From positions 6,529-70,528 of the forward strand of contig JAMQHL010000047.1 in the NCBI GenBank assembly GCA_025993795.1: DNA of 64,000 bases, read 5' to 3'. The notes beneath the pieces are model-generated. The model saw only the letters and a list, made by a program, of their open reading frames with translations. It was not told the DNA's origin and did not search any database. The DNA is from Planctomycetota bacterium (GTDB taxonomy: Bacteria > Planctomycetota > UBA8742 > UBA2392). A program made the position numbers and the translations under genes. This document shows positions 1 through 64,000 of this stretch, piece after piece (position 1 is the first letter of the stretch; each line of letters begins with the position of its first letter).

Positions 1-1018
1 CTTCGACGCGCTGCTTGCCGTAGTCGCCGTACTTCTTCTGTACCGCCTTCAGGCTCTTTTCGGCTTTGGCCATGTCGCCATCGCGGGCTTCTTTCACCGC
101 CGCCTGCACTTCTTCGTCGATGATGACCCGGCATTCTTCAATGCGTTCAAGGGACCGCTCGTAGGGCTCAACACGAACTTCAACGGCGGTGGCTGCCATG
201 TACCACTTCAATGCGTTCAGGTAGTCCTTGACTTCAAAAGCGGCTTCACCCTTCTTGAAGTTCGCCTCAATTTCAGTCAGCAGCCCCGCGTCAGGGCCCT
301 TGTTGCCGCTGACCGGGTTGCCGCCGTACTGAGGCACGCCGTTGTCAGCCGCGAAGTCAATGAAGCGGCACGGGTAGTCGATCATGCCCTTCCAGATGCA
401 GAAGTGCAGGTGCATCGACTCATTGCTGCCCTGGCACAGCTTCTGGCCGGCCAGCACCTTGTCGCCGACTGCTACCAGCGCAGTGTTGCTGCCGTTGTGG
501 GCGTACACGCTGACTTCGCCATCGGCGTGTTCAACGTAGATGACGTTGGCGTTCTCGTTGCCCGGCGGCTGGTCGTCCACGACGTTGGTGACTTTGCCGT
601 CGCGCGCCGCCGCGATGTACTGGCCGCGGGTGATGTGAAAGTCCCATGCGTAATAGTTTTGCGCCTTCATGTGCGTCGCGCGCGGCGGTCCGATCTTGTT
701 GCCGTTCCAGCTCTGGTACACCTGGTGACCGGCGCCGGCGGGCCAGGGCAGGTAGTACTTGGCGGGCCACTGCAAGCCAACACCCTGTTTCTGCGCCCAC
801 GCCGCCAGACCGGGCCGGTCGGGCGTGCTGCCCGTTGAGACCAGCTTTTCGGTTTCGGCGTAGGCCGCTTGAAGTTCTTCTTCGGTGGGTTGCGGCGGCG
901 TCTTCTTTTGTGCACGAAGCTGCGGCTGCAAGGCACACAGGCCAGCGCCAACACCGACTGCCGCAAGCCACGCGCGGCGCGCCGGTTGAAAATCACCCGG
1001 ATGTTCTGCGGTTGGCAT
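1..1018 (-). CDS. M23 family metallopeptidase (LytM domain) with twin-arginine signal; C-terminus runs off window start
   Basis: Reverse-strand translation from ATG at 1016-1018 gives MPTAEHPGDFQPARRAWLAAVGVGAGLCALQP (RRxWL Tat-like signal). The sequence HMKAQNYYAWDFHITRGQYIAAARDGKV...VIYVEHADGEVSVYAHNGS...HLHF matches the M23 HxxxD...HxH zinc peptidase pattern. It is absent from the ORF track only because it is truncated by the window edge. Confidence 0.7.
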   Translation of the reverse strand, partial: MPTAEHPGDFQPARRAWLAAVGVGAGLCALQPQLRAQKKTPPQPTEEELQAAYAETEKLVSTGSTPDRPGLAAWAQKQGVGLQWPAKYYLPWPAGAGHQVYQSWNGNKIGPPRATHMKAQNYYAWDFHITRGQYIAAARDGKVTNVVDDQPPGNENANVIYVEHADGEVSVYAHNGSNTALVAVGDKVLAGQKLCQGSNESMHLHFCIWKGMIDYPCRFIDFAADNGVPQYGGNPVSGNKGPDAGLLTEIEANFKKGEAAFEVKDYLNALKWYMAATAVEVRVEPYERSLERIEECRVIIDEEVQAAVKEARDGDMAKAEKSLKAVQKKYGDYGKQRVE

Positions 1019-1105
1019 ATCTCGGTGCCCTTAGCCCAGGGCTGCGTGGAACTTCTCCCGAGCCACGCATTGCGTGCCTATTATACGAATGGGAACGGCA
1101 AAGGT

Positions 1106-1912
1106 TCACCCCGTCGGGTCAGGTTTCTGCGAATGAGTTTGTGCGGCGTCAGTCTCGTCGCCGGCGAGCATCAGGATTGTCGCGGCGGCTACACCAGCGG
1201 GCACGACAAACAGGTTCAGCACCGGCACCAGCATGCAGAGGCCTGCCATGGCGCCCATGCCCGTACAGGGGGCCAAATGGGCCTTGACCCAGCCGATGCG
1301 CTGTGACCACTTCAGTTCGCGAAGCGCCAGAGGCGTGTCCATCAGTTCCGCGCCCTGCAGCAAACCCGTGACAGGTACCGCTACCGCGGCGCCGACAAAG
1401 GTCACCATGGCAAAAATCGCCAGCGGCAACTCAATCAGCAATGCCGCCAGCAGCGACCTGAAAGCTGAGGGGATCGACGACACCATCCCCTTCATCAAGC
1501 TGCGCACCGTCGTCGGACCGCCCAGCGGCTTGCCGGTGTAGCGCAGATGCACTTGCTCGCAGATCGGGTCCATGAACAGCGGGCCAAACAGTTTCATCAC
1601 CGGCCCGAACAGGAAGTACGCCACGACCAGGCCCAGCACAAACGCCAGTACGCCACCCAGCCACGACAGCCAAGGGGCAAGATCCATGCTTGCGAGCCAA
1701 TCCACCAGCAGCGCCTGCGCCGTAAAGAAAGCTGCGATGGCCAACAGCAGCAGAATGAAGGCCGAAACCAGCACCGGCACCAGCGCGTATCTGAACACGC
1801 CGCCGCCCGGCATCACCAGTTTCAGGCCCGTGATGAATACCCGCATGCCGCCGACAAAGCCCCGCATGCCGGGTTGCAACGGGCCTCGAATTGGCAAGGG
1901 CAGCGGGATCAT
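1106..1912 (-). CDS. CysZ/EI24-family membrane protein
   Basis: Multi-TM ORF whose C-terminal region LVPVLNLFVVPAGVAAATILM resembles E. coli CysZ ([20 protein letters not shown]). Start chosen at the internal ATG (MIPLPLP) that gives a 4-nt overlap with the upstream cyclase stop; the ORF track extends to 1960. Confidence 0.55.
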   Translation of the reverse strand: MIPLPLPIRGPLQPGMRGFVGGMRVFITGLKLVMPGGGVFRYALVPVLVSAFILLLLAIAAFFTAQALLVDWLASMDLAPWLSWLGGVLAFVLGLVVAYFLFGPVMKLFGPLFMDPICEQVHLRYTGKPLGGPTTVRSLMKGMVSSIPSAFRSLLAALLIELPLAIFAMVTFVGAAVAVPVTGLLQGAELMDTPLALRELKWSQRIGWVKAHLAPCTGMGAMAGLCMLVPVLNLFVVPAGVAAATILMLAGDETDAAQTHSQKPDPTG

Positions 1913-2820
1913 TGGCCGGCTGGATTCGTGCGAACAGTGTGCGCGTGCACCAGGTCCCACTCGGGCGGTGGGGGATGTTTGCGGTAAAGCTGGCAGCGCC
2001 GCAAGTAAAGGCGCGAGGGCCCGTCATCGCCTGAAATTGAGTCCGCGTCTTTGAAGCGCTTCTCGGCGCGGTCCCAGTCGCGCTGCCGAAACGAGAGGAG
2101 GCCGCGGCTGAACACCTCGGCCAACATCTTGACGTGTTCGGGCACTTCGCCGTAGGCGCCCATCAGCTCGAAAATGGCGGTGGTGCGGTCGGCGCCCTGA
2201 ATTTTGATCACGTCAAGCTCGCGCGTGAGCAGCTTTTCCTTGACGGCTGTGTTGGTTTCGCGCGAGATGATGATTGGTGCGCGGTAAAGCCGCGACGCCT
2301 GCTGCAACTGGACCGCAAGGCTTACGCCCTCGCCGATGGCGGTGTACATCGCGCGCTCTTCGGTGCCGATGTTGCCGACGATGGCTGGGCCGCTGACGAC
2401 GCCAATTGACTGGCCGATGAGCCCGAAGCCCTGCAAGTGCCACTCGGCCGCAAGCTTGTATGTCTCGCGCAGGCAGGCCAGTGCTGCGTTGCAGCAATGC
2501 AGCGGGTGCAGGTCGTCTTCGATCGGGGCGCCAAAGATCGAGAAGATCGCGTCGCCGAAGAACTTGTCAACGAAGCCACGGTTGCCGCGTATAATGGTTG
2601 TCATGCGCGAGAAGTAATCGCACAGCAGGTCAATCACAGCCTGCGGCGAGGCATAGCTGGTGACCTCGGTGAAGCCCCAGATGTCGAGATACACCAGCGA
2701 CACGTTGCGGCGCGACGCACCGAGCTTCAGGACGTCAGGGTTCTTCTCGGCGACTTCAACAAGCGCCTTGCCGGCATAGCGTTCAAGCTGCGCCCGGGAG
2801 ATTTTGCGACCGAATGCCAT
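1909..2820 (-). CDS. class III adenylate/guanylate cyclase (stand-alone CHD domain)
   Basis: Motifs VSLVYLDIWGFTEVTS and FFGDAIFSIFGAP are typical of the class III cyclase catalytic domain. Start taken at ATG 2818-2820 (MAFGRK); the ORF track extends to 2874. Confidence 0.7.
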   Translation of the reverse strand: MAFGRKISRAQLERYAGKALVEVAEKNPDVLKLGASRRNVSLVYLDIWGFTEVTSYASPQAVIDLLCDYFSRMTTIIRGNRGFVDKFFGDAIFSIFGAPIEDDLHPLHCCNAALACLRETYKLAAEWHLQGFGLIGQSIGVVSGPAIVGNIGTEERAMYTAIGEGVSLAVQLQQASRLYRAPIIISRETNTAVKEKLLTRELDVIKIQGADRTTAIFELMGAYGEVPEHVKMLAEVFSRGLLSFRQRDWDRAEKRFKDADSISGDDGPSRLYLRRCQLYRKHPPPPEWDLVHAHTVRTNPAGQ

Positions 2821-2918
2821 GGGGCGCAGAAGGTAGCAACAAACGCCCAAGCGGAAAGGGCCAGGGACCGCCATTCAGCGGGCTCGACTCCGGCGCCAGG
2901 GTGAAAGCCGCCATAATT

Positions 2919-2947
2919 TTGACAGAGTCAGCGCTGAGTGGTATGAC
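2919..2947 (+). promoter_or_regulatory. sigma-70-like promoter candidate (TTGACA-N17-TATGAC)
   Basis: Perfect -35 hexamer TTGACA at 2919-2924, a 17-nt spacer, then TATGAC at 2942-2947 (followed by tataccatgaca). It lies in the intergenic region and points toward the 2990 small ORF and the GDSL gene. Confidence 0.3.
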
Positions 2948-2989
2948 TATACCATGACATTGCAGTGATGCCCGCGTAACGGTGCACCA

Positions 2990-3181
2990 ATGACCGATGA
3001 GCCAGATCTCCGCCTGCAAGAGCGCGCATTCCCTGGCCAACCGCAAGGCTGGGGCGAGTTTCCGCCGGGCAAACCTTCCCGTCCGCTGCCCATCCAGTCC
3101 GTGGATGCTGGCGCCCCCATCATCACGCTGCGATTCCGGTGGCTGGGAGGAGACGGGGAGTACACAGAAAGCAGCGCATGA
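2990..3181 (+). CDS. small hypothetical ORF (63 aa), speculative
   Basis: ATG ORF downstream of the promoter candidate with no recognisable domain and no clear SD. Kept only as a candidate. Confidence 0.15.
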   Translation: MTDEPDLRLQERAFPGQPQGWGEFPPGKPSRPLPIQSVDAGAPIITLRFRWLGGDGEYTESSA

Positions 3182-3231
3182 ATCGTTCCGACTTGTAAGA
3201 CTTCGTTGCTTCTGTGGCGTATAATAGCGTT

Positions 3232-4362
3232 ATGAAGGCTGCCTTCAAACTTGTCCTGCTTGTGGCGCTGGTTCTGTTGCTCGTTCCTGTCGTTGGCCGT
3301 ACGTGGCACTCGCCGGACCTGTGGCTCAATTGGGCGGCGCTTGCTGTCAGCCTTCTTGGCGCGGTCGCTGCCGGGCTCAGCCTGCGCAAGCCCTCTGGCA
3401 AGCCGCGCTGGTTCCACTTGCGACCTGTGATCGTGGCTGTGTGCAGCCTGTTTGTCGGATTGTTCTACTTTGCGATGCGGGTGCCCGCGCCCATGGGCGA
3501 GGGGCCAGCCGGCCCTCCCGTCGACAGGCAAGCCTTCGCCGGCACATGGAGCGAGAAACCAGTGCTGCTGCTGAGCCTTGGCGACAGTGTCAGCACCGGC
3601 TACGGCGCGCCCAACGGCATGGGATATGTCGACCTTCTGCAACGCAACCTCGATGACGCCTACCCCGACATGGCCGGCTGTGAGCTGCGCAAAGTGCTGC
3701 CCAACCTGAAAGAGCGCAGGCTCGCCGCCAACAGTACGAACAGCCTGCAACACGTCCGCGACATCCAGAACCTTCCGGTGTACGGCGACGACGTGGTCGG
3801 CATCGTCTGCATCACGACGGGCGGGATCGACCTGATCCACAACTACGGCAAAGCCAAGCCCCGCGAGGGCGCCATGTACGGCGCGGACTGGGCGACAGCC
3901 GAGCCGTGGATCGCCAACTTCAGTGCGCGGCTTGACGAGATGATGCTGGCGCTGAAGCAGAAGTTTCCGGGCGGGTGCGTTGTGCTGCTGGCAACGATTT
4001 ACGACCCGACTGACGGGGTTGGCGACATCGAGAACGCCGGGCCGTTATTCTGGTTGCCGGCGTGGGCAGACGGCTACCCCGTGCACACGGCGTTCAACGA
4101 CGCGATCAAGGCCTGCGCCGCCCGGCACGACCACGTGAGCGTCGCCGACATCCACGCCGCGATGATGGGCCATGGCATTCACTGCCGCGACGAAGACAAC
4201 CCGCATTACGACGCGCGCGACCCGTCGTACTGGTACTGGGTCAACCTCGAGGACCCGAACCGGCGCGGCTACGACGCCATCCGCCGCGTGTTCCTGAATG
4301 CGATTATTCGTGCCCTGCTCAGCCATCGGGCCTTTGACGTTCCTGCCCCGGCTGGGCCATAA
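3232..4362 (+). CDS. membrane-anchored SGNH/GDSL-family hydrolase
   Basis: Two N-terminal TM helices followed by block I LLLSLGDSVSTGYGAP (GDS(L) motif with catalytic Ser). The C-terminal region carries a DxxH-like segment (HCRDEDNPHYDARD). Start taken at ATG 3232 (MKAAFKL), preceded by TATAAT at 3219-3224; the ORF track starts at GTG 3214. Confidence 0.65.
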   Translation: MKAAFKLVLLVALVLLLVPVVGRTWHSPDLWLNWAALAVSLLGAVAAGLSLRKPSGKPRWFHLRPVIVAVCSLFVGLFYFAMRVPAPMGEGPAGPPVDRQAFAGTWSEKPVLLLSLGDSVSTGYGAPNGMGYVDLLQRNLDDAYPDMAGCELRKVLPNLKERRLAANSTNSLQHVRDIQNLPVYGDDVVGIVCITTGGIDLIHNYGKAKPREGAMYGADWATAEPWIANFSARLDEMMLALKQKFPGGCVVLLATIYDPTDGVGDIENAGPLFWLPAWADGYPVHTAFNDAIKACAARHDHVSVADIHAAMMGHGIHCRDEDNPHYDARDPSYWYWVNLEDPNRRGYDAIRRVFLNAIIRALLSHRAFDVPAPAGP

Positions 4363-4369
4363 TCGGCGC

Positions 4370-5059
4370 ATGGATGGTGACCCCAACTTTCGCCTGAAAG
4401 CGTTTGCCGTACTCACCTGTGTGCTGGGCGTGTTCCTGGTTGTGTTTGTCGCCCAGCGCGCGTGGTTCTGGGTAAAATCAAAGCGCCGCGAAGACGTTGA
4501 AACCAGCACGCTGGCCCCGATCATTGACTTCGGCCTGTTGGGCATCGGCTGCATCGTCATCTGGCTGGCCATTGAGGCGCTGGTGCTGGCGGTGATTACA
4601 GCCGAACTGCCCACGCAGCCCGCAGTGCGGCGCAAGATTGCCGAGATTGAAATCGGCAAACTTGATGAACAGACCGACCAGTTGAACCTGTTGTTCTATC
4701 CAGTGGACCCGGCGGGCCGACGCCTGGCCGAACAGCGGCGGCCCGTGCTGACGTCGGGCAATCACTTTGAGCTTCAGGTAGAAACGCTGCAATGGCGCTG
4801 GGCCTGGGACTGGCTTGGCGAGGGCGGGTTCTACCAGTTCATCAGCCTTGCCGGGTATGGCACGCGAACGGCCTCGGCACCGCAACGCACAGAGCTCGAA
4901 ACGCGCGAAGTGCCACGCACCGTCGGCGCAACGCTGTTTCTGCGCGCGCCGCAGCACTGGGAAGTACGCCAGAGGTGCAAGGAAGGCGAGATCTACGACA
5001 TCTTCCTTGACCCGGCACAGAAGGCGCTGGTCGTCGAACTTCACAGCAACGAACGGTGA
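4370..5059 (+). CDS. hypothetical membrane protein (2 TM)
   Basis: ORF with hydrophobic helices (FAVLTCVLGVFLVVFVAQ; GLLGIGCIVIWLAIEALVLAVI) and no recognisable domain. Start at ATG 4370 (MDGDPNF), just after the GDSL stop at 4362. Confidence 0.4.
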   Translation: MDGDPNFRLKAFAVLTCVLGVFLVVFVAQRAWFWVKSKRREDVETSTLAPIIDFGLLGIGCIVIWLAIEALVLAVITAELPTQPAVRRKIAEIEIGKLDEQTDQLNLLFYPVDPAGRRLAEQRRPVLTSGNHFELQVETLQWRWAWDWLGEGGFYQFISLAGYGTRTASAPQRTELETREVPRTVGATLFLRAPQHWEVRQRCKEGEIYDIFLDPAQKALVVELHSNER

Positions 5060-5063
5060 TTGG

Positions 5064-6944
5064 CTAGCCCGGCGGACCGGCCATCGGCGGACCGGGAGGC
5101 ATCTGGTCGGGCAGCGGCTGTGTGACCTGCTGCAGCACCTGCTCAAGGGCGGCCTGCGTCACTTGCGGGGGTATGGCCTCGTGGCGCTGCTCGGCGTTGG
5201 CAGTGGCCTGCGCAACCAGCTTCATTACTTTGCGATGGCTTACGATGTTCAAGCCTAGCAGGCCCAGCCCCAGCGCCGCCGTCACGCCGGTGAATGTCCA
5301 CCAGCGCATGTTCAAGCGCTTTGCGCGAATCTCGTACTGCTTGGCCCGGTCGGGGTCTACCAGCGCGATGCGCCCCGCAGTCTTGCCGTGGTCGATCGAA
5401 GTCATGCATGCATGGATCGGGCTGAACTGGGCAAACTTCTGGTCTTCTATCGCGCCATTGCCACTGAACTGCTCGCCGATCCAGGGCACTGCAAGCCACA
5501 CCACGAGGACCAGCGCACCCAGCACGCCCGATAGAGATTTTGAAAGCCCGCTCAAGGAAATGCGCCATGTGACCTGGCTGGTGACCAGCACGGTCAGCCC
5601 GATCGCGACCAGCATCAGCAGGAACCCGCTGTACTCGTGGCCATAAAACGTGACTACGTCGCGCTTGGCGCTCTCGATGGTGCCGCCCGCCAGGCGCGTC
5701 ATGGCTGTGCCCGCCCCCGAGCCTGACCGCGTAGCTTCCGCCATCTGCGAGTAGTCGGCTGCCACCATTGACACGTCGTCAAGGCGCGACTCAAGCTGCA
5801 CGAACGTCAGCCAGCCCGCCACCGCAAGCAGCAGCATGCCCACGCCTACCAGCATCGCGGTGTGCAATGCCCCGCGCGCACCGCCGGGAAAGAACATTCC
5901 AGCGCCACCCTTGACCAGCCCCTGCGGCAGCTTAGACATCTCGCGGCGCACGCGGCGACTGGCGACAGGCGCCTCTGCGGGCGCGCTGAGTGCCGGCACC
6001 AGCAGCAACGCACCAAGGTACACGGCAGCCAGAATCAGCGTAGAAAACGCCGCGTCGTGCGACGGCAGGCGCGACATCATGAAGTAGGCGCCGATCTGCA
6101 CTGGCACGACAATCGCCACAGCGGTCCAGAACAGGCGCAGTCCGGTGCTCTTGTTGTGTGACGTGGGCTTGAGCCGGTTGGTCGTCGAGAGAAACAGAAA
6201 GGTGCAGTAGATCGCGCACGAAACCGTCAGCGTGGTGACGTAATAAATGCCCTCGTTCAGCGTCGGGTCGGTCAGGAAAGCAACCAATGGAAATGTCGCA
6301 GCGGCAAAAGCGCGCGCGACCATCAGGATGATGAATACGGTCAGCAGGATCATCCCGAAGAAGAACGCAAACAGATAGGTCACCAGCACAGCCGGAATGC
6401 TCTTGGTGACAAGACTGGATGCAAAGACGCCCAGAAAGCTGATCAGCAGGCTCAGCAGCACCAGCATCCACAGGATGGCAAAGAACACCTCAGGCTTGAT
6501 GCCGCCGAACAGGTTGGCCATGGCGAACAGCGGCACGGTTGCAATCAGGAAGATGCTGGCCTGGATGCCGGCGGCAAAAAACTTGCCCAGCGCGATTTCC
6601 CACGGCGCCAGCGGCGTGAGCAGCAACAGGTCAAAACTCTTGCGTTCATGTTCCGACGCGATTGCGGTACTCGAGAACGCGGGAAAAACCAGCATCACCA
6701 CGATGACCAGCACGACCGCCAGCGTCGTGAACAAGCCGCTGCCGATCGATGTCGGGTCTTCGTACAGGCCGGCCGAGTCAGACGCAACGAACAGCCAGAT
6801 CGAGAAGATCGCGCCCTGTACCAACAGATACGCCGTGAGAATGATGACCAGTTTCCAGCTGCGGCAGGCAACGCGCAGTTCACGCACCGCCAGCGGGTTC
6901 ATGAACAGGCGCTTGAGAATGCCCGGTGTTTCGGTTTCTGCCAC
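5064..6944 (-). CDS. ABC-2 type permease, large double-module (≈12 TM)
   Basis: 626-aa polytopic protein. The N-terminus (NPLAVRELRVACRSWKLVIILTAYLL) is typical of GldF/ABC-2 permeases. GTG start at 6944 overlaps the upstream stop by 1 nt, and it is the last gene of the ABC operon. Confidence 0.55.
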   Translation of the reverse strand: MAETETPGILKRLFMNPLAVRELRVACRSWKLVIILTAYLLVQGAIFSIWLFVASDSAGLYEDPTSIGSGLFTTLAVVLVIVVMLVFPAFSSTAIASEHERKSFDLLLLTPLAPWEIALGKFFAAGIQASIFLIATVPLFAMANLFGGIKPEVFFAILWMLVLLSLLISFLGVFASSLVTKSIPAVLVTYLFAFFFGMILLTVFIILMVARAFAAATFPLVAFLTDPTLNEGIYYVTTLTVSCAIYCTFLFLSTTNRLKPTSHNKSTGLRLFWTAVAIVVPVQIGAYFMMSRLPSHDAAFSTLILAAVYLGALLLVPALSAPAEAPVASRRVRREMSKLPQGLVKGGAGMFFPGGARGALHTAMLVGVGMLLLAVAGWLTFVQLESRLDDVSMVAADYSQMAEATRSGSGAGTAMTRLAGGTIESAKRDVVTFYGHEYSGFLLMLVAIGLTVLVTSQVTWRISLSGLSKSLSGVLGALVLVVWLAVPWIGEQFSGNGAIEDQKFAQFSPIHACMTSIDHGKTAGRIALVDPDRAKQYEIRAKRLNMRWWTFTGVTAALGLGLLGLNIVSHRKVMKLVAQATANAEQRHEAIPPQVTQAALEQVLQQVTQPLPDQMPPGPPMAGPPG

Positions 6945-9280
6945 TACTCGATCCGCTTGAGAATGTGAAACCCGAACTTGGACTCGCAGTAACCAACTTC
7001 GCCGACCTTCAGTTCTGATGCAAGACGCGTGAAAGGCTTGACGAACTTCGGTGACTCGTCGACATCGTAGGTGTTGTCGGGGACGCTGTCTTCATTGTGT
7101 TTGCGCTGCAACTCAATGAAGTCGGCAGTCGCGGCTTCGACAATGATCCGCTGCATCAGGTCAAGGGCCTGGGCCTTGCTGCGACCGGCTTCCTTCGGCT
7201 GTACGCCGCCGACGTTGCCTTCCCATGACACCAGGATCTGCCGGACTTTGGCCTTGAAAGCGCCAATCACGCGATAGTCCGCCGGGTTGATAAACAGCGC
7301 GTCGGCGCTGGCATCATCAACCCAGTGCAGCTTTTCTTCGGCCCCGGTGCGCTGCGACAGCACCGGCGTATAGCCGTGATCGGGCGTGCCGAAGCGCAAC
7401 GTAATGCGCTGTGAAGTTCCCTCGCGGCCAAGTGCCACGCTGATGCTGCGTTTCGCGTTGTCGCCGACGCCAAGCGCCTCGTGGTCAATGACTCCGTCAT
7501 GGCGCACGCCTGTCAGCGAACGCAGGCCGTTCTGCAACTGGTTCAGAGGCACCGAGTCTGCGGCAACGGGCGTTTCGCCGGCGATCTTCCACCCATCGGC
7601 CTTCTCTAGCTTCAGTGTTGATTCACCGTCGCGCACCGATATCTCCACGGGCTCGTCTGTGAACTTCATCGCGCCCGTGTTCTCGGGTTCCTGCAGGTCG
7701 CGCGGACTGAAGAACAGGTCCGCAAGGCGCGCCTGCGGCACCCAGAACACGCGGTCGGCTTCGCCTTCCTGCGTGCGCAGCACGGGCACGTCCTTGTCAA
7801 CCGCGACGCCGAAGTAAAGCCGCGCGGTCTTCAACGCCGGTGGCTTGGGGAGTACTGGTGTCTCGGGGTCTTCCGGCGTGTCAGGTTCATCGTCGCCATC
7901 GCTGGCGCGCGGCTTCCACTGGGCTTCAATCCATTGTTCGCTCAGGCCCGGCCCCAGCTTCAGCTCGTCGCGCTTGATCGCCTTGGCGTCATCGCCGTAG
8001 CCCTGGAGCGCGAGCAGTGTGGTCAACACATTCGAGACGGCGGCAAGGCTGGCTTTGCCGATGAAGGGCTCGTTGATCTGCCAGCGGTCGCTCGCGTCGC
8101 GCTCAATGCGGACGACCTTGCCTTGGTCGAAAAACAGCATCTGCGTCGGCTGAATACCGTCCGGGATCAGCACAAGGCGTGCTTTCTCAAGAAAGTCGCC
8201 GGTGGGCCGGAAGATGCGCGACAGTGCAGCATCACTGCACCAGTACACCAACTCGCCGCGATCGGTGGCTTTGAGCAGCGTCGCCACCTGGTTGTCCTCC
8301 CCGTTGCCGAAATAAAGGCGGCTGACGCTCTGCTTTTCGCCTTCGGTAAACTCGATGACGATTTCACGTTTGGCATCAATCACGCCAAGCGCGGCACCAT
8401 CGGTGTCAAGTTTGCCCGCGATGTCGCTGGCATTAAAGTTCATCAGCGCGTCCACGATCGCCCGCACGTTGGCGCCGTTGGCCTTGGATTTGCGCGGGCT
8501 GGTCATTTCCCATTCCTCGCGCGTCGCGTCGCTTCCGGCCACGCGACTGAACAGCACAACGCGGTCACCGTCGCGCAGCGAGATGCGCTGCGCAACGGAT
8601 TCAAAGGGCAGCGGCTGAAACGAAGAAAGGTCAAGCCAGCGCTTGGTGTTGGGTTCGCCTTCGGGCGTCAGGTGCAGGCGTGAGTACAAGGAATCAAAGT
8701 CGCCACTCATGTCGGACACTTCAAAGATGCCGCCGGGCGCGCCGTCACCAACGAAGCGCACAAACGCGCGGTTGCCGGTTTCGGCTTTGCCGACCATCAG
8801 GTGCAGCAGCTCTTTGCCGCTTTCGCCCAGGATTCGCAGGTGCGCGGCACCCTCGTCTTCAAGGCGGTAGAGAATGTAGGACTCGGTTTGTGTGGATGCC
8901 GGCCGGTTCAGACGCTTGGCGTCCATCAGCTTGGTCAGCAGCGCATTGACTTCGCGCTCATCGGCGGGCGTGTTGAACTTGGCAGGCACGCGCCATTGTT
9001 CGCGCTCGTTGCGCAGCACAAGCTTGTTGCTGCCGCTTTTCCATATCTCGATTGCCCTGACATCTGCCTTCTTGAACGCCGGGGCTTCCGTGGTGCCTCC
9101 GACCAGCGGCAGCTCAATGACGGGCGCTTCGGGTTTGCTGCCCAGGCGTGTCAGTGCCACCAGGCCCGCGAGCACCAGGCACACGACTGTAATGATAATC
9201 AACTGCCGGTTGCGCTGCGAAGCAATCACTTCGTCAGGCGTGAAGCGCTGCTTGTCGTCGGTCTTTGCGGGCTCGCTCAT
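6944..9280 (-). CDS. DUF4340-like (GldG-associated) protein fused to C-terminal PpiC/parvulin peptidyl-prolyl isomerase domain
   Basis: N-terminal TM (LIIITVVCLVLAGLVALT) followed by a long periplasmic region in the position DUF4340 occupies after GldG in such operons. The last ~110 aa (KVRQILVSWEG...FIELQRKHNEDSVPDNTYDVDESPKFVKPFTRLASELKVGEVGYCESKFGFHILKRIE) match the parvulin fold consensus (S.d..s...GG.lG.f..g.m...F..a.f.l..Gevs.pv.t.fGyHii). Confidence 0.6.
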   Translation of the reverse strand: MSEPAKTDDKQRFTPDEVIASQRNRQLIIITVVCLVLAGLVALTRLGSKPEAPVIELPLVGGTTEAPAFKKADVRAIEIWKSGSNKLVLRNEREQWRVPAKFNTPADEREVNALLTKLMDAKRLNRPASTQTESYILYRLEDEGAAHLRILGESGKELLHLMVGKAETGNRAFVRFVGDGAPGGIFEVSDMSGDFDSLYSRLHLTPEGEPNTKRWLDLSSFQPLPFESVAQRISLRDGDRVVLFSRVAGSDATREEWEMTSPRKSKANGANVRAIVDALMNFNASDIAGKLDTDGAALGVIDAKREIVIEFTEGEKQSVSRLYFGNGEDNQVATLLKATDRGELVYWCSDAALSRIFRPTGDFLEKARLVLIPDGIQPTQMLFFDQGKVVRIERDASDRWQINEPFIGKASLAAVSNVLTTLLALQGYGDDAKAIKRDELKLGPGLSEQWIEAQWKPRASDGDDEPDTPEDPETPVLPKPPALKTARLYFGVAVDKDVPVLRTQEGEADRVFWVPQARLADLFFSPRDLQEPENTGAMKFTDEPVEISVRDGESTLKLEKADGWKIAGETPVAADSVPLNQLQNGLRSLTGVRHDGVIDHEALGVGDNAKRSISVALGREGTSQRITLRFGTPDHGYTPVLSQRTGAEEKLHWVDDASADALFINPADYRVIGAFKAKVRQILVSWEGNVGGVQPKEAGRSKAQALDLMQRIIVEAATADFIELQRKHNEDSVPDNTYDVDESPKFVKPFTRLASELKVGEVGYCESKFGFHILKRIE

Positions 9281-11586
9281 TCGGCGCCTCCCGTGAACGC
9301 TGTGTCATACTCTTCGCGCTCGCGCAGCCGCACATAACTGCGCGCGCCGGCCACAATCACGAGCAGCAAGGGCACGCCTGCAACACAGACCAGAAACCAG
9401 AACACTTTCAGGTTGTTCGACACGGGCCCCGCAATGCGGGGGCTGACGCCCGTGCGGGCCCGCAGGTTCACCAGGTCTTCGCCATAGATGAATACTTCTG
9501 ACAGGTTGCGATACAGCGCAATGCCGCGATTGATCACTACCGGTTGGATCTCCTGTCGCGTCCAGCCGCCGAAGTACTCGGTGTTCAGGATATCGGCGCT
9601 GGTGATGATGATCAGGTTGCCCTCGCGGCCATTGACAGCCGGCGTGGTCTCGTTGGCGGGGTCGGCACCCTGCCAGCCCGGAATCTTGCGCTGTTCATCG
9701 GCCCAGAGGCTCGGGAAGCGTCCCTTGATGTGCACTGCTACCAGCGGGTCGTGATCGAGCAGTTGTGCGCGCACCTGCTTGTCGGGCGCTGCCGACGCGT
9801 TCTGTTCGACTTCGCGTTTGCTGTCCAGATCGAGGTTCACAGGAATGGTCGGAAAAGCCGGGTTGGCCGGGATGAACCTGTATACGCCATCCTTCATGCG
9901 GATGATTTCGGTGCTTTGCAGCTCGCGGCTGGCAAGCCGGGCCTCATTGAGCTTGACCTCAATCGGCAGCGGCATCGGAAGCCCCGCAAGCCCGCGGGTC
10001 AGGACGTTCTCGGCGTTCAGGTCCTGCGGTGCAATCGCCGGCGCAAATTTCAGCTTGCTCGGCACCGGCATGCTGGCCTGTCCGCCGCGCCCATCCGCCA
10101 TCACGTGAAAGGGCGACAGGCGGGCGTTCTTGCGAAGCAGCAAGTCCTGCCCGAAGTCAACCCCGACGTGCGTTGCCCAGTCAGTGAAGTGGGGCTGCAT
10201 GTTCACTTTCTGCAGCGACATGTCGTCCTTGGTCGGCGCCTGGCCGAAGTCAAGCTCGGCGCGCCAGCCCTGCACCATCATCACGACGTTGCCGCCTTCC
10301 GCGAGGTAGCGGTCGATCTCATACAACTCGCGTTCACTGAGCTGGTTGGGTTCCATGACGATCAGGCATGCAAGGTCGCCCGGGATGCGCTTGCTGCCGA
10401 TGATGTCCACCCACATCGTGTCGTAGCCCAGAAACTCCGAGATGTAGTTGTACAGCGGCGTGTGCCCGTTCGCCGGCGGGTTGCCCGGCCGCTCATGCAT
10501 CTTGTACTTGGGCAGCGTCGGCGGCAGGACAAACCCCAGCCGAGAGCGCGGCTTCAGCGTCTCCCAGATCCAGTCCTCAATGCGCTTCTTGACCGCGGGC
10601 TGGTTCTCGTCCTCAAGGAAGTTCACGATCGCGTAGGGCTTGTCGGCAGCGCTGACGCGCATCATCAATGTCGTGTAGTACGCCGACTCGGGAATCTGCA
10701 CAAGCTCGCCGGTTTCTGTGCGGCCCAGGCGCGCCTTCTTGGCGCTGACAAACGGGTATTCGACCTTGCGGCCGCTGCCGAACGCGTCGTCAAGCTTGAT
10801 CGGCGCATCGGGACCAACCATTACCTGCTGGTACCCAACCTGCGGCGGCGCCAGTGCGGCGATTTCCAGCATCGAGTTGTGCACCCACTGGCCCATGCCC
10901 TTGTACTGGTCAGGCAGGTCGCTGCTGTGGATGTACCGAAACTCAATACGCTCGCTGCGCGCCTTGAGCAGGCGGTCCAGCGTGGGCCGTACAACCTTGT
11001 TCTTCATGCGCAGCAGCGCGTACGCGACGTCAAACTCAAGCGTGTCCACCCGATGCTCGGCGCTTTCGTCGTTGCGGTCGTACAGGTTGACAATGCCGTT
11101 GATGACTTCAGGAGGCGAGGTCCCGTACTGAACCTTGATGCTCGAAAAGAAGCCTTGGATACCCTTGGTTTCAGCGGCTTCGTCGTCGCCCGTCGTCATG
11201 ACATCGATCGTGCGGGTGATGCCGTCTTTCTCAAGTTCCTTGGCCTTTTCCGCGGCGTCGCGGTTGGCAATGCGCACCACGCTGAACTGCAGCTTGCCCC
11301 CCGAGCTGGTTGCCAGTTCGCCAAGTTTGTCGCGCACGTCGCGCTCAAGGTTGATGCGCTTGGCTGGCGGCTCCTCATCCACGTAGTAGGTCACGGTCAC
11401 GGACTCGGGCAGTTTGTCGAACAACGCCTTGGTGCCGGGGCTCAGCGAGAAGCGCTGGTCGGCCGTCAGGTCGAGGCGCAGACGGTGCTCCATGCCCAGG
11501 TAGTTGACCACCCCGATGGCAATCGCGGTCATCACCGCCAGCAGCAGGAAGTGCCACGTGTAGTTGCGCTTGCGGTTGACCATCAC
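9277..11586 (-). CDS. GldG-like ABC-transporter auxiliary protein
   Basis: 769 aa with an N-terminal TM (WHFLLLAVMTAIAIGVV) and large periplasmic domains. Its position between the ABC-2 permease and the DUF4340 protein, with 4-nt overlaps on both sides, fits the GldA/GldF/GldG gene arrangement. Confidence 0.55.
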   Translation of the reverse strand: MMVNRKRNYTWHFLLLAVMTAIAIGVVNYLGMEHRLRLDLTADQRFSLSPGTKALFDKLPESVTVTYYVDEEPPAKRINLERDVRDKLGELATSSGGKLQFSVVRIANRDAAEKAKELEKDGITRTIDVMTTGDDEAAETKGIQGFFSSIKVQYGTSPPEVINGIVNLYDRNDESAEHRVDTLEFDVAYALLRMKNKVVRPTLDRLLKARSERIEFRYIHSSDLPDQYKGMGQWVHNSMLEIAALAPPQVGYQQVMVGPDAPIKLDDAFGSGRKVEYPFVSAKKARLGRTETGELVQIPESAYYTTLMMRVSAADKPYAIVNFLEDENQPAVKKRIEDWIWETLKPRSRLGFVLPPTLPKYKMHERPGNPPANGHTPLYNYISEFLGYDTMWVDIIGSKRIPGDLACLIVMEPNQLSERELYEIDRYLAEGGNVVMMVQGWRAELDFGQAPTKDDMSLQKVNMQPHFTDWATHVGVDFGQDLLLRKNARLSPFHVMADGRGGQASMPVPSKLKFAPAIAPQDLNAENVLTRGLAGLPMPLPIEVKLNEARLASRELQSTEIIRMKDGVYRFIPANPAFPTIPVNLDLDSKREVEQNASAAPDKQVRAQLLDHDPLVAVHIKGRFPSLWADEQRKIPGWQGADPANETTPAVNGREGNLIIITSADILNTEYFGGWTRQEIQPVVINRGIALYRNLSEVFIYGEDLVNLRARTGVSPRIAGPVSNNLKVFWFLVCVAGVPLLLVIVAGARSYVRLREREEYDTAFTGGAE

Positions 11587-12560
11587 GAGTACCTCCGTGA
11601 TTCAAGCGACCAGACGTTCAGCAGCACAAAGAAGACCACCAGGCCCCCAAAAAAGACCAACCCGTTCGTGTTCACGACCCCGCGCTGGATTTCACCGAAG
11701 TGGTCCAGCACGGCAATCTGTGCCAGCGCGCTGACCACGATTTCTCCGGCCTGGGTGGTCCCGCGCGTTACCGTCTCGATTGTCCCGGCGATATCTTCAC
11801 TGTTGGTGGCCTTTGTTGCAGTGCCCTCGGCGCCGCTCAGTGCGTAGGCGATCATGTTGCCGACGACCGCCAGTGCGCCGATCGCCACTGCCACGGCTTT
11901 GTCGCGGCCGACTGCGGCGGCAAGAAATCCGATACTCACGAGTGGAATGCTGATCAGCAGCATCAGCGCTGACTCGGGGTTCGTGCGCGCAAGCTCGCCC
12001 AGCAGACCGCGCATCTCGCCCATACCGACAATGCCAAGGCAGATCAGCATGCCCAAAAAGAACGCCAGCGCCTGGTTCTCGGTCAAGCCGCTGACAAACA
12101 AGCCGATGGCGACAAACGCTGACCCAAGCAGGAAGCAGGCCACGTAACCGCCGATCACCGGCGCCCAGTCCGGCTGCCCGAACTGGCTCAGCATCAGCGG
12201 GTAGGCCACTGTGCCGGCCAGCATGGCGGCCAGAAACGTGACGCCTGCGAAGTACTTGCCCAGCGCGACCTTCCATGTCGGGATCGGCAGTGTCATCAGC
12301 ATCTCAAAGGTCGCCTGGCGCCGGTCATCGGCCCACAGGCGCATGCTGACCGCCGGCACAACCACGGCCGCAACCCACGGGAATACGCCAAAAAACGTGC
12401 GCATCGAAAGCTCGCCGCGCGCAAACCAGTCTCCGCCGCCGCCGAGCGGATCGAGCATTACGCTCAGCATCATCATCACAACCACGAACGCACCGATGAT
12501 GCCGATGCCCATCAGCGACTCGAAATAGCCCTTCATCTCCCGCATGTATATCGGCAGCAT
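11583..12560 (-). CDS. ABC-2 family permease (GldF-like)
   Basis: 325 aa with ~6 TM and an N-terminus REMKGYFESLMGIGIIGAFVVVMMMLSV. ATGA overlap with the downstream gene and a 1-nt overlap with the ATPase stop. Confidence 0.65.
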   Translation of the reverse strand: MLPIYMREMKGYFESLMGIGIIGAFVVVMMMLSVMLDPLGGGGDWFARGELSMRTFFGVFPWVAAVVVPAVSMRLWADDRRQATFEMLMTLPIPTWKVALGKYFAGVTFLAAMLAGTVAYPLMLSQFGQPDWAPVIGGYVACFLLGSAFVAIGLFVSGLTENQALAFFLGMLICLGIVGMGEMRGLLGELARTNPESALMLLISIPLVSIGFLAAAVGRDKAVAVAIGALAVVGNMIAYALSGAEGTATKATNSEDIAGTIETVTRGTTQAGEIVVSALAQIAVLDHFGEIQRGVVNTNGLVFFGGLVVFFVLLNVWSLESRRYS

Positions 12561-13777
12561 CAGACATCCCCCCTGTCCGGCGGTCGTGGCGAATACAACG
12601 TCTTGTCGGGGTCGGGCTTTTCGCCCACGTCTGTAGCTGTATCGCTGGATGCATCTTCCGAGTGGTAAAGGTCGGCCTCTGTCGCCCTGTGCGTCACACG
12701 CGTGGCAGCCGCCGTTGCGTTCGGGTCTTCGGGCACATCATCGGCCGCGAATTTTGGCGGCGTCTTGGCTGTTTCTTTCTCGGTTTCTGATCCGGGCTTG
12801 TCTTCAGCCTTCCACGTCGGCTTCTCCGGCGTGCGCGACTTCTGCAGCAGGTTCAGGAAGATGTGCTCCAGCGTCTGCTTCTCGGGCGCCAGTTCCGCCA
12901 GGAGGAAGCCTCGTGATTGCACCTGCACCGCGACGGCTTCGCACGTTTCGCGACTGCCGCGTTGTCCGCCGCCGACCGTCAGCAGAAAGCGTGTATAGCC
13001 GCTGGGGCCCTGCTGCTTTTCGACAGACTTGACGGTTTCAAGCCTCGCGAAAGCCTCAGAAAGCGCATCGTCGCCGCCCTTGACCAGCACGCGCACCGCC
13101 AGCGTGTCAGAAGATTGCGCAGCGAGTTGCTCGACGGTGCCGTCGGCGACTTTTTTCCCGCCGTTGACGATCACGAGGCGACTTGCCACGGCAGTCGCCT
13201 CTTGCAGGATATGTGTGCTGAAGATGATGCACTTGCTCTGGCGCAGGCGTTCAATGAGCTTGCGGATCTCGATAATCTGGCGCGGGTCAAGGCCGCTGGT
13301 AGGTTCGTCCAGGATCAGCACTTCCGGGTCATGAATCAGTGCCTGTGCCAGCCCCGTGCGCTGCTTGAAGCCCTTGGACAGCTCAATCACGCGCGCCTTG
13401 AACTTGGGGCGCAGGCCGCAGTCGGTGACAACCGATTCAAGGCGTCGTTTCAGCTCGGCACCGCGAAGGCCGCGTGCGCGCCCGGCGAACTTGAGGTAAT
13501 CCTCAACCGTCATGTCGCCATACAGCGGCGGGGTCTCGGGCAGATAGCCGATGCGGCGTCGCACCTGTTGTGGAAACGCATGCACGTCATGCCCGCCCAC
13601 GCTGGCCGAGCCCTCGCTGGCCGAGATGTAGGTGGTGAGAATCTTCATGGTGGTGGACTTGCCGGCACCGTTGGGGCCCAGAAAGCCCAGCACCTCGCCC
13701 TTGTCAACGTGAAAGCTCACGCCATCAAGCGCCTTGAAGTGGCCGTAGTACTTCGTGATGCCATTGACCTCAATCAT
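12560..13777 (-). CDS. ABC transporter ATP-binding protein (GldA-like) with acidic/Pro-rich C-terminal tail
   Basis: Walker A GPNGAGKST, signature LSKGFKQRTGLAQAL and Walker B LILDEPTSGLD are all present. The ~130-aa C-terminal extension is low-complexity (PEKPTWKAEDKPGSETEKETAKTPPKFAADDVPEDPNATAAAT...). Confidence 0.85.
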   Translation of the reverse strand: MIEVNGITKYYGHFKALDGVSFHVDKGEVLGFLGPNGAGKSTTMKILTTYISASEGSASVGGHDVHAFPQQVRRRIGYLPETPPLYGDMTVEDYLKFAGRARGLRGAELKRRLESVVTDCGLRPKFKARVIELSKGFKQRTGLAQALIHDPEVLILDEPTSGLDPRQIIEIRKLIERLRQSKCIIFSTHILQEATAVASRLVIVNGGKKVADGTVEQLAAQSSDTLAVRVLVKGGDDALSEAFARLETVKSVEKQQGPSGYTRFLLTVGGGQRGSRETCEAVAVQVQSRGFLLAELAPEKQTLEHIFLNLLQKSRTPEKPTWKAEDKPGSETEKETAKTPPKFAADDVPEDPNATAAATRVTHRATEADLYHSEDASSDTATDVGEKPDPDKTLYSPRPPDRGDV

Positions 13778-13991
13778 GCGGGGCGAATCTTATTGCCGCA
13801 GGCACTTACTGCAACACGGGTGAGCACAAACTTGCCGAAAGATGAGAAATCAGGGCTTACGGGGACATACTTGCGTTCCCTGCTGATACGGGCGAAGCGG
13901 GCACGGCGGACGGTGAATCAGCGATGTCTGGCCCTGGTGACAGCCAAGCACAAGGCCAGAAACCCGCAAGCGTTCCTGTAGCAGCCGGGCC

Positions 13992-14019
13992 TTGACAGTG
14001 TGGAACCAAAGGGTATTTC
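13992..14019 (+). promoter_or_regulatory. promoter candidate for tRNA-Lys (TTGACA-N16-TATTTC)
   Basis: TTGACA at 13992-13997 and TATTTC at 14014-14019, about 32 nt upstream of the mature tRNA 5' end. Confidence 0.3.
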
Positions 14020-14051
14020 TATGCGCCCGCGCGGCAAGCCGCACGGACAAC

Positions 14052-14127
<76 letters not shown>

Positions 14128-14135
14128 AACTAAAA

Positions 14136-14164
14136 GCGGCCCGCAGAGCGAATCTGCGGGCCGC
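14136..14164. terminator. bidirectional intrinsic terminator hairpin (11-bp perfect stem)
   Basis: gcggcccgcag-agcgaat-ctgcgggccgc. On the minus strand it is followed by TTTTAGTTT (14135-14127), so it can terminate the pst-phoU transcript. On the plus strand it follows the tRNA with a weaker T-tract (tcttcaatt). Confidence 0.6.
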
Positions 14165-14225
14165 TCTTCAATTAGTAGATCAAGCGATCCAGGCCCGCGG
14201 GGACAAGTTGGGGGACAAGGTGTGA

Positions 14226-14897
14226 TCAGTTCTGGGCAGCCGATTGCTTGCCGTGCCGGCTGACTTCGCCGGTAGTCAGAAAGATTACGTCCTCCGCGAT
14301 GTTGGTCGCCAGGTCGGCCACGCGCTCCAGGTTCTTGGACGCCGACATCATGTCCACGGCCGCGCTGATGCACCCTGTATCGCGCTGCATGTGTTCCTTC
14401 AGTGTCTTGATCATCGTGCGGTTCATTTCATCGACGATGCTGTCCTCGGCGCAGATTTCACGGGCGAGCTTTTCGTCGCTGTTCACAAGCGCATCCAGGC
14501 TTTCGCGAACCATGCGCCCCACCCGCTTCACCATGGGGTCGAAATCGAGGGCGAAGTTATCCGGCGCCTGCCGCGAGATGTACTTCGCGCGCTTGGCAAT
14601 GTTGACAGCGTGATCCGCCATGCGCTCAAGATCGTTGTTCACCTTCAACACGACAACGATAAACCGCAGGTCATCGGCCACGGGTTGGTTCAAGGCCAGC
14701 ACCTTCAGGCAGTGTTCCTCGATTTCCACTTCGCGCTCGTCGATGCGGCGGTCGCCGCGAATCACTTCGGCCGCCATGGATTCGCTGCGTGCCGTCAGTG
14801 CCTGAATGGCGAGTTGGATCGCCTCTTCCACAAGTACGCTCAGCGCTACCAGCTCTTTCTTCAGGCGGTCGAGGTCACGTTGCAAGTGTCGGGACAT
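14226..14897 (-). CDS. phoU: phosphate transport system regulatory protein PhoU
   Basis: 223-aa all-helical protein with two PhoU repeats (ERMADHAVNIAKRA...; LERVADLATNIAEDVIF) and DxxxD-type motifs. It is the last gene after pstB. Confidence 0.85.
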   Translation of the reverse strand: MSRHLQRDLDRLKKELVALSVLVEEAIQLAIQALTARSESMAAEVIRGDRRIDEREVEIEEHCLKVLALNQPVADDLRFIVVVLKVNNDLERMADHAVNIAKRAKYISRQAPDNFALDFDPMVKRVGRMVRESLDALVNSDEKLAREICAEDSIVDEMNRTMIKTLKEHMQRDTGCISAAVDMMSASKNLERVADLATNIAEDVIFLTTGEVSRHGKQSAAQN

Positions 14898-14905
14898 GCG
14901 GTCTC

Positions 14906-15727
14906 CTATCCGAAGCGGCCGGTTACGTATTCTTCGGTGCGTCGTTCGCGCGGTCGGGTGAAAACTTCTTCTGTTTCCTGGAACTCAACGAGTGTGCCTG
15001 CTTCAAGGAATGCCGTGAGGTCGGACACTCGCGCAGCTTGCTGCATGTTGTGCGTCACGATCACGATCGTGTAGCTGGCCTTGAGCTCGTCGATCAAGTC
15101 CTCGATGCGGGAAGTCGAAATCGGATCCAGGGCGGAGCACGGCTCGTCCATCAGCAGCACGGCCGGTTGCATCGCCAGCGCGCGCGCAATGCAGAGTCGC
15201 TGCTGCTGCCCGCCAGACAGTGCCAGCCCGGTTTCCTTCAGGCGGTCTTTCACTTCGCCCCACAGGCCTGCGCGGCGCAGTGAACTTTCGACAAGCTCGT
15301 CTAGATTCTGGCCCGAGCCTGCGACGCCGTTGAGTTTCGGACCCCAAGCGACGTTCTGGTAGATCGATTTCGGGAAGGGGTTGGGTTTCTGGAACACCAT
15401 GCCGATGTGCCGCCGCACGCCCACGGGGTCCACGCCTGGCGCGTAAAGGTCCTGGTCCTGGTAGAGGACATCCCCCGTGATCTTCAACGACGGGATGAAA
15501 TCATTCATCCGGTTGAATGTGCGCAGCAGCGTGCTCTTGCCGCAGCCTGACGGGCCGATGATCGACGTGACCTGTTTTTCTGGAATCTCCATCGAGACTC
15601 TGCAAATAGCCGCCTTCTCGCCATAGGACACGTTCAGGTTGCGCGTCTCCAGGATTGTCCTGCGGCGCGGGGCCACGGGCGCCTCGAGCTCTACTGGTTG
15701 TTTCACGGGAGTTTCCAGATTGTTCAT
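14906..15727 (-). CDS. pstB: phosphate ABC transporter ATP-binding protein PstB
   Basis: Walker [10 protein letters not shown], signature [15 protein letters not shown], Walker [12 protein letters not shown] and the PstB-typical [16 protein letters not shown]. Start at ATG 15727 (MNNLET) overlaps the pstA stop (ATGA); the ORF track extends upstream to 15856. Confidence 0.85.
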
Positions 15728-16593
15728 GAGCGCCCTTTCTGGAATCGATGACGCAGGTAGACCGCTGACGCATTCATCACCACCAGAACCACCAGCAACA
15801 CAAGGATCCCGGCTGCTGCCAGTTCGCGAAATTCCGACTGTGGCCGGCCTGACCACTCGTACACCTGCAGCGGAAGCACCGCGAATTCGCTCATGGGGCT
15901 ATCTGGCGTGAAGCCGATGTACACGGCGGCACCGACGAGGATCAAAGGTGCGGTTTCACCGATCGCGCGCGAAAGTGAAAGGATGACGCCGGTCAAGATT
16001 CCGGGTAGCGCAGCCGGGATGACGTGATACCGGATCATCTGCCAGCGTGTTGAGCCAAGCGCCAATGCCGCGTGGCGCAGAGAATCGGGCACCGCGCGCA
16101 CGGCTTCGCGCGAGGATGTAATGACAACAGGCAGGATCAGCAGGCTCATCGTCAGCGCGCCAGCGAGAACGGAATGGCCAAGCGCGAACCAGCGCACAAA
16201 GACGGCCAGCCCAAGGATGCCGTAAACAACCGACGGCACGCCGGCGAGGTTTGAGATGTTCACCTCGATGAAGGTACTGATGCGCCCTTTGTGGGCGTAC
16301 TCTTCCAGGTACAGCGCGGCCGCGATACCGACGGGGACGCTAATGAGTGCCGTCAGCGCAACCAGCCAGACGGTGCCCCATATCGCCGGCTTCACGCCCG
16401 CCTTCTCGGGGAAACGAGAGGGCAGGCTGGTGATGAACTGCCAGTCGAGCCATGGCAGGCCCGCTTCGGCTACCTGGTAAATCAGTACGCCGAGCATCAA
16501 CACGCCAAACATGGTGATGCCGCGGCATAGCCAGCGGAAGGCACCGGATATGGCCCACCTGCGCCGCAGCCTGGAGTCAGCGAGGATGGTCAC
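15724..16593 (-). CDS. pstA: phosphate ABC transporter permease PstA
   Basis: 6-TM permease with the EAA-like loop ([16 protein letters not shown]), located between pstC and pstB. Confidence 0.8.
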
Positions 16594-17519
16594 TCGTAGC
16601 TCTCCTTGAATCGGCGCATGATCCGGTTGCTTGCGACGTTCATCGCCAGCGTGATGACGAACAACAGCGCACCCACGGCAAACAGGCTCTGGTACTCAAT
16701 GGTGCCTGCCGGCGTGTCGCCCTTGCTTATGCTGACGATAAATGAGGTCATGGTCTGGATCTGCTCCAGCGGATTCAACGTCAGGTTGGGTGTCGAGCCT
16801 GATGCGAGCGTCACAGCCATCGTCTCGCCAACCGCGCGCGACAGCGCCAGCACGAACGCGGCCAGGATTCCCGACAGGGCCGCCGGAGTCAGCACGCGCG
16901 TCGTAACCTCGAACTGTGTGGCACCCAGGGCGTAGCCTGCGGTGCGCATGGAATCAGGGACTGCGCGCAGGGCGTCGTCGCAAAGAGACGTCACCATTGG
17001 CAGCACCATGATGCCGACGACGATTGCACCGGACGCCGCGTTGTAGACTTCGGTGCTAGGGAAGACGTCCTGCAACAGCGGCGTGATGAACGTCAGGGCG
17101 AAATAGCCGTAGACAACAGTCGGGATACCGGCAAGCACCTCCAGCACAGGCTTCAGCAAGGTGCGCATCCTGCTGGAAGCGAACTCACTGAGGTAGATCG
17201 CGCTGCCCAGGCCCATTGGCAGTGCGATCAAGCCGGCACCGGCAACTACAAGCAGCGTGCCGCACAGAAGCGGCAGCACACCGAACGATCGGGGCTCAAG
17301 CAGCGGTGCCCAGCGCGTCCCGAACAGAAACTCGGTGACGGGCACTTCTCGAAAGAACGTCGAGCTCTCGAACGCGAGCACGCCGATGATCGCGGCGGTC
17401 GTCAACACCGAGACAAGCGCGCACATGAGCAGCCCGCTGCGAATTGCGCTCTCACGCCATTCACGTCCGCGCTGCCGCTGTAAACCACACTTCAGCTTGT
17501 TGCTGGCGCTCGAAGTCAT
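16590..17519 (-). CDS. pstC: phosphate ABC transporter permease PstC
   Basis: 6-TM permease with the loop LSRAVGETMAVTLASG, immediately downstream of pstS. Confidence 0.8.
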   Translation of the reverse strand: MTSSASNKLKCGLQRQRGREWRESAIRSGLLMCALVSVLTTAAIIGVLAFESSTFFREVPVTEFLFGTRWAPLLEPRSFGVLPLLCGTLLVVAGAGLIALPMGLGSAIYLSEFASSRMRTLLKPVLEVLAGIPTVVYGYFALTFITPLLQDVFPSTEVYNAASGAIVVGIMVLPMVTSLCDDALRAVPDSMRTAGYALGATQFEVTTRVLTPAALSGILAAFVLALSRAVGETMAVTLASGSTPNLTLNPLEQIQTMTSFIVSISKGDTPAGTIEYQSLFAVGALLFVITLAMNVASNRIMRRFKESYE

Positions 17520-18515
17520 TTACGGCGCCATCAGTTCTGCGAGGGTTCGCGACTTGTCACTCTCGGATTTGTAGACGGTGCCGGTCCTGCGACTCCCAAA
17601 CCGCGCGATCGCAAACTCGTACACCTTCTCCGGCAGCGGGACGTATCCGACATCCTTGACCAGCGCCGCGGCCGACTTCAGGTAGAAGTTTACGAATGCA
17701 TCGACTTCGGGGCGCTTGGCAGCCTCGGCCGACACATAGATGAAGATGGGCCGCGACAGTGGACTGTATGTGCCATCGTTGATGGTTTTGTTCGACGGCT
17801 CGATGGGGCCTTTGCTGCCGTCAATGGCAACGATCTTCAACTTGTCGCGGTTGTGGTCGAAGTACGCGAACCCGAAGAAGCCCAGCGCATACTGGTCGCC
17901 GGCGATTCCGGTCACCAGCACGTTGTCGTCTTCGCTGGCGCTGAAGTCCGATCGGCAGGCACCGGACTTGCCGTTCACAGTCTCGGTGAAGTAGTCAAAG
18001 GTGCCGGAATCTACACCCGGCGCGTACAGCTTCATTTCGCGATCGGGCCACTGGGCGCGCACGTCTTTCCAGCTGCGCACCTTGCTGCCTGGCTCCCAGA
18101 TTCGGCGCAGCTCCGCGACGGACAGGTGATCAACGAAGTCGTTCTTGGGGTTTACAACCACCGAGATTCCGTCGAAGGCCACCGGCAGCTCGATGAATTC
18201 GACTTTGTGCTCGGCCGCTTTCTCAATTTCGCTGGGCTTGATCGGGCGCGATGCGTCGTTGATGTCGGTCTCGGCAACGCAGAACTTCTTGAACCCGCCA
18301 CCGGTGCCGGAGACTCCGACGCTGACTTTCACCCTTGGTGACACTGTCCTGAATTCTTCGGCGACCGCTTCGGTGATTGGGTACACCGTGCTGGATCCGT
18401 CAATCCGTACGTTGCCTTCCAGTTTGGCCTTCTCTGAGTCGCCTTCGTTGCCGCCGCCGCCGCAAGCGGCCAGCAGCAGCGCAGCCATCAGGCTGCACAT
18501 CACTACACGAATCAT
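17520..18515 (-). CDS. pstS: phosphate-binding lipoprotein PstS
   Basis: Lipoprotein signal MIRVVMCSLMAALLLAACGGG (lipobox LLAAC) followed by a PBP-like domain (SGTGGGFKK...). Start chosen at ATG 18515 because it has the SD GGGAGAAG 5 nt upstream and leaves the PHO-box-like repeats upstream; the ORF track starts at 18560, inside the repeats. Confidence 0.8.
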   Translation of the reverse strand: MIRVVMCSLMAALLLAACGGGGNEGDSEKAKLEGNVRIDGSSTVYPITEAVAEEFRTVSPRVKVSVGVSGTGGGFKKFCVAETDINDASRPIKPSEIEKAAEHKVEFIELPVAFDGISVVVNPKNDFVDHLSVAELRRIWEPGSKVRSWKDVRAQWPDREMKLYAPGVDSGTFDYFTETVNGKSGACRSDFSASEDDNVLVTGIAGDQYALGFFGFAYFDHNRDKLKIVAIDGSKGPIEPSNKTINDGTYSPLSRPIFIYVSAEAAKRPEVDAFVNFYLKSAAALVKDVGYVPLPEKVYEFAIARFGSRRTGTVYKSESDKSRTLAELMAP

Positions 18516-18554
18516 TCGCTTCTCCCGTTGGTTTTCATGCGGGAGGTCTACCGA

Positions 18555-18587
18555 AGTCATGTGAAGGCTTCGTGAAGGCTTCGTGAG
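18555..18587 (-). promoter_or_regulatory. PHO-box-like array: three 11-bp direct repeats (CTCACGAAGCC / TTCACGAAGCC / TTCACATGACT) upstream of pstS
   Basis: Read on the minus strand the region is ctcacgaagcc ttcacgaagcc ttcacatgact, i.e. three phased units with an 11-bp period and a TTCAC core, 40 nt upstream of the pstS ATG. This follows the PhoB/PhoP-type direct-repeat logic (7-nt core + 4-nt spacer), and the cognate phoB-phoR pair is immediately upstream. Confidence 0.5.
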
Positions 18588-18601
18588 GAATGTGGAATTC
18601 G

Positions 18602-20377
18602 CTACCGTTGCGCGAGCGGCAGACTCACGACGAAAGTGCTGCCTTTGCCAGGCGTGCTGCTGACCCGGACCGCCCCGCCATGGGCCAGTGCCACGTGTTT
18701 GACGATGGCAAGGCCAAGACCAGTACCGCCGAGCTCGCGCGAGCGCGCGCGGTCGACACGATAGAAGCGCTCGAAAATCCGGGGCAGGTGACTGGCCTCG
18801 ATCCCGGCGCCGGTGTCTTCCACTTCGACTACGGCATCGCCGTTGTCGGTGCTGACGCGGACTTCAACGCGACCCTCGCCGGGCGTGTACTTGAGCGCGT
18901 TGTCGAGCAGGTTTCCGAGCAACTGTTTCATTGCTTCGTCGTTCGCGAACACCCTGACCGGCGAAGCCGGAAGCTGGCACGCCAGCGTGATCCCCGCCTT
19001 CTGGGAAGTTTCGCGACACAGCTCAATGCACTCACTGACGATGGTTCGCAGGTCGATCGGCTTGCGCTCCAGCCCCTTGCCTTCCGCTTCCATGCGCGAC
19101 AGGCTAAGCAGGTCCAGCACAATGGTGTTCAGCCGCCGGGACTGTTTGGCGATGCGCCCCAGAAAGTCCGCACGCGTAGTGGGATCGATCGTTTCGTCGT
19201 CGATCAGTGTCTCTACCAACGCCTGAATGGCCGCGAGCGGCGTCTTTAACTCGTGGGACACGTTGCTGACGAAGTCCGTCCGCACAGTCTCAAGCCGACG
19301 CAGGTCCGTGAAGTCCGACAACACCAGCACGGCACCGGCCACTTCGCCGCGCGAATCCCGCAGTGGTGCGGTCCGCAGCTCAAGCTCGCGCGTTTCACTC
19401 TCGCCGGTGATGCGCGCTTCGCGGCGGTCATCTGATCCTGTTTCCAGCACAGCGTCCGCCGCCTCGTTCAACGCTGAAACCCGCACCGCCTTCCACACCG
19501 GCTGGCCGATGCAGTCCGCCGCATTCACGCCCAGCATTGCCGCTGCGGCCGCGTTGATGTGCACGATGTTCTGGCGCGCGTCGACGGCGATCACGCCTTC
19601 GGTCATGCTGGTCAAGATGGCGACGACCTGGTTGCGGTCGCTGACGATCGTGTCCATGCGTTCCTTGAGTTGTCGGGCCATGTCATTGAACGCAACCGCG
19701 AGCCGCCCGAATTCATCGCGGGAACCGATCGGCAGCTCCAGCTCATACTCGCCGGCCGCCAGTGCTTCGGCGGCTTTAGTCAATCGTGTCAGGCGGCGCG
19801 TCAGCAGACGCGCAAACAGTGCCCCAATCAGCAACCCGACCAGTGCAGCGATGCCTGCACTGGCCGCGATCAGGAGCCGGGTCTGGCTCAGCCTTTCGTT
19901 GATCTCGGTCAGCGGCACGGAGGTGCGCACGAAAGCCACGTGATGGGCGCCTTCAGGAACGGCGACAGCGACGTACATCATGTCGGTGCCGATGGTGCTG
20001 CTGTAGCGTGTCGCCGAGCCGGTCTGGCGCTCGCTGGCTTGCAGAATTTCCGGGCGTGTTGAATGGTCGTTCATCCCTGCTGCGTCCTCAACGGAATCTG
20101 CGACGACAGTGCCCGTGGTGTCAATCACCGTCAGGCGCACGCCGGCGCGCACGCCCGCTTCGCGAATGCGAGCTTGGTATCTGGTCGCGTTTTCGCCTTC
20201 GCGCGGCACAGCGACGTCACGTGAAAGCTGTGCTGCGGACGTGAGGTTTTGCTCAACTTCCGCCATTGCATCCTGTCGTTGCTGGCGCGACAGCAACACA
20301 CCGGCGATCGTGGTCGTCAATAGAATCAGAACGGCGTAGCTGGCGTAGAGTACCCACAGGAAGCTGGTCCGCCGCAT
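18602..20377 (-). CDS. phoR: phosphate regulon sensor histidine kinase PhoR-like (TM-HAMP-PAS-HisKA-HATPase)
   Basis: N-terminal TM, H-box SHELKTPLAAIQ, and ATPase N/G boxes (LLGNLLDNALKYT; VEDTGAGI; GGTGLGLAIVKH). Sits directly downstream of the response regulator and upstream of the pst genes. Confidence 0.75.
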   Translation of the reverse strand: MRRTSFLWVLYASYAVLILLTTTIAGVLLSRQQRQDAMAEVEQNLTSAAQLSRDVAVPREGENATRYQARIREAGVRAGVRLTVIDTTGTVVADSVEDAAGMNDHSTRPEILQASERQTGSATRYSSTIGTDMMYVAVAVPEGAHHVAFVRTSVPLTEINERLSQTRLLIAASAGIAALVGLLIGALFARLLTRRLTRLTKAAEALAAGEYELELPIGSRDEFGRLAVAFNDMARQLKERMDTIVSDRNQVVAILTSMTEGVIAVDARQNIVHINAAAAAMLGVNAADCIGQPVWKAVRVSALNEAADAVLETGSDDRREARITGESETRELELRTAPLRDSRGEVAGAVLVLSDFTDLRRLETVRTDFVSNVSHELKTPLAAIQALVETLIDDETIDPTTRADFLGRIAKQSRRLNTIVLDLLSLSRMEAEGKGLERKPIDLRTIVSECIELCRETSQKAGITLACQLPASPVRVFANDEAMKQLLGNLLDNALKYTPGEGRVEVRVSTDNGDAVVEVEDTGAGIEASHLPRIFERFYRVDRARSRELGGTGLGLAIVKHVALAHGGAVRVSSTPGKGSTFVVSLPLAQR

Positions 20378-20379
20378 TG

Positions 20380-21072
20380 CTAGGCGTCCTCCGTGAAGGT
20401 GTAACCCACGCCGCGACGTGTCTGGACAAGGTCGCGGGAATCCTTCAGCTTGCTGCGGATTGCTCGAATATGTGCGTCGATGGTGCGGTCACCAACGGCG
20501 GCGTGATCACCGAGTGCCCGGGTGATCAGAAGATCACGCGTGAAAACCCGGCCCGGCTGCGAAGCAAGCTCCCACAGGATCCGGAACTCTGTTGCCGTCA
20601 GGCCGACATCTGCGCCCTCCAGCGTGGCGCGGTGTTCCTCGCGAAGGAGTTTCAGTGCGCCGAACTGGAGGATCGCGGTGGTGCCGCGCGCGTCTGAAAA
20701 GCCGCGCCTCAAGACGGCGCGTACCCGTGCCACAAGAACTTTGGGACTGAATGGCTTCGTCACGTAGTCGTCGGCGCCGACGCCCAGGCCGATGACAACA
20801 TCGCTCTCTTCGCCCTTGGCGCTGACGATCAGGATCGGAATTGCCTTGGTAAGTGGGTCTGACCGAAGGCGGCGGCAAACTTCGATCCCGTCGACGCCGG
20901 GCAGCATCAGGTCCAGTAGCACCAGGTCCGCGCCGAACTCGCGCACAAGCTCAAGTGCTTCGCCGCCGTGCCCGCAGCTGCGCACATCAAACCCTTCGCG
21001 CTTAAGGTGGTGCTCCATCACCGCGCGAATGTCCGGCTCGTCTTCCACAACAATGATGCGCTGCGCGCCCAA
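20380..21072 (-). CDS. phoB: OmpR-family response regulator PhoB/PhoP-like
   Basis: Receiver domain (IIVVEDEPDI...LVLLDLMLPGVDG...ILIVSAKG, phospho-Asp in LLDLMLP) plus a winged-helix C-terminus (GVGYTF). TTG start at 21072 with a GGAGAG SD; an in-frame stop sits immediately upstream. Confidence 0.8.
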   Translation of the reverse strand: MGAQRIIVVEDEPDIRAVMEHHLKREGFDVRSCGHGGEALELVREFGADLVLLDLMLPGVDGIEVCRRLRSDPLTKAIPILIVSAKGEESDVVIGLGVGADDYVTKPFSPKVLVARVRAVLRRGFSDARGTTAILQFGALKLLREEHRATLEGADVGLTATEFRILWELASQPGRVFTRDLLITRALGDHAAVGDRTIDAHIRAIRSKLKDSRDLVQTRRGVGYTFTEDA

Positions 21073-21736
21073 TCACTCTCCTATCATGGCGCTCTCCTTA
21101 TAGCGCCGTTTTGCACGGGCGGGAGATTGGCAGTCGCCCGGAGGTTACCCTCTCATTTGTCGTCTCCGAGCCCAGTTCTGTTGTATGTGCCTAATACTTC
21201 GCGCCCATGGACTATGTCCCCGCCGAACGCGGAGAGCGCATGTGACGGGCACTCGGACTGTTCGTCACCTGCGCCACGAGTTCCCGGGCGATTCGCAGCC
21301 GCGAATGCCGGGGGGCAAGATGCCCAAGGGTCCAATGCACAGCCAGTTCGCGATCATGGGGCAAGCCGGCGCGTTTCCTTCAGGTCTCGCGCTGGGCGAA
21401 GTGCTGGGGGATCGGAATTGTTGAAATGCTGGTCTCGATCCGCATGCCGCCCCCTGCATGAAATTAGGCCATCACGCGCGAGCGTCAAGCGCTCCTGCGT
21501 AAACGCAGCCGGTATAGGGCACGCAGCAAGTGGACGCCAGCGACTGCCCCAAGCGGCATGCTTGCACCGGGTAGGGCAAGCGGTGCCGTCCGGTTGATTG
21601 CTTGCCATAGGCCAGAAGGATCTGGCGGTGGGCGATAACGCCGTCGTTCGCTTGCATGCCAATGCTGTCGCTGTCAGCGGCACAGTGGGCAGGCCGATGC
21701 ACCGTACGGTGCAGAAAGAGACCGGTAACACGGGTG

Positions 21737-22540
21737 TCACTGCAACAGCAGCATTACGGGCACGCATGCGCACACCGCCGCCGCAATCAACGCCGCCGCC
21801 AATGTCAGAATCCCCAGTAGCGTTCGCGTCGGCGCCGATGAGACTTGCCCGTGGGCGTCGATGCGCAGGCCGCCCGGCAGCAGGTCCGCAAACAGTACCT
21901 GCGAGGGCCGGTCGGGGTCACACAACAGTAGTTCAAGCTCTTCATCGGTGACAGGAGATGAGCTGCGCACATTGAGTTCCGCCATGAGAAGCTGGCCCGA
22001 TGGAGACATATACATGAACGTCAGGTCATAGGTCGTAATCCGGTCTTCACCGTTGTCGCGGCTCGACTCAATGACGATGGTCTGCGGCTTCACGTCATGG
22101 ACCCATGCCCATGTAAGAAAGCCCTTGCGCAGCATACGCACTGAGCGGATGCCCTCGGCGAAGCCCTGCCCAAGCGGCGCCAGGCCGAACAGCGCGAACA
22201 CCAGCGCCACAATGGCCAGCACCGGCACATCTACCACGAGGCTCACGATCATCAGTGCGCCAAGAAATCCGAACCACAGCATCGCAAAAAACATCGCGTA
22301 GGTGCCGCCAATCGCCGCAAGCATGCCGAGATCGGACACCCGTCGGGGCAGGTTTTCGTTCAGGACCGGAGGGGCGCTTCTGATGCGGCGCCGGTACACC
22401 TCCATGTTCAACTCACGGGCCGTCTTCACAACGAAGCGCGGCATACGTCGCTCTTCAGGCGTCGGCGGCTCGCCCGCATTGGCGGAACTCATCTCTTTCC
22501 GCATTGCCCCCAAAATCACTCTTTGCTGTCGCCGGTTCAT
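21737..22540 (-). CDS. hypothetical membrane protein (267 aa)
   Basis: ORF with a central hydrophobic stretch (MLAAIGGTYAMFFAMLWFGFLGALMIVSLVVDVPVLAIVALVFALFGLAPLG) and a C-terminal TM. No domain recognised. Confidence 0.4.
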   Translation of the reverse strand: MNRRQQRVILGAMRKEMSSANAGEPPTPEERRMPRFVVKTARELNMEVYRRRIRSAPPVLNENLPRRVSDLGMLAAIGGTYAMFFAMLWFGFLGALMIVSLVVDVPVLAIVALVFALFGLAPLGQGFAEGIRSVRMLRKGFLTWAWVHDVKPQTIVIESSRDNGEDRITTYDLTFMYMSPSGQLLMAELNVRSSSPVTDEELELLLCDPDRPSQVLFADLLPGGLRIDAHGQVSSAPTRTLLGILTLAAALIAAAVCACVPVMLLLQ

Positions 22541-22675
22541 CGCAACAGTGTAGCGCGCGGCGCCGGCACCATCGATTGCCGGGCCGAATCTCCGTGCGCA
22601 GCGGCGCGTCCGGCGTGTTACGGACGCGACGGATTTCCCCTGTGTGCGGCGCGTTCCATCGGCTAGAAAGGGTCA

Positions 22676-24568
22676 ATGCCTGACTGGATGGAACTGCTGC
22701 ATCTGCAGCATGTAGACCGGATTTTCGACACACCGGCACTTACGCTTGCCCTGGCGATGTCTGTAGGGATGGCGGCGATTGCCGCAGGCTCGGCGTTGCG
22801 ACTGCCGGGCATCCTGCTTGCGTTGGCGGCAGGCGTGCTGCTGGGCCCTGACTTCGCCAATATCATCCGGCCGGGCGTTCTGGGTGACTGGCTTCGCGTG
22901 ATTGTCGGTTTTTGCGTCAGTGTCATCCTGTTTGAGGGCGCGCTTTCCCTGAACCCACAGCGGCTCAAGCGGGCAGCCAAGTCGGTGCGCCGGCTTGTCA
23001 CCGTGGGTGCGCTCATCGCCGCCTGTGGCGCAGCTGCAGCGGCGCATTTCTTCATGGGCTGGCGCTGGGAGATCGCGGCGCTGTTCGGCAGCCTGTTGAT
23101 CGTAACCGGGCCGACCGTCATCTCGCCGCTGTTGCGCCGCATCAAGGCCGAAAAGACAGTCAGCACGGTGCTTTCGGCCGAGGGTGTGCTTGGCGACGCC
23201 GTGGGAGCAGTGCTCGCAACTGTCGTGTTCGGTATCGCCGTTGCCGCGCCAAAGGCTGACAGCTTCGGCGTTGCCCTGGGCGACCTGGGGCGCATCGTGC
23301 TGGTCGGCGGAGTTGTCGGCTTTCTGGTCGGCTTGCTGATCGCGGCGCTGGGACGCTGGCGGCGACTGACCCTGGAAGGCCTTGGCCGGGTGACAACGCT
23401 GGCGTTGGTGGTGCTGGCATTTCAGCTGTCAAACTCATTTGCCCATGAAAGCGGCGTCGTGGCCGCGGTGGTGGCGGGTATGACCGTGGGTTCGCTGGGC
23501 CCCGGGAAGCAGGAAGACCTGATCGAGTTCAAGGAAGAGCTGTCCATCCTGTTCATCGGGCTTCTGTTTGTTCTGCTGGCGGCCAACGTTCGCATTTCCG
23601 AGATCATCGGTTTGGCCGGGCGCGCGGGCATGGTTGCGCTTGCGCTGGTACTGCTGGTGCGCCCATTGTCGGTACTGATCTCGACCATCGGCGGCGGGCT
23701 GAACCTGCGTCAGCGGCTGTTCATTGCGTGGATTGGCCCACGCGGCATCGTGGCCGCAGCCGTGGCATCGTTGTTTGCCAACGAGCTGGCAGCGCGCGGC
23801 GTGCCCGAAGGCGCCGAGTTTCGCGCCGTGGTGTTCCTGACGATCGTGGTAACCGTGACGCTGGCCGGGCTTACGGGCTGGCCGGTCGGGAAGTTGCTGG
23901 GCGTGCTTGCCAAGACCAACCAGGGCTGGCTGATTTTTGGCGCCAACCGGGTAGCGATTGCAATGGCCCTGGCACTGAAGGAAGCAGGCGAAGAAGTCGT
24001 GCTTGTTGACCGCAACCGCGAAGCCATCGCCGAGGCCGAGGCAGCAGGTCTGCAGGTCATCAGCGGCAACGGTCTGGAAGTGAACACGCTGCTGCGCGCC
24101 GGTATTGAGATGCGTCGCGGCGTGATCGCGATGACCGGCAACGATGAGGTCAACCTGCTGTTCGTGCAGACGGCAAAACGCATGAACCAGCGGCTTCAGT
24201 TCTGGCTGATCCTGGGCGGGGCCAAGGGCGGCGTCACCGAACGCATGCTGGAAGAAGAGCACGCCAAGATGCTCGGCGGTCGAAAGGTGGACATCGCGTT
24301 GCTGGCTGCAATGCTTGAAGAGGGCCGTGGCGAGATCGAAACCCGCAAGCGCAGCGAGGCCGACAAGGAAGACGGCAAGACCATGATTCGGCGTGCGGGC
24401 GAGTTGCCGCTGCTGGTACGCCGGGGCAAGACCATTGAACCCGCAGGATCGAGTTATGACGGTGTCACCGAGATCGTGTTGCTGTCGCCACGTCTTGGTG
24501 TCAGCAAAGACGGCAATGGCAAGCCTGCCAAGGCAAGCAGCCGGCGTGCCGCCGTGCCACACGGATGA
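22676..24568 (+). CDS. monovalent cation:proton antiporter (CPA1/NhaP-type) with C-terminal RCK/TrkA-N domain
   Basis: ~12-TM Na+/H+ exchanger-like membrane domain followed by a Rossmann-like segment (QGWLIFGANRVAIAMALALKEAGEEVVLVDRNREAIAEAEAAGLQVISGNG) typical of TrkA-N. Confidence 0.7.
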   Translation: MPDWMELLHLQHVDRIFDTPALTLALAMSVGMAAIAAGSALRLPGILLALAAGVLLGPDFANIIRPGVLGDWLRVIVGFCVSVILFEGALSLNPQRLKRAAKSVRRLVTVGALIAACGAAAAAHFFMGWRWEIAALFGSLLIVTGPTVISPLLRRIKAEKTVSTVLSAEGVLGDAVGAVLATVVFGIAVAAPKADSFGVALGDLGRIVLVGGVVGFLVGLLIAALGRWRRLTLEGLGRVTTLALVVLAFQLSNSFAHESGVVAAVVAGMTVGSLGPGKQEDLIEFKEELSILFIGLLFVLLAANVRISEIIGLAGRAGMVALALVLLVRPLSVLISTIGGGLNLRQRLFIAWIGPRGIVAAAVASLFANELAARGVPEGAEFRAVVFLTIVVTVTLAGLTGWPVGKLLGVLAKTNQGWLIFGANRVAIAMALALKEAGEEVVLVDRNREAIAEAEAAGLQVISGNGLEVNTLLRAGIEMRRGVIAMTGNDEVNLLFVQTAKRMNQRLQFWLILGGAKGGVTERMLEEEHAKMLGGRKVDIALLAAMLEEGRGEIETRKRSEADKEDGKTMIRRAGELPLLVRRGKTIEPAGSSYDGVTEIVLLSPRLGVSKDGNGKPAKASSRRAAVPHG

Positions 24569-24604
24569 CCTCGACAACCGGCATGGTCCGGCTAACGTCT
24601 CGTC

Positions 24605-25525
24605 ATGAAGATCTGCCTGCTGTCGCGCAACCCGACGCTTTACTCAACGCGCCGTCTCAAAGAGGCCTGTGAGAAGCGACGCCACCGCGTCACAGTGGTT
24701 GACTACTTGCGTTGCTACGTTGACATCACCGCCCGCAGCCCCAAGGTCATGTACGTCGGCAGCGCGCTGGAGAAGTTTGACGCCGTCATCCCGCGTATCG
24801 CCAGCGGCAACGAAGCCGGCTATGGGGCGGCCATTGTGCGGCAGTTCGAGATGATGGGCATCTATTGCGTGAACGCCAGCCAGGCCGTTGTGCGCAGCGG
24901 CGACAAGCTGCGCAGCATGCAGTTGCTTTCGCGCAAGAACGTCGACCTGCCAAAAACCGGCTTCGCCCACGCGACCATGGACAAGGACGCGCTGATCGAC
25001 CTGGTGGGGGGGCCGCCACTGGTGATCAAGCTGCTGCAGGGCAGCCAGGGCGCCGGCGTCGTGCTTGCGCCGACGCGCAAAGCCGCCGAGGCCGTGATCA
25101 GCGCCTTTCAACAGTTGAATGCGAACTTTCTCTTGCAGGAGTTTATCGCCGAGGCCGACGGGCACGACATTCGCGCGTTTGTGGTCGGTAACCGGGTGGT
25201 TGCTGCCATGGAGCGCACCGCGCCACCGGGCGACTTTCGCAGCAACCTGCACCGCGGCGGCACGGGCAAGGTGGTGGCGTTGTCGCGCAAGGAGACCGCG
25301 ATCTCGCTGGCGGCTGCCAAGGCGATGAACCTGAATGTCGCAGGTGTGGACCTGATTCGGGCCAAGCGCGGACCGCTGGTTCTCGAAGTAAACAGCAGCC
25401 CGGGTCTGGAGGGTATTGAGACCGCCACGGGCGTGGATGTTGCCGAGGAGATCATCAAGTTCATTGAGGAAGAAATCGTCGAACACCGCGAACTCGACCC
25501 GCACCGAACTAAACTGGATGCATAA
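24605..25525 (+). CDS. rimK: RimK-family alpha-L-glutamate ligase (ATP-grasp)
   Basis: Collinear with E. coli RimK from the N-terminus ([27 protein letters not shown]) through the ATP-grasp core (LPKTG...[18 protein letters not shown]...LLQEFI...[17 protein letters not shown]...[11 protein letters not shown]...[16 protein letters not shown]...[17 protein letters not shown]). Confidence 0.85.
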
Positions 25526-25586
25526 CAGGCGGGTTGAAGCCGGATGGCACTTGCCTTTCCGGCGATCCGCCCCCTAAAAGCAAGCC

Positions 25587-26138
25587 ATGTCCGAACCAAG
25601 GCCGACAGCAAAGACTACCCCCCGTGCAGACCAGCGCGACTCGCGCCGCGATGCTGCGCAGACCGCCCAGCGTGCGTTCGCGCCAAGCCTGAACGCGGTG
25701 ACGTGGGCGCTGCTGCAGAAGCCGCAACGCACGCCCGACGACAACGAGAAAATGCTTTACGCCGCGTTTGCCAGCGCCTTTCACTACCTTGAAGTCGGTG
25801 AGCCGGCGCACCGACAGCGCGCCGAGTGGCTGATCAGCCGCGTGTACAGCGCCCTCAACAACGGCAGAGAGGCCGTGCGCCACGCGCGCCGCTGCCTTGA
25901 ACTGACAGGTCATCATGCGGACGAAGTGGCTGACTTCGACCGGGCGTTTGCATACGAAGCCATGGCTCGCGCCCACGCTGTAGAGGGCGACAGCCAGGAG
26001 TCACACAAGTACTTCACACTCGCACTGGAAGCGGGACGAAAAATAGCCGACTCCGAACACAAGAAAGTGTTCGAAGCCGAGTTCCAGTCCGGCGACTGGC
26101 ACGGCGTAGCCTCAGGCGTTTTCAGCCTTGAACCGTAG
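25587..26138 (+). CDS. hypothetical protein (183 aa)
   Basis: ORF with coding-like composition and no recognisable motif. Function unassigned. Confidence 0.35.
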   Translation: MSEPRPTAKTTPRADQRDSRRDAAQTAQRAFAPSLNAVTWALLQKPQRTPDDNEKMLYAAFASAFHYLEVGEPAHRQRAEWLISRVYSALNNGREAVRHARRCLELTGHHADEVADFDRAFAYEAMARAHAVEGDSQESHKYFTLALEAGRKIADSEHKKVFEAEFQSGDWHGVASGVFSLEP

Positions 26139-26156
26139 CGAACCCGCGTCCCGTTC

Positions 26157-29100
26157 CTAGTTGCGCCGGTAGCGCTTGTCTTCGTTGAACCACGACTTGC
26201 AGAAGCTGTAGATTGTCCCAAGGACCGGCACTTTCTTGATCGTCTCGGATTCGGCGTTTTCCAGCAGTTCTTGTCCAAGCTGTGCCGGGCAGAAGCCCTT
26301 CTCGACACCTGCAACCCTTTGTTGCAGGTCTCGGTCAGAAATTTTGTCCGAAATGCGGTCGCCGATGGAATCCAGACAGCCCGTCACCTTATCCCAGTTA
26401 CGTTCGTTGTAGTTCATGATGCCGCCGAAAAACGCCTTCGGCAGACCAAGCAGCTTGTCGAGCCCGGTAAGTCCGACTGCGGCATCAACGGCGTCCTTAA
26501 CTTGTGGCTTGGGCGCGTCCGGGTTGTTCGCAGCCTTTTCACGCATGTCGTTAACCCATCGCGCCAATACGATGGCGTTGTCAAGCCTCGAAACATTATC
26601 AGCGAATGTCTTTGCGCCGGCGGGGAACGCCGGGTTATCCGGCTGGCGGAAAATGTTGTGCAGGTCCGCAGCCTCGTTGGTCATCTTGGCGCTGCGCGAC
26701 AACGCAAGTGTAGCCCTGCGCGCGGTGTCGAGCTGGCTTGGCTTGATCGGCAAGCCGCAATCCAGAATGTCCCGTTGCACCCGCGACAGGCGGGCGCCGA
26801 TCAGGCGCAGCTTGCTTTCGGTCAAAGTACCGTCTGCGATTGCATCATCGAGGTCTTTCTGCGCGGCAGCGATCTCAAGGTCGCACATGACGCCGTTGCC
26901 GATGCGGCGGCACATGTCCAGCGCGGCGCGCGTCACATCACTGTTCACTTTGCAGCGCTCGAACAGCGCTTCGAACTCGCGGCAGACGGCGAGCGCCGCT
27001 TCACGGTCCTGCGCGGCACGCAACCGGGTCAAGAGCGGCTCCAGCGCAGCCACAAGGTCGGACTCTGCAAGCTTGGTTGCCTCTTCCCCATCGAGTTCCC
27101 AGTTCAAGAGCTTGCTTGACTTGTTGTTCTCATTGTCTGATTCTGCGCACTGGTCAAAGGGGTCGATCATCACCACGAGCTCAGTGTCTCCGGCCTCAGG
27201 CACGAAGGTGTGGCTGTAGCGGTTCAGGAAATGCTCGGTGCCTACAACAGGCAGCAGCTTGAATTCCTTTGATTCACCGTGTCGCCATCCCACCGCCTCG
27301 AAGCGTTGCTCTGCGAGCATACGGAAACCCTTGCCGTACTGCGGGTTCTTTACATAGAAGCCCACGAGGCAACTGCCGGCCTTGGTCACGGTACGCCCGA
27401 GGTTGGTCGCACTGACAGACACGATCAGCATCTGGTTCGGCTTCGCGGACAGCGGGTTAATCTCAAACGATGTAACCGCAAGGTCCGGCAGCTCAGCCAG
27501 GGCTTCACGAAGCGCGGACAGCTTGAAGCGCATAGTGCCGGTGCGGTCGAGCAGCTTGATGTTGACCAGCACTTCGGCCTGGGCCAGCTCTTCCAGCGGG
27601 ATGGTATTGCCCATTCCCTCATCCGGCTCAGGCAGGCTAGCGACCAGCTTGACATGGCCATTGTACTCGGGGTTTCTCCAGCGTTCGGGGTTGGCAATGC
27701 GCGTGACTTCACTGATCGTGCCGGGCCTCTCTTCGCTGTCCCACGAGTATCCCTTGAAGTGAATGCTCATCGGCATGGGTTCACGCCCGGGCAACAGCAA
27801 GGCGGCCGAGTCGTACATCTTGTCCAAGGCCGCCGCCACGGTGCGAATGAAGCTCTCATTGGCTTTGGTTTGAATCCGGCGGCCATTGTCTGCCAGCGTC
27901 ACAATCAGCGTGTTGTCTGCAAGGGTCGTGTCGAGCAGTTTCTTGTTCAGGGACAGAAACCCTTTGTCTGTGCCAACGGCGTACATAAGCCAGACACCGT
28001 CCGCGCTGGGCAAGATGCTGCTTTCAGGCCTGTCCATTTCGGACTTTGCCAGCTCGCCCAAGGGCCCCGGCTTTTCCGCGGGCACGTGGGTATGGTCGGC
28101 GAACCACTCGGGAAAGTCGTTCATCAAGTGCTGGATCAGCCACTCCAGCACGTCGCCCCATGCGCCCCGTTCGGTGTCGCGAAGCCACTGCAATTGGTCC
28201 AGGCTCTGTAGCGAGTTCATGTCGCGCCGGTCGCGGGGGGCTGCGTACATCAGGTGCCAACCGCGGCTGTTGCGGTCTAGCCCTCGCCACTGGCGATGAA
28301 GCCACTTGGCGCGTGCACCGGTGATATCGTCGTGCCTCAGCCTGTAGAACATGCCGCGAGCATGCAGTGCGCCGCCACGTGCAAGGTTCACCGCGTAGAA
28401 GGGGTGGTTCTTGTCCATCGGCATGCGGCGGCCCAGCTCAGCACCCGCGGCAACATCACCAAGCGTCGCCAGCACAAAAAACGCGGTGGCTGTGACGTCA
28501 GCATCTGTCGATGCCGCAGCCAGCGCGCGCAGGCCATCCACACCGGTTTCGTCGCCGGCCAGCGCGAGCGCACCCAGCAGATAGGCACGGGGGACACCTG
28601 CGATTGCCTCTGACTTCAACACGTCACCCAGTGATGGCCGTGCGCCTTCGTGCACAAGCCGGAAGATTGCCGTGGAAGCGGCGATCGCAACAAACGTCGT
28701 CTTGGAAGTGGCCAGCTTCAGAAGGCGGGGCATGTGTTCGACCCGCGCGGTGGACTGCACCGCCATCGCGCATTCTTCAATCGGGTCACTGGATTCGAGG
28801 TTGTCCATCAGCAGGTCCATCACCTCGTGGCGCCCGCCCAGTTCTGCAAGGGTGGCTGCGGCGCGCAACGCGCCTTTTTCACTGACCGCATTTTCAAAGC
28901 GCCTTCTGAACTCGGCCCGCTGCGCAGGCGTGGGCTCAGGCAGTGCGTCAGACAGGCGACGCTCCAGGCGGTCGATCACTTTCAGGTGCGGCGCCAGGGC
29001 CGGCAGGCGGCCGCCGTGGCGTCGAAGCTGCGCAATCGCGTCGGTCGGCAAGTAAGAGGCGTCGCCGCGGTGAACGGCCCGTAGCATTTGGCGCTGACAA

Positions 29101-30041
29101 TCGCGCGCCTGCCGCAGTGCGGCCTGCGCGTACTCCGCTTGCCAGGATGCGCGTTCACCCTCTGGGCCCGAGCGCGCGAGCACTGCCAACGCCTCGATTG
29201 CAGGGCCAGGATTGTAGCTCGGGCCGGCCCTGAGTGCCGCGCGAGCAGCCGCTACGGCCTTTGCAGGATCGCCCTGCATGCGCGCGACCAGTGCCCACGC
29301 CCGGTGTTCGGTGTAGCGGCACTCGAGGGCCGCGGCAGACTCTGCGGCTGCGGTCGCCAGACCTACAACTCGCGCAGCGCCGTTGGCTTCATGGGCCGAT
29401 GTCAGCAGTTCAAGGGCCAGCCAAAGTCTGGCCTGCGTAGCGGCGTGCCTGAGCGCGTGTTTGTCCATATCTGCAATTGCCGCCGCGGCGCGGTCGGCGC
29501 CGGCCACGGTAGCGCCCGAGCGAAGCGAAAGCGTGGCGAGCATCCAGTCACGATGCACGTCAGGCAAATCCGCCGCATAGGCTGGATTGCGCAATGTGGC
29601 CTGTGCAAGAGCCTCGGTCGTGTCGCTGATGACTGCCGCAAGCGCAATGTCGGCCATGAGCGTTGGGTCAGGCTTGCGCTCGATGGTCTTCAGGTGGTCC
29701 CCAAGCATCCGGCAACCACGCAGGGCGTGCCAGTACGCGTCTGCCTTGGCCAGCAGCGTGATCGCGCGCTGCAGGATCTCGGGCACAAGCTTGTGGCAGG
29801 CTTGTTCGTACTCAGTCCGGTCATGCAGCCCCGCCAATGCAAGCAGGATGAATCCCTCTGCAAAACCATTCTCGCTGGCCTGCGCAATTGTCGCTCCGTG
29901 AATGTAGGCCTCGTGTGCCTGCGCGAACTTGCCCGCACTTAGAAATGCATCGCCCTGGCTGTTGAAACTCCAGGCCGCGCTTGAATCTTGTGCCTGCAGC
30001 GATGCCGCAAACAGGATCAGGAGAACCAAGGTTGTGCGCAT
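26157..30041 (-). CDS. very large secreted protein with TPR-like N-terminal half and a CARDB-like β-sandwich domain
   Basis: ATG at 30041 is preceded by a GGAGG SD and followed by a signal peptide MRTTLVLLILFAASLQAQ. The N-terminal ~700 aa are Ala/Leu-rich helical repeats. The segment LIVSVSATNLGRTVTKAGSCLVGFYVKN...ELVVMIDPFDQCAESDNENN matches the CARDB domain pattern (V.N.G...a....v.......G......v...vD....v.EsnEnNN). The ORF track begins at 30098. Confidence 0.55.
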   Translation of the reverse strand: MRTTLVLLILFAASLQAQDSSAAWSFNSQGDAFLSAGKFAQAHEAYIHGATIAQASENGFAEGFILLALAGLHDRTEYEQACHKLVPEILQRAITLLAKADAYWHALRGCRMLGDHLKTIERKPDPTLMADIALAAVISDTTEALAQATLRNPAYAADLPDVHRDWMLATLSLRSGATVAGADRAAAAIADMDKHALRHAATQARLWLALELLTSAHEANGAARVVGLATAAAESAAALECRYTEHRAWALVARMQGDPAKAVAAARAALRAGPSYNPGPAIEALAVLARSGPEGERASWQAEYAQAALRQARDCQRQMLRAVHRGDASYLPTDAIAQLRRHGGRLPALAPHLKVIDRLERRLSDALPEPTPAQRAEFRRRFENAVSEKGALRAAATLAELGGRHEVMDLLMDNLESSDPIEECAMAVQSTARVEHMPRLLKLATSKTTFVAIAASTAIFRLVHEGARPSLGDVLKSEAIAGVPRAYLLGALALAGDETGVDGLRALAAASTDADVTATAFFVLATLGDVAAGAELGRRMPMDKNHPFYAVNLARGGALHARGMFYRLRHDDITGARAKWLHRQWRGLDRNSRGWHLMYAAPRDRRDMNSLQSLDQLQWLRDTERGAWGDVLEWLIQHLMNDFPEWFADHTHVPAEKPGPLGELAKSEMDRPESSILPSADGVWLMYAVGTDKGFLSLNKKLLDTTLADNTLIVTLADNGRRIQTKANESFIRTVAAALDKMYDSAALLLPGREPMPMSIHFKGYSWDSEERPGTISEVTRIANPERWRNPEYNGHVKLVASLPEPDEGMGNTIPLEELAQAEVLVNIKLLDRTGTMRFKLSALREALAELPDLAVTSFEINPLSAKPNQMLIVSVSATNLGRTVTKAGSCLVGFYVKNPQYGKGFRMLAEQRFEAVGWRHGESKEFKLLPVVGTEHFLNRYSHTFVPEAGDTELVVMIDPFDQCAESDNENNKSSKLLNWELDGEEATKLAESDLVAALEPLLTRLRAAQDREAALAVCREFEALFERCKVNSDVTRAALDMCRRIGNGVMCDLEIAAAQKDLDDAIADGTLTESKLRLIGARLSRVQRDILDCGLPIKPSQLDTARRATLALSRSAKMTNEAADLHNIFRQPDNPAFPAGAKTFADNVSRLDNAIVLARWVNDMREKAANNPDAPKPQVKDAVDAAVGLTGLDKLLGLPKAFFGGIMNYNERNWDKVTGCLDSIGDRISDKISDRDLQQRVAGVEKGFCPAQLGQELLENAESETIKKVPVLGTIYSFCKSWFNEDKRYRRN

Positions 30042-30128
30042 AGCTGCCTCCAGGAAGATTCTGGGCAGGCTAGTATCCATCCTTAGGTCGTTCATCAAGA
30101 TTTTGTCGCGGCGCCGCTACCCGGCGCG

Positions 30129-31640
30129 TTATGGCGCGACAATGCGGCAGATATAGCCGCCGTCGTGGAAGGCCGGCACGGGCAGGATGAAGTTCTCTTC
30201 GGCTACTTCCCAGCCGGCTTTCTCGCGCGGGCCGATGAATCTGTGGACGACGTCCACGCCCTCCTCCATCAGGATGCTGCACACCGAGTAAACGATCGTG
30301 CCGCCGGGCTTCAGGTTGGCGGCTGCGTTTTCAAGAATCTTGAGTTGCAGCACCGCCAGCTCGGCCAGCGCCTTGTCGTTGATGCGGTGGCGGGCCTCGA
30401 CGCGGCGGCCCAGCACGCCGCTGTTGCTGCATGGCGCGTCGATCAGCACGCGATCAAACTGTTCCGGAAAGCGCACGTCGGCCGCGTCCGCGACCACGGT
30501 GGCAATGCTGCGGTAGCCCATGCGCGTGATGTTCTCGCGTATGCGTTCTTCTTTGGCCTGGGACTGGTCGCACGCAAGAACCCGGGCCTTGTCACCGGTC
30601 AATTCGGCCAAATGGCTTGACTTGCCCCCCGGCGCGGCGCACAGGTCCAGCAGCGTCTCGCCCGCTTCTGCCTGCAGCATCGGCGCCACTTGCTGCGCTG
30701 CGAAATCCTGCACATAGAACCCGCCGCGGGCAAAGTCCGGGTGGTCGGTGACGGACCGCACTCCGGCGGGCAGGGCCAGCGCGCCCTGATGCGGAATCAC
30801 CGCAATGCCCTGGGCCGTCCACCAGTGCGGCAGGTGAAACGCCTCTGCAAACAGCGCGTTCGGCCGAATCCAGATCATCGGGCGCTCAATGCATGCAAGC
30901 GCCGCCTGGATGGCAGCCTGCGGGCCGTGCTGATCAATCAGCTGATCAACCAGCACTCGCGGAATGCTTGCGACGACAGAAAGGTGCGCCGGCAGGTCTG
31001 CGACCGGGTCAGGCAGAATCGCGCGCTCGCCGATAAGCATGCGGCCCGCGCCCAGCCGGCAGCGGTCGGTCCACAGGGGTAGCTGTTCGTGGCGTTCGGC
31101 AGCGCTGCGATAGTCCTGGGGCCCGGAGTTCTCGATGCGAATGAAACCTGACAGCTTGCGGGCACACGCATTCACGAACCCGCGTCCCGCATGCCTGGGC
31201 GTCAGCAGATCGACGGCGGCGTTGCCATGGGCATACGCTGCCTTGGGGTCGTGAATCAGCCACGCCAGAAACATGTGCATGGCAGCGCGCACGTCGCGGT
31301 CAAGCTCGGCCACAGGGCGCGAAGCCACATGCGAAATCATGTAGTCAAACAGAATCGAGAATCGCACAGCATCTTCGACTTGCGGCAACACGCGCGAGGC
31401 CAGTGCCGGGTCCGCTCCGTGGTGGCGCAATGTGCCGAAGACTGCAGGCTCAATGCGCTCCCCGGGCTCGAGGCGGCGCAAGCTGTCGTAGGCGGCTTTG
31501 CGCGGGTCAAGCGCGTGTGGTGTGCGCGGGTGTGGCTTCGCGCGTTCGGCACCGCGATTGGGCTTGCCGCCGCCGCGGCCCCACTGGTTGCGAGCGGGGT
31601 TGGGTCCGGGCTGACGGGCGCGTCCACGAGGTCGGTCCAT
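30129..31640 (-). CDS. rsmB: 16S rRNA (cytosine-C5)-methyltransferase RsmB/Sun family
   Basis: SAM-MTase motifs DLCAAPGGKS, LIDAPCSNSGVLGRR and GGTIVYSVCSI (catalytic Cys pair). The N-terminal NusB-like region has an Arg/Gly-rich extension. Confidence 0.75.
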   Translation of the reverse strand: MDRPRGRARQPGPNPARNQWGRGGGKPNRGAERAKPHPRTPHALDPRKAAYDSLRRLEPGERIEPAVFGTLRHHGADPALASRVLPQVEDAVRFSILFDYMISHVASRPVAELDRDVRAAMHMFLAWLIHDPKAAYAHGNAAVDLLTPRHAGRGFVNACARKLSGFIRIENSGPQDYRSAAERHEQLPLWTDRCRLGAGRMLIGERAILPDPVADLPAHLSVVASIPRVLVDQLIDQHGPQAAIQAALACIERPMIWIRPNALFAEAFHLPHWWTAQGIAVIPHQGALALPAGVRSVTDHPDFARGGFYVQDFAAQQVAPMLQAEAGETLLDLCAAPGGKSSHLAELTGDKARVLACDQSQAKEERIRENITRMGYRSIATVVADAADVRFPEQFDRVLIDAPCSNSGVLGRRVEARHRINDKALAELAVLQLKILENAAANLKPGGTIVYSVCSILMEEGVDVVHRFIGPREKAGWEVAEENFILPVPAFHDGGYICRIVAP

Positions 31641-31842
31641 TATGTCGCGTTAGTAACGGTTGGCGGGTTCAACGTCTACGCCCGGCCAATCCGGGATTGC
31701 GGAATTCTGGTCCGTCGAGCGGTGATTCGGCCGTGGGCCGTGCCATTGCCGCACGGTGTGACCATGCTACGCTCATGCCCCAATTCTCCGGCGAAAGCGC
31801 CGGGCACGTTGTTTGTAGGTGTGACGCGGACAGGGCTTACGC

Positions 31843-34173
31843 ATGCAGCGCATATTGATCCTTGCACTCCTTTCCTCTGCTTCGGTCCTCTACGCCGGCG
31901 ACTTTGAAGCCGACGTCAAAGATCTCGGTGACACCATCAAGCGCTCAGCAGCGATTGAGCGGCTTGCCAAGGGCGGCGCCGATGCATTTGACGACCTGCT
32001 CGACGGCTTGAAGCAGGACCCCGATGCAGCGGGCATCAACGCCGAAGAAAAGGCGGCCCGCAGCACCCGGCGGCTTGAATGCGCACGGCTGCTGGGCGCC
32101 CTGGGCGACACTCGCGCCGGCGCGACACTGAACGAACTGCTCAAGGCCAATGCAGTCGAGAAGTCCAACTACCCGCTGCTTGCCGGCGCCAGCGCATCGG
32201 CGCTGGGGCGTATCTACAGCGATGAGCCGGCCTCGCCTGAACGCGGCGAGCTGGTCAATGAGCTCAAGCGCATTTCGGCAACGGAGACCATGGACGCCCG
32301 CATTCGCTGGGGTGCACTGCACGGGCTGGCTTCGCTGCGCGACGGGGCAGACGTTGCCGCGCCGATTCTGGCCGACGCCGCAAAGCCCGTGCTGCTGCGT
32401 GTCGCTGCCATCGGCGTTCTGACGGCGACCCGACACACAGCCAGTGCGGACACGCTTCTCGACATATGGGAAACACAGCGCCTGGGTGCCAAAGACGCCG
32501 AGGGCAAACGGGCAGGCGCGCTCGCCAAAGACTACGGCAACCCGCTGGGCCTGACAGCCTTGTTCGGTCTGGCAGAACTGGCCGATCAGCGTGCCGTGCC
32601 GGGCCTGGTAGAAGTTGCGACCATGAGCGAATTTGCCGGGCTGGTTTCCCTGCGCGGCCAGTCGATTCGCCTGATGCAGCGCGATGCCATCAAGCAGATT
32701 TCGCTCGACGCATTGATTGCCGTATTCAAGGACGAAACCCGGACAGTGCAGCACCAGCGCGCGGCCCAGACATTGGGCGAGTTCGGCGCGGCGGGCGTGA
32801 CGGCATTTCTGGCAGTTGCGGACTCAACGGTGCCCGAGGGCAAGGCCGCAACGTACTGGAGCGACCTGGTTGACCGCCATCTTGCAAGCCTGAACAGTGA
32901 AGACGCGCTCAAGGCCTTCGTGGCGGCGTATCGCACGCTTGGCTCGACCGAAGAAAAGGACAAGAAGCTGCGCGGCAAGGTCATTGACCACCTGTTGAAC
33001 TACCGCACCAGCCTGAAAACTGAAGGCATCAACCTGGTCAAGGAAGCGGCGGACGATCCGACTCTGGACGTGCCCAAGCGCGCCCAGTGCATCAACGCCT
33101 ATGCTGAAAGCCGCGGCAAAGACAGTTTTGCCGACCTTGAGCGCTGGGTGAAAAGCGAAGATGGCGTGATTCGCGCGCAGGCAGTGCAGAACCTTGGTCG
33201 CAGCTACATCCCGTTAAAGAAGTCAAAGGATCTGCTGGTGGCCGCGGCCAAGTCCGCAGGCCCCGAGTTCGCCAAAGCCCGCCAGAATGCCCTGCAGGGC
33301 CTGCAGCGCAGCGACGACAAAGAACTGCTGCCCCTGTTTCTCGATGCACTGAGCCCCGAGAAAGAGCCCGACGCTGAAGTCCGCAACGCCGCACTTAGCG
33401 CCATCGATACGTACCGGCGCAGCGCCCGCATCAAGGATGAAGACGTATTCCCGGCGATCAAGGCGCGGCTTGGTGACCCTGACGCCAATGTGCGCGCGGC
33501 GGCCATCAAGTTTGGCGTGATCACGGCGCAGCGCATGGGCGAGAACAAGCAGTCAGTCGAAATGGTGGAGCGCGCGTTAACCGACGGCGCTGAAGAGGTT
33601 CGCAGCGCGGCCTACGCGCAGGTAACGATGGTTGCCACCGACATCGACGCCAACAAGGTCGTCGATGCCGCGCTGAAAGAGGAAAGCCAGAAAATGCAGG
33701 GCGAAGCTGTGCGCGCGCTGGGCCGCCTGACCGCATGGGGAGAAACCGACAAACGCCGCAAGGTGCTCGACCTTGCGCTGGGCATGCTTGCAAACGCCAG
33801 CAGCGAGTACGACGCGGCCGAGTTGATCAAGAAAGTGGCCGTCAACGACGGGGCAAACTTCAACTACACCTCCGGCGAGATCCGCAAGCGTATGGACGCT
33901 CTGACCACGGGCGCAGTCAAGGAACACCACCGTGTGCCGCTGCTGATTGACGTGCTGATCGCGATCAAGGACGACGGGTATGCCAAGCGCATACAGGAAC
34001 TGGCCGAAGAGCCGAACGTGCAGTTGCGCCGCAAGTGCGTGGACTACATCGTAGCGTTTGGGGTAAAGCGCGACGTGGACTGGTTGCGCAAGCTGCGGGA
34101 CCGGACCGACAGCACAGCCGAGCCCGTCCGAAGCCATATAGACGAGGCAATCCGCAAGCTGGAAGAGCGCTAG
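31843..34173 (+). CDS. secreted HEAT/PBS-lyase-like repeat protein (776 aa)
   Basis: Signal peptide MQRILILALLSSASVLYA. Recurrent ~30-aa helical repeats of the form AR..AA.aLG.lgD..A...L...L.D, which is the HEAT/PBS lyase pattern. Confidence 0.55.
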   Translation: MQRILILALLSSASVLYAGDFEADVKDLGDTIKRSAAIERLAKGGADAFDDLLDGLKQDPDAAGINAEEKAARSTRRLECARLLGALGDTRAGATLNELLKANAVEKSNYPLLAGASASALGRIYSDEPASPERGELVNELKRISATETMDARIRWGALHGLASLRDGADVAAPILADAAKPVLLRVAAIGVLTATRHTASADTLLDIWETQRLGAKDAEGKRAGALAKDYGNPLGLTALFGLAELADQRAVPGLVEVATMSEFAGLVSLRGQSIRLMQRDAIKQISLDALIAVFKDETRTVQHQRAAQTLGEFGAAGVTAFLAVADSTVPEGKAATYWSDLVDRHLASLNSEDALKAFVAAYRTLGSTEEKDKKLRGKVIDHLLNYRTSLKTEGINLVKEAADDPTLDVPKRAQCINAYAESRGKDSFADLERWVKSEDGVIRAQAVQNLGRSYIPLKKSKDLLVAAAKSAGPEFAKARQNALQGLQRSDDKELLPLFLDALSPEKEPDAEVRNAALSAIDTYRRSARIKDEDVFPAIKARLGDPDANVRAAAIKFGVITAQRMGENKQSVEMVERALTDGAEEVRSAAYAQVTMVATDIDANKVVDAALKEESQKMQGEAVRALGRLTAWGETDKRRKVLDLALGMLANASSEYDAAELIKKVAVNDGANFNYTSGEIRKRMDALTTGAVKEHHRVPLLIDVLIAIKDDGYAKRIQELAEEPNVQLRRKCVDYIVAFGVKRDVDWLRKLRDRTDSTAEPVRSHIDEAIRKLEER

Positions 34174-34350
34174 TTCGGATCAGCGAACGGGTTACAGAGA
34201 AATACTGGACCCCGGGGTGCGCGTGTGCGTAGATATAGAGGTGGGATTGGCACTCAGGGACAGTTACACCGTGGCCCGTATCTGGTTGGCTGAACCGGCA
34301 GGCACCATGCATGATTCCCTGAACTCCGAACCCAGCCGCGGAGACGTCCG

Positions 34351-36873
34351 GTGAGAACGCACATACTTCTGACCATCACGGCCTGCGCTGTGCTGCTTTC
34401 GGTGCAGAACCCCGCTGAGCTGGCGTTGCAGGCCCAGAAGCCTGAAGATTCACTCGTCACGAACCCTGACCTGACGCTGCCGCCCAATCGCATTGACCCC
34501 AACGTGCAGTACTCCGTGCGCGAGGCGCGCAACCGTGAACTTGAGGCGATCGCGCTTGAGCGCAAGGGCCAGAAGAACGAGGCGCTTGAGAAGTGGCGAG
34601 ACGCCATGGCCCGCTATGAGAGCCTGCGTAAAGACAAGCTGCTGCCTGATATGCCGTTGAACAGCGAACTGCTCGTGCGCGCCGAGTGGCAAGGCGGCGA
34701 GCACGTCTACGCCGAGACCTGGATTCCGCTTGCCGACTACATCAATTCGCGATACCGCATTCGTGACTGGCCCCGGCCCCTGCGCGATCAGTTGAGCATG
34801 CGCCAGGCGGCCCCGGGCGCGGAGCTGCTGCGTTCCGCCTTGGCAGCCGGCAACGAGGCGATGCTGGCCCGCTGCGCCCGTTTCTACCAGTTCAGTCATA
34901 GCGGCCGCACCGCGTTGCGCATGCTGGCCGAAACTGCGCTTGAGCGTGGCGATGCCGTGTTGGCTGTGCGCTGGTTGCATGAGCTGCAGGAAAGCTGGTC
35001 CGAGTACTATGAGCGCGAGCCCGCGTTGCAGGTGCTGTACGTGCGCGCCTGCCGCGATGCGGGCATGAACTATCGCTTGGGCAAAGAGCTTCGACGCCGC
35101 GAGCGCGACAGCGCATCGGGCACAGTGGATGTCGGCGGCGTGAAGGTTGAAAGCAGCGCAGCAGTCAAAGAGCTGACCACCAGCCCCGCCCCCCAGGAGC
35201 GCCCTGAACTGCGCCGCAACGGGTGGCCGACGCTGCACGGCAATGGTGCCCGCAATGGTGTGGCGCCGCCGGTGATCGGCATCGGCGAAATGATTGACCT
35301 GGATGCGGTTGACGGTGTGCAGGGCTCACAGATTGCCAAGAATATTCCGGGCGTTGATGAGCAACGCGACCAGTATAACACCGAAGAGCGCAAGCCCGTG
35401 CCCGTGCCCTTTCCTACCGTACACGAGTCAGGTTTCTTCATCCACAAGATCGACGAGTTACAGGGCGGCGACGAAAAGCTGCTCTGGTTCCGGCATGGGC
35501 GCGAAGCCAACCCCGTCACGCTGGAGGTGCCCAAGGGCGTGCGCTACACGGTCAAGACGACTGAAAACCGGCGCTACTACTACGGTGGCCGTGAGCAGGA
35601 ACGCCTGAGGTATCGCGTGCTTGGCAGCAGCATCGGGCGCCTGCACTGGGAGCTTGACCAGCGCGAGAGTGACGTGCTGTTTGCAGTCATGGGCCCCGGC
35701 AGCGCAAGCCGCGAAAAAGGCGCCGAGCCCAGCGGCAACCAGATCCAGTCATGGGACCTGACCGACGACGCCAAGCTGCGGGTCACCCTGCCCAACAAGA
35801 AGGTCGAAAGCGACGAGGACTACAAGTTCTTGCAGCACGTTGTCTTCAAGGGCGCTCCGTTGATCCGCGGTAACCGGCTTTATATTGCAGGGGCTGTGAC
35901 AGAGAAGGATTCGGTGGAGGCCTGGATGTTCTGCTTCGATGTGACGCCCAAAGGCGACGCAGCCGCAGGCGAAGGCAAGTTACAGTGGCGAGCACACCTG
36001 TGCTCGCGCCGCCAGGAAAGCCAGCCCTGGAGCTGGGGCGCTGAGCCGGTGACCGTCCCTGAAATCAGCGCGCCCGCAGAGCAAGGGGGCATGCTGTACG
36101 TCTCAACGCACAGCGGGGCCACGGCGGCAGTGGACCGCATCACCGGCGAAGTCTGCTGGGTCTCGCGCTACGGCCGCGTCAAGTCGTCGATCGTCAACGG
36201 GTGGTTCCCCAGCCCGCCGATTGCCGCCGAGGGCATGGTCGTGACCACACCATATGACTTTGACCTGGCGCTGATCCTCGATGCCGTGTCCGGCACCCAC
36301 ATGATGGAGTACCCGATGTTCCGCAAGGGACTCAGCGACGAGTACGAACATGTCCTTGGGGTGGTGGACAACCGCATGATCATCCAGGGTCGCACCCGGG
36401 TATACTCGGTCGGTTTGACAGACTTCCGGAAAGGCGGCGAGCGGGCAGCCGACTTCGGCCAACTGAACTACCAGACCGCCGACTATGGCAAACAGCCAAT
36501 CGGGCGTGGCGTGATCGCGGGCAACCGGGTGCTGATCCCGTTTGAAGGCGAGGTTGCGTTCTATGACGTGAACAGCGGCAAGCTGCTTACGCAAAGCCGC
36601 CTCAGCGGCGTAAGCTCTGACAAGGTGCCGTTGGCGATCACGGTGTACTGCCGCGGCGAGGCGTACAAGGACGAACAGGGAATCGTACGCTACAAGCCCG
36701 TGACGGTCACTGACCCGGACACCGGCAACGTGTACAACGTTGAGCACATGCGTAACGGGGACACCTACAAGTTTCCGTCAGGCAAAGTTGCGACGGTGAA
36801 GAAAGAGACATTCCTGATTCTTGCGTCGGCCCGTTGGGTCTACGCGTTCAAGGCACTAGACGGCGGCAAGTAA
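34351..36873 (+). CDS. secreted TPR + PQQ-like β-propeller protein (840 aa)
   Basis: Signal peptide, then helical TPR-like N-terminus, then a C-terminal half with repeated W/G-rich blades (WPTLHGNGARNG; GMLYVSTHSGATAAVDRITGEVCW; GNRVLIPFEGEVAFYDVNSGKLL) typical of BamB/PQQ-like propellers. Confidence 0.5.
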   Translation: MRTHILLTITACAVLLSVQNPAELALQAQKPEDSLVTNPDLTLPPNRIDPNVQYSVREARNRELEAIALERKGQKNEALEKWRDAMARYESLRKDKLLPDMPLNSELLVRAEWQGGEHVYAETWIPLADYINSRYRIRDWPRPLRDQLSMRQAAPGAELLRSALAAGNEAMLARCARFYQFSHSGRTALRMLAETALERGDAVLAVRWLHELQESWSEYYEREPALQVLYVRACRDAGMNYRLGKELRRRERDSASGTVDVGGVKVESSAAVKELTTSPAPQERPELRRNGWPTLHGNGARNGVAPPVIGIGEMIDLDAVDGVQGSQIAKNIPGVDEQRDQYNTEERKPVPVPFPTVHESGFFIHKIDELQGGDEKLLWFRHGREANPVTLEVPKGVRYTVKTTENRRYYYGGREQERLRYRVLGSSIGRLHWELDQRESDVLFAVMGPGSASREKGAEPSGNQIQSWDLTDDAKLRVTLPNKKVESDEDYKFLQHVVFKGAPLIRGNRLYIAGAVTEKDSVEAWMFCFDVTPKGDAAAGEGKLQWRAHLCSRRQESQPWSWGAEPVTVPEISAPAEQGGMLYVSTHSGATAAVDRITGEVCWVSRYGRVKSSIVNGWFPSPPIAAEGMVVTTPYDFDLALILDAVSGTHMMEYPMFRKGLSDEYEHVLGVVDNRMIIQGRTRVYSVGLTDFRKGGERAADFGQLNYQTADYGKQPIGRGVIAGNRVLIPFEGEVAFYDVNSGKLLTQSRLSGVSSDKVPLAITVYCRGEAYKDEQGIVRYKPVTVTDPDTGNVYNVEHMRNGDTYKFPSGKVATVKKETFLILASARWVYAFKALDGGK

Positions 36874-36906
36874 CTTCGGGCGCGCCCCGAACATCGAAAG
36901 GCAACC

Positions 36907-37959
<1,053 letters not shown>

Positions 37960-38042
37960 TCTGACACGCTGGTCCGATTCGCCCGGAAACTTTCCGATCA
38001 CTCCTGCCCCCCGGCTTTGCCGCCGGGACTGACGTTCACGAA

Positions 38043-39161
38043 ATGACCGAAGAGCCCGAAAGCAAGGAAGAAGCGCTTCAGCGCCGCAAGGAAGAGCTCG
38101 AGGACGAGCTTGAGGCCTACGCGCAGGCAGGCGTCTCAAGCCCCAACCTGCTCAAGACCGCGCGCTGGGTCTCGCGCGCGATGTACCTTGGCATGGCGGC
38201 GCTCGCGGCGTACCTGCTGTTCAGCGGCTGGGGCAGCGTCAGCAAATCGCAGTACAACGAAGCCATTGAGCGAGCCCAGGAGTTCAAAGCCAAGCTTGAT
38301 GAGACCCGCAGGGAACGCGACGACCTGGCCTCCAGGGCCGGAATCAACGAAGCCAAGGCCATCCTGAGCGCCAACGAACTTGAGGCTGAACGCACCGGCG
38401 CACCCGCCGCCGACCGGGCAACCCAAACCGCCGGCGCAATCGTTGACCGCGCCTGGGGCGAGAAGGCCTATGCTGCCCACTGGCGCGAAAAGCTGAGCGG
38501 TGTTCAGCCCGATGCCCACGGCGTTGACCCGGTGGAAGGTGTGAAGGAACTGCTGAGACAGGCCGCCGTTTCGCCGGCGGGCATGCAATTCGAGTTGCTG
38601 CGTGAAACCGTAGACTTCGGGGCACCTGCATGCGCCGAGGGTGCAAAGGCGCTGCTGGAGGATTCGTCGCCTGCCGTGCGCTCAGTTGCGGGTGCATTGC
38701 TCGGTCGTACACAGGCGGATGGTGCGGCTGAGATGCTGGCGGCCAAGGCCAAGTCTGAGCGCGACCCGAAGGCGCATCGCCGGCTGTGGTTTGCATGGTC
38801 GTTGCTTTCGCTGCGCGCCCCGGAGTCGGGCGTGTGGACGCCGGAGGCGTGGGTCGGCTATACAGTCAGGGCCGCCGACCCGACGCTGGACGACTTGCTT
38901 GATGCGTACAACAAGGCCCCCGCAGAGCGGAAACTGGACCTGTTCGCACTGCTGGCAGCAGCAGCGGGCAAGGGCTATGCCAGGCAGATGAACGACGTCG
39001 CGACGTCGCAGCAGCGCAGCACCGCCGAGCGAATCATCGCTGTGCGCTGGTTTGGGGATCGTAAAGAAGAAAGTGGCCGCGGCATGTTGAAAAGCATCAG
39101 CGAGGGCAAAGGTCCCGTCGCGATGGAAGCAGCCAGGGCACTGGACAAACTCGGGGGCTAG
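38043..39161 (+). CDS. membrane-anchored HEAT-repeat protein
   Basis: Acidic N-terminus, one TM (AMYLGMAALAAYLLFSGW), then HEAT/PBS-lyase-like repeats (SPAVRSVAGALLGR...; RIIAVRWFGDR...MEAARALDKLG). Confidence 0.45.
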   Translation: MTEEPESKEEALQRRKEELEDELEAYAQAGVSSPNLLKTARWVSRAMYLGMAALAAYLLFSGWGSVSKSQYNEAIERAQEFKAKLDETRRERDDLASRAGINEAKAILSANELEAERTGAPAADRATQTAGAIVDRAWGEKAYAAHWREKLSGVQPDAHGVDPVEGVKELLRQAAVSPAGMQFELLRETVDFGAPACAEGAKALLEDSSPAVRSVAGALLGRTQADGAAEMLAAKAKSERDPKAHRRLWFAWSLLSLRAPESGVWTPEAWVGYTVRAADPTLDDLLDAYNKAPAERKLDLFALLAAAAGKGYARQMNDVATSQQRSTAERIIAVRWFGDRKEESGRGMLKSISEGKGPVAMEAARALDKLGG

Positions 39162-39183
39162 GCAAAGAAGTAGCGCGCGCACT

Positions 39184-40086
39184 ATGGCACAGGCCTACCA
39201 GAAGTATCTCGACCCGGAAGTGCTGAACCAGATTCGGCACTTGGAAGTGACCGCACGCAATGTGGTCGAGGGTTTTCTCGCGGGCCTGCACAAGTCGCCG
39301 TACAAGGGCTTCAGCGTTGAGTTCGCGCAGCACCGGGAGTACGTGCCCGGCGACGACCTGCGCTATCTGGACTGGAAAGCCTACGCCAAGTCCGACAAGT
39401 ACTACATCAAAGAGTACGAAGAAGAGACCAACTTCCGCGCCGTGGTCGTGCTGGACACCAGCGAAAGCATGCGCTACCAGTCCGGCGAGCTGAAAAGCAA
39501 GCTCGACTATGGCCGCTACATGGCTGCCAGCCTGGCCTACCTTGTCCAGAAGCAGAGCGACGCGGCTGGCCTGGCGCTGTTTGATGAGAAACTCTACGAC
39601 TGGGTGCCGCCGGCAACTTCGCAGATGACGCTGATGCGCATGCTGGCAAGCATGCATGAACGCGTGCCCCAGAAGAAAACCAACATCGGCGACGTCCTGG
39701 TTGATGTGGCTCAGCGCAGCGGCCGGCGCAGCCTGGTCATGGTGATCAGCGACCTCTTCGACAAGGTAGAGCATCTCAAGCGCGGGCTGGAACACCTGGC
39801 CGCCCGCAAACATGACGTGATCGTCTTCAACCTGATGGACCCGCAAGAGCGCCAGTTCACATTCGACCGGCTGACGCAGTTTATCGGGCTTGAAGAGTAT
39901 CCGGACTTGCTGGTGGACCCGCGAACGCTTCGCAAAGCCTACCTGGAAGAAGTAGAGCATTTCACAACGAGTGTGCGGCGTGCCTGCCTGCGCGCACGAA
40001 GCGACTATGTGGCGATTGATACTGCGATGCCGCTGGATGTGGCATTGCAGGCGTATCTGGCCAAGCGTTCAGGAAGAAGGGGATAG
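39184..40086 (+). CDS. DUF58-family protein (MoxR-associated, vWA-like)
   Basis: The sequence KGFSVEFAQHREYVPGDDLRYLDWKAYAKSDKYYIKEYEEE matches the DUF58 signature (G.s.eF...R.Y..GDd.R.IdW...ar.....vk.yeee). Sits directly after moxR. Confidence 0.8.
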   Translation: MAQAYQKYLDPEVLNQIRHLEVTARNVVEGFLAGLHKSPYKGFSVEFAQHREYVPGDDLRYLDWKAYAKSDKYYIKEYEEETNFRAVVVLDTSESMRYQSGELKSKLDYGRYMAASLAYLVQKQSDAAGLALFDEKLYDWVPPATSQMTLMRMLASMHERVPQKKTNIGDVLVDVAQRSGRRSLVMVISDLFDKVEHLKRGLEHLAARKHDVIVFNLMDPQERQFTFDRLTQFIGLEEYPDLLVDPRTLRKAYLEEVEHFTTSVRRACLRARSDYVAIDTAMPLDVALQAYLAKRSGRRG

Positions 40087-40091
40087 CAGCT

Positions 40092-42542
40092 TTGCCGACC
40101 TGGTTGATCTGGACACTCGGCCTTGGGATTCCGCTGGCGGCAGCGGCGGTGCCGATCATTATCCACATCATCAACCTCACGCGTTACCGCAAAATCGAGT
40201 GGGCGGCGATGGAGTTCCTGCTTGCCGCGTACAAACGTACGCGCCGTCGCGTGCAGATGGAGTCGCTGATCATGCTGCTGCTGCGGGTGCTGGCAGTGAT
40301 GCTGATTGCTGCGGCGCTGTTTCCGATGGGCTGTGAGCGCGTCAAGGAATGGGCCGACGAGACCATGGGCATCACGCGCGGCACGCTTTCTACAGACGCG
40401 CCGCTTCACCTTGTGCTCGTGCTCGATAACAGCGCCAGCATGGGCTACAAGCAGGAAGGCCAGACCAGCTTTGATCGCGCCAAGCAGTTTGCGCTGGCGA
40501 CTGTCGACAGCCTGAAGCCAAACCGTGACCGCGTGTCGGTCGTTCGCCTCAGTGACGTGTACGTGCCCCCCGGCATCGGTGGGCTGGCGCTTGCCGACGA
40601 CGCAGCCGACAAGTCCCGTCGCCGCCGCGTCAGCCAGCTTTCAAGCCTGAACCTTGATGCCGCGCGGCGCGAGATCGCCGCCACGGGCGTGGCCGCTGTG
40701 GATACGAACATGCTGGCGGCATTGCGCGAGTCTGCCCGGATGGTTGAGGGTACGCCCGAGGCCGACGCGGTGGGGCTGGTAGTCATCGGCGATTTCTGCA
40801 CGTCGGGCTGGCGTGAGCTTGCCAAAGACGGAACGGTTCATGCCGATTTCGTTGCCGTGATGGACCGGATGAATGCCCGACTCAAGACCAGCGGAACCGT
40901 GCCGGTTTTCTATGACGCGGGCTTTGAGAACGCCCAGAATGTTGCCATCACCGGTGTTCGCGTGAATGAACGCATCGTCGGCAACGGCATGGAAGCCAAG
41001 GTACTGATTGATGTGCAGTTCAGCGCCAGCGACCCGCGCGCGCAGGACCGCAACGTGCGCCTGAAGTATCGCATCGACGGCGGGGCCGAGCGCCCCTTCG
41101 GCGCTCCGATTGTGCTGCAGCCCAACCGCGCCGCTGAACCTGTGCAGCTTGTGCTGCCCGCGCGCGACCTGGCCCTGAAGCCGGAAGAAGAGAAGTCCGG
41201 CGCATCGCGAAACATCGAGATCTTCACGGAGGAGCCGGACGCCCTGACCACCGACAACACCCGCAACGTTGTCATTCATGTCGTGCCAGGCGTGCCGATT
41301 CTGGTCATTGACGGCGTGCCTCACGCTGACCCCAACATCGACGAAACCTTTTATCTTGAAACCGCGCTGGGCATCTCCTCCAGTCGTGTCGAGGGCGAAC
41401 GCGGCGAAACGCCTGATGTGCGCATCACGCCCAACTACATCGTCAGCATGCGGCCCGAGCAGATGGCGGCGATCGACAGCTTCTTTGACTATCGCCTGGT
41501 GATTCTGGCGAACGTGCAGGACATTCCTGAGGGCGTGGTTGCCAAGCTGGAAGAGTTTGTGGAAGCGGGCTTCGGGCTGCTGATTTTCGACGGCGACAAA
41601 GTGGACTTTGGCAAATACAACTCGCTGCTTTACAAGGATGGCAAGGGCATGTTGCCGGCCAGGCTTGGTCGCCCCGGCGGCAGTGACGCCCCGACGGCAG
41701 AGAACTATGGGCTTACAGTCAGCGGCCCTGACCACCCTGTAATCAAGCTGTTCGCCGAGTCCCCCGAGAACCTCACGATCATCACCGACCCGGTGGCTGT
41801 GCGAAACTGGCGCGAGGTCACGCTGCCGGCCGGCACCGAGGTTGACCCGCTTCGCCAGACTCAAACCCTGCTGAGCCTCAACCTGCCGAGCGGCCCTGTG
41901 CCCTTCATGCTTGAGCGGCCCTATGGGCGAGGTCGCGTGATGTATGTGACCACCACGGCGTCTGAGCGCTGGAACGGGTTGTGGCGCACCAACGGGCTGC
42001 CACTGTTTCTTTACCTTGAGGTTGCCAGCTACCTTACTGGCAATGAGGCGCGCTATTCCAACCTGTCGGTGGGCGAGCCATTTCGGCGCGTGTTGCGCGT
42101 AGTTGACGTTGCGCCGCAGTACACGGTGCGAGACCCAGCGGGCACCAATGTCGATATCGCAGCCACCAGCGACGCCGGCGTCAATCTGCTTGAATTCGCG
42201 GGCACCGCACAGCCGGGCGTGTACACGCTGACAGCCTTTGAGAAGACCGATTCCGGGGAGCCGCGCCGCAAGTGGCAGGAGCGGTTCAGCGTCAACCTGC
42301 ACGCGCGCGAGAGCGACCTGCTGCGCCTGGGCGTCGCTGAGGGCGGCACCGAAGCGGCACTCAAGGAAGCGTTGGGGGAGTTACCCATGTTGTATCGTCG
42401 CGCCGGCGACGAGCTTGAAGGCGGTGATGCGCTGGCTGGCGACCAGGGTGGGAAAGAGTGGATGTGGCTGGCGGTGTTGGGCGTATGCTTCCTGCTGTTC
42501 GAAACGTTGTGGAGCGGCGTCATTTCCAAGGCGGACAAGTAG
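40092..42542 (+). CDS. BatA-like N-terminal double-TM / vWA-domain membrane protein (816 aa)
   Basis: N-terminal TM pair (IWTLGLGIPLAAAAVPIIIHII...LLLRVLAVMLIAAALFP) followed by a vWA MIDAS block LVLVLDNSASMGY, matching the aerotolerance (Bat) protein layout. Confidence 0.65.
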   Translation: MPTWLIWTLGLGIPLAAAAVPIIIHIINLTRYRKIEWAAMEFLLAAYKRTRRRVQMESLIMLLLRVLAVMLIAAALFPMGCERVKEWADETMGITRGTLSTDAPLHLVLVLDNSASMGYKQEGQTSFDRAKQFALATVDSLKPNRDRVSVVRLSDVYVPPGIGGLALADDAADKSRRRRVSQLSSLNLDAARREIAATGVAAVDTNMLAALRESARMVEGTPEADAVGLVVIGDFCTSGWRELAKDGTVHADFVAVMDRMNARLKTSGTVPVFYDAGFENAQNVAITGVRVNERIVGNGMEAKVLIDVQFSASDPRAQDRNVRLKYRIDGGAERPFGAPIVLQPNRAAEPVQLVLPARDLALKPEEEKSGASRNIEIFTEEPDALTTDNTRNVVIHVVPGVPILVIDGVPHADPNIDETFYLETALGISSSRVEGERGETPDVRITPNYIVSMRPEQMAAIDSFFDYRLVILANVQDIPEGVVAKLEEFVEAGFGLLIFDGDKVDFGKYNSLLYKDGKGMLPARLGRPGGSDAPTAENYGLTVSGPDHPVIKLFAESPENLTIITDPVAVRNWREVTLPAGTEVDPLRQTQTLLSLNLPSGPVPFMLERPYGRGRVMYVTTTASERWNGLWRTNGLPLFLYLEVASYLTGNEARYSNLSVGEPFRRVLRVVDVAPQYTVRDPAGTNVDIAATSDAGVNLLEFAGTAQPGVYTLTAFEKTDSGEPRRKWQERFSVNLHARESDLLRLGVAEGGTEAALKEALGELPMLYRRAGDELEGGDALAGDQGGKEWMWLAVLGVCFLLFETLWSGVISKADK

Positions 42543-42606
42543 GCCGCGCTTGCGGCAGAAGCACGATAGAAACGGAACAGCAGTGAGCGGAATCCAGAAA
42601 TTCGTC

Positions 42607-45600
42607 ATGTCCTTCTTCAGCGTGCTGCTGCTGGCAGTGCTGGTGTTGGCTGTGTACGGGGTCATCTTTCCGGGCCGTATCGCCGAAGTACTTGCGCCCG
42701 GCAGTGTATTCTCGTGGGAGAACTTCGATCCGTTCTCGCGGCAGTCTGAAGGCGGCGCCACCTGGAAGGGCATTTCGTTGTTTGAGATCAGCCCGCTGAT
42801 CTGGACGGCGCTGCTCGTGATACCGGTCTGCGTGTTGCTGCCTGCCGTCATCTATTTCTACGAAAAGAAGAAGGTGTCACGGTTGACGCGAGTGTTTCTT
42901 GCGTCGTTGCGCGCGGGCATTTTGTTCCTGCTGTACCTGTTGATTGCCGGCCCGTCGCTGGTCGCCACTGAAACCTATATCGAGGGCAGCAAGGTTGCCG
43001 TGCTGATTGACGACAGCCTTTCGATGGGGGACGAGTCTCGCGAGTTTCCAATCTTCAATGTGTTTGACGACCGCGAGTCAGCGGACGTTCGGGAACTGCG
43101 CGACCATCTGCGCGGCCTTGGCGTTGACGTGCCGCCGCCGCCGAACCAGGGTTTCGTTACCCTGTCCGATGACGAAGTGGCCGTGCGCGGGTTTGCCCGG
43201 CGGGTTGTGCGTGAGCGCGCGACACGGATGGTCAAGCGTTTGTCTGAGCTGCATGGCGGTCGCTTTGACATCGGCGGCTGGCAGCGACTGCGGCGCGAAC
43301 TGGACGGCATCGCCGCAGAGGCAGACTTGCGGCAGAGTGAACTGTCGGCTGAAACCAGCAAGGAAACGCCGAATGATAGCCAGGTACGCCGCCTGCAGAG
43401 CGAGCTGGATGAGCTGTTGCGGCAGTTGATGCTGCGCGAGCAGGAATTTGCGAAGCTGCTGGGTGGCAAAGCGGACGACAAGGCTGTCATCCAGAAGCGC
43501 GCACTGATCAACAACCTTCTTGGCACATGCCACCCCGAAGGCCCGCGCCGCTGGGACATCGCCTGCGAGCTGGTGACGGACGGAAACACGCTCAGCGCCC
43601 TGAAGCAGGGCGACAAATCATTGATTGATGTACTGCGCGCGCGCGCCGCCGAGATAGCGCAGAAGGCCGACAAGCGCCGCACCGAGAACCGCGTTGCCAT
43701 GCTTCGCTTCTTCGTGTTCTCAACGCGTTTCGGTCGCGAACAGCTCACCGACGAGGCCATCCTCGAGATTGATCCGGCAGAGCTCGACTTCCGTGAGCCT
43801 CGAGGGCGCCTGACCGAAGTGGATGCAGCGCTGCGCGAAGTGCGCCGCTACTACACCGCCGAAGATGACCTGTCGTCGATCATTCTTCTGACCGACGGAC
43901 GCGACACCAGCCCGAACGAAGTACGTGCGGCAGACGAGGCCGCGAAAGCACGCAGCAGTGTAGAGATCGTCAGCATCGCCATTGGCAACCCCAAGCCGGT
44001 CAAGGTGCTTGAATTGCTGAGCGTTTCGGCGGACCGCGAAATACTCAAGGGCGACTTCCTTGACTTCAAGCTGAAGATTCGCGCTGACAAGGCCTATCGC
44101 GCAGACACCGAAAAGGGAACGCCCGGCCAGCGCGTGAAGATCATCCTGTGCGAAGATTCGCCGACCAACCCCGTGGCATACAGTGAATTGAACGGCGGAG
44201 TGGTACGGGGCCAGGATGGCACCGAAATCGAGCTTGGGCCGGAAGAGCTGGCAGAAGTGAAAATCCGGTTCAAGCCGGCCGTAACCGGCAAGCACATCTA
44301 TTACCTGAAGCTGAACGATGACCGGCTTCCGGATGAGGACACGTACCGCAATAACGTCAAGGAACATGAGGTCGAGATCATCGACCGCAAGATCAAGGTG
44401 CTTTACCTGGAAGGCCGCTTCCGCTACCAGGCGCGGTACCTGAATGAAGCACTCAAACGCGACAAGAAACTTGAGTACCAGGGCTACTTTTTCGACGCGC
44501 AGGACGGATGGACCCAGCCCACAAGCCAGTACGATGAAGAAGTCCGCCGCAAACTGACGCCGCTGGTTGCCCCGTTTGCCGTGGGCGACCGGGTGATTCG
44601 CGACAAGGAAGAGTTTTTCAAGCTCGACTATGACGTCATCATTATGGGCGATGTTGACCCGGATGACAGCCGCTTCCGGCGCGAGCACTGGGATTGGCTT
44701 GAAGAGTGGGTGAGCCACCACCGCGGCGGATTGGTACTGCTCGCCGGCCAGGGCTACAACTTCAGCGCCTACCGCAACATTGAAAAGGCGCGGGTGCTGT
44801 ATCCGGTTGAACTCGACACGCCCCGTGACGCTGAGGGTGCCATCGACCACAAGCAGCAGAAGTTCTGGCGCCTTACGCCCGCCGGTCGCGCACATGAAGT
44901 GCACCGCCTGAGCAGCAACCCGGCCCGTAATGACGAGCTGTGGGGCAGCATTAAGGATGGCAGCTTTGTCAAAGGACAGCTCCACGGCCTGTACTGGTAC
45001 CAGGGCACTGCGGGCATCAAGCCGGCACCGGCGGTCGCGCTGTCGCGCGTCACACGCGAGGGCAAGATTACGGGCGAAGGCGACGTACTGACCGCCGCCA
45101 TGCCATACGGCAGCGGCATGACCTTCTATTGCGGCAGCGACGACACATGGTTGTGGCGCGAGTTTGTCGGCGACGTGTACTTCTACCGGTTCTGGCAGAA
45201 CACGCTGCGATTTGTTGCCAGCCGCCGCCTGAAGGGAAAGCAGCAGCGGGTGGACGTCTATACCGACAAGACCCGCTACCAGGTGAGCGAGCAGGTCAAG
45301 GTCTATGTGGAGTTGCTGGGCGACATCTACAACGAGGTTACGCAGAACCAGAATAAGGAGCTCTCAGAGCTGCCGCGCGGCCCCGAGGACACGGAGGCGC
45401 GTCGCCTGATTGTCGAGTTGCAGGCCCGCAGCCAGGGGCGCTTGTCGGCGCGTCGTGTTGTCCTGCGTGAAGTGAGCTGGAGCCCGAACCTGTTTGAGGG
45501 AATCGTTGAAGCCAATGAGCCCGGGCAGTTCGACGTATGGGTGCAGGGCTACGAAGAAAGCCGCAAGCAGCCGCACCGCTACACGGTGATCGCTCCGGTA

Positions 45601-45894
45601 GCAGAACTGCGCAACCTGACAATGGACTTTGATGGCTTGCAGAAGCGCTCCACCAAGCTGCCCGCAAGCATTGCGCCCATGGAATACCAGGGCGGCAAGC
45701 GCATCTACCTGATGACGGACATGGGCCAGGCAGTCTTTGAAATCCGCGAGAAAGAGAACGAGCTGAAGGGCATCACCAGCCTGCTGTGGAACCGCAAAGA
45801 TGAGCCCTGGAGTTTGCGCTCGATGCTGCTGGTGTTGATGATCATGCTGCTCGCCGGCGAGTGGCTGACCCGTAAGCTCGTGCGCATGGTGTAA
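42607..45894 (+). CDS. second very large BatA/vWA-type membrane protein (≈1095 aa)
   Basis: TM segments at the N-terminus (MSFFSVLLLAVLVLAVYGVIFPG; LIWTALLVIPVCVLLPAVIYF; GILFLLYLLIAGP). vWA MIDAS VAVLIDDSLSMGD ... IILLTDGRDT is split by a long coiled-coil insertion. C-terminal TM LVLMIMLLAGEWL. Start ambiguous between GTG 42583 and ATG 42607; the ORF-track start at 42238 overlaps the previous gene and is rejected. Confidence 0.6.
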   Translation: MSFFSVLLLAVLVLAVYGVIFPGRIAEVLAPGSVFSWENFDPFSRQSEGGATWKGISLFEISPLIWTALLVIPVCVLLPAVIYFYEKKKVSRLTRVFLASLRAGILFLLYLLIAGPSLVATETYIEGSKVAVLIDDSLSMGDESREFPIFNVFDDRESADVRELRDHLRGLGVDVPPPPNQGFVTLSDDEVAVRGFARRVVRERATRMVKRLSELHGGRFDIGGWQRLRRELDGIAAEADLRQSELSAETSKETPNDSQVRRLQSELDELLRQLMLREQEFAKLLGGKADDKAVIQKRALINNLLGTCHPEGPRRWDIACELVTDGNTLSALKQGDKSLIDVLRARAAEIAQKADKRRTENRVAMLRFFVFSTRFGREQLTDEAILEIDPAELDFREPRGRLTEVDAALREVRRYYTAEDDLSSIILLTDGRDTSPNEVRAADEAAKARSSVEIVSIAIGNPKPVKVLELLSVSADREILKGDFLDFKLKIRADKAYRADTEKGTPGQRVKIILCEDSPTNPVAYSELNGGVVRGQDGTEIELGPEELAEVKIRFKPAVTGKHIYYLKLNDDRLPDEDTYRNNVKEHEVEIIDRKIKVLYLEGRFRYQARYLNEALKRDKKLEYQGYFFDAQDGWTQPTSQYDEEVRRKLTPLVAPFAVGDRVIRDKEEFFKLDYDVIIMGDVDPDDSRFRREHWDWLEEWVSHHRGGLVLLAGQGYNFSAYRNIEKARVLYPVELDTPRDAEGAIDHKQQKFWRLTPAGRAHEVHRLSSNPARNDELWGSIKDGSFVKGQLHGLYWYQGTAGIKPAPAVALSRVTREGKITGEGDVLTAAMPYGSGMTFYCGSDDTWLWREFVGDVYFYRFWQNTLRFVASRRLKGKQQRVDVYTDKTRYQVSEQVKVYVELLGDIYNEVTQNQNKELSELPRGPEDTEARRLIVELQARSQGRLSARRVVLREVSWSPNLFEGIVEANEPGQFDVWVQGYEESRKQPHRYTVIAPVAELRNLTMDFDGLQKRSTKLPASIAPMEYQGGKRIYLMTDMGQAVFEIREKENELKGITSLLWNRKDEPWSLRSMLLVLMIMLLAGEWLTRKLVRMV

Positions 45895-45916
45895 AGCCTG
45901 CCGGGCTGTTAGTTCT

Positions 45917-46996
45917 TTGCCGCTGTCACGACCTATGCCGACGCCTGTTGCTGCCAATGACTTTCTGCGCGACCCGGCAAAGCTGCCGGCTGCCCCCGTG
46001 TATGCGGTGTTCGGGCCTGAGGACTACCTGCGAGGAAAGTGCCTCAGGGCGCTTCTGTCGTTGCTGGACAAGCGCGGCATGGAAATCAAGCGCATCGAAC
46101 CCGAAGACACCCTTACGCGCGTGCTCGATGAACTGCGCTCGCCAAGCCTGTTTGGAGGCGCGGTGGCCATTGTCATAGGCAACCAGCGTGTCGGAAACCG
46201 CCAGGAGGCAACAACCCGCTTCAAAGAAGAGTTTCTGGCCTATCTGGAAAAGCCCAGCAAGCGCAACGTGCTTGTTTTTGACGGCGCCACATTTCAGCGC
46301 AACCTGACGGTCCCCAAGCGCGTCAGCGCGGACTTTCCGACCGTAATCTGCGAAGAGCTCAAGCCCTGGGACGTCCGCTGCTGGAACCAGTTGGCGATCA
46401 ATGCCGCCGGCGAGATCGGGCTAAAGCTTTCGCCCGACGCGCTGACGGCCCTGCGTGAGTACACCGGCGGCAGTCTCGGACGCGCCGAGTCGGAGTTGCA
46501 CAAGCTGGCGCTGCTGAGCAAGGACGGAAAGGTCACGCCGGCGGATATCGCCCACGCATGCGGTTACGAGGGTGCTGACCTGACATTTCCACTGTGTGAT
46601 GCAATCCTCACTGGTGACACTCGCGCTGCCATGGCCTGCGCTGCTAAAATGGCTGGCAAAGCAGAGTTGGGGTCGGTACTCTCTCTGCTGGCACTGCTGC
46701 GGCTACAGGTTGTTGGCCTCGGCCGCGCGGCATTTGCATTGCAACAGGGTAAATCGGCAGCGGAGGCACAAACCCTTGCCAAGGTCAGGCTTAGGGAAAA
46801 TCTGAAAAGTGGTTTCATTGGCACTGCAAAGGGGCTGGACCGCGCGAAGGTCCGCGCGGCGCTTGAGGTCTTGATGGCAGCAGACGAAAGCATGAAGTCC
46901 GCGTCACCAGACCCCGCCAATTTACTGATCGGCACCGTCTCGCGGCTTTGCGAAACGTTAAAGTCGAGGGAACCAGAGGGGCTGGTCGTTCGTTAG
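45917..46996 (+). CDS. holA: DNA polymerase III delta subunit (HolA)-like
   Basis: The N-terminal VYAVFGPEDYLRGKCLRALLSLL matches the HolA opening motif (vyLlyGeE.yl...). Overall length and helical C-terminal domain fit the delta subunit. Assignment from pattern memory only. Confidence 0.5.
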   Translation: MPLSRPMPTPVAANDFLRDPAKLPAAPVYAVFGPEDYLRGKCLRALLSLLDKRGMEIKRIEPEDTLTRVLDELRSPSLFGGAVAIVIGNQRVGNRQEATTRFKEEFLAYLEKPSKRNVLVFDGATFQRNLTVPKRVSADFPTVICEELKPWDVRCWNQLAINAAGEIGLKLSPDALTALREYTGGSLGRAESELHKLALLSKDGKVTPADIAHACGYEGADLTFPLCDAILTGDTRAAMACAAKMAGKAELGSVLSLLALLRLQVVGLGRAAFALQQGKSAAEAQTLAKVRLRENLKSGFIGTAKGLDRAKVRAALEVLMAADESMKSASPDPANLLIGTVSRLCETLKSREPEGLVVR

Positions 46997-47023
46997 CAAG
47001 GCTCAACAGGGACAGGGGACAAA

Positions 47024-47971
47024 GTGGTACCTGACTACGACGACGACGATGTAGTTGAAGACTACGACGAGGTTAGCAGTCCTTCGGACGTTCGCCGCGT
47101 GAAGTCGGCCCAGGGCGGGCCTGTTCAGCGTCCGTCCAAGGGCGTAAAGCCGTCGGAGCCGGTGCGACCGCCGACGACGGCTGCGCCGCAGCTTCAGGAC
47201 GGGCAACCATCGCCGGCCAAGGGCAAGATTTCCCACAAGTCCGCCAAGTTGATCTGGATCATCTGCATTGCGGTCACGGTGCTCGGCATTGCTGCGTTTG
47301 TGCTCGACATTACCGTTGATGCGTTTGGTCGCCGCGGCACCATCGACGACGGCGGCAATACCGTGGCCAACATCAAGCCGCACAATCTGCCGCCAAAGAA
47401 GAGTGCAGAAACGCTCACAGAGCACCAGATTCGGGCGCGCGCGTTTGCGGTTTCGGCGTATGAAAAGGGCCGCGAGATGAAGAAGTCCCGCGCCTACGAC
47501 TACATTCGTATTGCCATCAAGAAGGTACGTGGGGCCCAGAAGGCCGGCATGGAAGACCGTGGCAACGACGAAATCTGGATTGCCGCGTGGCAGGAGTGGT
47601 ACCAGACTGTCTACGCACTTGAGCTGTTCCGTTACAAGTGGCCGTACAATATGGACAACATCCCGATGGTCAATTCCTTCAAGCATTACGAAGGATTCGA
47701 AGAGATGACAGAAGAGGCGCTCAAGAATGAAGACAACGAGCGCGAGATTGCCGCGTACCTGATTTACCAGGAGCTTGAGCACGAGATCAACGAGGTAAAG
47801 AAGGGCATGCAGCAGATCGCCAAGGCGTCCACCATGATGACCAGCGAAGCCGTCAAGCCCGCGCGCCAGAAGTGGGAAGCAGCCCGCGACAAACAGGAGT
47901 TTGAGCAGGCCGACCTGGACGACGTCAACCGTGCACCACGCAACCCTGACAAAGAGCCCGTTCCGTACTAG
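47024..47971 (+). CDS. hypothetical protein with acidic N-terminus and one TM (315 aa)
   Basis: Begins DYDDDDVVEDYDE, has a Pro-rich linker and a TM (LIWIICIAVTVLGIAAFVL). No known domain; followed by a terminator. Confidence 0.4.
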   Translation: MVPDYDDDDVVEDYDEVSSPSDVRRVKSAQGGPVQRPSKGVKPSEPVRPPTTAAPQLQDGQPSPAKGKISHKSAKLIWIICIAVTVLGIAAFVLDITVDAFGRRGTIDDGGNTVANIKPHNLPPKKSAETLTEHQIRARAFAVSAYEKGREMKKSRAYDYIRIAIKKVRGAQKAGMEDRGNDEIWIAAWQEWYQTVYALELFRYKWPYNMDNIPMVNSFKHYEGFEEMTEEALKNEDNEREIAAYLIYQELEHEINEVKKGMQQIAKASTMMTSEAVKPARQKWEAARDKQEFEQADLDDVNRAPRNPDKEPVPY

Positions 47972-47984
47972 CAGAAAAGTCGAC

Positions 47985-48011
47985 AAAGACCCCGCTTTGC
48001 GCGGGGTCTTT
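47985..48011 (+). terminator. intrinsic terminator (aaagaccccgc-tttgc-gcggggtcttt)
   Basis: 11-bp perfect inverted repeat immediately after the stop of the 47024 gene, followed by a tgtgt/T-rich tract. Confidence 0.5.
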
Positions 48012-48089
48012 GTGTACCTGCCGGCGTTTTACTTTGCGGTTTGCGTGCTGATCTGGTTCTCTTGATCCAGGACAACGGAGGTTTCAGCC

Positions 48090-48863
48090 ATGGGTAAGGT
48101 ATTCAAGCTGTTGGTCGGTCTGTTTGCGGTGGTGGGCGTGATCACGAGTGCCGGCGTCGGTTATGTATACGCCACCAACGGCGAGCTGATGGGACAGTTC
48201 TGGGGCGTCAAGGACGACTTCAAGGCCGTTCCCGCCGAGCGCAGGCAAGAGGTGTTTGCCGAGTTGCCGGCGCGCATCACATTCGAGAAAGAGGTCAGCG
48301 CGGACATGCAGGCCCTGCCGCAAGAGCGCCAGGCCGCACTCTACGAGCAGTTGACCAAGAGCCGCGACACCGTCTTCGAGCAGTTCAAGAAGCGCATCGC
48401 TGCCGAGGCCGAAATCTCACGCAAAGCCGCCGAGACCAAGACCGCCGCTGCAGACGTGACAAAGGAAATCGAAAAGCAGCTGGGCAAAGTTGATGTCGGC
48501 GTCGACATCACCGGCAAGAACAAACCGTCCACTCCCAAGCCTGACCCGCTCAAGGCCGTGCACAGCGCCGAGTCTGAACTTGCCAAGGCGTCACTGGCAT
48601 ACGGGCGCAGCCTCGACAGCAGCGACGGCAAGGCAAGGGTCAATGCTGCGGTTGGCGTGCTGCGCGCGCTCGACAAATTGGGCACCGAAGTCCAGGTTGC
48701 GCTCAAGAAGAACCTGGGCGGCGAAGACAAGGCAGCCTTGGATTCCATTGTTGCGGAAGCTCGTGCCACATTCCAGGACGTGAAGAAAACCCCGGGGCTC
48801 GACAGCAACGCTGAGGCCAAGAAGCTGCTGGTCAGTGTGCCCGCCAAGCTGACCACGGGCTGA
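48090..48863 (+). CDS. hypothetical secreted/membrane-anchored helical protein (257 aa)
   Basis: N-terminal hydrophobic segment (VFKLLVGLFAVVGVITSAGVGYV) and Ala/Lys/Glu-rich helical remainder. No recognisable domain. Confidence 0.4.
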   Translation: MGKVFKLLVGLFAVVGVITSAGVGYVYATNGELMGQFWGVKDDFKAVPAERRQEVFAELPARITFEKEVSADMQALPQERQAALYEQLTKSRDTVFEQFKKRIAAEAEISRKAAETKTAAADVTKEIEKQLGKVDVGVDITGKNKPSTPKPDPLKAVHSAESELAKASLAYGRSLDSSDGKARVNAAVGVLRALDKLGTEVQVALKKNLGGEDKAALDSIVAEARATFQDVKKTPGLDSNAEAKKLLVSVPAKLTTG

Positions 48864-48887
48864 TCCACAAGCCGCCAACACACAAAC

Positions 48888-48908
48888 CGCCGATGCGATG
48901 CATCGGCG
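48888..48908. terminator. bidirectional hairpin between convergent genes (cgccgatgc-gat-gcatcggcg)
   Basis: 9-bp perfect stem with a 3-nt loop between the stops of the 48090(+) and 48916(-) genes. The loop is tight and T-tracts are weak on both sides. Confidence 0.35.
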
Positions 48909-48915
48909 ATTTGCG

Positions 48916-49713
48916 TCAGGCCTGGACGTCCTCAATGAACCTGCGCGGCACACCGATTTCGGCGACCACGACCTTGCCGCAGTACGCAGGCCCGGCCTTG
49001 TCCAGAAAGCCCGGCTTGGCCGCCACGAACGTCACCGTGACCTCGGCACGCACGCACACGCCCAGCACGTCGCCGGTGTCAGCATCCAGCCCGCTGGGTA
49101 TGTCCACGGACAGCACCGGCGCGCCCGCTTCGTTGATAGCCTGAACTGCCGCGCGGTAGGGGTCTTCCAGCGTTCGGGTCAGTCCCGTGCCGAACATGGC
49201 ATCCACAATCAGGCAGGCGTCGCGCATCAGTGGGCGTAGCTCGTGCACCGCGTGGGCATCCGGCAGCGAAGCAATCTCGACGCCCAGAGATCGCAGCAGG
49301 GCCGCGTTTCTGGCAACGTCGGTGGGTGCGCCCTCAAGCGGTGCGGCTGACCCGACAATAAAAGTGCGAACAGCGTACCCGCGGTTGTGCAGGGTCCGGG
49401 CAATGGCCAAGCCGTCACCGCCGTTGTTGCCGGGGCCGCAGAAGATGAGCGTCGGGTCAGGAAACTCGTTCAGGGCCAATTTCCACTGTTCAAGCTCTTC
49501 CACGGTGCGCGGGATATCGTCTTTGCTGCCGGGGGACCGAAGTTTGCGCATCGCGCGTTGCACGCCGTGCAGCCGCAGAATTCGTTCGCACTCGTCCGCG
49601 CAGGCACGCGCGGCATTTTCCATCAGCACAAAAGAGGGAATGCCGAACTCTTCAATCGCGCGGCGATCAAGTTCACGTACCTGCTTGCGCGTCAGTGTCT
49701 TCTGTGGCGGCAT
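48916..49713 (-). CDS. nnrE: NAD(P)H-hydrate epimerase (YjeF N-terminal domain)
   Basis: Motifs LIFCGPGNNGGDGLAIAR and DAMFGTGL are characteristic of the YjeF-N/NnrE domain. There is no C-terminal NnrD domain, so this is a stand-alone epimerase. Confidence 0.7.
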   Translation of the reverse strand: MPPQKTLTRKQVRELDRRAIEEFGIPSFVLMENAARACADECERILRLHGVQRAMRKLRSPGSKDDIPRTVEELEQWKLALNEFPDPTLIFCGPGNNGGDGLAIARTLHNRGYAVRTFIVGSAAPLEGAPTDVARNAALLRSLGVEIASLPDAHAVHELRPLMRDACLIVDAMFGTGLTRTLEDPYRAAVQAINEAGAPVLSVDIPSGLDADTGDVLGVCVRAEVTVTFVAAKPGFLDKAGPAYCGKVVVAEIGVPRRFIEDVQA

Positions 49714-49760
49714 GAAGTTACGCTAGTAAATCGCGGCTATGCGGGGAATACCCGTCTGCT

Positions 49761-50102
49761 GTGCAGGGTTCGCCGGGGTGCGGCGTGAAAGAGAGTATGC
49801 AAGACCCATTTGCGCCACACCGCGCCAAGCTTGCGGGTGCCAGGATTGTGGTCTACGTATCCACCTGGTGTCCGGATTGCTCGCGGTTGAAGTCATTCCT
49901 TGACCGATTCGAAGTCTCCTACAACACGGTCAACATCAGCAAGAGCCACGACGCGGCTACCAGACTGGAGGAAGAGACAGGCAAGCGCGGCGTGCCCTAC
50001 GTGCTGGTAAACGGAAGCAAGTGGGTAAGGGGTTACCACATCGACCAACCCGGCCGGCTGAACCTGACGCTGTTTGTCAGCGAGTTGGCGGAAGCGTTGT
50101 GA
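49761..50102 (+). CDS. glutaredoxin-family thioredoxin-fold protein
   Basis: IVVYVSTWCPDCSRLKSF (CxxC active site after β1) and ...GVPYVLVNG (cis-Pro/GG region). Start could be the downstream ATG at 49797-49799 (MQDPF). Confidence 0.6.
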   Translation: MQGSPGCGVKESMQDPFAPHRAKLAGARIVVYVSTWCPDCSRLKSFLDRFEVSYNTVNISKSHDAATRLEEETGKRGVPYVLVNGSKWVRGYHIDQPGRLNLTLFVSELAEAL

Positions 50103-50119
50103 ACAGCTAGAACCCAAGC

Positions 50120-50530
50120 ATGCCCTTCGACACCCAGGTGCGCGTACGCTACGCCGAAACCGACCAGATGGGCGTGGTGTACCACAGCAATTACCTGGTG
50201 TACTTCGAGATTGGCCGCACTGAGGCCATGCGCCGGATCGGCATTACGTATGCCGACCTGGAGAAGCGGGGATACGTGCTTGCGGTTGTAGAGACCGGAT
50301 GCAGGCACCACGCCACCGCCACGTACGACGATGAGTTGACAGTTCGTACCTGGCTGCGCGATGTCACCAAGACCCGACTCCGCTTCGAATATGCAGTGTT
50401 GAAGGATGACAGGGTTTTGACCACCGGTTTCACTGTGCTTGCATTTCTGGGACGTGCCAACGGCATGCGCCCTGTCCGCTGTCCTGAAGATGTGGAGAAG
50501 CTCGCGAAGCCGTCCGTCGAGCCCGCCTGA
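50120..50530 (+). CDS. YbgC/4HBT-family acyl-CoA thioesterase
   Basis: VRVRYAETDQMGVVYHSNYLVYFEIGRTEAMR matches the hot-dog fold thioesterase N-terminal signature (v.v.Y.dtD.mG.V.h..Yl.yfE.aR.e.lr). Confidence 0.75.
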   Translation: MPFDTQVRVRYAETDQMGVVYHSNYLVYFEIGRTEAMRRIGITYADLEKRGYVLAVVETGCRHHATATYDDELTVRTWLRDVTKTRLRFEYAVLKDDRVLTTGFTVLAFLGRANGMRPVRCPEDVEKLAKPSVEPA

Positions 50531-50628
50531 CGCCGGCGCTCGGCCAGCCTACTGACTGCCCGACAGAAGAGCCATTTCAGACAGCCATGAGTACCTCGGG
50601 CCCGGACCAAGGCGACCAGTCCCGGATG

Positions 50629-51948
50629 TCACTTGCCAATGCAGAATCGACTGAAAATCAGGTCCAGCACTTCGCCCGGCGCTTGGCTTAGCAGGGCTTG
50701 ATCGAGCAGTGCCAATGCCCGCCGTACGTCTGAGGCAGCCACTTCAGGTGGAACGGCGGGTTCTGCATTGGCAGCTGTCAGCAGATCCAGCGCTTCTCGT
50801 GCTTTGCGGCGTAGCAGGCTGGTGGCGCCGCCAGTCGCACGCTCGGCAAGCCGCATTGCCAGCCTGAATTGCAGGTCACTTACTCCGGCCCCGCTTGCCG
50901 CCGACACTCGCTGCTCCGGCAAGCCACAGGGATTTGCCGGTGACTCGCCCCCGAGGTCTGCCATGCTGTGAACCCAGAATGTTCGCGAAGGCAGTGCTGA
51001 GTCCCGGCCAGCCAGTACCGTGAGTTCACGGGCGCAGTCGGCAACCTGTCCGGGTGCACAGACCAGCAGAAGAACGTCACTGGTGACGGCGCGCTGACGG
51101 GCAGATTCAGAAAAGCGGCCGGAGTCGGCATCCCGTTCTCCGACACCGCAGAGGTCCACCAATGTGCAGCGATTGCTGCCGAACATCACGGCTGTTTCCA
51201 CGGCGTCGCGCGTTGTGCCCGGTGTATCGCTGACCAGCGAGCGCGTCTGTTGTGCGAGTGCGTTGAACAGGCTGCTCTTGCCGGCATTGGGCGGCCCGAA
51301 AAGGGCAATGGTCGGGACCTCGCGCTGCACACGGCTCTGTTCTGAGCCCAGCAGGTCGCGAAGTTCCGCGGTCAGCAGCCTCACGTCGTGGAACAGACGG
51401 TCTTCGTCTGCCGGGGCGTGCTCTTCTTCGCTGAAATCAAAACTCATCTCGAACCGCGCGCTGACCTCACGCAGTTCTTCGGTCAGTGCGGCCATCCGGC
51501 GCGCAGACTCTCCTGTCAGGTCAGCAAGGGCACGCCTTCGCGATTCGTCATCTGAGGCTGTGACCAGCGCCAGCGTGGCCTCGGCCTGCGTAAGGCTCAG
51601 CTTGCCGGCCTCAACTGACAAGCGCGTGAATCGGCCCGGCTCCGCGTCCCGGCAACCGGCATCGCGCAGGCGCTGCTCAAGATCGCGCACGATCTCAAGA
51701 TGGCCGGGCACCAGCACTTCCAGTGTGTCCTCGCCGGTAAGTGTATTCGGGGCCGGCAGCATCCATACGATGCAGGGCACCGGACCAACGGGCAGATCGA
51801 TCGAGCCTCGCGCACAGCAGCGTTGCCACTTCCTGTTGGTGAATATCGGCGCAAGGGCCGGTGCGTCCGGGCCGCTGACGCGCAACATGGCGGCAAGGCA
51901 AGCCATTGGGGGGGTCGCCAGGGCGAACATCGTTTGACGGCTGGTCAT
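50629..51948 (-). CDS. mnmE: tRNA modification GTPase MnmE (TrmE)
   Basis: G-domain G1 GPPNAGKSSLFNAL, G2 TPGTTRD, G3 DLCG, and the C-terminal ...FSRFCIGK (CxGK tail). Downstream of yidC, as in the conserved yidC-mnmE arrangement. Confidence 0.85.
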   Translation of the reverse strand: MTSRQTMFALATPPMACLAAMLRVSGPDAPALAPIFTNRKWQRCCARGSIDLPVGPVPCIVWMLPAPNTLTGEDTLEVLVPGHLEIVRDLEQRLRDAGCRDAEPGRFTRLSVEAGKLSLTQAEATLALVTASDDESRRRALADLTGESARRMAALTEELREVSARFEMSFDFSEEEHAPADEDRLFHDVRLLTAELRDLLGSEQSRVQREVPTIALFGPPNAGKSSLFNALAQQTRSLVSDTPGTTRDAVETAVMFGSNRCTLVDLCGVGERDADSGRFSESARQRAVTSDVLLLVCAPGQVADCARELTVLAGRDSALPSRTFWVHSMADLGGESPANPCGLPEQRVSAASGAGVSDLQFRLAMRLAERATGGATSLLRRKAREALDLLTAANAEPAVPPEVAASDVRRALALLDQALLSQAPGEVLDLIFSRFCIGK

Positions 51949-51992
51949 GTCACGAGTCCGGCATCAGGCACGGCACGGCGGGTGCACAGGGA

Positions 51993-54041
51993 TCACTTCG
52001 AGCCGTGGTAGTCTGGCTTGTCGGTTTCTTTCACGGCTTCGCCCTTCTTGGGGGGCGGCGGCGTGATGCCCAGCTTGACCAGGTTGCGCTTGATCAGCCT
52101 GCTTTCGGCAATTGAGTACATGCTCGACACGATAAAGTAGAACGCGAACCCGCTGGCGTACCCGTAAAACATCAGGCCCATGATCGGAAAAATACAGCCC
52201 ATCTGCTTCTGCATTGCCGCCTGCTGCGGGTCGCTCGGCTTGGGCTGCATCTTGAATTGCAGGATGCTCAGCGCGATCCAGAGCATCGGCAGAATGTTGA
52301 TCGTAAGCCAACCGTTGTGGGCAAGAAAGCTGATCCAGCCCTCGCCAATGAATGTGCTGGCGGGGATTGTTGCATCGGGCAGGCTCAGATCATGGATACC
52401 CAGAAACTCGGCCTGGCGCAGAAAGAACGCCGCCCCGAACGCGCGGTACAACCCGATGAAAATGGGCAACTGAATCAGCATCGGAAGGCAGCCGCCGATG
52501 GGCAGCATTCCGACGTTCTGCTCTTTCATCGCTGCACGTGTTTCGGTCAGCATGCGCATCTGGCTGTCGCGGTCTGTCTTTTCTTTGTACTTCTCTTTGA
52601 TCGCGTCCATTTTTGGCTTCACGATCTTCATCTTCTGCGTGTAGACGGCCATTGCCTTCTGGCCGCGATAGCTCAGCGGGCTCAGCGCGCAGCGCACAAT
52701 CAGCGTCAGAAGAATGATCGCAAAGCCGGCGCCCACCAGGTTCGTCAGCAGGCGCAGAAACCAGATCAACGGGCTCGCAATCAGGTCAAAGAAACCGCTC
52801 GTGGCAAGCTCGGCCCACTGGGCGCCCAGATCTGCATCTTTGGGCGGCGCCAGAAGCCACGCCGCTGTCAATGCGTCGCGGTCGCGAGGGCCAACATAGA
52901 GGCGCATGCTGGTCGTTTGCTCCCCCGGCTTGCCGGCCTCAGCCGGCGGCACAGCCAACGGCGGACCGGTCAAGGAGATCGCGGCTGTTGTGCCGATGGG
53001 CAGAATCGCGCCGCTCCAGCGCTGGTCCCGCAGGTCCGGGTCCTGGGCGATGAAGGCCAGGAAATACTGAGTGCGCAGGCCGTGCGCGATCAGAAAGCGG
53101 TCGGGGTCTTCCACTTCGTCGAGGTCGCGGCTGGTGATCCACGCGTTGGTCTTTCCAAGTTCTTCGTTGCGTTCTCTGACGGCTTCTGCGAGTGCCGGGA
53201 CTGTGGGAGAGTCCTTGAGCTTGGTGAAGCGCTTGCTGTCGGTGCTTCCGTACAGCGCCACGCGGCTCCATTCGCCGGCAGTGCGCATACCGTCGTTGGT
53301 AATGCCTACAGGCCCCCAGATGCCGACGAACTTCTCGCGTACCTTGTCGCTGCGGTTCTCGACACGAACCTGCACGTCAAGCCGATAGGAGCCGGGATAG
53401 AGCGTGATTTTCTTGTACAGCACAGTGCCGTCTGACTCGGCATCGTGCTCAAAGCCCTTGGACGGCGGAAAACGGAAGGTCAGCGATTGAACGCCCTCGT
53501 CGCCGGTTTCATTCAGCGCCAGCTCCCAGCGCGAGGTGTTGCGAGCGCTATCGTTCGGGTCGATCAGAAGCGCGAACGGGGCAATATCAGGTGCCGCTTC
53601 TTCGGGCCGCAGAAGCTGGAGAGGCTCATTTGGCTCGACCGTCGGGTTGTCCGGCGTACGCCAGAAGACTACGTTGCCGTCAGCATCGATGAACGCCACC
53701 GAGTCCAGCACGGCGCCGCGGTCAGACACGGTGGCAGTCAGGCGGCTGTTGGCCAGCTTCCAGTGTTTTGCTTCGGCGCGCGGAATGGGCGCGAAGCCGT
53801 GTGCCCTGTCAGCCTCGGTGGCTTTCGAAGTACTGGCCGATGCGGGCCCGGTGCTTCTGATTTCAGGCGTCGGCTGATTGGCCGGCGGTGCGCTGGACTG
53901 GTTTGCAGGCGGTGAGTTGGACTGGTTTGCGGGCGGCACAGGCGGTGCGGACGGCGGAATGATCCATGCCTGGCACGCATAAAAGCCTGCCACGATCAGG
54001 ATGATCACGACGACCATCTGGATCATTTCTTTGCGTTGCAT
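51993..54041 (-). CDS. yidC: membrane protein insertase YidC with long periplasmic domain and Pro/Asn/Gln-rich N-terminal repeat
   Basis: N-terminal TM, then PPSAPPVPPANQSNSPPANQSSAPPANQPTPE, a large periplasmic β-rich domain, and the C-terminal 5-TM Oxa1/YidC core (…QKMKIVKPKMDAIKEKYKE…LPMLIQLPIFIGLY…GLMFYGYASGFAFYFIVSS). Confidence 0.8.
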   Translation of the reverse strand: MQRKEMIQMVVVIILIVAGFYACQAWIIPPSAPPVPPANQSNSPPANQSSAPPANQPTPEIRSTGPASASTSKATEADRAHGFAPIPRAEAKHWKLANSRLTATVSDRGAVLDSVAFIDADGNVVFWRTPDNPTVEPNEPLQLLRPEEAAPDIAPFALLIDPNDSARNTSRWELALNETGDEGVQSLTFRFPPSKGFEHDAESDGTVLYKKITLYPGSYRLDVQVRVENRSDKVREKFVGIWGPVGITNDGMRTAGEWSRVALYGSTDSKRFTKLKDSPTVPALAEAVRERNEELGKTNAWITSRDLDEVEDPDRFLIAHGLRTQYFLAFIAQDPDLRDQRWSGAILPIGTTAAISLTGPPLAVPPAEAGKPGEQTTSMRLYVGPRDRDALTAAWLLAPPKDADLGAQWAELATSGFFDLIASPLIWFLRLLTNLVGAGFAIILLTLIVRCALSPLSYRGQKAMAVYTQKMKIVKPKMDAIKEKYKEKTDRDSQMRMLTETRAAMKEQNVGMLPIGGCLPMLIQLPIFIGLYRAFGAAFFLRQAEFLGIHDLSLPDATIPASTFIGEGWISFLAHNGWLTINILPMLWIALSILQFKMQPKPSDPQQAAMQKQMGCIFPIMGLMFYGYASGFAFYFIVSSMYSIAESRLIKRNLVKLGITPPPPKKGEAVKETDKPDYHGSK

Positions 54042-54281
54042 GCGGTGCCTGCCTGAAAGCCGCCTGAAACCAGCCAGCGAAGGGCAACCCGTATAGACCA
54101 GCGCTTAAACCCCGTCAATGCAACGGCGCCCGGCAAATCGAAGGCTTTGTAGCGCGGATAGTTGTGACTTTGTCGTCCCCTGGCCGGTCTGGGTGTCATT
54201 CCGAATTGCGCCGCGGCTATTGCCGTTGTACGGGCCCCGGGTTTGCGCCATAACGCTGGTTTTCCTGGCAAGCAGGCCCTC

Positions 54282-55196
54282 ATGAAAACGCTTGACCTTT
54301 CGGTGCCGACAGACCCGCCGCTTGGGGCCACGCTGATGGTCCCGGACCGCCCTGTTGCCGCGGCGCTGGTGCACCAGGGCGGCGGAGTCCATGACCGTGA
54401 CGGAAACATGTCCGCCGTGGGGTTCAAGAGCAGCCTGTATCGGCGACTTGCGACTCTGCTTGGCGCCAGAAGCATCGCTACCCTGCGATTCGACAAGCGC
54501 GGCAGCGACAAGCCGGCGCGTTACCCGCACTCATACACTCTTCCTGACCGCGTAGACGACGCCAGGACGGCACTCCAGGCGCTTCGCGAGCATGAGTTGA
54601 CGGCGCGACTTCCGGTTTTCCTGATCGGCCACAGTGAAGGCGGCATGGTTGTCACCAAGCTTGCTGAAACTGAGGCCGTTGTCGGGGTTGTCGCCCTGTG
54701 TGCGCCCTTCGGGAACGTCTTTGAACTTGGGCGCTTTCGGGCCCAGCGGCTGATCAAAGAGGCTGCCGGTGCCCAGCGGGCCAAGGGCGAGAAGGTGCTG
54801 GAATACTACAGCCGCCTGGAAAGGTATTTTAACGAGGGCACGAAGCTGCCACCTGAGCAGTTCGTAGAGTTTGCCACGCCCTATCTGGGCGCTGGCTATA
54901 ACGGCTGGGAAAGTTTCGAGTGGCTGGCGGGCCTTTGGGCGGACTACCTGAAAGCTGACCCGTCAAAGCACGGCCGGCCAATGCTGGTGGTGCAGGGCGG
55001 GCGCGATGCGAGGCTGCACCCGAACAACGCGCGACATTGGCGTGAGTGGTGCGAGACCCGGCCGTTGGCCGAGTTTCACCTGATCGATCACCTGGGCCAC
55101 GACTTGAATGACGCACGCCAGAAGTTGTTTCGAGTGGACAACGAAATGATCGACCTGGTCGGCGGCTGGATCGAGCGGGCGTCCGCTATGCAATGA
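54282..55196 (+). CDS. alpha/beta-fold hydrolase
   Basis: Nucleophile elbow FLIGHSEGG, an acid in DYLKADPS..MLVVQGGRDARL, and a histidine near the C-terminus (HLIDHLGHD). Start at ATG 54282 (MKTLDL). Confidence 0.6.
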   Translation: MKTLDLSVPTDPPLGATLMVPDRPVAAALVHQGGGVHDRDGNMSAVGFKSSLYRRLATLLGARSIATLRFDKRGSDKPARYPHSYTLPDRVDDARTALQALREHELTARLPVFLIGHSEGGMVVTKLAETEAVVGVVALCAPFGNVFELGRFRAQRLIKEAAGAQRAKGEKVLEYYSRLERYFNEGTKLPPEQFVEFATPYLGAGYNGWESFEWLAGLWADYLKADPSKHGRPMLVVQGGRDARLHPNNARHWREWCETRPLAEFHLIDHLGHDLNDARQKLFRVDNEMIDLVGGWIERASAMQ

Positions 55197-55197
55197 A

Positions 55198-55222
55198 ACG
55201 CGCCGCAAGGTGGCGGCGCGTT
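55198..55222. terminator. hairpin between convergent hydrolase and kinase genes (aacgcgccgc-aaggtg-gcggcgcgtt)
   Basis: 10-bp perfect stem starting 2 nt after the hydrolase TGA, followed by tgaag. Confidence 0.4.
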
Positions 55223-55243
55223 TGAAGCCCGATCGCGAATGCA

Positions 55244-56313
55244 TCAGGTCGTTGCGTGCTGTTTGAACTCGGGAAACAGGTGCTGCAGGTAGTCGGCCAT
55301 GGTGTTGAACGTCGGCCCGTACCCGCCCTTGTAGATGTAGAACTCAAGGTCCGTGGCGGCCTCGCCGGCGTCCTGGTAGCGCTTGCCTTTGTCGCGCTCG
55401 AGCATGCGGTCGAGCACGCGCTGCAGGTCGTCATCGACGTTGGGGTTGTAGTGGCTGATGGGTGGAATCGGCTTCTTCTGCACGTTTTCAATGCAGATCA
55501 GTGTGTCGTCGTCGGCAAAGATGTTCCGACCGGCAAGCATTTCGTACAGCACAACGCCCAGTGAAAACACGTCGCTGCGCCCGTCTGTCTGCTCAAAGGC
55601 GGCCTGTTCCGGGCTCATGTACTGCACCTTGCCCATCAGCACGTCGCCTTCTTTATCCTTCATGATGTGGCGGGCCTTGGCGATGCCGAAGTCGGTCAGC
55701 TTCACCACACCCTCAGCTTCAATCATGATGTTCTTGGGGCTGATGTCACGATGCACAACGCCCAGCAACTCGCCCTGGCGGTTGCGCTTCTTGTGCGCGT
55801 ACTCAAGGGCACGGGCCACGCGGCTGGCGACATACACGCACAGCTCTGTGGGAATGCGCTTCTTGTACTGGTGGTGGCGGTCAATGAACTGTTCCAGGTT
55901 CACGCCGTGGATGAACTCCATGGCCATGTAGTACTGGCGGCCGACCTTGCCGAGCTGGTAGATCTGTACGATATGCTGGTGGATCAAGTCTGCTACCAGC
56001 TTGGCTTCGCCGATGAACATCTCGACGAACTCTTCGTTGGTAGAGAAGTCCTCAAGCACGGTCTTGATGGCCATGCGTTTCTCAAAGCCATCTGAGCCAA
56101 TCTGGATGGCCTCATAGACCGCACCCATGCCACCCTCGGCAAGCTTGCGGACAAGCTTGAAGGTGTTGGTGTCCTGGATCGTGGACAGCGATTCGATGTT
56201 ACGTTCTTGTTTCTTGAAGAGGCCCAAAGCCCGCTCCTTGGATATTGCCCTGCATGCCGAAGCCTGCGACTGAACAAGTGTTACAGTGGGCGGTACTATC
56301 GCAGACTGACCCC
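55244..56313 (-). CDS. Ser/Thr protein kinase (Hanks-type)
   Basis: Gly-loop KLAEGGMGAVYEA, AIK (VAIK-like: MAIKTV), HRDISPKN (catalytic loop), DFG (LTDFGIA), and SPEQ (APE-like). Start uncertain (TTG 56313 or TTG 56227). The ORF-track extension to 56935 overlaps lepB on the other strand and is rejected. Confidence 0.7.
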
Positions 56314-56338
56314 CGGGCTTCAAGACCCGCGTCCGATC

Positions 56339-56950
56339 ATGGCCCAGAACGCACAACTTGAACCGGCCCTTGCCCTTGAGCGAAATCGCAAGCGCGTCAA
56401 AGCCGCGCGGCGATGGATCAGGCGGCTTCGATTCGGGCTTGCCGCACTGCTGCTGCTTGTCGGCATTTACGCCCTGATGAGCTATAGCGTGTACACGCTT
56501 CCGGGTGAGTTCGACCCCAACAGCATCAAAGTGCAGTCCCCGATTGAGGACATCCAGCGGGGCGACACGGTGCTGCTGCTGAAACTGAACCTGTGGCGAG
56601 ACCCCAAGGTGGGGGACATTGTCCTTTACGACCACCCCAACCCGCGCGATGGCGTGCCCGAGGTGATGCTGGGTCGCATTGCCGGCTTGCCCGGCGAAGA
56701 GTTGCGGCGCGCGGGGCCCACGATGGCGATCGGCGGCCGGCCCCCGCAGTCTGTGGGGTTCGACATCGGCTCGCAGGCCACATTTCAGGACGGGCAGGTG
56801 ATACCCGCAGGCGAGTACCTGATCCTGATGGACACCGATGCGGTGAATTACGGCGACAGCCGCGATTTCGGCTTTATCGCCCGCGACGCGATCCGGCAAA
56901 AGGTCGCGCTGAACATGGCAGGGGTGCTGGGGCAAAGGGCGATGAAGTAG
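56339..56950 (+). CDS. lepB: signal peptidase I
   Basis: N-terminal TM (LRFGLAALLLLVGIYALMSYSVYT) and the SPase I region GDTVLLLKLNLW...GDIVLY. ATG at 56339 (MAQNAQ); the track start TTG 56207 is rejected. Catalytic Ser/Lys assignment is from pattern only. Confidence 0.6.
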   Translation: MAQNAQLEPALALERNRKRVKAARRWIRRLRFGLAALLLLVGIYALMSYSVYTLPGEFDPNSIKVQSPIEDIQRGDTVLLLKLNLWRDPKVGDIVLYDHPNPRDGVPEVMLGRIAGLPGEELRRAGPTMAIGGRPPQSVGFDIGSQATFQDGQVIPAGEYLILMDTDAVNYGDSRDFGFIARDAIRQKVALNMAGVLGQRAMK

Positions 56951-57029
56951 GTTGGCGGACTATGCAACCCGGTTGACGGGCATCGCACTTCGATCTGCAA
57001 ACTCTTTGATTTGCTGCTAACCTTCGCCA

Positions 57030-57755
57030 ATGCCTTTCACAAAATATGGTCTGCGTGAACTGTTTCTGTTCGGCTTTGCCATTCCTGGCGCGCTTTGGGT
57101 TGGCGTTTGGGCGTTGGCATGGTTCGTCCATCCGGCCCTGTGGGCTGTGGGGGTAATCCCGCTGTTCTTGACCGGGTTCAATCTCAACTTCTTTCGCGAC
57201 CCCGACCGGCCTTTGCCCGGCGACGAATTTACCGTCGTCAGCCCCGCCGACGGAACCGTGACCGACGTCGGCGAGAAACAGTTGGACGAGTACCTGAAAG
57301 GCAAGCACCAGGGCATCGGGATATTCCTTAGCGTGTTTGACGTGCACGTGAACCGCGCGCCCCTGGATGGCACGCTTGAGTACTCACGCCATCAGGATGG
57401 CGAATACCGCGATGCCCGCGACCCCGAGTGCAGCATCTTGAATGAGGCGCAGAATCTCGGCTTCAAGAGCAAGTGGGGGCCGCGCTACTATGTGCGGCAG
57501 ATCACCGGCTTGATAGCGCGGCGCATCGTGCTGGGAATCAAGGAAGGCGAGCAGGTGAAGCGCGGCGAGCGCTTCGGCATGCTGAAGTTTGGCAGCCGCA
57601 CGGAGCTGTACTTCGACAACGATTTTGAAGTTGAATGGAAAGTGAAGGTCGGAGACAAAGTCAAAGGCGGCGGCACAGTCATCGCCATCATAAAAGTACT
57701 AGCTGGCGTTTCAGCCAAGCCAGACGGCGAAACAGCCTTGGCCACCAAAACCTGA
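57030..57755 (+). CDS. psd: phosphatidylserine decarboxylase family proenzyme (short, archaeal/bacterial-type)
   Basis: Two N-terminal TMs, and C-terminal ...RGERFGMLKFGSRTELYF carrying the G-S (pyruvoyl-forming FGS) motif in the expected position. Size (241 aa) fits the short PSD family. Confidence 0.65.
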   Translation: MPFTKYGLRELFLFGFAIPGALWVGVWALAWFVHPALWAVGVIPLFLTGFNLNFFRDPDRPLPGDEFTVVSPADGTVTDVGEKQLDEYLKGKHQGIGIFLSVFDVHVNRAPLDGTLEYSRHQDGEYRDARDPECSILNEAQNLGFKSKWGPRYYVRQITGLIARRIVLGIKEGEQVKRGERFGMLKFGSRTELYFDNDFEVEWKVKVGDKVKGGGTVIAIIKVLAGVSAKPDGETALATKT

Positions 57756-57766
57756 GGGGAGATCCT

Positions 57767-58933
57767 ATGCGCACTGTCAGCCTGATGATTGCAGGTCTGC
57801 TTCTGTTCCAAGCCGGGTTCGTGGCACAAGAATCGCCTCCGTCGAAGCGAATGGTGCAGGTCGATTTTGAGGCGGCACAATTGGACGAAGTGTTTGCGCG
57901 CATGGCAAAGCAACTGGGGTACAAGGTGCTGCTCAGCAAATCGGTTGATCCGGACACGGAAGTGACGATGGTGCTCGGGGCAGTATCTCCTGAAGTTGCA
58001 TTCGCCTTGCTCGCACACGAACTGGATCTCGCAATCGAACTGCACAGCGATCGCAAATTGATTGAGGTAGATGAGGAAGGTGGCGGCTACACATTTTACG
58101 GGCCCTATACCTACGATATCACCAAGCTGAGTGCCTCGTTTTACGCAGCCAATGCCGTGCTGGGGCCGCCTCCGAAGCGTGACGCCGAACTGCCTCCGGC
58201 AAGAGAGTCCGATTGCATATCCGACCTGCGCACCGCAATGCATTGGGCTCTGGGCCTTGAGCCCCGGCACACTGCGGGAGTCGGTGACGCTGCGGCAACC
58301 TGTTGGACGAAATCGCGCGAGCGAGTGGAATTGGAAGAGCTGATCGGGTTGCTGTCTTCCGATGGCGGTGGTCAGAGCACATGGCTGAAACTGCAGTCCG
58401 AGACCTGGAAGAAGATGAAGGAATCCCAGATGGTACTGGCGGTACAGGCACAGACGCTGTCGGAAGTTGTCGCAGTGCTGTCAGAGAAATTGGCCGCTCC
58501 CTTTCTTATCAGCCGAGAACTTCTGTACAGCGAGACGGACACTTGCAGCCTGGACCTGCCGGAGCTGACTTTCTTAGACACTCTGAGAGTAGTGTGCCGT
58601 CAGTACCATGCTCGCCCCTTCTTGATAGGCAACGTCGTCTATCTGGTCCGCGATGATGACCATCTCTCCTCGTACCCTCAGATCGGCTACGCTGTGTACA
58701 ACGTGGCCCAGTTGATTGAAGACCTGAAGACCAAGTCCGCTGTGAAGTCGGACACGCTCGGCCGGGACCTTAGGCAACAAGTCATGGATCTACTGGAAAC
58801 GGCCATTCTCAACGGAGATGATAGCGATATAGGCCCTGTCGATTTTGGAACGAGAATCCTGGTCAGGGGTGACATGCAGGTACAGGAAATCGTGCAGAAA
58901 CAGTTGATCGCGCTGGGTTGGAAACCGAGCTAG
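57767..58933 (+). CDS. secreted protein, paralog A of a tandem triplicated family (secretin-N/STN-like N-terminal module; C-terminal ...IALGWKPS)
   Basis: Signal peptide MRTVSLMIAGLLLFQAGFVAQ. N-terminal VQVDFEAAQLDEVFARMAKQLGYKVLLSKSVDPDTEVTMVLGAVSPEVAFALLAHELDLAIELHSDRKLIEV fits the STN/secretin-N pattern (v..dl..a.L.evl..la...g..v........v.l.l..v....al..ll...gL.......v). Shares blocks with paralogs B and C (YDITKL; ELIGLLSSDGGG; ...LIALGWK). Real start ATG 57767; the track start 57635 overlaps psd. Confidence 0.55.
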   Translation: MRTVSLMIAGLLLFQAGFVAQESPPSKRMVQVDFEAAQLDEVFARMAKQLGYKVLLSKSVDPDTEVTMVLGAVSPEVAFALLAHELDLAIELHSDRKLIEVDEEGGGYTFYGPYTYDITKLSASFYAANAVLGPPPKRDAELPPARESDCISDLRTAMHWALGLEPRHTAGVGDAAATCWTKSRERVELEELIGLLSSDGGGQSTWLKLQSETWKKMKESQMVLAVQAQTLSEVVAVLSEKLAAPFLISRELLYSETDTCSLDLPELTFLDTLRVVCRQYHARPFLIGNVVYLVRDDDHLSSYPQIGYAVYNVAQLIEDLKTKSAVKSDTLGRDLRQQVMDLLETAILNGDDSDIGPVDFGTRILVRGDMQVQEIVQKQLIALGWKPS

Positions 58934-58953
58934 CGCGCCAGACGGGGATCCTT

Positions 58954-60165
58954 ATGACACGGACTCTGAGCATCTTCATGTGCCTGCTAGCAGTTGTAAC
59001 GCTGGCGCGGGCGCAGGAACAACCGGTTGAGCTGACGGTCACCTGTGTGTATCCAGGCGCTGAATTGGGCGCGGCGCTGACGGACTTTGCGGGCCAGCTT
59101 GGTTACCAGGTAGATCTGGGCGAGCTTGAGGACAGCGATGAGCTCGAAGAGCCGATCTGGGTGCTCGCGCGCAACGTCAAGCCCGACGTGGCTCTGAAGC
59201 TGATCTCCGAATCCGGCCGAGTTGCGCTGCAACTGGATGCCGAAGCGCGCATGCTGCGCTGCAAGCTGGACGGCTCGGTAGTCGGCAAGCCCGAGGTTCG
59301 AGGTTTTGACGTCAAGGCGCTGACCACTGCGTTTCGCGACTACCGCAAGCGCTTTGACAAACCGCTGCCCGCCGAGGCAGGCCAGGCCCCGTCCGAGATT
59401 CTGCTTGAGGTTGTGCAGCGGGTGCTTGAGGGCGATGCCAGCACCGACACAGGATCGCCTGTCGGTACACGCCTGGTGTTTACGCGCACGGCCGACGAGC
59501 TGCGCAACATTGAAGAGTTGCTGTCGCTGCTGGCCGCTGAAAAGGGCGGCGACAGCTCAGCGTTGAGCAAAGACCGCGCGAACCGGCTGGCGCTTGAAAA
59601 GAACGCGCCGCGAGGGCTGCCTGCCGGCGCCAGTTTTGGGGCGGCCTTGTGGCGCCTGTTCGAGAAGTTCCCGGCGCCGGTGTATGTGCATCGATCGTTG
59701 CTCGAGACCGTGTTTCTGGATGACGATGCCGACGTCGCTGATATGGAAGCCGGCCCGAACGAAGTGCTTGCGCTGCTGGCAACCGAGCACAGCTTTTATG
59801 TGGACGCGCGCCATGGGGCGATGCGGCTTCACCAGCTGCATTACGCCGGCACGCCTAGTTACCGGGTGTTTGCGCTCGATGCGCTGCTGGCGGACCTGGA
59901 GAAGCAGTACAAGGATATGGCCGAAGGCGCCGACAATCCTGACGAGCTTTCACTAAAGGCTCGCGGTGGTGTCGCCGTGATCGTGGACGCCCTTGAGGCC
60001 CAGCTCGAAAGCGCCGGGCATCTTCCCCAGGTGCTGGCCTATGGTGCACGCATTGTGGTCATGGGCGGCAGCGACATCGTTGACACCGCAGCAAAGATCC
60101 TGCGTGAACTCGGCTGGAAAGACCCCGCCAAGGACGCGGGTAAGGAAGAAAGGAGCGGCAAGTGA
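58954..60165 (+). CDS. secreted protein, paralog B of the same family (C-terminal ...ILRELGWKDP)
   Basis: Signal peptide MTRTLSIFMCLLAVVTLARAQE, then N-terminal LTVTCVYPGAELGAALTDFAGQLGYQVDLG...VALKLISESGRVALQLD. Shared blocks FDVKAL, ELLSLLAAEKGGD and the LGWK tail. Confidence 0.55.
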   Translation: MTRTLSIFMCLLAVVTLARAQEQPVELTVTCVYPGAELGAALTDFAGQLGYQVDLGELEDSDELEEPIWVLARNVKPDVALKLISESGRVALQLDAEARMLRCKLDGSVVGKPEVRGFDVKALTTAFRDYRKRFDKPLPAEAGQAPSEILLEVVQRVLEGDASTDTGSPVGTRLVFTRTADELRNIEELLSLLAAEKGGDSSALSKDRANRLALEKNAPRGLPAGASFGAALWRLFEKFPAPVYVHRSLLETVFLDDDADVADMEAGPNEVLALLATEHSFYVDARHGAMRLHQLHYAGTPSYRVFALDALLADLEKQYKDMAEGADNPDELSLKARGGVAVIVDALEAQLESAGHLPQVLAYGARIVVMGGSDIVDTAAKILRELGWKDPAKDAGKEERSGK

Positions 60166-61361
60166 AAACCGCCGCCATCGTATTGCTTGCGCTGTCGCTG
60201 GCATGGTCATCGGCGAACTCGCAGGACAAGCCTGAGCCGGCCACGCTCAGCCTTTCGTACCTTGGTGTGCCTGCCGAGGTTGCGCTGACGGAGTTCGCGA
60301 GGTCCGCACGCCTGAAACTGGACCTGGGTGATGTACCGCCGGAAATGGAAACACCGGTGTGGCTGAGTGTCCAGAAGGTTGAGCTGGCGCACGCAGCAAA
60401 ACTGCTTTCCGTGGCGACCGGCCTCAGCGTGGTTGCCGACGGGAAGCGGCTGGTAGTTCGCGAGGTTCCTGAGGCAGGCAATCACCAGTTCACTCGCGGT
60501 TATGACGTGAGTGTGCTGGCGGGACGCTTTGTCGACTATGTGCGCGCCTATGGCCACCCTGACGCGGAGCGGGCAAAGGCCTCTCCGGGCAGCAAAGAAG
60601 AGCCCTATCTGGCAACCGGTGCCGAAAGCCTGGCGCACCTGATCTGTCTGGTGCTGGATGTGTTGTGGGACGCCCAACCTGCGTGCTCTGTGGTGGGGGA
60701 GCGGATACTGCTTACGACAGACCACTGGACGCACACCCGGGTGCGCGAACTTCTTGCGTTGCTGGTGTCAGACGCCGGCGGTGAGCACCCGTACACGACT
60801 TCCGGACGCGCGCAACTGGCCAAGCTTGCAACAGGCGAGGTGAAGTACGAAGCCGAGGACAGGCCGCTCGGCAGCGTGGTTGCAGGGCTGTGCAAACTGG
60901 CATCTGTCGACTTTGTGGTGCATCACGCGATTGCCACGATGTTCGCCGACGAGCACGCCACGTTGCGGGGCACCGATACCTGTGCGGGGCTGCTCGAGGC
61001 GGTCGTACGCCACGGCGGGTACGAGTTCACGACTTCCACTGCGCTGGGCGTGATCTGCTTCCGGCACGTAGACACGCCTGAGCACGGCGGTTGCAGTGTA
61101 CTCGAAACGGCGACCCTGCTGAAGCGGATTGATGCCTCGTACCAGCGGCAGAAGACAACGCCAGGAGGCCCCGAAAGCCTGCGCGCAGCGGGCGGAGTGC
61201 AGGTCGTAGTTGAAGCGACAGAGACCGCTCTCGACGCGCAGGATTGTCCGGCCATCGTATCGGCATTCGGCACGCGCGTGATCGTCATCGGCGTGCCGTC
61301 TGCATGTGACGCGGCTGCGGGTATACTGAAAGAGATGGGCTGGGAAGCGCCAAAGGAATGA
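60162..61361 (+). CDS. secreted protein, paralog C of the same family (C-terminal ...ILKEMGWEAP)
   Basis: GTG start overlapping the paralog B stop (GTGA). Signal peptide MKTAAIVLLALSLAWSSANSQ, N-terminal LSLSYLGVPAEVALTEFARSARLKLDLG...AAKLLSVATGLSVVADGKRLVV, and shared blocks YDVSVL, ELLALLVSDAGGE, LGW tail. Confidence 0.55.
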   Translation: MKTAAIVLLALSLAWSSANSQDKPEPATLSLSYLGVPAEVALTEFARSARLKLDLGDVPPEMETPVWLSVQKVELAHAAKLLSVATGLSVVADGKRLVVREVPEAGNHQFTRGYDVSVLAGRFVDYVRAYGHPDAERAKASPGSKEEPYLATGAESLAHLICLVLDVLWDAQPACSVVGERILLTTDHWTHTRVRELLALLVSDAGGEHPYTTSGRAQLAKLATGEVKYEAEDRPLGSVVAGLCKLASVDFVVHHAIATMFADEHATLRGTDTCAGLLEAVVRHGGYEFTTSTALGVICFRHVDTPEHGGCSVLETATLLKRIDASYQRQKTTPGGPESLRAAGGVQVVVEATETALDAQDCPAIVSAFGTRVIVIGVPSACDAAAGILKEMGWEAPKE

Positions 61362-62425
61362 TGCCTGACAGCAACGCACCATCCAACAGCGAACGTTTGC
61401 CGTCAACCACGGCCAGCGGTCGCATCATTCAGCTTGACACGTCAAGTGAGTCCGGCGCCCATGGCTCTGTCAACACGTCTCGCCGCCGCAAACGCCAGCG
61501 CATGCCCGGGCTGGCAATGCTGCCGACGGCACTGACGTTGGGCAACGCAATCTGCGGCATCGCTGCACTGATTGAACTGGCAAAGGCATTTGCGGCTATC
61601 GGCGTCGGGCACGGCAGCGAAGTAACGCTTCGGCTTGGGTATGCTGCGCTGCTGATCGGCGCGGGCATGCTGTTTGATGCCATGGACGGCAAGGTCGCGC
61701 GCATGACGGCGACCACGGGGCGCTTCGGCGCTGAACTCGACAGCCTGTGCGACGCCGTAACGTTCGGCGTCGCCCCGGCGATCATGATACGCGTGGGCGG
61801 CGAGTTTTTTTTCGCGCGCGCGCCTTTTGCATTCGACTTTGACACCAAGCTGCTGTGGGCCGTGTGCGGCCTGTACGCCTGCTGCGCCATTCTGCGCCTT
61901 GCGCGGTTCAATGTCGAAACCAGCGAGGTCGACGACCACAGCGTGTTTCACGGCCTTCCCAGCCCCGCCGCTGCCGCCAGCGTGTGCGCGCTGATGCTGG
62001 GTTGCACCTGGTTGTACGACCATTACCCATCGTTCAGCGAACAGCCCTGGCCGTGGGTGTTGCGGTTTGTCATCCCGATCACGTGCGCCTTCATCGGGTT
62101 GATGATGGTGACGCGCATCCGCTACGTTCATCTGTTCAATCGGCTTGTGTCGCGGCACCAGAGCCTGAAGTCGATGGTGTTCATACTGCTGATTGCGGTG
62201 GCGGTGGTGATTTTCATTGATTACTGGAAGCTGCTGGTGCCGGGACTGATGTTCGGTTATGTCCTTTCCGGTCCCATCTACTTTGCCTATCGATTTCTGC
62301 GAAACCGAGGGCTGCTGGGGCGGCGCCTCGCGATTGCCGAACGCAAACGCAGGCGTATCGAAGAGAAGGCCCTCCAACAAGCAGCGAACGATGCCCGCAA
62401 AGATCCTGCAGCCAAGCCAACTTGA
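61358..62425 (+). CDS. pssA: CDP-diacylglycerol--serine O-phosphatidyltransferase (CDP-alcohol phosphatidyltransferase family)
   Basis: The sequence MLFDAMDGKVARMTATTGRFGAELDSLCDAVTFGVAP is the D(x)2DG(x)2AR...G(x)3D(x)3D CDP-OH-P transferase motif, and it is preceded by the PssA-like TALTLGNAICG. ATG at 61358 overlaps the paralog C stop (ATGA); the true start may be the internal M at ~61502 (MPGLAMLP). Confidence 0.75.
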   Translation: MMPDSNAPSNSERLPSTTASGRIIQLDTSSESGAHGSVNTSRRRKRQRMPGLAMLPTALTLGNAICGIAALIELAKAFAAIGVGHGSEVTLRLGYAALLIGAGMLFDAMDGKVARMTATTGRFGAELDSLCDAVTFGVAPAIMIRVGGEFFFARAPFAFDFDTKLLWAVCGLYACCAILRLARFNVETSEVDDHSVFHGLPSPAAAASVCALMLGCTWLYDHYPSFSEQPWPWVLRFVIPITCAFIGLMMVTRIRYVHLFNRLVSRHQSLKSMVFILLIAVAVVIFIDYWKLLVPGLMFGYVLSGPIYFAYRFLRNRGLLGRRLAIAERKRRRIEEKALQQAANDARKDPAAKPT

Positions 62426-63446
62426 CGATGCCGCACGAATGCTGCGGGACGGTGCGCTTGTGGGTTTTCCCACAGACACCGTGTACGGCGTGGCGGCACG
62501 CGCAGACGCCGACTTCAGCAATGCAGCATTGAAGGCGTTCAAGGGCGGCCGCAGCGAGGGCTTCTCGCTTCATGCAGGCAGCGCTGACTTTGCAGTCCAG
62601 GTCGCGGGGCCTCTGCTGCCGCCCGAGGAATTTGCGGTCCGCACACTTACGCCCAACGGCGCCACGGTTGTGGTCGCCAAGGGCAGCTCATCGTTGGGGC
62701 TGCGTGTAGTGCGGCATGCGGTCGGCTCGGCGCTGCTTGAAGCGGCCGGCTTGCCTGTCATTGCTACCAGCGCCAACGAGCACGGGCAGCCGCCGCTGCG
62801 CGACCCGCATGCTATCGCCAGGCTGGGCGTTGATGCCGTGGTGGACGGCGGCGTACTGCCCGAGCGGTCGCCAAGCAGCGTCGTGCGGCTACTGCCCGTC
62901 GGGATCGAAATTCTGCGGCGCGGCGCACTTGAGAAAGACCGGCTTGCGCAGATGTACACGCAGTCGGTGCATTTTGTGTGCCTTGGCAACCTGAACCGAA
63001 GTGCGTTTGCACACCGCCTGCTTGAGGCAATGCAGAGTTGGCTGATGGGGCAGGTGCGTGACTATGTGCCGGCCTATGCGCCGACCAGCAGCGGGCTGAT
63101 TGCGCGATCGGTAAAGCGTTCACCGCCGGACATGCAGCAAGCCGCGCGGCGCTACCACGTCGCAATGGCGTCGCACGTTCCGCAGGCGTTTGATGCAGAG
63201 GTCCTGCCGGCACTGTGCGTCTCGATGGGAGATGACGTGGCGGTCGAAGTCAATGCAGCCGCGCCCGGCAAGGTGCTTCACTGGCAGATCGACGACCCGA
63301 TGGGTAAGCCACCAGGCGTGTACGAGCGCACGGCCAGGCAGGTGGTCGCGCAGATGCGTACAGACCTGCTTGCACGCTGGGCTGGTAACGGAGCGTTGGA
63401 AACCGAGTTCTTGAATCTATTCTGCGGACACGGAGATTCGCCATGA
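62391..63446 (+). CDS. tsaC: fusion protein: L-threonylcarbamoyladenylate synthase (TsaC/YrdC domain) + low-molecular-weight protein phosphatase (LMW-PTP/arsenate-reductase fold) domain
   Basis: N-terminal DAARMLRDGALVGFPTDTVYGVAARAD...VATSANEHGQPP is the YrdC/Sua5 core. The C-terminal VHFVCLGNLNRSAFAHRL is the CX5R(S) P-loop (V/I-x-F-V-C-x-G-N-x-x-R-S) of LMW-PTPs, with a later DDPMG (DP general-acid region). Start at ATG 62391 overlaps the pssA 3' end by 35 nt. Confidence 0.7.
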   Translation: MPAKILQPSQLDDAARMLRDGALVGFPTDTVYGVAARADADFSNAALKAFKGGRSEGFSLHAGSADFAVQVAGPLLPPEEFAVRTLTPNGATVVVAKGSSSLGLRVVRHAVGSALLEAAGLPVIATSANEHGQPPLRDPHAIARLGVDAVVDGGVLPERSPSSVVRLLPVGIEILRRGALEKDRLAQMYTQSVHFVCLGNLNRSAFAHRLLEAMQSWLMGQVRDYVPAYAPTSSGLIARSVKRSPPDMQQAARRYHVAMASHVPQAFDAEVLPALCVSMGDDVAVEVNAAAPGKVLHWQIDDPMGKPPGVYERTARQVVAQMRTDLLARWAGNGALETEFLNLFCGHGDSP

Positions 63447-63907
63447 TCATCGCCATTGCCTCAGATCACGCGGGATTCAAGTTGAAGCAGGCGATCATGG
63501 ATCATCTGCGGAAGGCCGGCCATCAGGTCCTGGACGAAGGCCCAACGGACGAGCAGCGCGTGGACTATCCCGATTTCGCCCAGCGCGCGGCGCGGGTCGT
63601 GGCCCGTGGCGATGCCCAGCGTGGCGTGCTGGTGTGCGGCAGCGGCATCGGCATGTGCATGAGCGCAAACAAGATTGCGGGCATTCGTGCGGTTGTGCTT
63701 CACGACGCATGGGAAGCTGAAATGTCGCGGCGGCACAACGACGCCAACGTGGCGTGCTTTGGCCAACGCAGCATGGGCGAAGATGTGGCGACACACGCGC
63801 TGGATGCATTCCTGCGCACGGAGTTTGATGGCGGCCGCCACGAAGGACGGGTTGCCAAGATCGGGCATCTTGATGGCAGCGTGAAAATTGTGGCGCCCGG
63901 TGAGTAG
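63443..63907 (+). CDS. rpiB: ribose-5-phosphate isomerase B (RpiB/LacA/LacB family)
   Basis: MIIAIASDHAGFKLKQAIMDHLRKAGHQVLDEG...GVLVCGSGIGMCMSANK matches RpiB (catalytic Cys in CGSGIG). Overlaps the previous stop by 4 nt. Confidence 0.85.
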   Translation: MIIAIASDHAGFKLKQAIMDHLRKAGHQVLDEGPTDEQRVDYPDFAQRAARVVARGDAQRGVLVCGSGIGMCMSANKIAGIRAVVLHDAWEAEMSRRHNDANVACFGQRSMGEDVATHALDAFLRTEFDGGRHEGRVAKIGHLDGSVKIVAPGE

Positions 63908-64000
63908 TCGGCCCGCAAGAAAAATTCATGCCCCGAATACCCAGTGGCTTAGCTAACCTCCTGCCATGACTCGCCTTGTCTACAAACATTGGCACAGCGC

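Follow-up and report, generated by a model that had tools for sequence, protein, structure and literature searches.

In Flavobacterium johnsoniae, gliding requires both the peptidyl-prolyl isomerase (PPIase) lipoprotein GldI and the GldA/F/G proteins (PMC9127263), and this periplasmic PPIase shares a mutant phenotype class with GldA/F/G (PMC9127263, PMC6316441), GldI and GldF being both needed for the stability of GldK (PMC9127263). The gene that follows gldG in Flavobacteriia is dnaN, and a DUF4340 gene is not adjacent (PMC5682007). A DUF4340 protein of SAR11 is a predicted ABC transporter subunit (bioRxiv 10.64898/2025.12.11.693642); SAR11 OG1814, of the same Pfam family as the protein described below, is conserved beside ABC transporter genes, and Verrucomicrobium spinosum VSP_RS39600 contains an essential DUF4340 domain of that family, a parvulin domain being reported for neither.

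The window analysed here, a stretch of 64,000 nucleotides from a Planctomycetota bacterium, carries five consecutive ORFs on the minus strand (5064-13777), in the order which the preliminary description had given: a GldA-like ATPase, a GldF-like ABC-2 permease, a GldG-like protein, a 778-aa protein and a 626-aa permease-like protein. The translational coupling claimed for them is also borne out, as all four junctions are stop/start overlaps (TGATG, GTGA, ATGA and TAGTG), each with a GGAGG-like motif upstream. The 405-aa ABC ATPase (12560..13777; PF00005, 102.8 bits) has a C-terminal domain of the GldA type as well as an acidic tail, rich in Pro, of about 95 aa, and its stop overlaps the permease start as TGATG. 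The GldF-like permease (11583..12560, 325 aa; ABC2_membrane_5, 30 bits) has about eight hydrophobic segments in a hydropathy scan, and the GldG-like accessory protein (9277..11586, 769 aa; PF09822 ABC_transp_aux, 76.4 bits, and PF23357 DUF7088, 62.2 bits) shows the GldG topology, with TM 13-31 and TM 728-746 around a large periplasmic region. The nearest NCBIfam families of the three are indeed those of GldA, GldF and GldG, but all of them stay below the equivalog cut-offs (TIGR03522, 313.8 against 402.6; TIGR03518, 137.2 against 288.5; TIGR03521, 69 against 389.85), and by these profile scores the three resemble GldA/F/G without being Gld orthologues. Within the 64-kb window neither gld nor T9SS genes were found; its other genes include pst genes, a histidine kinase, YidC, RsmB and similar housekeeping genes.

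The fifth gene (5064..6944) had been called a double permease, a name that the sequence does not support: only the N-terminal half of its 626-aa product is ABC-2-like (PF01061, 28.8 bits, residues 19-194; BLAST E 6e-7 to the GldF-like protein), and is followed by about four further segments of hydrophobic character and by a C-terminal tail rich in Pro, while a comparison of the N and C halves gave no similarity, so that an internal duplication is not detectable. This gene is kept in every related locus that extends to its position. Adjoining the operon there is a convergent plus-strand pair (3214..5059), possibly part of the system, which consists of a TM-anchored SGNH/GDSL hydrolase (3214-4362; PF13472, 39.9 bits) and a 2-TM protein of about 229 aa without a Pfam match (ORF 4298-5059, likely start 4370); of the 19 related loci, 17 have the 2-TM protein beside the operon and 8 have the SGNH gene there.

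The gene of the 778-aa protein (6944..9280) lies directly 3' of the GldG-like (ABC_transp_aux) gene. According to the ORF, the Pfam matches and an AF2 model (pLDDT 85.5 for the whole protein), its single-pass product begins with a short cytoplasmic segment, crosses the membrane with one TM helix, continues with four DUF4340-type beta modules and ends in a parvulin domain. In the first part (residues 1-47, 9140..9280) the clade-invariant motif TPDEVIAxQRNRQ, with invariant alignment columns at P15, D16, V18, A20, Q22, R23 and Q26, precedes the only TM segment (26-44; helix 15-47 in the model), and five K/R before the helix against two after it place the N-terminus inside. Since the protein has this single helix with its N-terminus inside, hydropathy and charge bias support a prediction that the parvulin domain is periplasmic and tethered to the cytoplasmic membrane, as had been proposed earlier.

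The body of the protein does belong to the DUF4340 family (PF14238, 61.4 bits against a cut-off of 25, in two stretches), as the preliminary description had it, but is built of four beta-rich modules rather than one (residues 60-667, 7280..9103; approximate bounds 70-200, 225-350, 378-520 and 540-660). Their repeated nature is seen in the same secondary-structure pattern, which recurs across the modules in the AF2 model, and in the module HMMs, of which D2 and D3 cross-match each other's regions and D3 also matches the D1 region. Module c contains a disordered Asp/Glu/Pro linker (residues 461-482, 7835-7900). Module b modelled alone reached pLDDT 92.6, and no PDB fold match was found for this model.

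The C-terminal domain (residues 676-778, 6947..7255, minus strand) is a PpiC-type parvulin, as claimed, by Pfam, PDB profile match, fold and dN/dS. In the full protein Rotamase_3 (PF13616) scores 30.6 bits over residues 676-775, above its cut-off of 22.5, and the isolated C-terminal 118 aa match Rotamase_3 at 35.9 bits as well as Rotamase (PF00639) at 22.3 bits (cut-off 21.7). The modelled fold at residues 676-776 is beta-alpha-alpha-beta-alpha-beta-beta, with strands 676-684, 737-741, 762-767 and 770-776 and helices 702-716, 721-728 and 748-756 (block pLDDT 83-95), and Foldseek matches it to Pin1 and to PpiD (8zht), both with probability 1.0. The domain is of a 'YxV' subtype, having NED...YDV in place of S.D...GGDLG. 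It is under purifying selection against close relatives (dN/dS 0.09-0.17), and with a mean pairwise identity of 52%, compared to 31-54% for the DUF4340 modules, it is as conserved as the best of them.

Conservation of the active site, which the preliminary description had proposed to check, is partial: D731, H772, S767 and the hydrophobic pocket residues F750, V740 and F746 are present, but the equivalent of the first His (His59 of Pin1) is Gln681. Among 28 domains of the clade the Asp is found in 27, the second His in 26, Ser/Thr in all 28, and the pocket Phe and Val in 27 and 26, respectively, while the first-His position holds His in 16 and Gln in 10, the change to Gln being fixed in the subclade of the window. 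Because of this Gln and of the replacement of the GGDLG loop by YDV, catalysis by the predicted domain is uncertain, and it could serve as a chaperone or docking module without catalysis. Periplasmic chaperones such as PpiD and SurA (its P1 domain) do include parvulin domains that have no PPIase activity.

It would be a trivial explanation of this architecture if an assembly or frameshift error had joined a separate PPIase gene to a DUF4340 gene. We rejected such an artefact, whose probability we consider negligible; no support for it was found, and several lines of evidence speak against it. The reading frame of the ORF 6944-9280 is continuous, the identical 778-aa protein was read on 10 contigs from at least three independent samples, and purifying selection extends across the DUF4340/parvulin junction. 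The same architecture, moreover, is conserved in 19 genomes and about 30 clusters: all relatives are from Planctomycetota MAGs, and the five-gene operon is conserved in 19 MAG species of this phylum, with 35-89% identity of the 778-aa subunit across the 19 species-level genomes.

A search beyond these close relatives revealed a second family, of at least 111 Planctomycetota clusters at 90% identity, where DUF4340 is combined with a canonical parvulin, and altogether the fusion recurs in hundreds of uncultured Planctomycetota. The literature that we searched contains no description of a DUF4340-parvulin fusion or of a parvulin link to GldG-type systems, so in this respect the architecture is undescribed, as had been claimed, but it is neither unique nor rare, and proteins of the canonical family are already named 'peptidylprolyl isomerase' by NCBI. 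The latter (for example P0160, P0272, P0197 and P0177) are about 455-470 aa or about 610-630 aa long and share the layout of the window protein: a TM segment at the N-terminus, one or more DUF4340 modules and a parvulin at the C-terminus. They are encoded, in the three contexts examined, by the last gene of a four-gene operon, in the same fourth position after the ATPase, the ABC-2 permease and the GldG-like (DUF7088 and ABC_transp_aux) gene, and the fifth permease gene is absent. They differ in that their DUF4340 modules are fewer, the ATPase partner is short (240 aa) and a conserved motif is missing from the cytoplasmic N-terminus. The parvulin of this family is classical, with the motifs ASHIL, S-D-G/C, GGDLG and FGFHII and a Pfam score of about 97-106 bits against 30.6 in the window, and it retains the first His in 107 of 111, the second His in 111 of 111 and GDLG in about 106-108 of 111.

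The parvulin of the window clade is nearest to YxV parvulins of other proteins (15/15; 99% of bootstrap neighbour calls), whereas that of the canonical family is nearest to classical GGxLG parvulins. Nor do the DUF4340 parts of the two fusion families pair with each other: in a comparison set picked for its resemblance to the window protein, they are at least as near to DUF4340 proteins without the fusion. As the parvulin subtypes differ and the DUF4340 parts are not closest mutual relatives, these nearest-neighbour distances and HMM scores, rather than a rooted phylogeny, suggest that the fusion arose twice, independently. Such repetition argues for a functional link of the parvulin with the machine. 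A scan of the 50 nearest DUF4340 proteins without the fusion detected no chaperone domain, parvulin included, so the core machine would need none; in the sets examined no Pfam domain other than parvulin was found on DUF4340 proteins.

From our analysis it would be logical to suggest, and we hold it with about even confidence, that the 778-aa protein belongs, as an integral accessory subunit, to an ABC-2 envelope machine of the GldG type in an uncultured Planctomycetota lineage, with the parvulin as its periplasmic foldase or chaperone arm. One predicted N-in TM helix anchors it in the cytoplasmic membrane, from which the chain of four DUF4340 modules projects into the periplasm with the parvulin at its tip. 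At the machine this tethered head may bind envelope proteins that contain Xaa-Pro, are unfolded or have just been exported, and might also isomerise them, while the ATPase, permease and GldG core would serve as a platform, possibly undergoing ATP-driven conformational changes. We infer a physical assembly of the protein with the ABC core, for which operon membership alone is no proof; catalysis, if any, and a client of protein nature are likewise inferred. The suggestion of the preliminary description, a proline-containing substrate which the machine would handle or fold, is plausible, and the fact that the fusion recurs and has apparently arisen twice hints that the machine works on envelope proteins.

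A rival to which we give a smaller, though serious, weight is that the parvulin is a non-catalytic structural or docking module, which would bind a stretch with Pro in the machine itself or in some constant partner; the GldG-like protein, a component of the outer membrane or the Pro-rich linker of the protein itself could provide this stretch. The domain would then help to assemble or span an envelope complex rather than process clients. The fixed His-to-Gln change, the loss of GGDLG to YDV, the Pfam score far below that of the canonical fusions, the periplasmic Pro/Asp/Glu-rich linker of the protein itself and the precedents of inactive domains in PpiD and SurA all agree with such a role; the Asp-His-Ser/Thr network and hydrophobic pocket are, however, conserved in the clade, the active site is canonical in the sister architecture, the larger of the two, and the YxV subtype also occurs as free small proteins and tandem arrays, which suggests general client binding. 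We find it unlikely that the cargo is a lipid, glycolipid or polysaccharide and the parvulin a general foldase merely anchored there, independent of transport. ABC-2 permeases commonly handle lipids and glycans, most DUF4340 proteins have no chaperone domain, and a conserved SGNH/GDSL hydrolase adjoins the operon, all of which would fit; yet in two families the same subunit has received a parvulin, of a different subtype in each, at its C-terminus, which makes neutral tethering hard to accept, and the absence of any other Pfam domain on DUF4340 proteins in our sets points in the same direction. We may even suggest, as an improbable extension of the foldase-arm reading, that the operon is an ATP-powered periplasmic folding or insertion machine, where the ABC-2 permeases and the GldG-like protein would mechanically relay cytoplasmic ATP hydrolysis by the GldA-like protein to the long, parvulin-tipped DUF4340 arm. 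If so, Planctomycetota would possess an energy-coupled chaperone in an ATP-free compartment, and the idea could be carried over to GldG/DUF4340 ABC systems in general, GldAFG of gliding Bacteroidota among them, whose targets would be envelope proteins and not small-molecule cargo.

Compared to the known systems, the F. johnsoniae GldA/GldF/GldG set resembles the window in its ATPase, ABC-2 permease and a GldG with two terminal TM segments and a large periplasmic domain, but its PPIase lipoprotein GldI is described as encoded by a gene of its own (Fjoh_2369), whereas the parvulin of the window is fused to a transporter subunit. Pin1 is the best PDB match of the window-family profile (PPIase domain of Pin1 C113D, E 6e-12) and has a similarly long beta1-alpha1 loop; the window protein, however, lacks a WW domain (no Pfam match), has Asp for Cys113 and Gln for His59 and, in the HMMER alignment, Ser at K63 and a gap at R68, and the basic phosphate-binding cluster K63/R68/R69 is not conserved. 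PpiD (with YfgM at SecYEG), PrsA and SurA are, like the window protein, membrane-anchored with a parvulin outside the cytoplasm, and the family profile also matches PrsA and SurA. No SurA_N or PpiD-type helical chaperone domain was detected in the 778-aa protein by Pfam or NCBIfam; its body is made of beta-rich DUF4340 repeats, and its genetic partner is an ABC-2 system in place of Sec.

The protein of 778 aa (6944-9280, minus strand) is encoded by the fourth of five minus-strand ORFs that span 13777 to 5064. In the order of transcription these are a GldA-like ATPase of 405 aa (12560-13777; Pfam ABC_tran), a GldF-like permease of 325 aa (11583-12560; Pfam ABC-2 permease families), a GldG-like protein of 769 aa (9277-11586; Pfam ABC_transp_aux and DUF7088), the DUF4340-parvulin protein itself (Pfam DUF4340 and Rotamase_3), and a fifth protein of 626 aa (5064-6944; Pfam ABC2_membrane in its N-terminal half only). 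Stop and start codons overlap at every junction (TGATG, GTGA, ATGA, TAGTG), a GGAGG-like motif is found a few bases 5' of each, and a consensus scan detected no operon-internal terminators or promoters above shuffled expectation. The phoU and pst genes are situated upstream, separated from the operon by a terminator-like hairpin and by a tRNA-Lys(CTT) gene (14052-14127, plus strand), which is flanked by the phoU terminator and the operon start and is on the strand opposite to the operon. The window is otherwise populated by ordinary chromosomal genes: besides pst and phoU, those of a PAS/HAMP histidine kinase, a Na/H exchanger, RsmB, YidC, BatA and a Ser/Thr kinase.

The preliminary description proposed a C-terminal parvulin in a single ORF, and both proposals were borne out. 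Pfam profiles match DUF4340 at 61.4 bits (cut-off 25) and Rotamase_3 at 30.6 bits (cut-off 22.5; residues 676-775); scored alone, the C-terminal 118 residues reach 35.9 bits with Rotamase_3 and pass the Rotamase threshold too. The fusion is real, because the reading frame is unbroken, the identical protein was read on 10 contigs that come from three or more independent samples, and approximately 20-30 clusters of two-domain homologues were found, every one from Planctomycetota MAGs; the searches brought up no cultured host. Moreover, the operon order is kept in 19/19 related loci of species-representative genomes, as far as the fetched DNA reaches, and the parvulin segment evolves with dN/dS of 0.09-0.17 when compared with 89%-identical relatives. 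The continuous frame, the 10 contigs, the 19 loci and the dN/dS values together refute, practically beyond doubt, the suggestion that an assembly or frameshift error created the fusion. In 16 full-length homologues the mean pairwise identity of the parvulin (52%) is on a par with that of the best DUF4340 modules and exceeds that of the last module, d (31%).

A hydropathy scan revealed a single transmembrane segment (residues 26-44) with five K/R residues before it and two after it; the protein is therefore predicted to be N-in, with residues 45-778 in the periplasm. Directly before the helix lies a cytoplasmic motif, TPDEVIAxQRNRQ (residues 13-26, window 9203-9244, minus strand), which is invariant in the five-gene clade, that is, in Planctomycetota relatives with the same operon, and is a candidate for contacting the tail of the ATPase or the fifth subunit. 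From an alignment of 20 sequences, AF2 built a model (mean pLDDT 85.5) that has a long N-terminal helix, one beta-rich unit repeated four times (modules a-d, at ~70-200, 225-350, 378-520 and 540-660) and a parvulin fold at 676-776. Module c contains an Asp/Glu/Pro-rich disordered insert of variable length (residues ~461-482, window 7835-7900, minus strand; pLDDT <50), which is predicted to be periplasmic and would be reachable by the protein's own parvulin. The full-length model gave only weak, low-TM matches, to PCNA and TbpB. Module b alone (residues 222-366, window 8183-8617, minus strand) was modelled with pLDDT of 92.6, and its Foldseek search against the PDB returned nothing significant (best E 0.039, probability at most 0.2); the module may represent a fold without a solved representative.

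Pin1 is the best solved relative of the parvulin when a profile of the clade domains is compared with the PDB (E 6e-12), followed by PrsA, archaeal PinA and SurA; the top match, 2rud, has Asp where other Pin1 entries have Cys. Residue equivalents were taken from the Pin1 alignment and an hmmalign table of 28 clade domains. Pin1 Cys113 corresponds to Asp731 of the window protein (Asp in 27/28), His157 to His772 (His in 26/28), Thr152 to Ser767 (Ser or Thr in all 28), Phe134 to Phe750 (Phe in 27/28) and Leu122 to Val740 (Val in 26/28). More variable are the equivalents of Met130, which is Phe746 in the window (Phe in 14, Leu in 8 and Trp in 3 of the 28), and of His59, which is Gln681 (His in 16, Gln in 10), and x-Y-D-V stands in place of the classical GGDLG loop. 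As to conservation of the active site, a point raised in the preliminary description, the alignment indicates that the hydrogen-bond network is largely retained, as is the proline pocket, but one of the two histidines is gone in the window's subclade. It has been argued that the two histidines of Pin1 have a structural and not a strictly catalytic role, so the sequence would fit an active as well as an inactive isomerase. A Pin1-like phospho-specific function can be ruled out, because the basic residues of the phosphate-binding loop are not conserved.

An exhaustive representative search and a follow-up profile search uncovered a second DUF4340-parvulin family, the canonical one, which is much larger than the window clade. 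Its members come from MAGs of Planctomycetota, one MAG being labelled Candidatus Brocadiia, and measure 455-470 aa or ~610-630 aa. Both the DUF4340 module and the parvulin are present in 111/117 retrieved clusters; the parvulin has the classical motifs ASHIL, GGDLG and FGFHII (first His in 107/111, second in 111/111) and scores ~97-106 bits with Pfam in the four proteins scanned. In each of the three contexts that were examined, the gene closes a four-gene operon, preceded by an ATPase (~240 aa), an ABC-2 permease (~243 aa) and a GldG-like protein (DUF7088 and ABC_transp_aux). These proteins are named 'peptidylprolyl isomerase' by NCBI, and the fusion is therefore recurrent and already present in public annotation. 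In full-text literature searches four papers proved to mention DUF4340, and none describes the fusion; the novelty suggested in the preliminary description would hold for the searched literature only. The window clade differs from the four-gene operons in that its GldF-like permease and its ATPase are longer, the latter with a C-terminal domain of the GldA type, and in that it has four DUF4340 modules, the cytoplasmic N-terminal motif, which the canonical proteins lack, and the fifth gene. The low-complexity, acidic and Pro-rich C-terminal extension of the ATPase (residues ~311-405, window 12560-12850, minus strand) is likewise absent from the 240-aa ATPases. We would place the window protein in a recurrent but so far undescribed architecture, as an expanded member specific to its lineage.

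The parvulin of the window clade belongs to a YxV type, in which SED...Y.V replaces S.D..GGDLG and the Asp-His-His-Thr/Ser network is for the most part preserved, and of which we know no description. The representative search also found this subtype in small secreted proteins (150-170 aa), in proteins with 4-5 domains in tandem, in a Ser/Thr kinase that has three parvulin domains and in beta-helix-like GNDxY repeat proteins (P0033, P0043, P0061, P0038, P0062, P0051, P0098 and P0157 among the retrieved proteins). A further retrieved protein, P0093, is a cyclophilin with two parvulin domains.

The origin of the fusion was addressed by nearest-neighbour and bootstrap distance statistics and by reciprocal HMM scoring, that is, by distances and scores and not by a rooted tree, in a comparison set picked by similarity to the window protein. 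The nearest outgroup was a YxV parvulin of a non-DUF4340 protein for 15/15 sampled clade domains (99% of bootstrap neighbour calls), and a classical GGxLG parvulin (50% mean identity) for 25/25 sampled canonical domains. With an HMM of the canonical N-terminal region, the median score was 54 bits for non-fusion DUF4340 proteins and only 40 bits for the window clade, and the reciprocal test agrees. Since parvulin neighbours and DUF4340 scores both set the two families apart, these comparisons favour the view that this subunit acquired a parvulin at its C-terminal position twice independently, or that one domain was replaced by another there. Among non-fusion relatives, the nearest named one comes from Candidatus Hydrogenedentota, and no further Pfam domain occurs on any of the 50 non-fusion DUF4340 proteins that are nearest.

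The fifth protein had been described as a double permease, which our analysis does not support: only residues ~19-280 are ABC-2-like (N half against the GldF-like protein, BLAST E 6e-7), and BLAST of the N half against the C half detected no internal duplication. The C half has about four further hydrophobic segments and then a Pro-rich tail. The gene is kept in every related five-gene locus reaching that position and is missing from all three parvulin operons of four genes that were inspected. An SGNH/GDSL hydrolase gene with three N-terminal TM segments (3214-4362, plus strand) and an ORF for a 2-TM protein of ~229 aa without a Pfam match (4298-5059, plus strand; start probably Met25 at 4370) are situated beyond it, both converging on the operon; in related loci they lie beside the operon in 8/19 and 17/19 cases, respectively. 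In one related MAG locus (L001, 3358-4404, plus strand) a pair of ThsB-like genes with TIR domains is situated shortly upstream of the operon; they may mark a defence island and look unrelated to the DUF4340-parvulin protein.

What our analysis shows is a membrane-anchored protein that is encoded in an operon, bears a conserved parvulin outside the cytoplasm and is firmly tied, genetically, to an ABC-2/GldG-like system. It would be logical to suggest that this protein assembles with the ABC system and that its parvulin is a tethered foldase or chaperone serving envelope proteins that are handled at the machine or close to it, a joint proposal to which we give an about even chance. The parvulin might instead be a non-catalytic docking or assembly module, which we regard as rather unlikely; the loss of one histidine speaks for it and the retained pocket against it. 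It is also unlikely, to a slightly greater degree, that the cargo is non-protein and the parvulin a tethered foldase functionally independent of transport. That the operon forms an ATP-coupled periplasmic folding machine seems quite improbable. The fusion is not unique, and taken alone it does not explain the mechanism. ABC systems of the GldG type that have a DUF4340 partner are widespread and functionally orphan, and the fusion is a useful clue to their function: the apparent double fusion may serve as a 'Rosetta stone' hint that such machines act alongside periplasmic protein folding. This hint amounts to a concrete, testable hypothesis and offers a way to the clients, for which the parvulin domain could serve as bait.

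Compared with known systems, the window protein is a bona fide DUF4340 member with a bona fide parvulin-fold domain. Like PpiD and PrsA it carries a membrane-tethered extracytoplasmic parvulin, but their chaperone domains are absent from it. According to NCBIfam, the first three proteins of the operon are nearest to GldA, GldF and GldG, far under the equivalog cut-offs; Gld orthology is ruled out because of these scores and the absence of a Bacteroidota context, and the operon is GldA/F/G-like. The gene after gldG in Flavobacteriia is dnaN and not a DUF4340 gene (PMC5682007). A DUF4340 domain is essential in Verrucomicrobium spinosum. In SAR11 a DUF4340 gene is conserved beside ABC transporter genes, and AF-Multimer together with the gene neighbourhood led to the prediction that its product is a subunit of an ABC transporter (bioRxiv 10.64898/2025.12.11.693642). 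Gliding of F. johnsoniae needs the PPIase lipoprotein GldI as well as GldA/F/G, and the stability of the T9SS lipoprotein GldK depends on both GldI and GldF (PMC9127263). The SAR11, V. spinosum and F. johnsoniae data are compatible with the joint proposal of assembly and a tethered foldase, and the hint from the fusion fits the unexplained requirement of GldK for GldI together with GldF (PMC9127263).

Follow-up and report, generated by a model that had tools for sequence, protein, structure and literature searches.

N0 and N1 domains serve in docking between proteins and in the building of rings. In secretins (GspD/XcpQ, PilQ, EscC/InvG/MxiD) they occur together in the periplasm, at the neck of the pore, and the N0 fold has relatives in the STN domains of TonB-dependent transducers (FecA, PupA, FpvA, HasR), in the STN-like C-terminal domain of the FecR/PupR anti-sigma factors, and in stand-alone N0 proteins (DotD, the globular domain of Xanthomonas VirB7, BfpG), lipoproteins that have one N0 domain each and whose genes belong to secretion or pilus clusters. 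We know of no lipid-binding example of an N0 or N1 domain. How phospholipids are delivered to and organised in the outer layers of the diderm envelope is still being worked out, and to our knowledge almost nothing has been learned about it in Planctomycetota. The Bacillus pssA-petA-psd operon carries as its middle gene PetA/YbfM, a DedA-family PE flippase that acts on PE and affects its transbilayer distribution (PMC10193950). Here we describe a planctomycetal locus in which three periplasmic proteins built from N0-N1-like modules are encoded in the equivalent genomic slot, between the genes for PS synthase and PS decarboxylase.

Layout of the psd-X-pssA locus

The window analysed is a stretch of 64,000 nucleotides from an uncultured member of the Planctomycetota. 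On its plus strand, psd, three paralogous genes (X1, X2 and X3) and pssA lie head to tail, and a check of the sequence confirmed this order and every coordinate noted for it in the initial annotation. The first gene, psd (57030–57755), encodes a short-type phosphatidylserine decarboxylase that has two membrane helices at its N terminus and a visible FGS self-cleavage motif; it matches PF02666 (143 bits, 1.2e-41), and its top NCBIfam match is NF003678 (2.3e-62; 210 bits against an equivalog cut-off of 225). The last, pssA (61358–62425), encodes a CDP-alcohol phosphatidyltransferase, probably a phosphatidylserine synthase, in which the D-G..A-R motif is visible; it matches PF01066 (55 bits, 1.3e-14), with TIGR00473 (pssA) as its top NCBIfam match (7.3e-27; 94 bits against an equivalog cut-off of 107). 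Because both fall below the NCBI equivalog cut-offs, the two enzyme names are family-level assignments and should be read as probable.

The intervening genes, all on the plus strand, are X1 (57767–58933, 388 aa), X2 (58954–60165, 403 aa) and X3 (60162–61361, 399 aa, with a GTG start). Direct reading of the junctions bears out the tight coupling proposed for the run. The psd TGA is followed by 11 nt containing GGGGAG and then the X1 ATG, and the X1 TAG by 20 nt containing GGGGAT and then the X2 ATG. The next two junctions are 4-nt overlaps, in which GTGA is common to the X2 stop and the X3 start, and ATGA to the X3 stop and the ATG start of pssA. A scan for promoters and terminators gave the same result as shuffled sequence, with no plus-strand promoter matches, and is uninformative on transcript structure.

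Downstream of pssA, the co-directional run continues with a housekeeping fusion of Sua5/YrdC and low-molecular-weight phosphatase domains (62385–63446, plus strand; PF01300 1.5e-23, PF01451 2.2e-5), whose start is inferred from 353-aa orthologs within an ORF that itself opens at 62259. It ends with rpiB, for ribose-5-phosphate isomerase B (63443–63907, plus strand; PF02502 1.9e-55), whose first 4 nt overlap the end of the Sua5 gene; neither of these genes is lipid-related. For context, an S26 signal peptidase I gene (56207–56950; PF10502 1.5e-11) precedes psd by 79 nt and is likewise on the plus strand; it is missing upstream of psd in the related loci L018 and L019, so that this neighbourhood is not universal among relatives. 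A window-wide search found no other N0-module genes and no secretion genes elsewhere in the window.

Family identity and domain architecture of the X proteins

BLASTP supports the paralogy of the three proteins, which is clear for X2 and X3 (8e-29, 27% identity over full length) and more distant for X1 (4e-7 to X2 and 1e-7 to X3), the most divergent copy. All three carry the NCBI label 'hypothetical protein' and lack a meaningful match in Pfam, NCBIfam, PADLOC or PHROGs, in agreement with the initial annotation, which recognised no named family. The motifs it quoted are present in X1–X3 and conserved across the family alignment: YD[VI]..L with a near-invariant D119, ELL.LL....GG with conserved E188, L193 and G199, and L.[EA][LM]GW[KE] with conserved L383 and G387. 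X3 retains the ancestral conserved loop YQRQRTxPG..GFxGDLRxxGG, while X2 and X1 have the look of partner subunits that have diverged.

The reported signal peptides also hold across the family: signal-peptide-like N termini occur in 38 of 40 members, the remaining two being truncated gene calls, and in both X1 and X2 the peptide covers approximately residues 1–21. No membrane segment beyond the signal peptide was found in family members. A lipobox-like pattern is confined to two of the 40, where it falls within the hydrophobic core of the signal peptide, and a lipoprotein reading was rejected for lack of a lipobox. The X proteins are soluble and acidic, are exported to the periplasm by Sec and form a family without an earlier name; what is new is the family itself, its domains being already known in kind.

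In the AlphaFold model (40-sequence alignment, pLDDT 92; an earlier six-sequence run was poor at residues 239–299) and in profile comparisons, each X protein is predicted to consist of a signal peptide followed by a tandem duplicate of a ~190-residue didomain. The first part of the didomain adopts an N0/STN fold and the second a beta-alpha-alpha-beta-beta-alpha topology resembling the KH-like N1 domain of secretins. In X2, D1 (N0/STN fold, 59035–59271) and D2 (N1-like, with the same topology, 59290–59553) are followed by a linker helix, D3 (N0 fold, 59623–59844) and D4 (N1-like, with LGW at its end, 59854–60120). Domain HMMs recover the same plan in X1 (D1 57848–58081, D2 58106–58375, D3 58442–58660 and D4 58685–58927; matches of 2.5e-22, 1.4e-17, 2.7e-14 and 4.1e-16) and in X3 (D1 60237–60467, D2 60483–60785, D3 60849–61076 and D4 61086–61346).

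The initial annotation had read the N termini as STN/secretin-N modules. Fold comparison and remote profiles uphold this, and the sequence level does not: Pfam STN and Secretin_N have zero matches in X1–X3 even at E<=1. Within the family, Secretin_N (PF03958) gives sub-threshold matches in five of 40 members (best E 0.007) and picks up D2 of the family consensus, in the expected register, at E 0.3, while STN (PF07660) matches two of 40 (best E 0.026) without reaching its gathering score. The full-length family profile returned only non-significant EscC/PilQ matches and spurious ferritin matches from PDB sequences. At the level of fold, the N-terminal N0 domain of secretins (GspD/PilQ/InvG) and the periplasmic signalling domain of FecA/PupA are both present in X, the latter joined by transitive sequence homology to STN.

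Several features set the X proteins apart from these relatives. As the initial annotation stated, they have no secretin C-domain: PF00263 has no match at E<=1 in X1–X3 or in the 40 family members, and in the alignment and model the chain ends a few residues past domain 4. Compared with secretins, they thus lack the beta-barrel pore domain; their didomain is duplicated inside one chain, their N1-like domains carry an extra helix, their sequence similarity lies under Pfam thresholds, and their genes sit in a context of lipid synthesis rather than of secretion or pili. Unlike TonB-dependent transducers, they have neither plug nor barrel (Pfam scans of X1–X3 and 40 family members); unlike FecR/PupR, they contain neither an anti-sigma nor a transmembrane part and have no ECF sigma gene beside them. 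From DotD, VirB7 and BfpG they differ in having four domains and no lipobox, and in being encoded between psd and pssA.

The closest structural matches bear on a signalling role, in which the N0/STN domains would bind a periplasmic partner, signal the state of the envelope or its lipids and adjust the activity or expression of PssA/Psd in a FecA-FecR-like manner. The best matches by rmsd are the FecA/PupA signalling domains and the anti-sigma C-terminal domains of PupR and BDI_1681, and distant sequence relatives of X have STN and FecR_C matches. However, the X proteins offer no membrane segment to carry a signal across the inner membrane and no TonB-dependent barrel, and no sigma or ECF sigma/anti-sigma gene is conserved nearby in the 27 related loci (L019 alone has a divergent sigma-70-family gene), which makes such a role highly doubtful.

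The LGW segment had been singled out as a conserved C-terminal tail. The motif is indeed conserved, but it forms no separate module and is merely the end of the last helix; a remote search did not place it, the domain-4 profile giving only spurious summed matches in the PDB to Ika8 and Ika4, which are designed repeat propellers. Archaeosortase/PE anchoring and Atg8 suggested by analogy a further reading, in which LGW would direct C-terminal sorting or lipid attachment. This was rejected because no hydrophobic segment follows LGW, because the 2–16 residues after it are variable and polar, and because in the alignment LGW corresponds to the point where the ELLxLL helix of domain 2 ends.

The X repeat unit is shared with a set of unnamed long multi-repeat proteins (for example P0060, P0100 and P0057), in which an N0-like module recurs 2–8 times, every ~200 residues (X-family profile E 1e-13 to 1e-5), with some repeats called STN by Pfam. 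At 450–1700 aa these proteins are much longer than X and are not full-length homologs, and their N1-like half is seldom recognisable with X models.

Distribution and origin of the family

A word-indexed protein search returned only five or six relatives and missed X3 itself, and an exhaustive profile search was used instead. The latter defines about 45 full-length clusters, 380–430 aa in length throughout, whose known members all come from one clade of uncultured Planctomycetota. A genome scan with an X3-type alignment as query, followed by a survey of gene neighbourhoods, found psd-X-pssA with one to three X copies in 27 of 27 related loci and X in no other setting. In the nearest outgroups psd directly adjoins pssA, and the X clade is monophyletic (psd identity >=60% inside, <=54% outside), showing that the family arose when a single gene entered a psd-pssA bicistron already present in the clade ancestor. 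One X is the ancestral number, two are usual and three, with X1, occur sometimes. Single-copy forms cluster with the X3 clade in the NJ tree, and X3 is the paralog nearest these ancestral-type forms. X1 is an accessory, low-GC copy (0.559 against 0.58–0.64 in neighbouring genes) that is missing from the closest relatives, L005 and L006.

Against the closest relative, X2 and X3 have dN/dS values of 0.066 and 0.114, and psd and pssA of 0.097 and 0.081; X2 and X3 are thus under strong purifying selection. Their values resemble those of the two enzyme genes, and the X genes are functional and not chance ORFs. High-GC DNA is rich in long spurious ORFs, and the only part of secretins that the X folds resemble is the N-terminal one, as would be expected of decaying secretin remnants. 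Yet the dN/dS of 0.07–0.11, the length kept in every cluster, the confident structural model, the conserved signal peptides and the conserved RBS and overlap coupling leave either origin a negligible chance, and we regard both as refuted by the selection and conservation data.

The single origin also bears on what the gene order can tell. The position goes back to a single insertion in the ancestor, so the 27 loci do not count as separate observations, and because the X clade is monophyletic, psd-X-pssA synteny counts as one event. Inertia can be enough to keep a gene in an essential operon, and it is a real possibility, though one to which we give only about a third of our belief, that X is a periplasmic adaptor or scaffold for envelope machinery whose genes lie elsewhere (a secretin, a pilus, a TonB-dependent system or some other complex of the outer membrane), with no functional tie to PE synthesis and kept in place since excision from an essential, translationally coupled operon would be costly. 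The known N0-fold relatives all act in secretion, pilus or TonB-dependent systems, the operon is of mixed function (Sua5, rpiB), and in L001 and L018 rpiB is closely followed by a PilM-type cluster. However, that cluster is missing downstream in L019 and L020, and no secretion genes are conserved near X loci. The position between psd and pssA has also survived duplication to two or three copies and changes in both flanks; new, X1-type copies enter this same junction and not elsewhere, and no relocated copy occurs among about 45 clusters.

A possible role alongside PE synthesis

We tentatively favour, with somewhat less than even confidence, a periplasmic scaffold, a hetero-oligomer of X paralogs, that is made together with the PE synthesis enzymes and acts alongside them. 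Overlapping reading frames would yield the paralogs in fixed proportion, and these would assemble in the periplasm; we infer a hetero-oligomer because N0/N1 domains are docking modules, because synthesis would be in fixed proportion, and because two X units are naturally fused in one polypeptide (P0052, a single cluster). Most speculatively, the reason for co-production of the assembly with the PS synthase and decarboxylase would be that it takes part in PE synthesis from the periplasmic side. Its docking site might be the membrane enzymes or fresh PE-rich membrane, and it might organise PE or hand it on for the outer envelope, for which PetA/YbfM is a precedent. In its specific form, in which an X ring or bridge docks on the PS-synthase/decarboxylase pair and passes new PE, or PE-rich membrane, on to the outer membrane or a different layer of the envelope, we consider the proposal unlikely.

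Gene position is the sole link between X and lipids. The envelope or lipid-associated function proposed initially is therefore partly supported: the conserved psd-X-pssA arrangement suggests an unexplored cell-envelope role and is not proof of one. The parallel with PetA/YbfM is likewise one of position. The two share no homology, PetA being a polytopic membrane protein and X soluble and periplasmic; a DedA (SNARE_assoc) domain has no Pfam match in X1–X3, and gene order is reversed, with psd first in X loci.

One Planctomycetota clade nevertheless has, in PetA's slot, a strongly conserved periplasmic family whose genes are tightly coupled to those of the enzymes and have been duplicated more than once. 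If position reflects function, X is a concrete candidate envelope-lipid factor and the first case of N0-N1 'secretin neck' modules acting without a pore; if the ring or bridge were real, secretin-type N0-N1 modules would be used for trafficking or organising lipids, in an envelope lipid supply route specific to this clade. Even without a lipid role, an unannotated family is now defined by domain plan, motifs and distribution and linked with a broader group of N0 proteins that contain multiple repeats. A search for docking surfaces, in which PssA and Psd of the X clade were compared with those of outgroups, provided a weak lead in the form of small, poorly conserved insertions in the predicted periplasmic loops of X-clade PssA.

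Three paralogous genes between psd and pssA

A single co-directional run on the plus strand of the ORF list extends from an S26 signal peptidase gene (56207–56950) through psd (57030–57755), the three genes X1 (57767–58933, 388 aa), X2 (58954–60165, 403 aa) and X3 (60162–61361, 399 aa), and pssA (61358–62425), to a Sua5/YrdC–LMW-phosphatase fusion (most likely 62385–63446) and rpiB (63443–63907). Psd matches Pfam PS_Dcarbxylase (1.2e-41), and PssA matches CDP-OH_P_transf (1.3e-14), with TIGR00473 pssA as its best NCBIfam model (7e-27). Because both score slightly under the NCBI equivalog cut-offs, the names PS decarboxylase and PS synthase are probable rather than certified. The Sua5–LMW-phosphatase ORF spans 62259–63446; its likely start at 62385 lies within pssA, giving a 41-nt overlap (35 nt in the relative L002), and the order Sua5, LMW phosphatase, rpiB is one that we take to resemble the Bacillus ywlC-ywlE-ywlF cluster.

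The initial annotation had described closely coupled paralogs within this run, and the ORF list, junctions and pairwise alignments confirm it as a whole. All four junctions read from the sequence were as claimed: psd ends in TGA, followed by 11 nt with GGGGAG and the ATG of X1; X1 ends in TAG, followed by 20 nt with GGGGAT and the ATG of X2; X2 and X3 overlap in GTGA, and X3 and pssA in ATGA. A promoter and terminator consensus scan performed the same as on shuffled sequence. A full-length alignment of X2 with X3 gives 27% identity (E 8e-29), and the paralogy extends to the more distant X1 (E 4e-7 to X2, 1e-7 to X3).

No Pfam, NCBIfam, PADLOC or PHROG model matches X1–X3, even at lenient thresholds, and all named database copies of this family, here called X, are labelled 'hypothetical protein'. 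When 1.84 billion cluster representatives were searched exhaustively with a profile, only about 45 full-length relatives (380–430 aa) were recovered, with 42 matches at E<=1e-30. Measured against L006, the nearest relative, dN/dS comes to 0.066 (X2) and 0.114 (X3), in the same range as psd (0.097), pssA (0.081) and rpiB (0.044); these are therefore functional, constrained proteins rather than GC-rich noise, and a pseudogene or artefact is excluded.

Duplicated N0–N1 architecture

AlphaFold2, run on X2 with an alignment of 40 family members, returned a confident model (pLDDT 91.8, pTM 0.88). After a signal-peptide helix, D1 (residues 28–105) and D3 (228–294) adopt the N0/STN fold, while D2 (114–200) and D4 (303–385) are secretin N1-like domains of beta-alpha-alpha-beta-beta-alpha topology; a linker helix (202–217) joins the halves. 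The top Foldseek matches are the N0–N1 regions of PilQ, EscC, InvG, MxiD and XcpQ; the secretin-N/STN-like character proposed earlier was largely right. Fold-comparison figures were 8.7 for PilQ, 8.6 for EscC, 8.1 for BfpG and 8.0 for both GspD N0 and Xanthomonas VirB7, and phage and T6SS hub proteins of the same fold were also matched. No Foldseek hit matches X2 as a whole protein (query-normalised TM-score <=0.2).

In profile–profile comparison, the N-terminal half matches the C-terminal half with 97% probability (E 3.7e-11, 163 columns), D1 matches D3 (E 4e-7) and D2 matches D4 (E 3e-7), and the cross-domain controls are not significant. The X protein is thus an internal duplication. One motif singled out initially, ELxxLLxxxxGG, is the last helix of D2; the other, LGW[KE], is the equivalent helix end in D4 and not a separate tail motif.

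At sequence level, the link to secretin N-domains stays below threshold. Across the 40 members, Secretin_N is the commonest match (5/40, best E 0.007), followed by STN, FecR_C, GspD_N0 and Gp44-like, and the family consensus matches Secretin_N at E 0.3 on D2, sub-threshold and in the expected register. There is nonetheless homology of a transitive kind: the X profile matches long N0-repeat proteins (E 1e-13 to 1e-5) carrying the module every ~200 residues in 2–8 copies. In one of these, P0057, the matched stretch (465–562) contains a significant Pfam STN match (503–542). The profile search places P0057, P0060, P0077, P0100 and about 90 others in this N0-repeat set of 450–1700 aa, in which Pfam calls only some repeats STN or FecR_C.

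A classic signal peptide is present in 38 of the 40 members, the other two being truncated gene calls; the 40 show no consistent lipobox and no membrane segment after the signal peptide, and the mature proteins are acidic (pI 4.4–6.1). Together, these results establish X as a soluble periplasmic protein of two N0–N1 didomains, encoded in a tightly coupled gene run shared with both PE-synthesis enzymes and held under purifying selection. The fold of X is similar to those of the STN signalling domain and of the secretin neck in the periplasm, probably through common ancestry, but X lacks the pore domain of secretins. A FecA/FecR-style signalling role, to which the STN likeness could be referred, is improbable because nothing in X spans the membrane and a conserved sigma gene is lacking; compared with TonB-dependent/FecR systems, barrel and anti-sigma part are also missing. 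Unlike N0 lipoproteins X has no lipobox, and unlike DedA/PetA it is not a membrane protein. X is best described as a new, clade-restricted family that combines known modules in a new architecture, two N0–N1 units without a pore, in a genomic setting that is also new.

Distribution of X and the accessory copy X1

We collected 27 related loci, some not independent species, from a genome scan (n=11, all from 'Planctomycetota bacterium' MAGs), a metagenome scan (n=5) and look-ups of individual family members, and annotated them with profiles built from the window's own proteins. The psd–X–pssA arrangement held throughout this survey: in all 27 loci the X genes lie in tandem and, as far as the contig reaches, psd is immediately 5′ and pssA immediately 3′ of them; these loci show X genes in this setting only. 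Most loci carry two copies; L018, L019, L020/21 and L028 carry one, and the window and L011 three. The core trio persists despite a change of both flanks, with MurD/AHSA1 upstream in L018, and in L019 a divergent sigma-70-family gene upstream, flagellar genes downstream and Sua5 absent.

Upstream of psd, a block of YidC(−), alpha-beta hydrolase(+), Ser-Thr kinase(−) and S26 signal peptidase(+) genes (51993–56950) is syntenic across much of the clade (L001, L009, L013–L015, L020), is separated from psd by about 3 kb with a PQQ-repeat gene in L002–L006 and L008, and is absent in L018 and L019. Just downstream of rpiB, a PilM_2/FtsA-type gene (675–688 aa) and two or three unannotated genes occur in L001 (15236–20318) and L018 (11685–17143) and are absent in L019 and L020; the window ends before the equivalent point.

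Psd identity is at least 60% within X-carrying genomes and drops sharply to 54% or less beyond them. In the two nearest outgroup loci, L022 and L023, psd and pssA are adjacent or overlapping without X, and a Planctomycetaceae MAG has psd alone. The X-less outgroup pairs and the identity step show that X was inserted once into a pre-existing psd–pssA pair. A neighbour-joining tree resolves X1-, X2- and X3-type clades; the single-copy forms P0024, P0027, P0037, P0040 and P0046 group with the X3 clade, while P0056 branches apart. As most single-copy forms fall there, X3 is the type nearest to the ancestral one.

X1 is an accessory copy. It is missing from L005 and L006, the loci most closely related to the window, in which psd is followed after 6 nt by an X2 with 93% identity; L011 likewise carries an X1-type gene (4549–5721) that L012 and L027 lack, and these two match L011 at 94–98% identity in psd, X2 and pssA. 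In both carriers the GC content of X1 lies about 6–12 points under that of neighbouring genes (0.559 versus 0.58–0.64 in the window; 0.553 versus 0.64–0.68 in L011), and identity between the X1 proteins of the two carriers is just 29%. In each of two distinct sub-lineages, very closely related loci differ in whether they carry an X1-type gene, and where present it always lies directly behind the RBS, between psd and X2; either repeated gain or repeated loss could account for this.

A putative hetero-oligomer and its possible link to PE

N0 domains dock partners, such as GspC and PilP on secretins and FecR on FecA, and secretin N-domains stack into rings. The X2/X3 and X3/pssA reading frames overlap. 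Conservation of the D4 loop YQRQRTxPG..GFxGDLRxxGG is asymmetric among the 40 aligned members: single-copy and X3-type proteins retain it, X2-type proteins retain part of it, and X1-type proteins have lost it. The representative search also returned P0052 (749 aa), in which two complete X units are naturally fused; only the first unit begins with a signal peptide, and it also shows X1-type motifs. P0052 offers a Rosetta-stone hint that tandem paralogs may act together. From these four lines, we infer that the paralogs would act together as a periplasmic hetero-oligomer, which may support PE supply or organisation from the periplasmic side. This composite explanation is the one we tentatively favour, at slightly less than an even chance.

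Its lipid component, taken separately, is rather unlikely. Gene position is its basis, together with a Bacillus precedent in which ybfM/petA, between pssA and psd, was a synteny-based prediction and proved to control how PE is distributed across the bilayer (PMC10193950). Against it, a single insertion accounts for the synteny, Sua5 and rpiB belong to the operon as well, and the analysis turned up no partner of X; nor, to our knowledge, are N0/N1 domains lipid binders. The main alternative, that X is a scaffold for another envelope machine hitch-hiking in the operon, is a real possibility, though well short of an even chance.

PssA from genomes with X carries short additional segments (around residues 153–160 and 215–233) and a long basic C-terminal tail that the outgroup L022/L023 proteins lack. 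The segments, poorly conserved, fall within two loops assigned to the periplasm by a hand-made topology; segments and tail could form a docking surface.

Elsewhere, and distant from the X genes, a tRNA-Lys (CTT; 14052–14127, plus strand) is the only Rfam or ARAGORN match in the 64-kb window. Two very large ORFs have no Pfam match, one of 1313 aa (26157–30098, minus strand) and one of 1218 aa (42238–45894, plus strand) that directly follows a BatA/VWA-type gene (40092–42542). Judged from its genes, a minus-strand cluster at 5064–11586, comprising an ABC-2 permease, a DUF4340+PPIase protein and an ABC_transp_aux/DUF7088 protein, is a putative, uncharacterised ABC-type export or gliding-like module.

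Follow-up and report, generated by a model that had tools for sequence, protein, structure and literature searches.

Background

In Bacillus subtilis, the genes ywlC, ywlD, ywlE and ywlF follow each other in this order. The first is the tsaC gene of the species (BSU36950), whose product is presumably of the longer Sua5/TsaC2 type, and the last is rpiB. To our knowledge, the only role understood for phosphatases of the YwlE type is that of partner to the arginine kinase McsB in Firmicutes, and we know of no explanation for the conserved placement of ywlE beside tsaC and rpiB. The substrate of YwlE is the phosphoarginine made by McsB. In the account of Fuhrmann 2013 given in PMC7772506, specificity for phosphoarginine rather than phosphotyrosine is set by the threonine at position 5 of the P-loop (Thr11 in YwlE). 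Our literature search found no description of a fusion between a TsaC/Sua5/YrdC protein and a low-molecular-weight (LMW) phosphatase, nor of a link between YwlE, ywlC and rpiB.

The second point of reference is the family of TsaC and Sua5. The catalytic tetrad of TsaC is KxR-SxN (PMC10484737). The Pfam family that contains it, PF01300, also includes paralogues that are not isofunctional and in which the active sites are largely conserved. One of these is YciO, a single-domain protein with a conserved basic surface patch, whose gene is typically found beside rnm (RNase AM).

A single gene encodes a two-domain protein

We analyzed a window of 64,000 nucleotides from a Planctomycetota genome (GCA_025993795.1, contig JAMQHL010000047.1). 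Its initial annotation had described one open reading frame that joins a YrdC-type domain to a LMW phosphatase domain, with rpiB as the next gene at an overlap of 4 nt, and our analysis bears out this description (Table 1). The frame is unbroken from 62259 to 63446 on the + strand. An alignment with 30 homologues, which all start with MPAKIL or MAAPIL, sets the start at the ATG in 62391. The motif quoted earlier, FPTDTVYGVAAR, is present in the resulting protein.

Table 1 Features of the locus (positions in the window)
Feature	Position	Strand	Evidence or remark
CDP-alcohol phosphatidyltransferase, pssA-like, 355 aa	61358..62425	+	Upstream gene; overlaps the start of the fusion gene by 35 nt
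Fusion gene, 351 aa + stop	62391..63446	+	TsaC/YrdC-like domain, short linker, LMW-phosphatase-fold domain, conserved C-terminal helix
YrdC/TsaC-type domain, aa 1-180	62391..62930	+	PF01300; PDB alignments to Sua5 and MTH1692; Foldseek
K51-G-G-R54, counterpart of KxR with one extra residue	62541..62552	+	K51 and R54 invariant in the subfamily; canonical fusions have KxR
S127-A-N129, SxN half of the KxR-SxN tetrad	62769..62777	+	Invariant
Interdomain linker, aa 181-190, predicted helix 182-189	62931..62960	+	Low conservation (30% mean identity); AF2, alignment
LMW-PTP/ArsC-fold phosphatase domain, aa 191-325	62961..63365	+	PF01451, family profile vs PDB, Foldseek
P-loop C197-L-G-N-L201-N-R203-S204 (CX5R-S)	62979..63002	+	Within FVCLGNLNRS
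D302-P303-M304, DP motif with the general-acid Asp of LMW-PTPs	63294..63302	+	Invariant; aligns with the DP of ArsC/LMW-PTP
C-terminal tail, aa 326-351, conserved helix 334-344	63366..63443	+	Alignment, AF2
rpiB, ribose-5-phosphate isomerase B, 154 aa	63443..63907	+	PF02502 187 bits; TIGR01120 169 bits vs cutoff 138.65

Two separate genes, tsaC and a LMW-PTP gene, could have been wrongly joined by a frameshift or an assembly error, and adjacent split versions of both are indeed known in other lineages. However, the identical, unbroken protein of 351 aa is carried by 12 metagenome contigs, of which the four places shown are in four different assemblies, making it very unlikely that a stop or a frameshift is hidden near 62930-62970. 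Around 50 homologue clusters, at 44-88% identity, have equal length and architecture, and the 138 more distant representatives described below are likewise fused. The AF2 model gives one compact two-domain protein (pLDDT 94.5, pTM 0.91). An artefact is thus effectively refuted, and the continuity of the gene is established: this is a real single gene encoding a two-domain protein.

The fusion is widespread and this copy is divergent

The architecture had initially been regarded as unusual, a view that did not survive the comparison with other genomes. In an exhaustive profile search, we inspected the 144 best representatives of clusters at 50% identity and found both domains in 138, taking as criterion a CX5R[ST] P-loop downstream of the TsaC domain. 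Most of the 138 are 345-390 aa long with a match spanning both domains, and IMG already names some fusions 'TsaC/SUA5/YrdC/protein-tyrosine-phosphatase'. Such proteins are found in Planctomycetota (Pirellulales, P0052-P0063), including the cultured Stieleria magnilauensis (NZ_CP036432.1, locus L059), and also in Elusimicrobia (L004, L014) and Clostridia (L067, L069). Adjacent separate genes occur within the same phyla as the fused forms (L022, L064). Judging from these sequences, the fusion type is common across several bacterial phyla, and the copy in the window is an unusually divergent version of it.

The fusions other than the window protein and its close relatives, hereafter canonical fusions, have the motifs KxR, WPGP and SANxSG and a P-loop CTGN(T/S)CRSPMAE as in YwlE. 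They pass the TsaC equivalog model TIGR00057 (132-185 bits, cutoff 123.2) and score 46-66 bits with Wzb/LMW-PTP models. Position 5 of the P-loop is Thr in 91 and Ser in 32 of the 138 representatives. The window protein shares with them the order of the domains, the short linker, a length of 350-380 aa and the rpiB gene that is often directly downstream. In contrast, it has KGGR for KxR, no WPGP, a P-loop CLGNLNRSAFA and, at the C-terminus, an additional conserved helix, and its identity to canonical fusions is only ~33% in the N-domain and ~25% in the C-domain. In the profile search the score drops from 393 to 194 bits between its subfamily and all other fusions. This divergent subfamily was found only in Planctomycetota MAGs, i.e., in uncultured bacteria.

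The N-terminal domain is of the YrdC/TsaC type

The fold of the N-terminal domain is established by sequence and structure. PF01300 matches aa 17-178 with 84 bits (E 1.2e-23, cutoff 25.1 bits), and Foldseek retrieves Sua5 and TsaC2 at E 1e-12, as well as YrdC and YciO with target-normalised TM of 0.64-0.74 (0.74 for YciO 1K7J). The domain has the PTDTVYG motif, and in the subfamily the residues T28, T30, K51, R54, H61, R105, H109, S127, N129 and S162 are invariant, at 44-88% identity for all of these but H109. Every contact residue for ATP and threonine known from TsaC/Sua5 is kept and invariant. Compared with the single-domain TsaC (type 1) and Sua5/TsaC2 (1HRU, 2MX1, 6F87, 3AJE, 9D3H), the fold and most substrate-binding residues (PTDT, K, R, R..H, SxN) are shared. 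However, the window protein has KxxR rather than KxR, carries a phosphatase at its C-terminus in place of a SUA5 domain and its gating linker, and lacks the WPGP motif and a loop of ~10 residues of canonical TsaC.

How much of the initial label 'TsaC' this supports is a matter of degree. The assignment to a YrdC/TsaC-type domain stands, but the score with TIGR00057 is 67.8 bits (60-75 bits across the subfamily), well below the equivalog cutoff. Because of this score and of the KGGR in place of KxR, identity as TsaC is likely rather than certain. Since PF01300 includes YciO-like paralogues, conserved residues alone do not prove that the domain functions as a TC-AMP synthase in vivo. YciO is similar in that it belongs to PF01300, falls below the TsaC equivalog threshold and keeps the active-site residues. 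It differs in its single-domain structure and its genomic context, since the window protein is fused to a phosphatase and encoded beside pssA and rpiB. No rnm-like gene was found among the called neighbours within +-10 kb of the gene and its relatives.

The C-terminal domain has the fold and motifs of LMW phosphatases

From the single sequence, the assignment of the C-terminal domain is weak: Pfam LMWPc (PF01451) matches aa 193-322 at E 1.8e-5 and passes narrowly, with 25.4 bits for a gathering threshold of 23.2, and NCBIfam LMW-PTP models gave no match at E<=0.01. It becomes firm with the evidence from profile and structure. Searched against the PDB, the family profile retrieves ArsC, 4egs, YwlE and other LMW-PTP-family chains with E values between 3e-9 and 1e-6, and in Foldseek the AF2 model matches ArsC pI258, Wzb and YwlE at target-normalised TM of 0.70-0.82 and rmsd of 2-3 Å. 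The domain has in common with the LMW-PTP/ArsC superfamily (YwlE 4KK3, Wzb 2WMY, ArsC pI258 1LJL, Cg_ArsC2 3RH0, 'RpiB' 4EGS) its fold, the CX5R(S) P-loop, the motifs SxG and H-x-P and the general acid of the DP motif, and we regard the fold of this domain as established too. The P-loop FVCLGNLNRS pointed out initially is present, and its C197, R203 and S204 are invariant in 31 of 31 aligned sequences. At 44-88% identity the invariant residues of the domain are C197, G199, N200, R203, S204, S233, G235, H262, D302 and P303.

These catalytic residues are conserved, and the positions around them are peculiar to the subfamily. Position 5 of the P-loop is Leu201 in all 31 aligned members (Ile in one further representative, P0111), and position 6 is Asn in place of the usual second Cys. 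YwlE has Thr11 where the window protein has Leu, so that the domain departs from YwlE at the very residue by which arginine phosphatases are defined; we know of no McsB in this lineage. Nor are there aromatic residues after the DP motif, unlike in phosphotyrosine-specific enzymes (DPYY). The P-loop CLGNLNRS matches no characterised specificity subclass.

The domain might also be an arsenate reductase of the LMW-PTP fold. In the PDB, ArsC proteins give the best sequence matches (3rh0, with E 1.7e-4 from the single sequence and 3e-9 from the profile; also 1y1l and 1lk0), the top Foldseek TM (0.82) is that of pI258 ArsC, the segment HWQIDDPMGK resembles HWGFDDPAGK of ArsC, and a single-cysteine, mycothiol-type mechanism as in 3rh0 is conceivable. 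However, thioredoxin-coupled ArsC has a redox pair, Cys82/Cys89, for which this domain has no equivalent; its sole additional cysteine, C277, lies at a different place in the alignment and varies. With 14.8 bits, the NCBIfam ArsC model stays far below its cutoff of 215, the canonical fusions, as sister group, are plainly of the YwlE/Wzb type, and no ars genes were found in the +-10 kb read at the subfamily loci, where the neighbours are pssA and rpiB. We therefore rejected ArsC identity, which is very improbable in the absence of redox cysteines and of an ars context.

The C-terminal domain of usual Sua5 is different, as the initial annotation had stated. A Pfam scan of the fusion protein gave no match to SUA5 (PF03481), and Sua5 structures superpose over both domains only at an rmsd of ~18 Å. 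With the invariant LMW-PTP motifs and the Foldseek matches to ArsC, Wzb and YwlE, this led us to discard a divergent SUA5 domain. A related idea is that the domain is catalytically silent and serves as a structural module, either as a stand-in for SUA5 or as a lid that binds phosphate or PPi over the TsaC active site. It has the same C-terminal position as SUA5, the pTM suggests a fixed arrangement of the domains, the reaction of TsaC releases PPi, which the P-loop could bind, and this P-loop fits no characterised class. Yet the Cys nucleophile, the Arg, the Ser and the distant Asp-Pro are all invariant, as required by catalysis rather than by binding alone. The Sua5 structures do not superpose, and the linker is short (~10 aa) and devoid of the HY/PGM motifs of the gating linker of Sua5, which has ~40 aa. 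Moreover, split versions of both genes exist, i.e., the phosphatase works on its own elsewhere. A silent module is hence improbable. Stand-alone LMW-PTPs have nothing that corresponds to the C-terminal tail, in which A331, F340 and F344 are nearly invariant.

Gene neighbourhood and candidate functions

The start of rpiB and the stop of the fusion gene overlap in ATGA, and this position of rpiB is kept in the relatives. Among the loci compared in the matches listed, the overlap with pssA is conserved in the divergent subfamily only, where the order of the genes is psd, unknown paralogues, pssA, the fusion, rpiB and DUF6687. This establishes the synteny of the subfamily. Most likely the gene shares a transcript with its upstream neighbour pssA and its downstream neighbour rpiB and is coupled to both in translation; a scan for promoters and terminators in and around the cluster gave no signal beyond that expected from shuffled sequence. 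The likeness to the Bacillus cluster is partial. The order of the three functions is mirrored, and the window gene resembles a fusion of ywlC and ywlE followed by rpiB, whereas the Bacillus genes are separate, with ywlD directly upstream of ywlE, and the YwlE-like specificity residue is missing here.

Our preferred explanation, which we consider reasonably probable, is a divergent fusion of a TsaC-like and a LMW-phosphatase domain that acts both as TC-AMP synthase and as phosphatase and that arose from neighbouring genes. The family, widespread though seldom discussed, consists of a type-1 L-threonylcarbamoyl-AMP synthase domain (TsaC-like, not Sua5-like), a short linker and a phosphatase domain of the YwlE/LMW-PTP family, and its most likely origin is the loss of a stop codon between tsaC and a ywlE-like neighbour in a conserved tsaC-(ywlE)-rpiB cluster. 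In the window protein, the N-domain most likely still converts threonine, bicarbonate and ATP into TC-AMP, with which t6A37 synthesis on tRNA begins. For the C-domain, activity as a cysteine phosphatase is most likely, in which Cys197 is the nucleophile, Arg203 and Ser204 belong to the P-loop and Asp302 acts as the general acid. A shift in the substrate preference of this domain away from phosphoarginine is probable, because the Thr that determines specificity is replaced by Leu.

A different outcome of the same divergence would be a neofunctionalised paralogue. The role in t6A synthesis would have been lost in this Planctomycetota clade and taken by a separate TsaC or Sua5, while both domains drifted to a new linked function, possibly tied to the phospholipid (psd-pssA) operon. 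Several of the observations above are in line with it: TIGR00057 scores of 60-75 bits against 132-185 bits in canonical fusions, the LMW-PTP models that go undetected, the invariant, subfamily-specific changes KGGR and CLGNLNRS, the gap in profile scores, and the tight overlapping pssA/psd synteny seen only in this subfamily among the matches listed. YciO is a precedent, as a paralogue within PF01300 that kept active-site residues and changed function. However, the contacts to ATP and threonine are all retained and invariant, and rpiB still comes right after the gene, just as it does at canonical tsaC loci, so that its position suggests orthology. None of the homologues retrieved was a further PF01300 protein encoded on these contigs, in a search not designed to find one, and no known step of the lipid pathway requires these two activities. 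We consider this outcome rather unlikely, and the bifunctional enzyme remains our preferred explanation.

For annotation, caution is advisable: the subfamily should not be called 'TsaC' or 'arginine phosphatase' until these activities have been tested. The altered KxR and P-loop provide a natural experiment on the residues of TC-AMP synthases and on substrate choice in phosphatases. The finding is incremental and does not reveal a new kind of system.

The remaining question is whether the two domains have more in common than a transcript. The initial annotation saw in the fusion a Rosetta-stone link between t6A synthesis and the phosphatase. The Rosetta-stone pattern itself holds, with fused and split forms within the same phyla, and a fusion in well above 100 sequence clusters of several phyla, a breadth that we regard as established, is a testable hint of it, or at least of strict co-expression. 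In its strongest form, the recurrent TsaC/YwlE-family fusion of Planctomycetota, Elusimicrobia and Clostridia, often beside rpiB, would reflect a real, as yet unrecognised mechanistic or regulatory coupling of phospho-(arginine/tyrosine) signalling with t6A, re-tuned in the window subfamily with a new phosphatase specificity in a membrane-lipid operon. If so, the phosphatase could, for instance, keep TsaC or its partners active. We regard this as unlikely, and the link as weaker than initially proposed. Fusion of operon neighbours is by itself no demonstration of mechanistic coupling. Among the matches listed, rpiB is directly 3' of tsaC in 23 of 80 tsaC loci, and in 18 loci it directly follows tsaC with no phosphatase at all. 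A direct biochemical link is less supported because of these 18 loci and because tsaC has also fused to another partner, as in the TsaC/HemK fusion of M. genitalium.

A continuous two-domain gene upstream of rpiB

The initial annotation described a single ORF joining a TsaC/YrdC-like domain to a low-molecular-weight (LMW) phosphatase domain, with rpiB as the next gene. The ORF list shows a frame open throughout 62259..63446 on the forward strand, within which an alignment with 30 homologues, all beginning MPAKIL or MAAPIL, places the start of the fusion gene at ATG 62391, giving a protein of 351 aa. The motifs quoted in that annotation are present in this protein, and a Pfam scan recovers both domains, the second of them marginally (Table). 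The position of rpiB and its 4-nt overlap were likewise borne out by the ORF list and by the scores of PF02502 (187 bits) and TIGR01120 (169 bits, cutoff 138.65), which put its identity beyond reasonable doubt.

Table. Features of the fusion gene, its protein and its surroundings (window coordinates unless stated).
Feature	Position	Strand	Remarks
tRNA-Lys(CTT)	14052-14127	+	only tRNA gene in the window
psd	57030-57755		
Tandem paralogue 1	57767-58933	+	388 aa
Tandem paralogue 2	58954-60165	+	403 aa
Tandem paralogue 3	60162-61361	+	399 aa
pssA-like CDP-alcohol phosphatidyltransferase gene	61358..62425		upstream of the fusion gene; its 3' end shares 35 nt (62391-62425) with the fusion-gene start, in a different frame
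Fusion gene	62391..63446	+	ORF list and homologue alignment
Sua5_yciO_yrdC domain	aa 17-178 of the fusion protein		Pfam, 84 bits
LMWPc domain	aa 193-322 of the fusion protein		Pfam, 25.4 bits (gathering score 23.2)
rpiB	63443..63907		ATG shares 4 nt with the fusion-gene stop
DUF6687 gene	11576-12556 of L081, a copy of this locus		326 aa, 216 bits; just past the window end

An identical 351-aa protein is encoded on 12 contigs, and the four of these places that were displayed come from four different assemblies (two from ENA, two from Logan), each with the same gene neighbours. A search of 5.8 billion proteins further returned about 50 clusters of equal length, with full coverage and 44-88% identity to the window protein; the named clusters among them are all Planctomycetes MAG proteins. 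Together, the 12 contigs and the full-length clusters uphold the continuity of the frame and exclude a frameshift artefact. We refer to this protein and its close relatives as the subfamily. Its members occur in the MAGs GCA_020638675.1 (among its contigs JACKID010000001.1, of 3.09 Mb), GCA_015075515.1 and JACKIE01.

The AlphaFold2 model of the protein, built on the family alignment, is of very high confidence (pLDDT 94.5, pTM 0.91). Foldseek matched its N-domain to Sua5, TsaC2, YciO and YrdC in the PDB, and its C-domain to pI258 ArsC (target-normalised TM 0.82), Wzb (0.74) and YwlE (0.70), with rmsd values of 2-3 A. The C-domain profile also matched ArsC, 4EGS and YwlE in the PDB with E values of 3e-9 to 1e-6. 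Hence, the low LMWPc score of the single sequence is due to divergence; the domain call is no false positive. The PDB entry 4EGS bears the name "Ribose 5-phosphate isomerase RpiB", yet its chain aligns from end to end with the LMW-phosphatase domain and carries the P-loop CTGNTCRS and a DP motif. It looks like an LMW-PTP/YwlE homologue, which may owe its name to the neighbouring rpiB gene.

Conserved catalytic residues and departures from the canonical motifs

Among 31 members of the subfamily, the invariant N-domain residues are T28 and T30 (in PTDTVYG), K51, R54, H61, R105, S127-A-N129 and S162, which alignments identify as the substrate-binding residues of TsaC/Sua5, where a KxR-SxN tetrad has been described (PMC10484737). 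In the C-domain, C197, G199, N200, L201, N202, R203 and S204 are invariant, as are S233, G235, H262, P264, D302, P303 and M304; they match the full LMW-PTP catalytic set, which comprises a P-loop of the form CX5R(S) and the general acid of the DP motif. With these residues retained, both domains look catalytically competent, and the C-domain probably functions as a cysteine phosphatase. The best PDB sequence matches of the C-domain are ArsC proteins; an arsenate reductase was set aside, as there are neither redox cysteines nor an ars context.

There are departures in both domains. The KxR of TsaC/Sua5 is replaced in the subfamily by K-G-G-R, with one extra residue, and the alignment shows that the window protein lacks the WPGP motif together with a loop of about 10 residues. 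Its P-loop is CLGNLNRS, with Leu at position 5 and Asn at position 6, usually a second Cys. Position 5 decides specificity, Thr (YwlE, DARP) corresponding to phosphoarginine and Ile to phosphotyrosine, according to the passage of PMC7772506 that cites Fuhrmann 2013. Unlike YwlE, the window C-domain does not have the Thr by which arginine phosphatases are defined. Equating the two is therefore not justified for this protein, whereas it is for the canonical fusions described below. One branch of the subfamily (P0011, P0019, P0022, P0027, P0031, P0041 and P0045) carries an 18-residue insertion near the active site, e.g., WADKEPSDPRSVEIELGD, between PTDTVYG and KGGR (columns 43-60 of the subfamily alignment); the window protein lacks it.

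Distribution of the TsaC-LMWPc architecture

When the family profile was run exhaustively with HMMER against 1.84 billion cluster representatives, 288 matches reached E<=1e-30. The subfamily accounts for the top seven (393-564 bits) and a few fragments, and is followed by a clear score gap. The remainder of the best 150 of the 288 matches have scores of 140-194 bits; almost all of these proteins measure 345-390 aa, and the match covers both domains. Among these best 150, 144 representatives lay outside the set of the first search, and 138 of them have a CX5R[ST] P-loop downstream of the TsaC domain, with Thr or Ser at position 5 in 123 (CTGNTCRS, CTGNSCRS, CSGNTCRS) and the canonical KxR in most. 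Fusions of this canonical kind clear the NCBIfam equivalog threshold for TsaC (132-185 bits against 123.2) and score 46-66 bits with Wzb/LMW-PTP models. The window protein and its subfamily reach 60-75 bits on TIGR00057, below 123.2, and have no match to NCBIfam LMW-PTP models at E<=0.01.

Among the matches listed, fused genes occur in GTDB genomes of Pirellulales (including the cultured Stieleria magnilauensis), Elusimicrobia, Clostridia and unclassified bacteria. The architecture had been called unusual; with 138 of 144 listed representatives (50% identity clusters) having two domains across several phyla, it is in fact widespread. It is also already known to databases, some members being labelled "TsaC/SUA5/YrdC/protein-tyrosine-phosphatase" in IMG. 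A literature search for fusions of TsaC/Sua5/YrdC with LMW-PTP found no paper discussing them, and the sole TsaC fusion mentioned in a t6A review is TsaC/HemK of Mycoplasma genitalium.

The window copy is atypical in both domains, and the more interesting lead lies in the TsaC-YwlE fusion family at large. Synthesis of TC-AMP is probably still the activity of the N-domain, since all ligand-contacting residues and the synteny with rpiB are retained. Against a firm assignment, the equivalog threshold is failed, KGGR replaces KxR, and there is the precedent of YciO, a PF01300 paralogue that keeps the active-site residues without doing the job of TsaC in vivo.

Gene neighbourhood and probable origin of the fusion

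The proposed resemblance to the ywlC-ywlE-ywlF neighbourhood of Bacillus is real in outline: tsaC of B. subtilis is ywlC (BSU36950), ywlD lies directly upstream of ywlE, and rpiB (ywlF) comes next.

Adjacent yet separate tsaC and LMW-PTP genes were found in Elusimicrobia (L022) and Clostridia (L064), which together with the fused forms make a classical Rosetta-stone pattern. The Rosetta-stone argument of the initial annotation is therefore legitimate, but the inference to a direct biochemical link is weakened, because neighbours in the tsaC cluster generally tend to fuse and because tsaC-rpiB adjacency exists in loci lacking the phosphatase. Indeed, among the 80 GTDB loci listed, 23 have rpiB directly 3' of their tsaC homologue; five of these are fusions (L001, L002, L007, L024, L059), and no LMW-PTP gene lies within 6 kb in the remaining 18. 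The pairing of tsaC with rpiB is thus older and broader than the association with the phosphatase. In L034, L035, L058, L041, L054, L071 and other loci of Chloroflexota/Dehalococcoidia, Coriobacteriales and Erysipelotrichaceae, a plain single-domain tsaC is directly followed by rpiB and the 6 kb around it contain no LMW-phosphatase gene, which shows that the pairing is kept across phyla independently of the phosphatase.

Gene order in the subfamily is psd, one to three paralogues of about 400 aa, pssA, the fusion gene, rpiB, a DUF6687 gene and a PilM/FtsA-like gene, and it is kept down to 44% identity. From 57767 to 63907 all six genes abut or overlap, consistent with a single operon, and the cluster is not interrupted by any promoter-like or terminator-like signal that exceeds chance. 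From psd through rpiB, this arrangement points to translational coupling within one long operon. Among the GTDB loci listed, pssA was not found beside canonical fusions. The tight linkage to a phospholipid operon, like the joint divergence of both domains, would fit a neofunctionalised paralogue, which we consider rather unlikely. The best-supported reading places the window gene, as a divergent member, in the TsaC-LMWPc fusion family, which would have arisen by fusion of neighbours within a conserved tsaC-(ywlE)-rpiB cluster.

The single tRNA of the window decodes an ANN codon and belongs to the class carrying t6A37, with no evident tie to the fusion gene. The three tandem paralogues between psd and pssA have signal-peptide-like N-termini and no Pfam match at E<=0.1; the second and third share 27% identity (E 8e-29). 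One to three copies stand at this place in each of the subfamily relatives examined (L085, L086, L087), and the genes form an uncharacterised family conserved within a PS/PE phospholipid operon. On the other side, the DUF6687 gene is always 3' of rpiB in the subfamily, with equivalent positions in L085 and L086, and is followed by the gene of a PilM/FtsA-like protein of 680-700 aa and, in the latter two loci, by two more genes and then a secretin gene.
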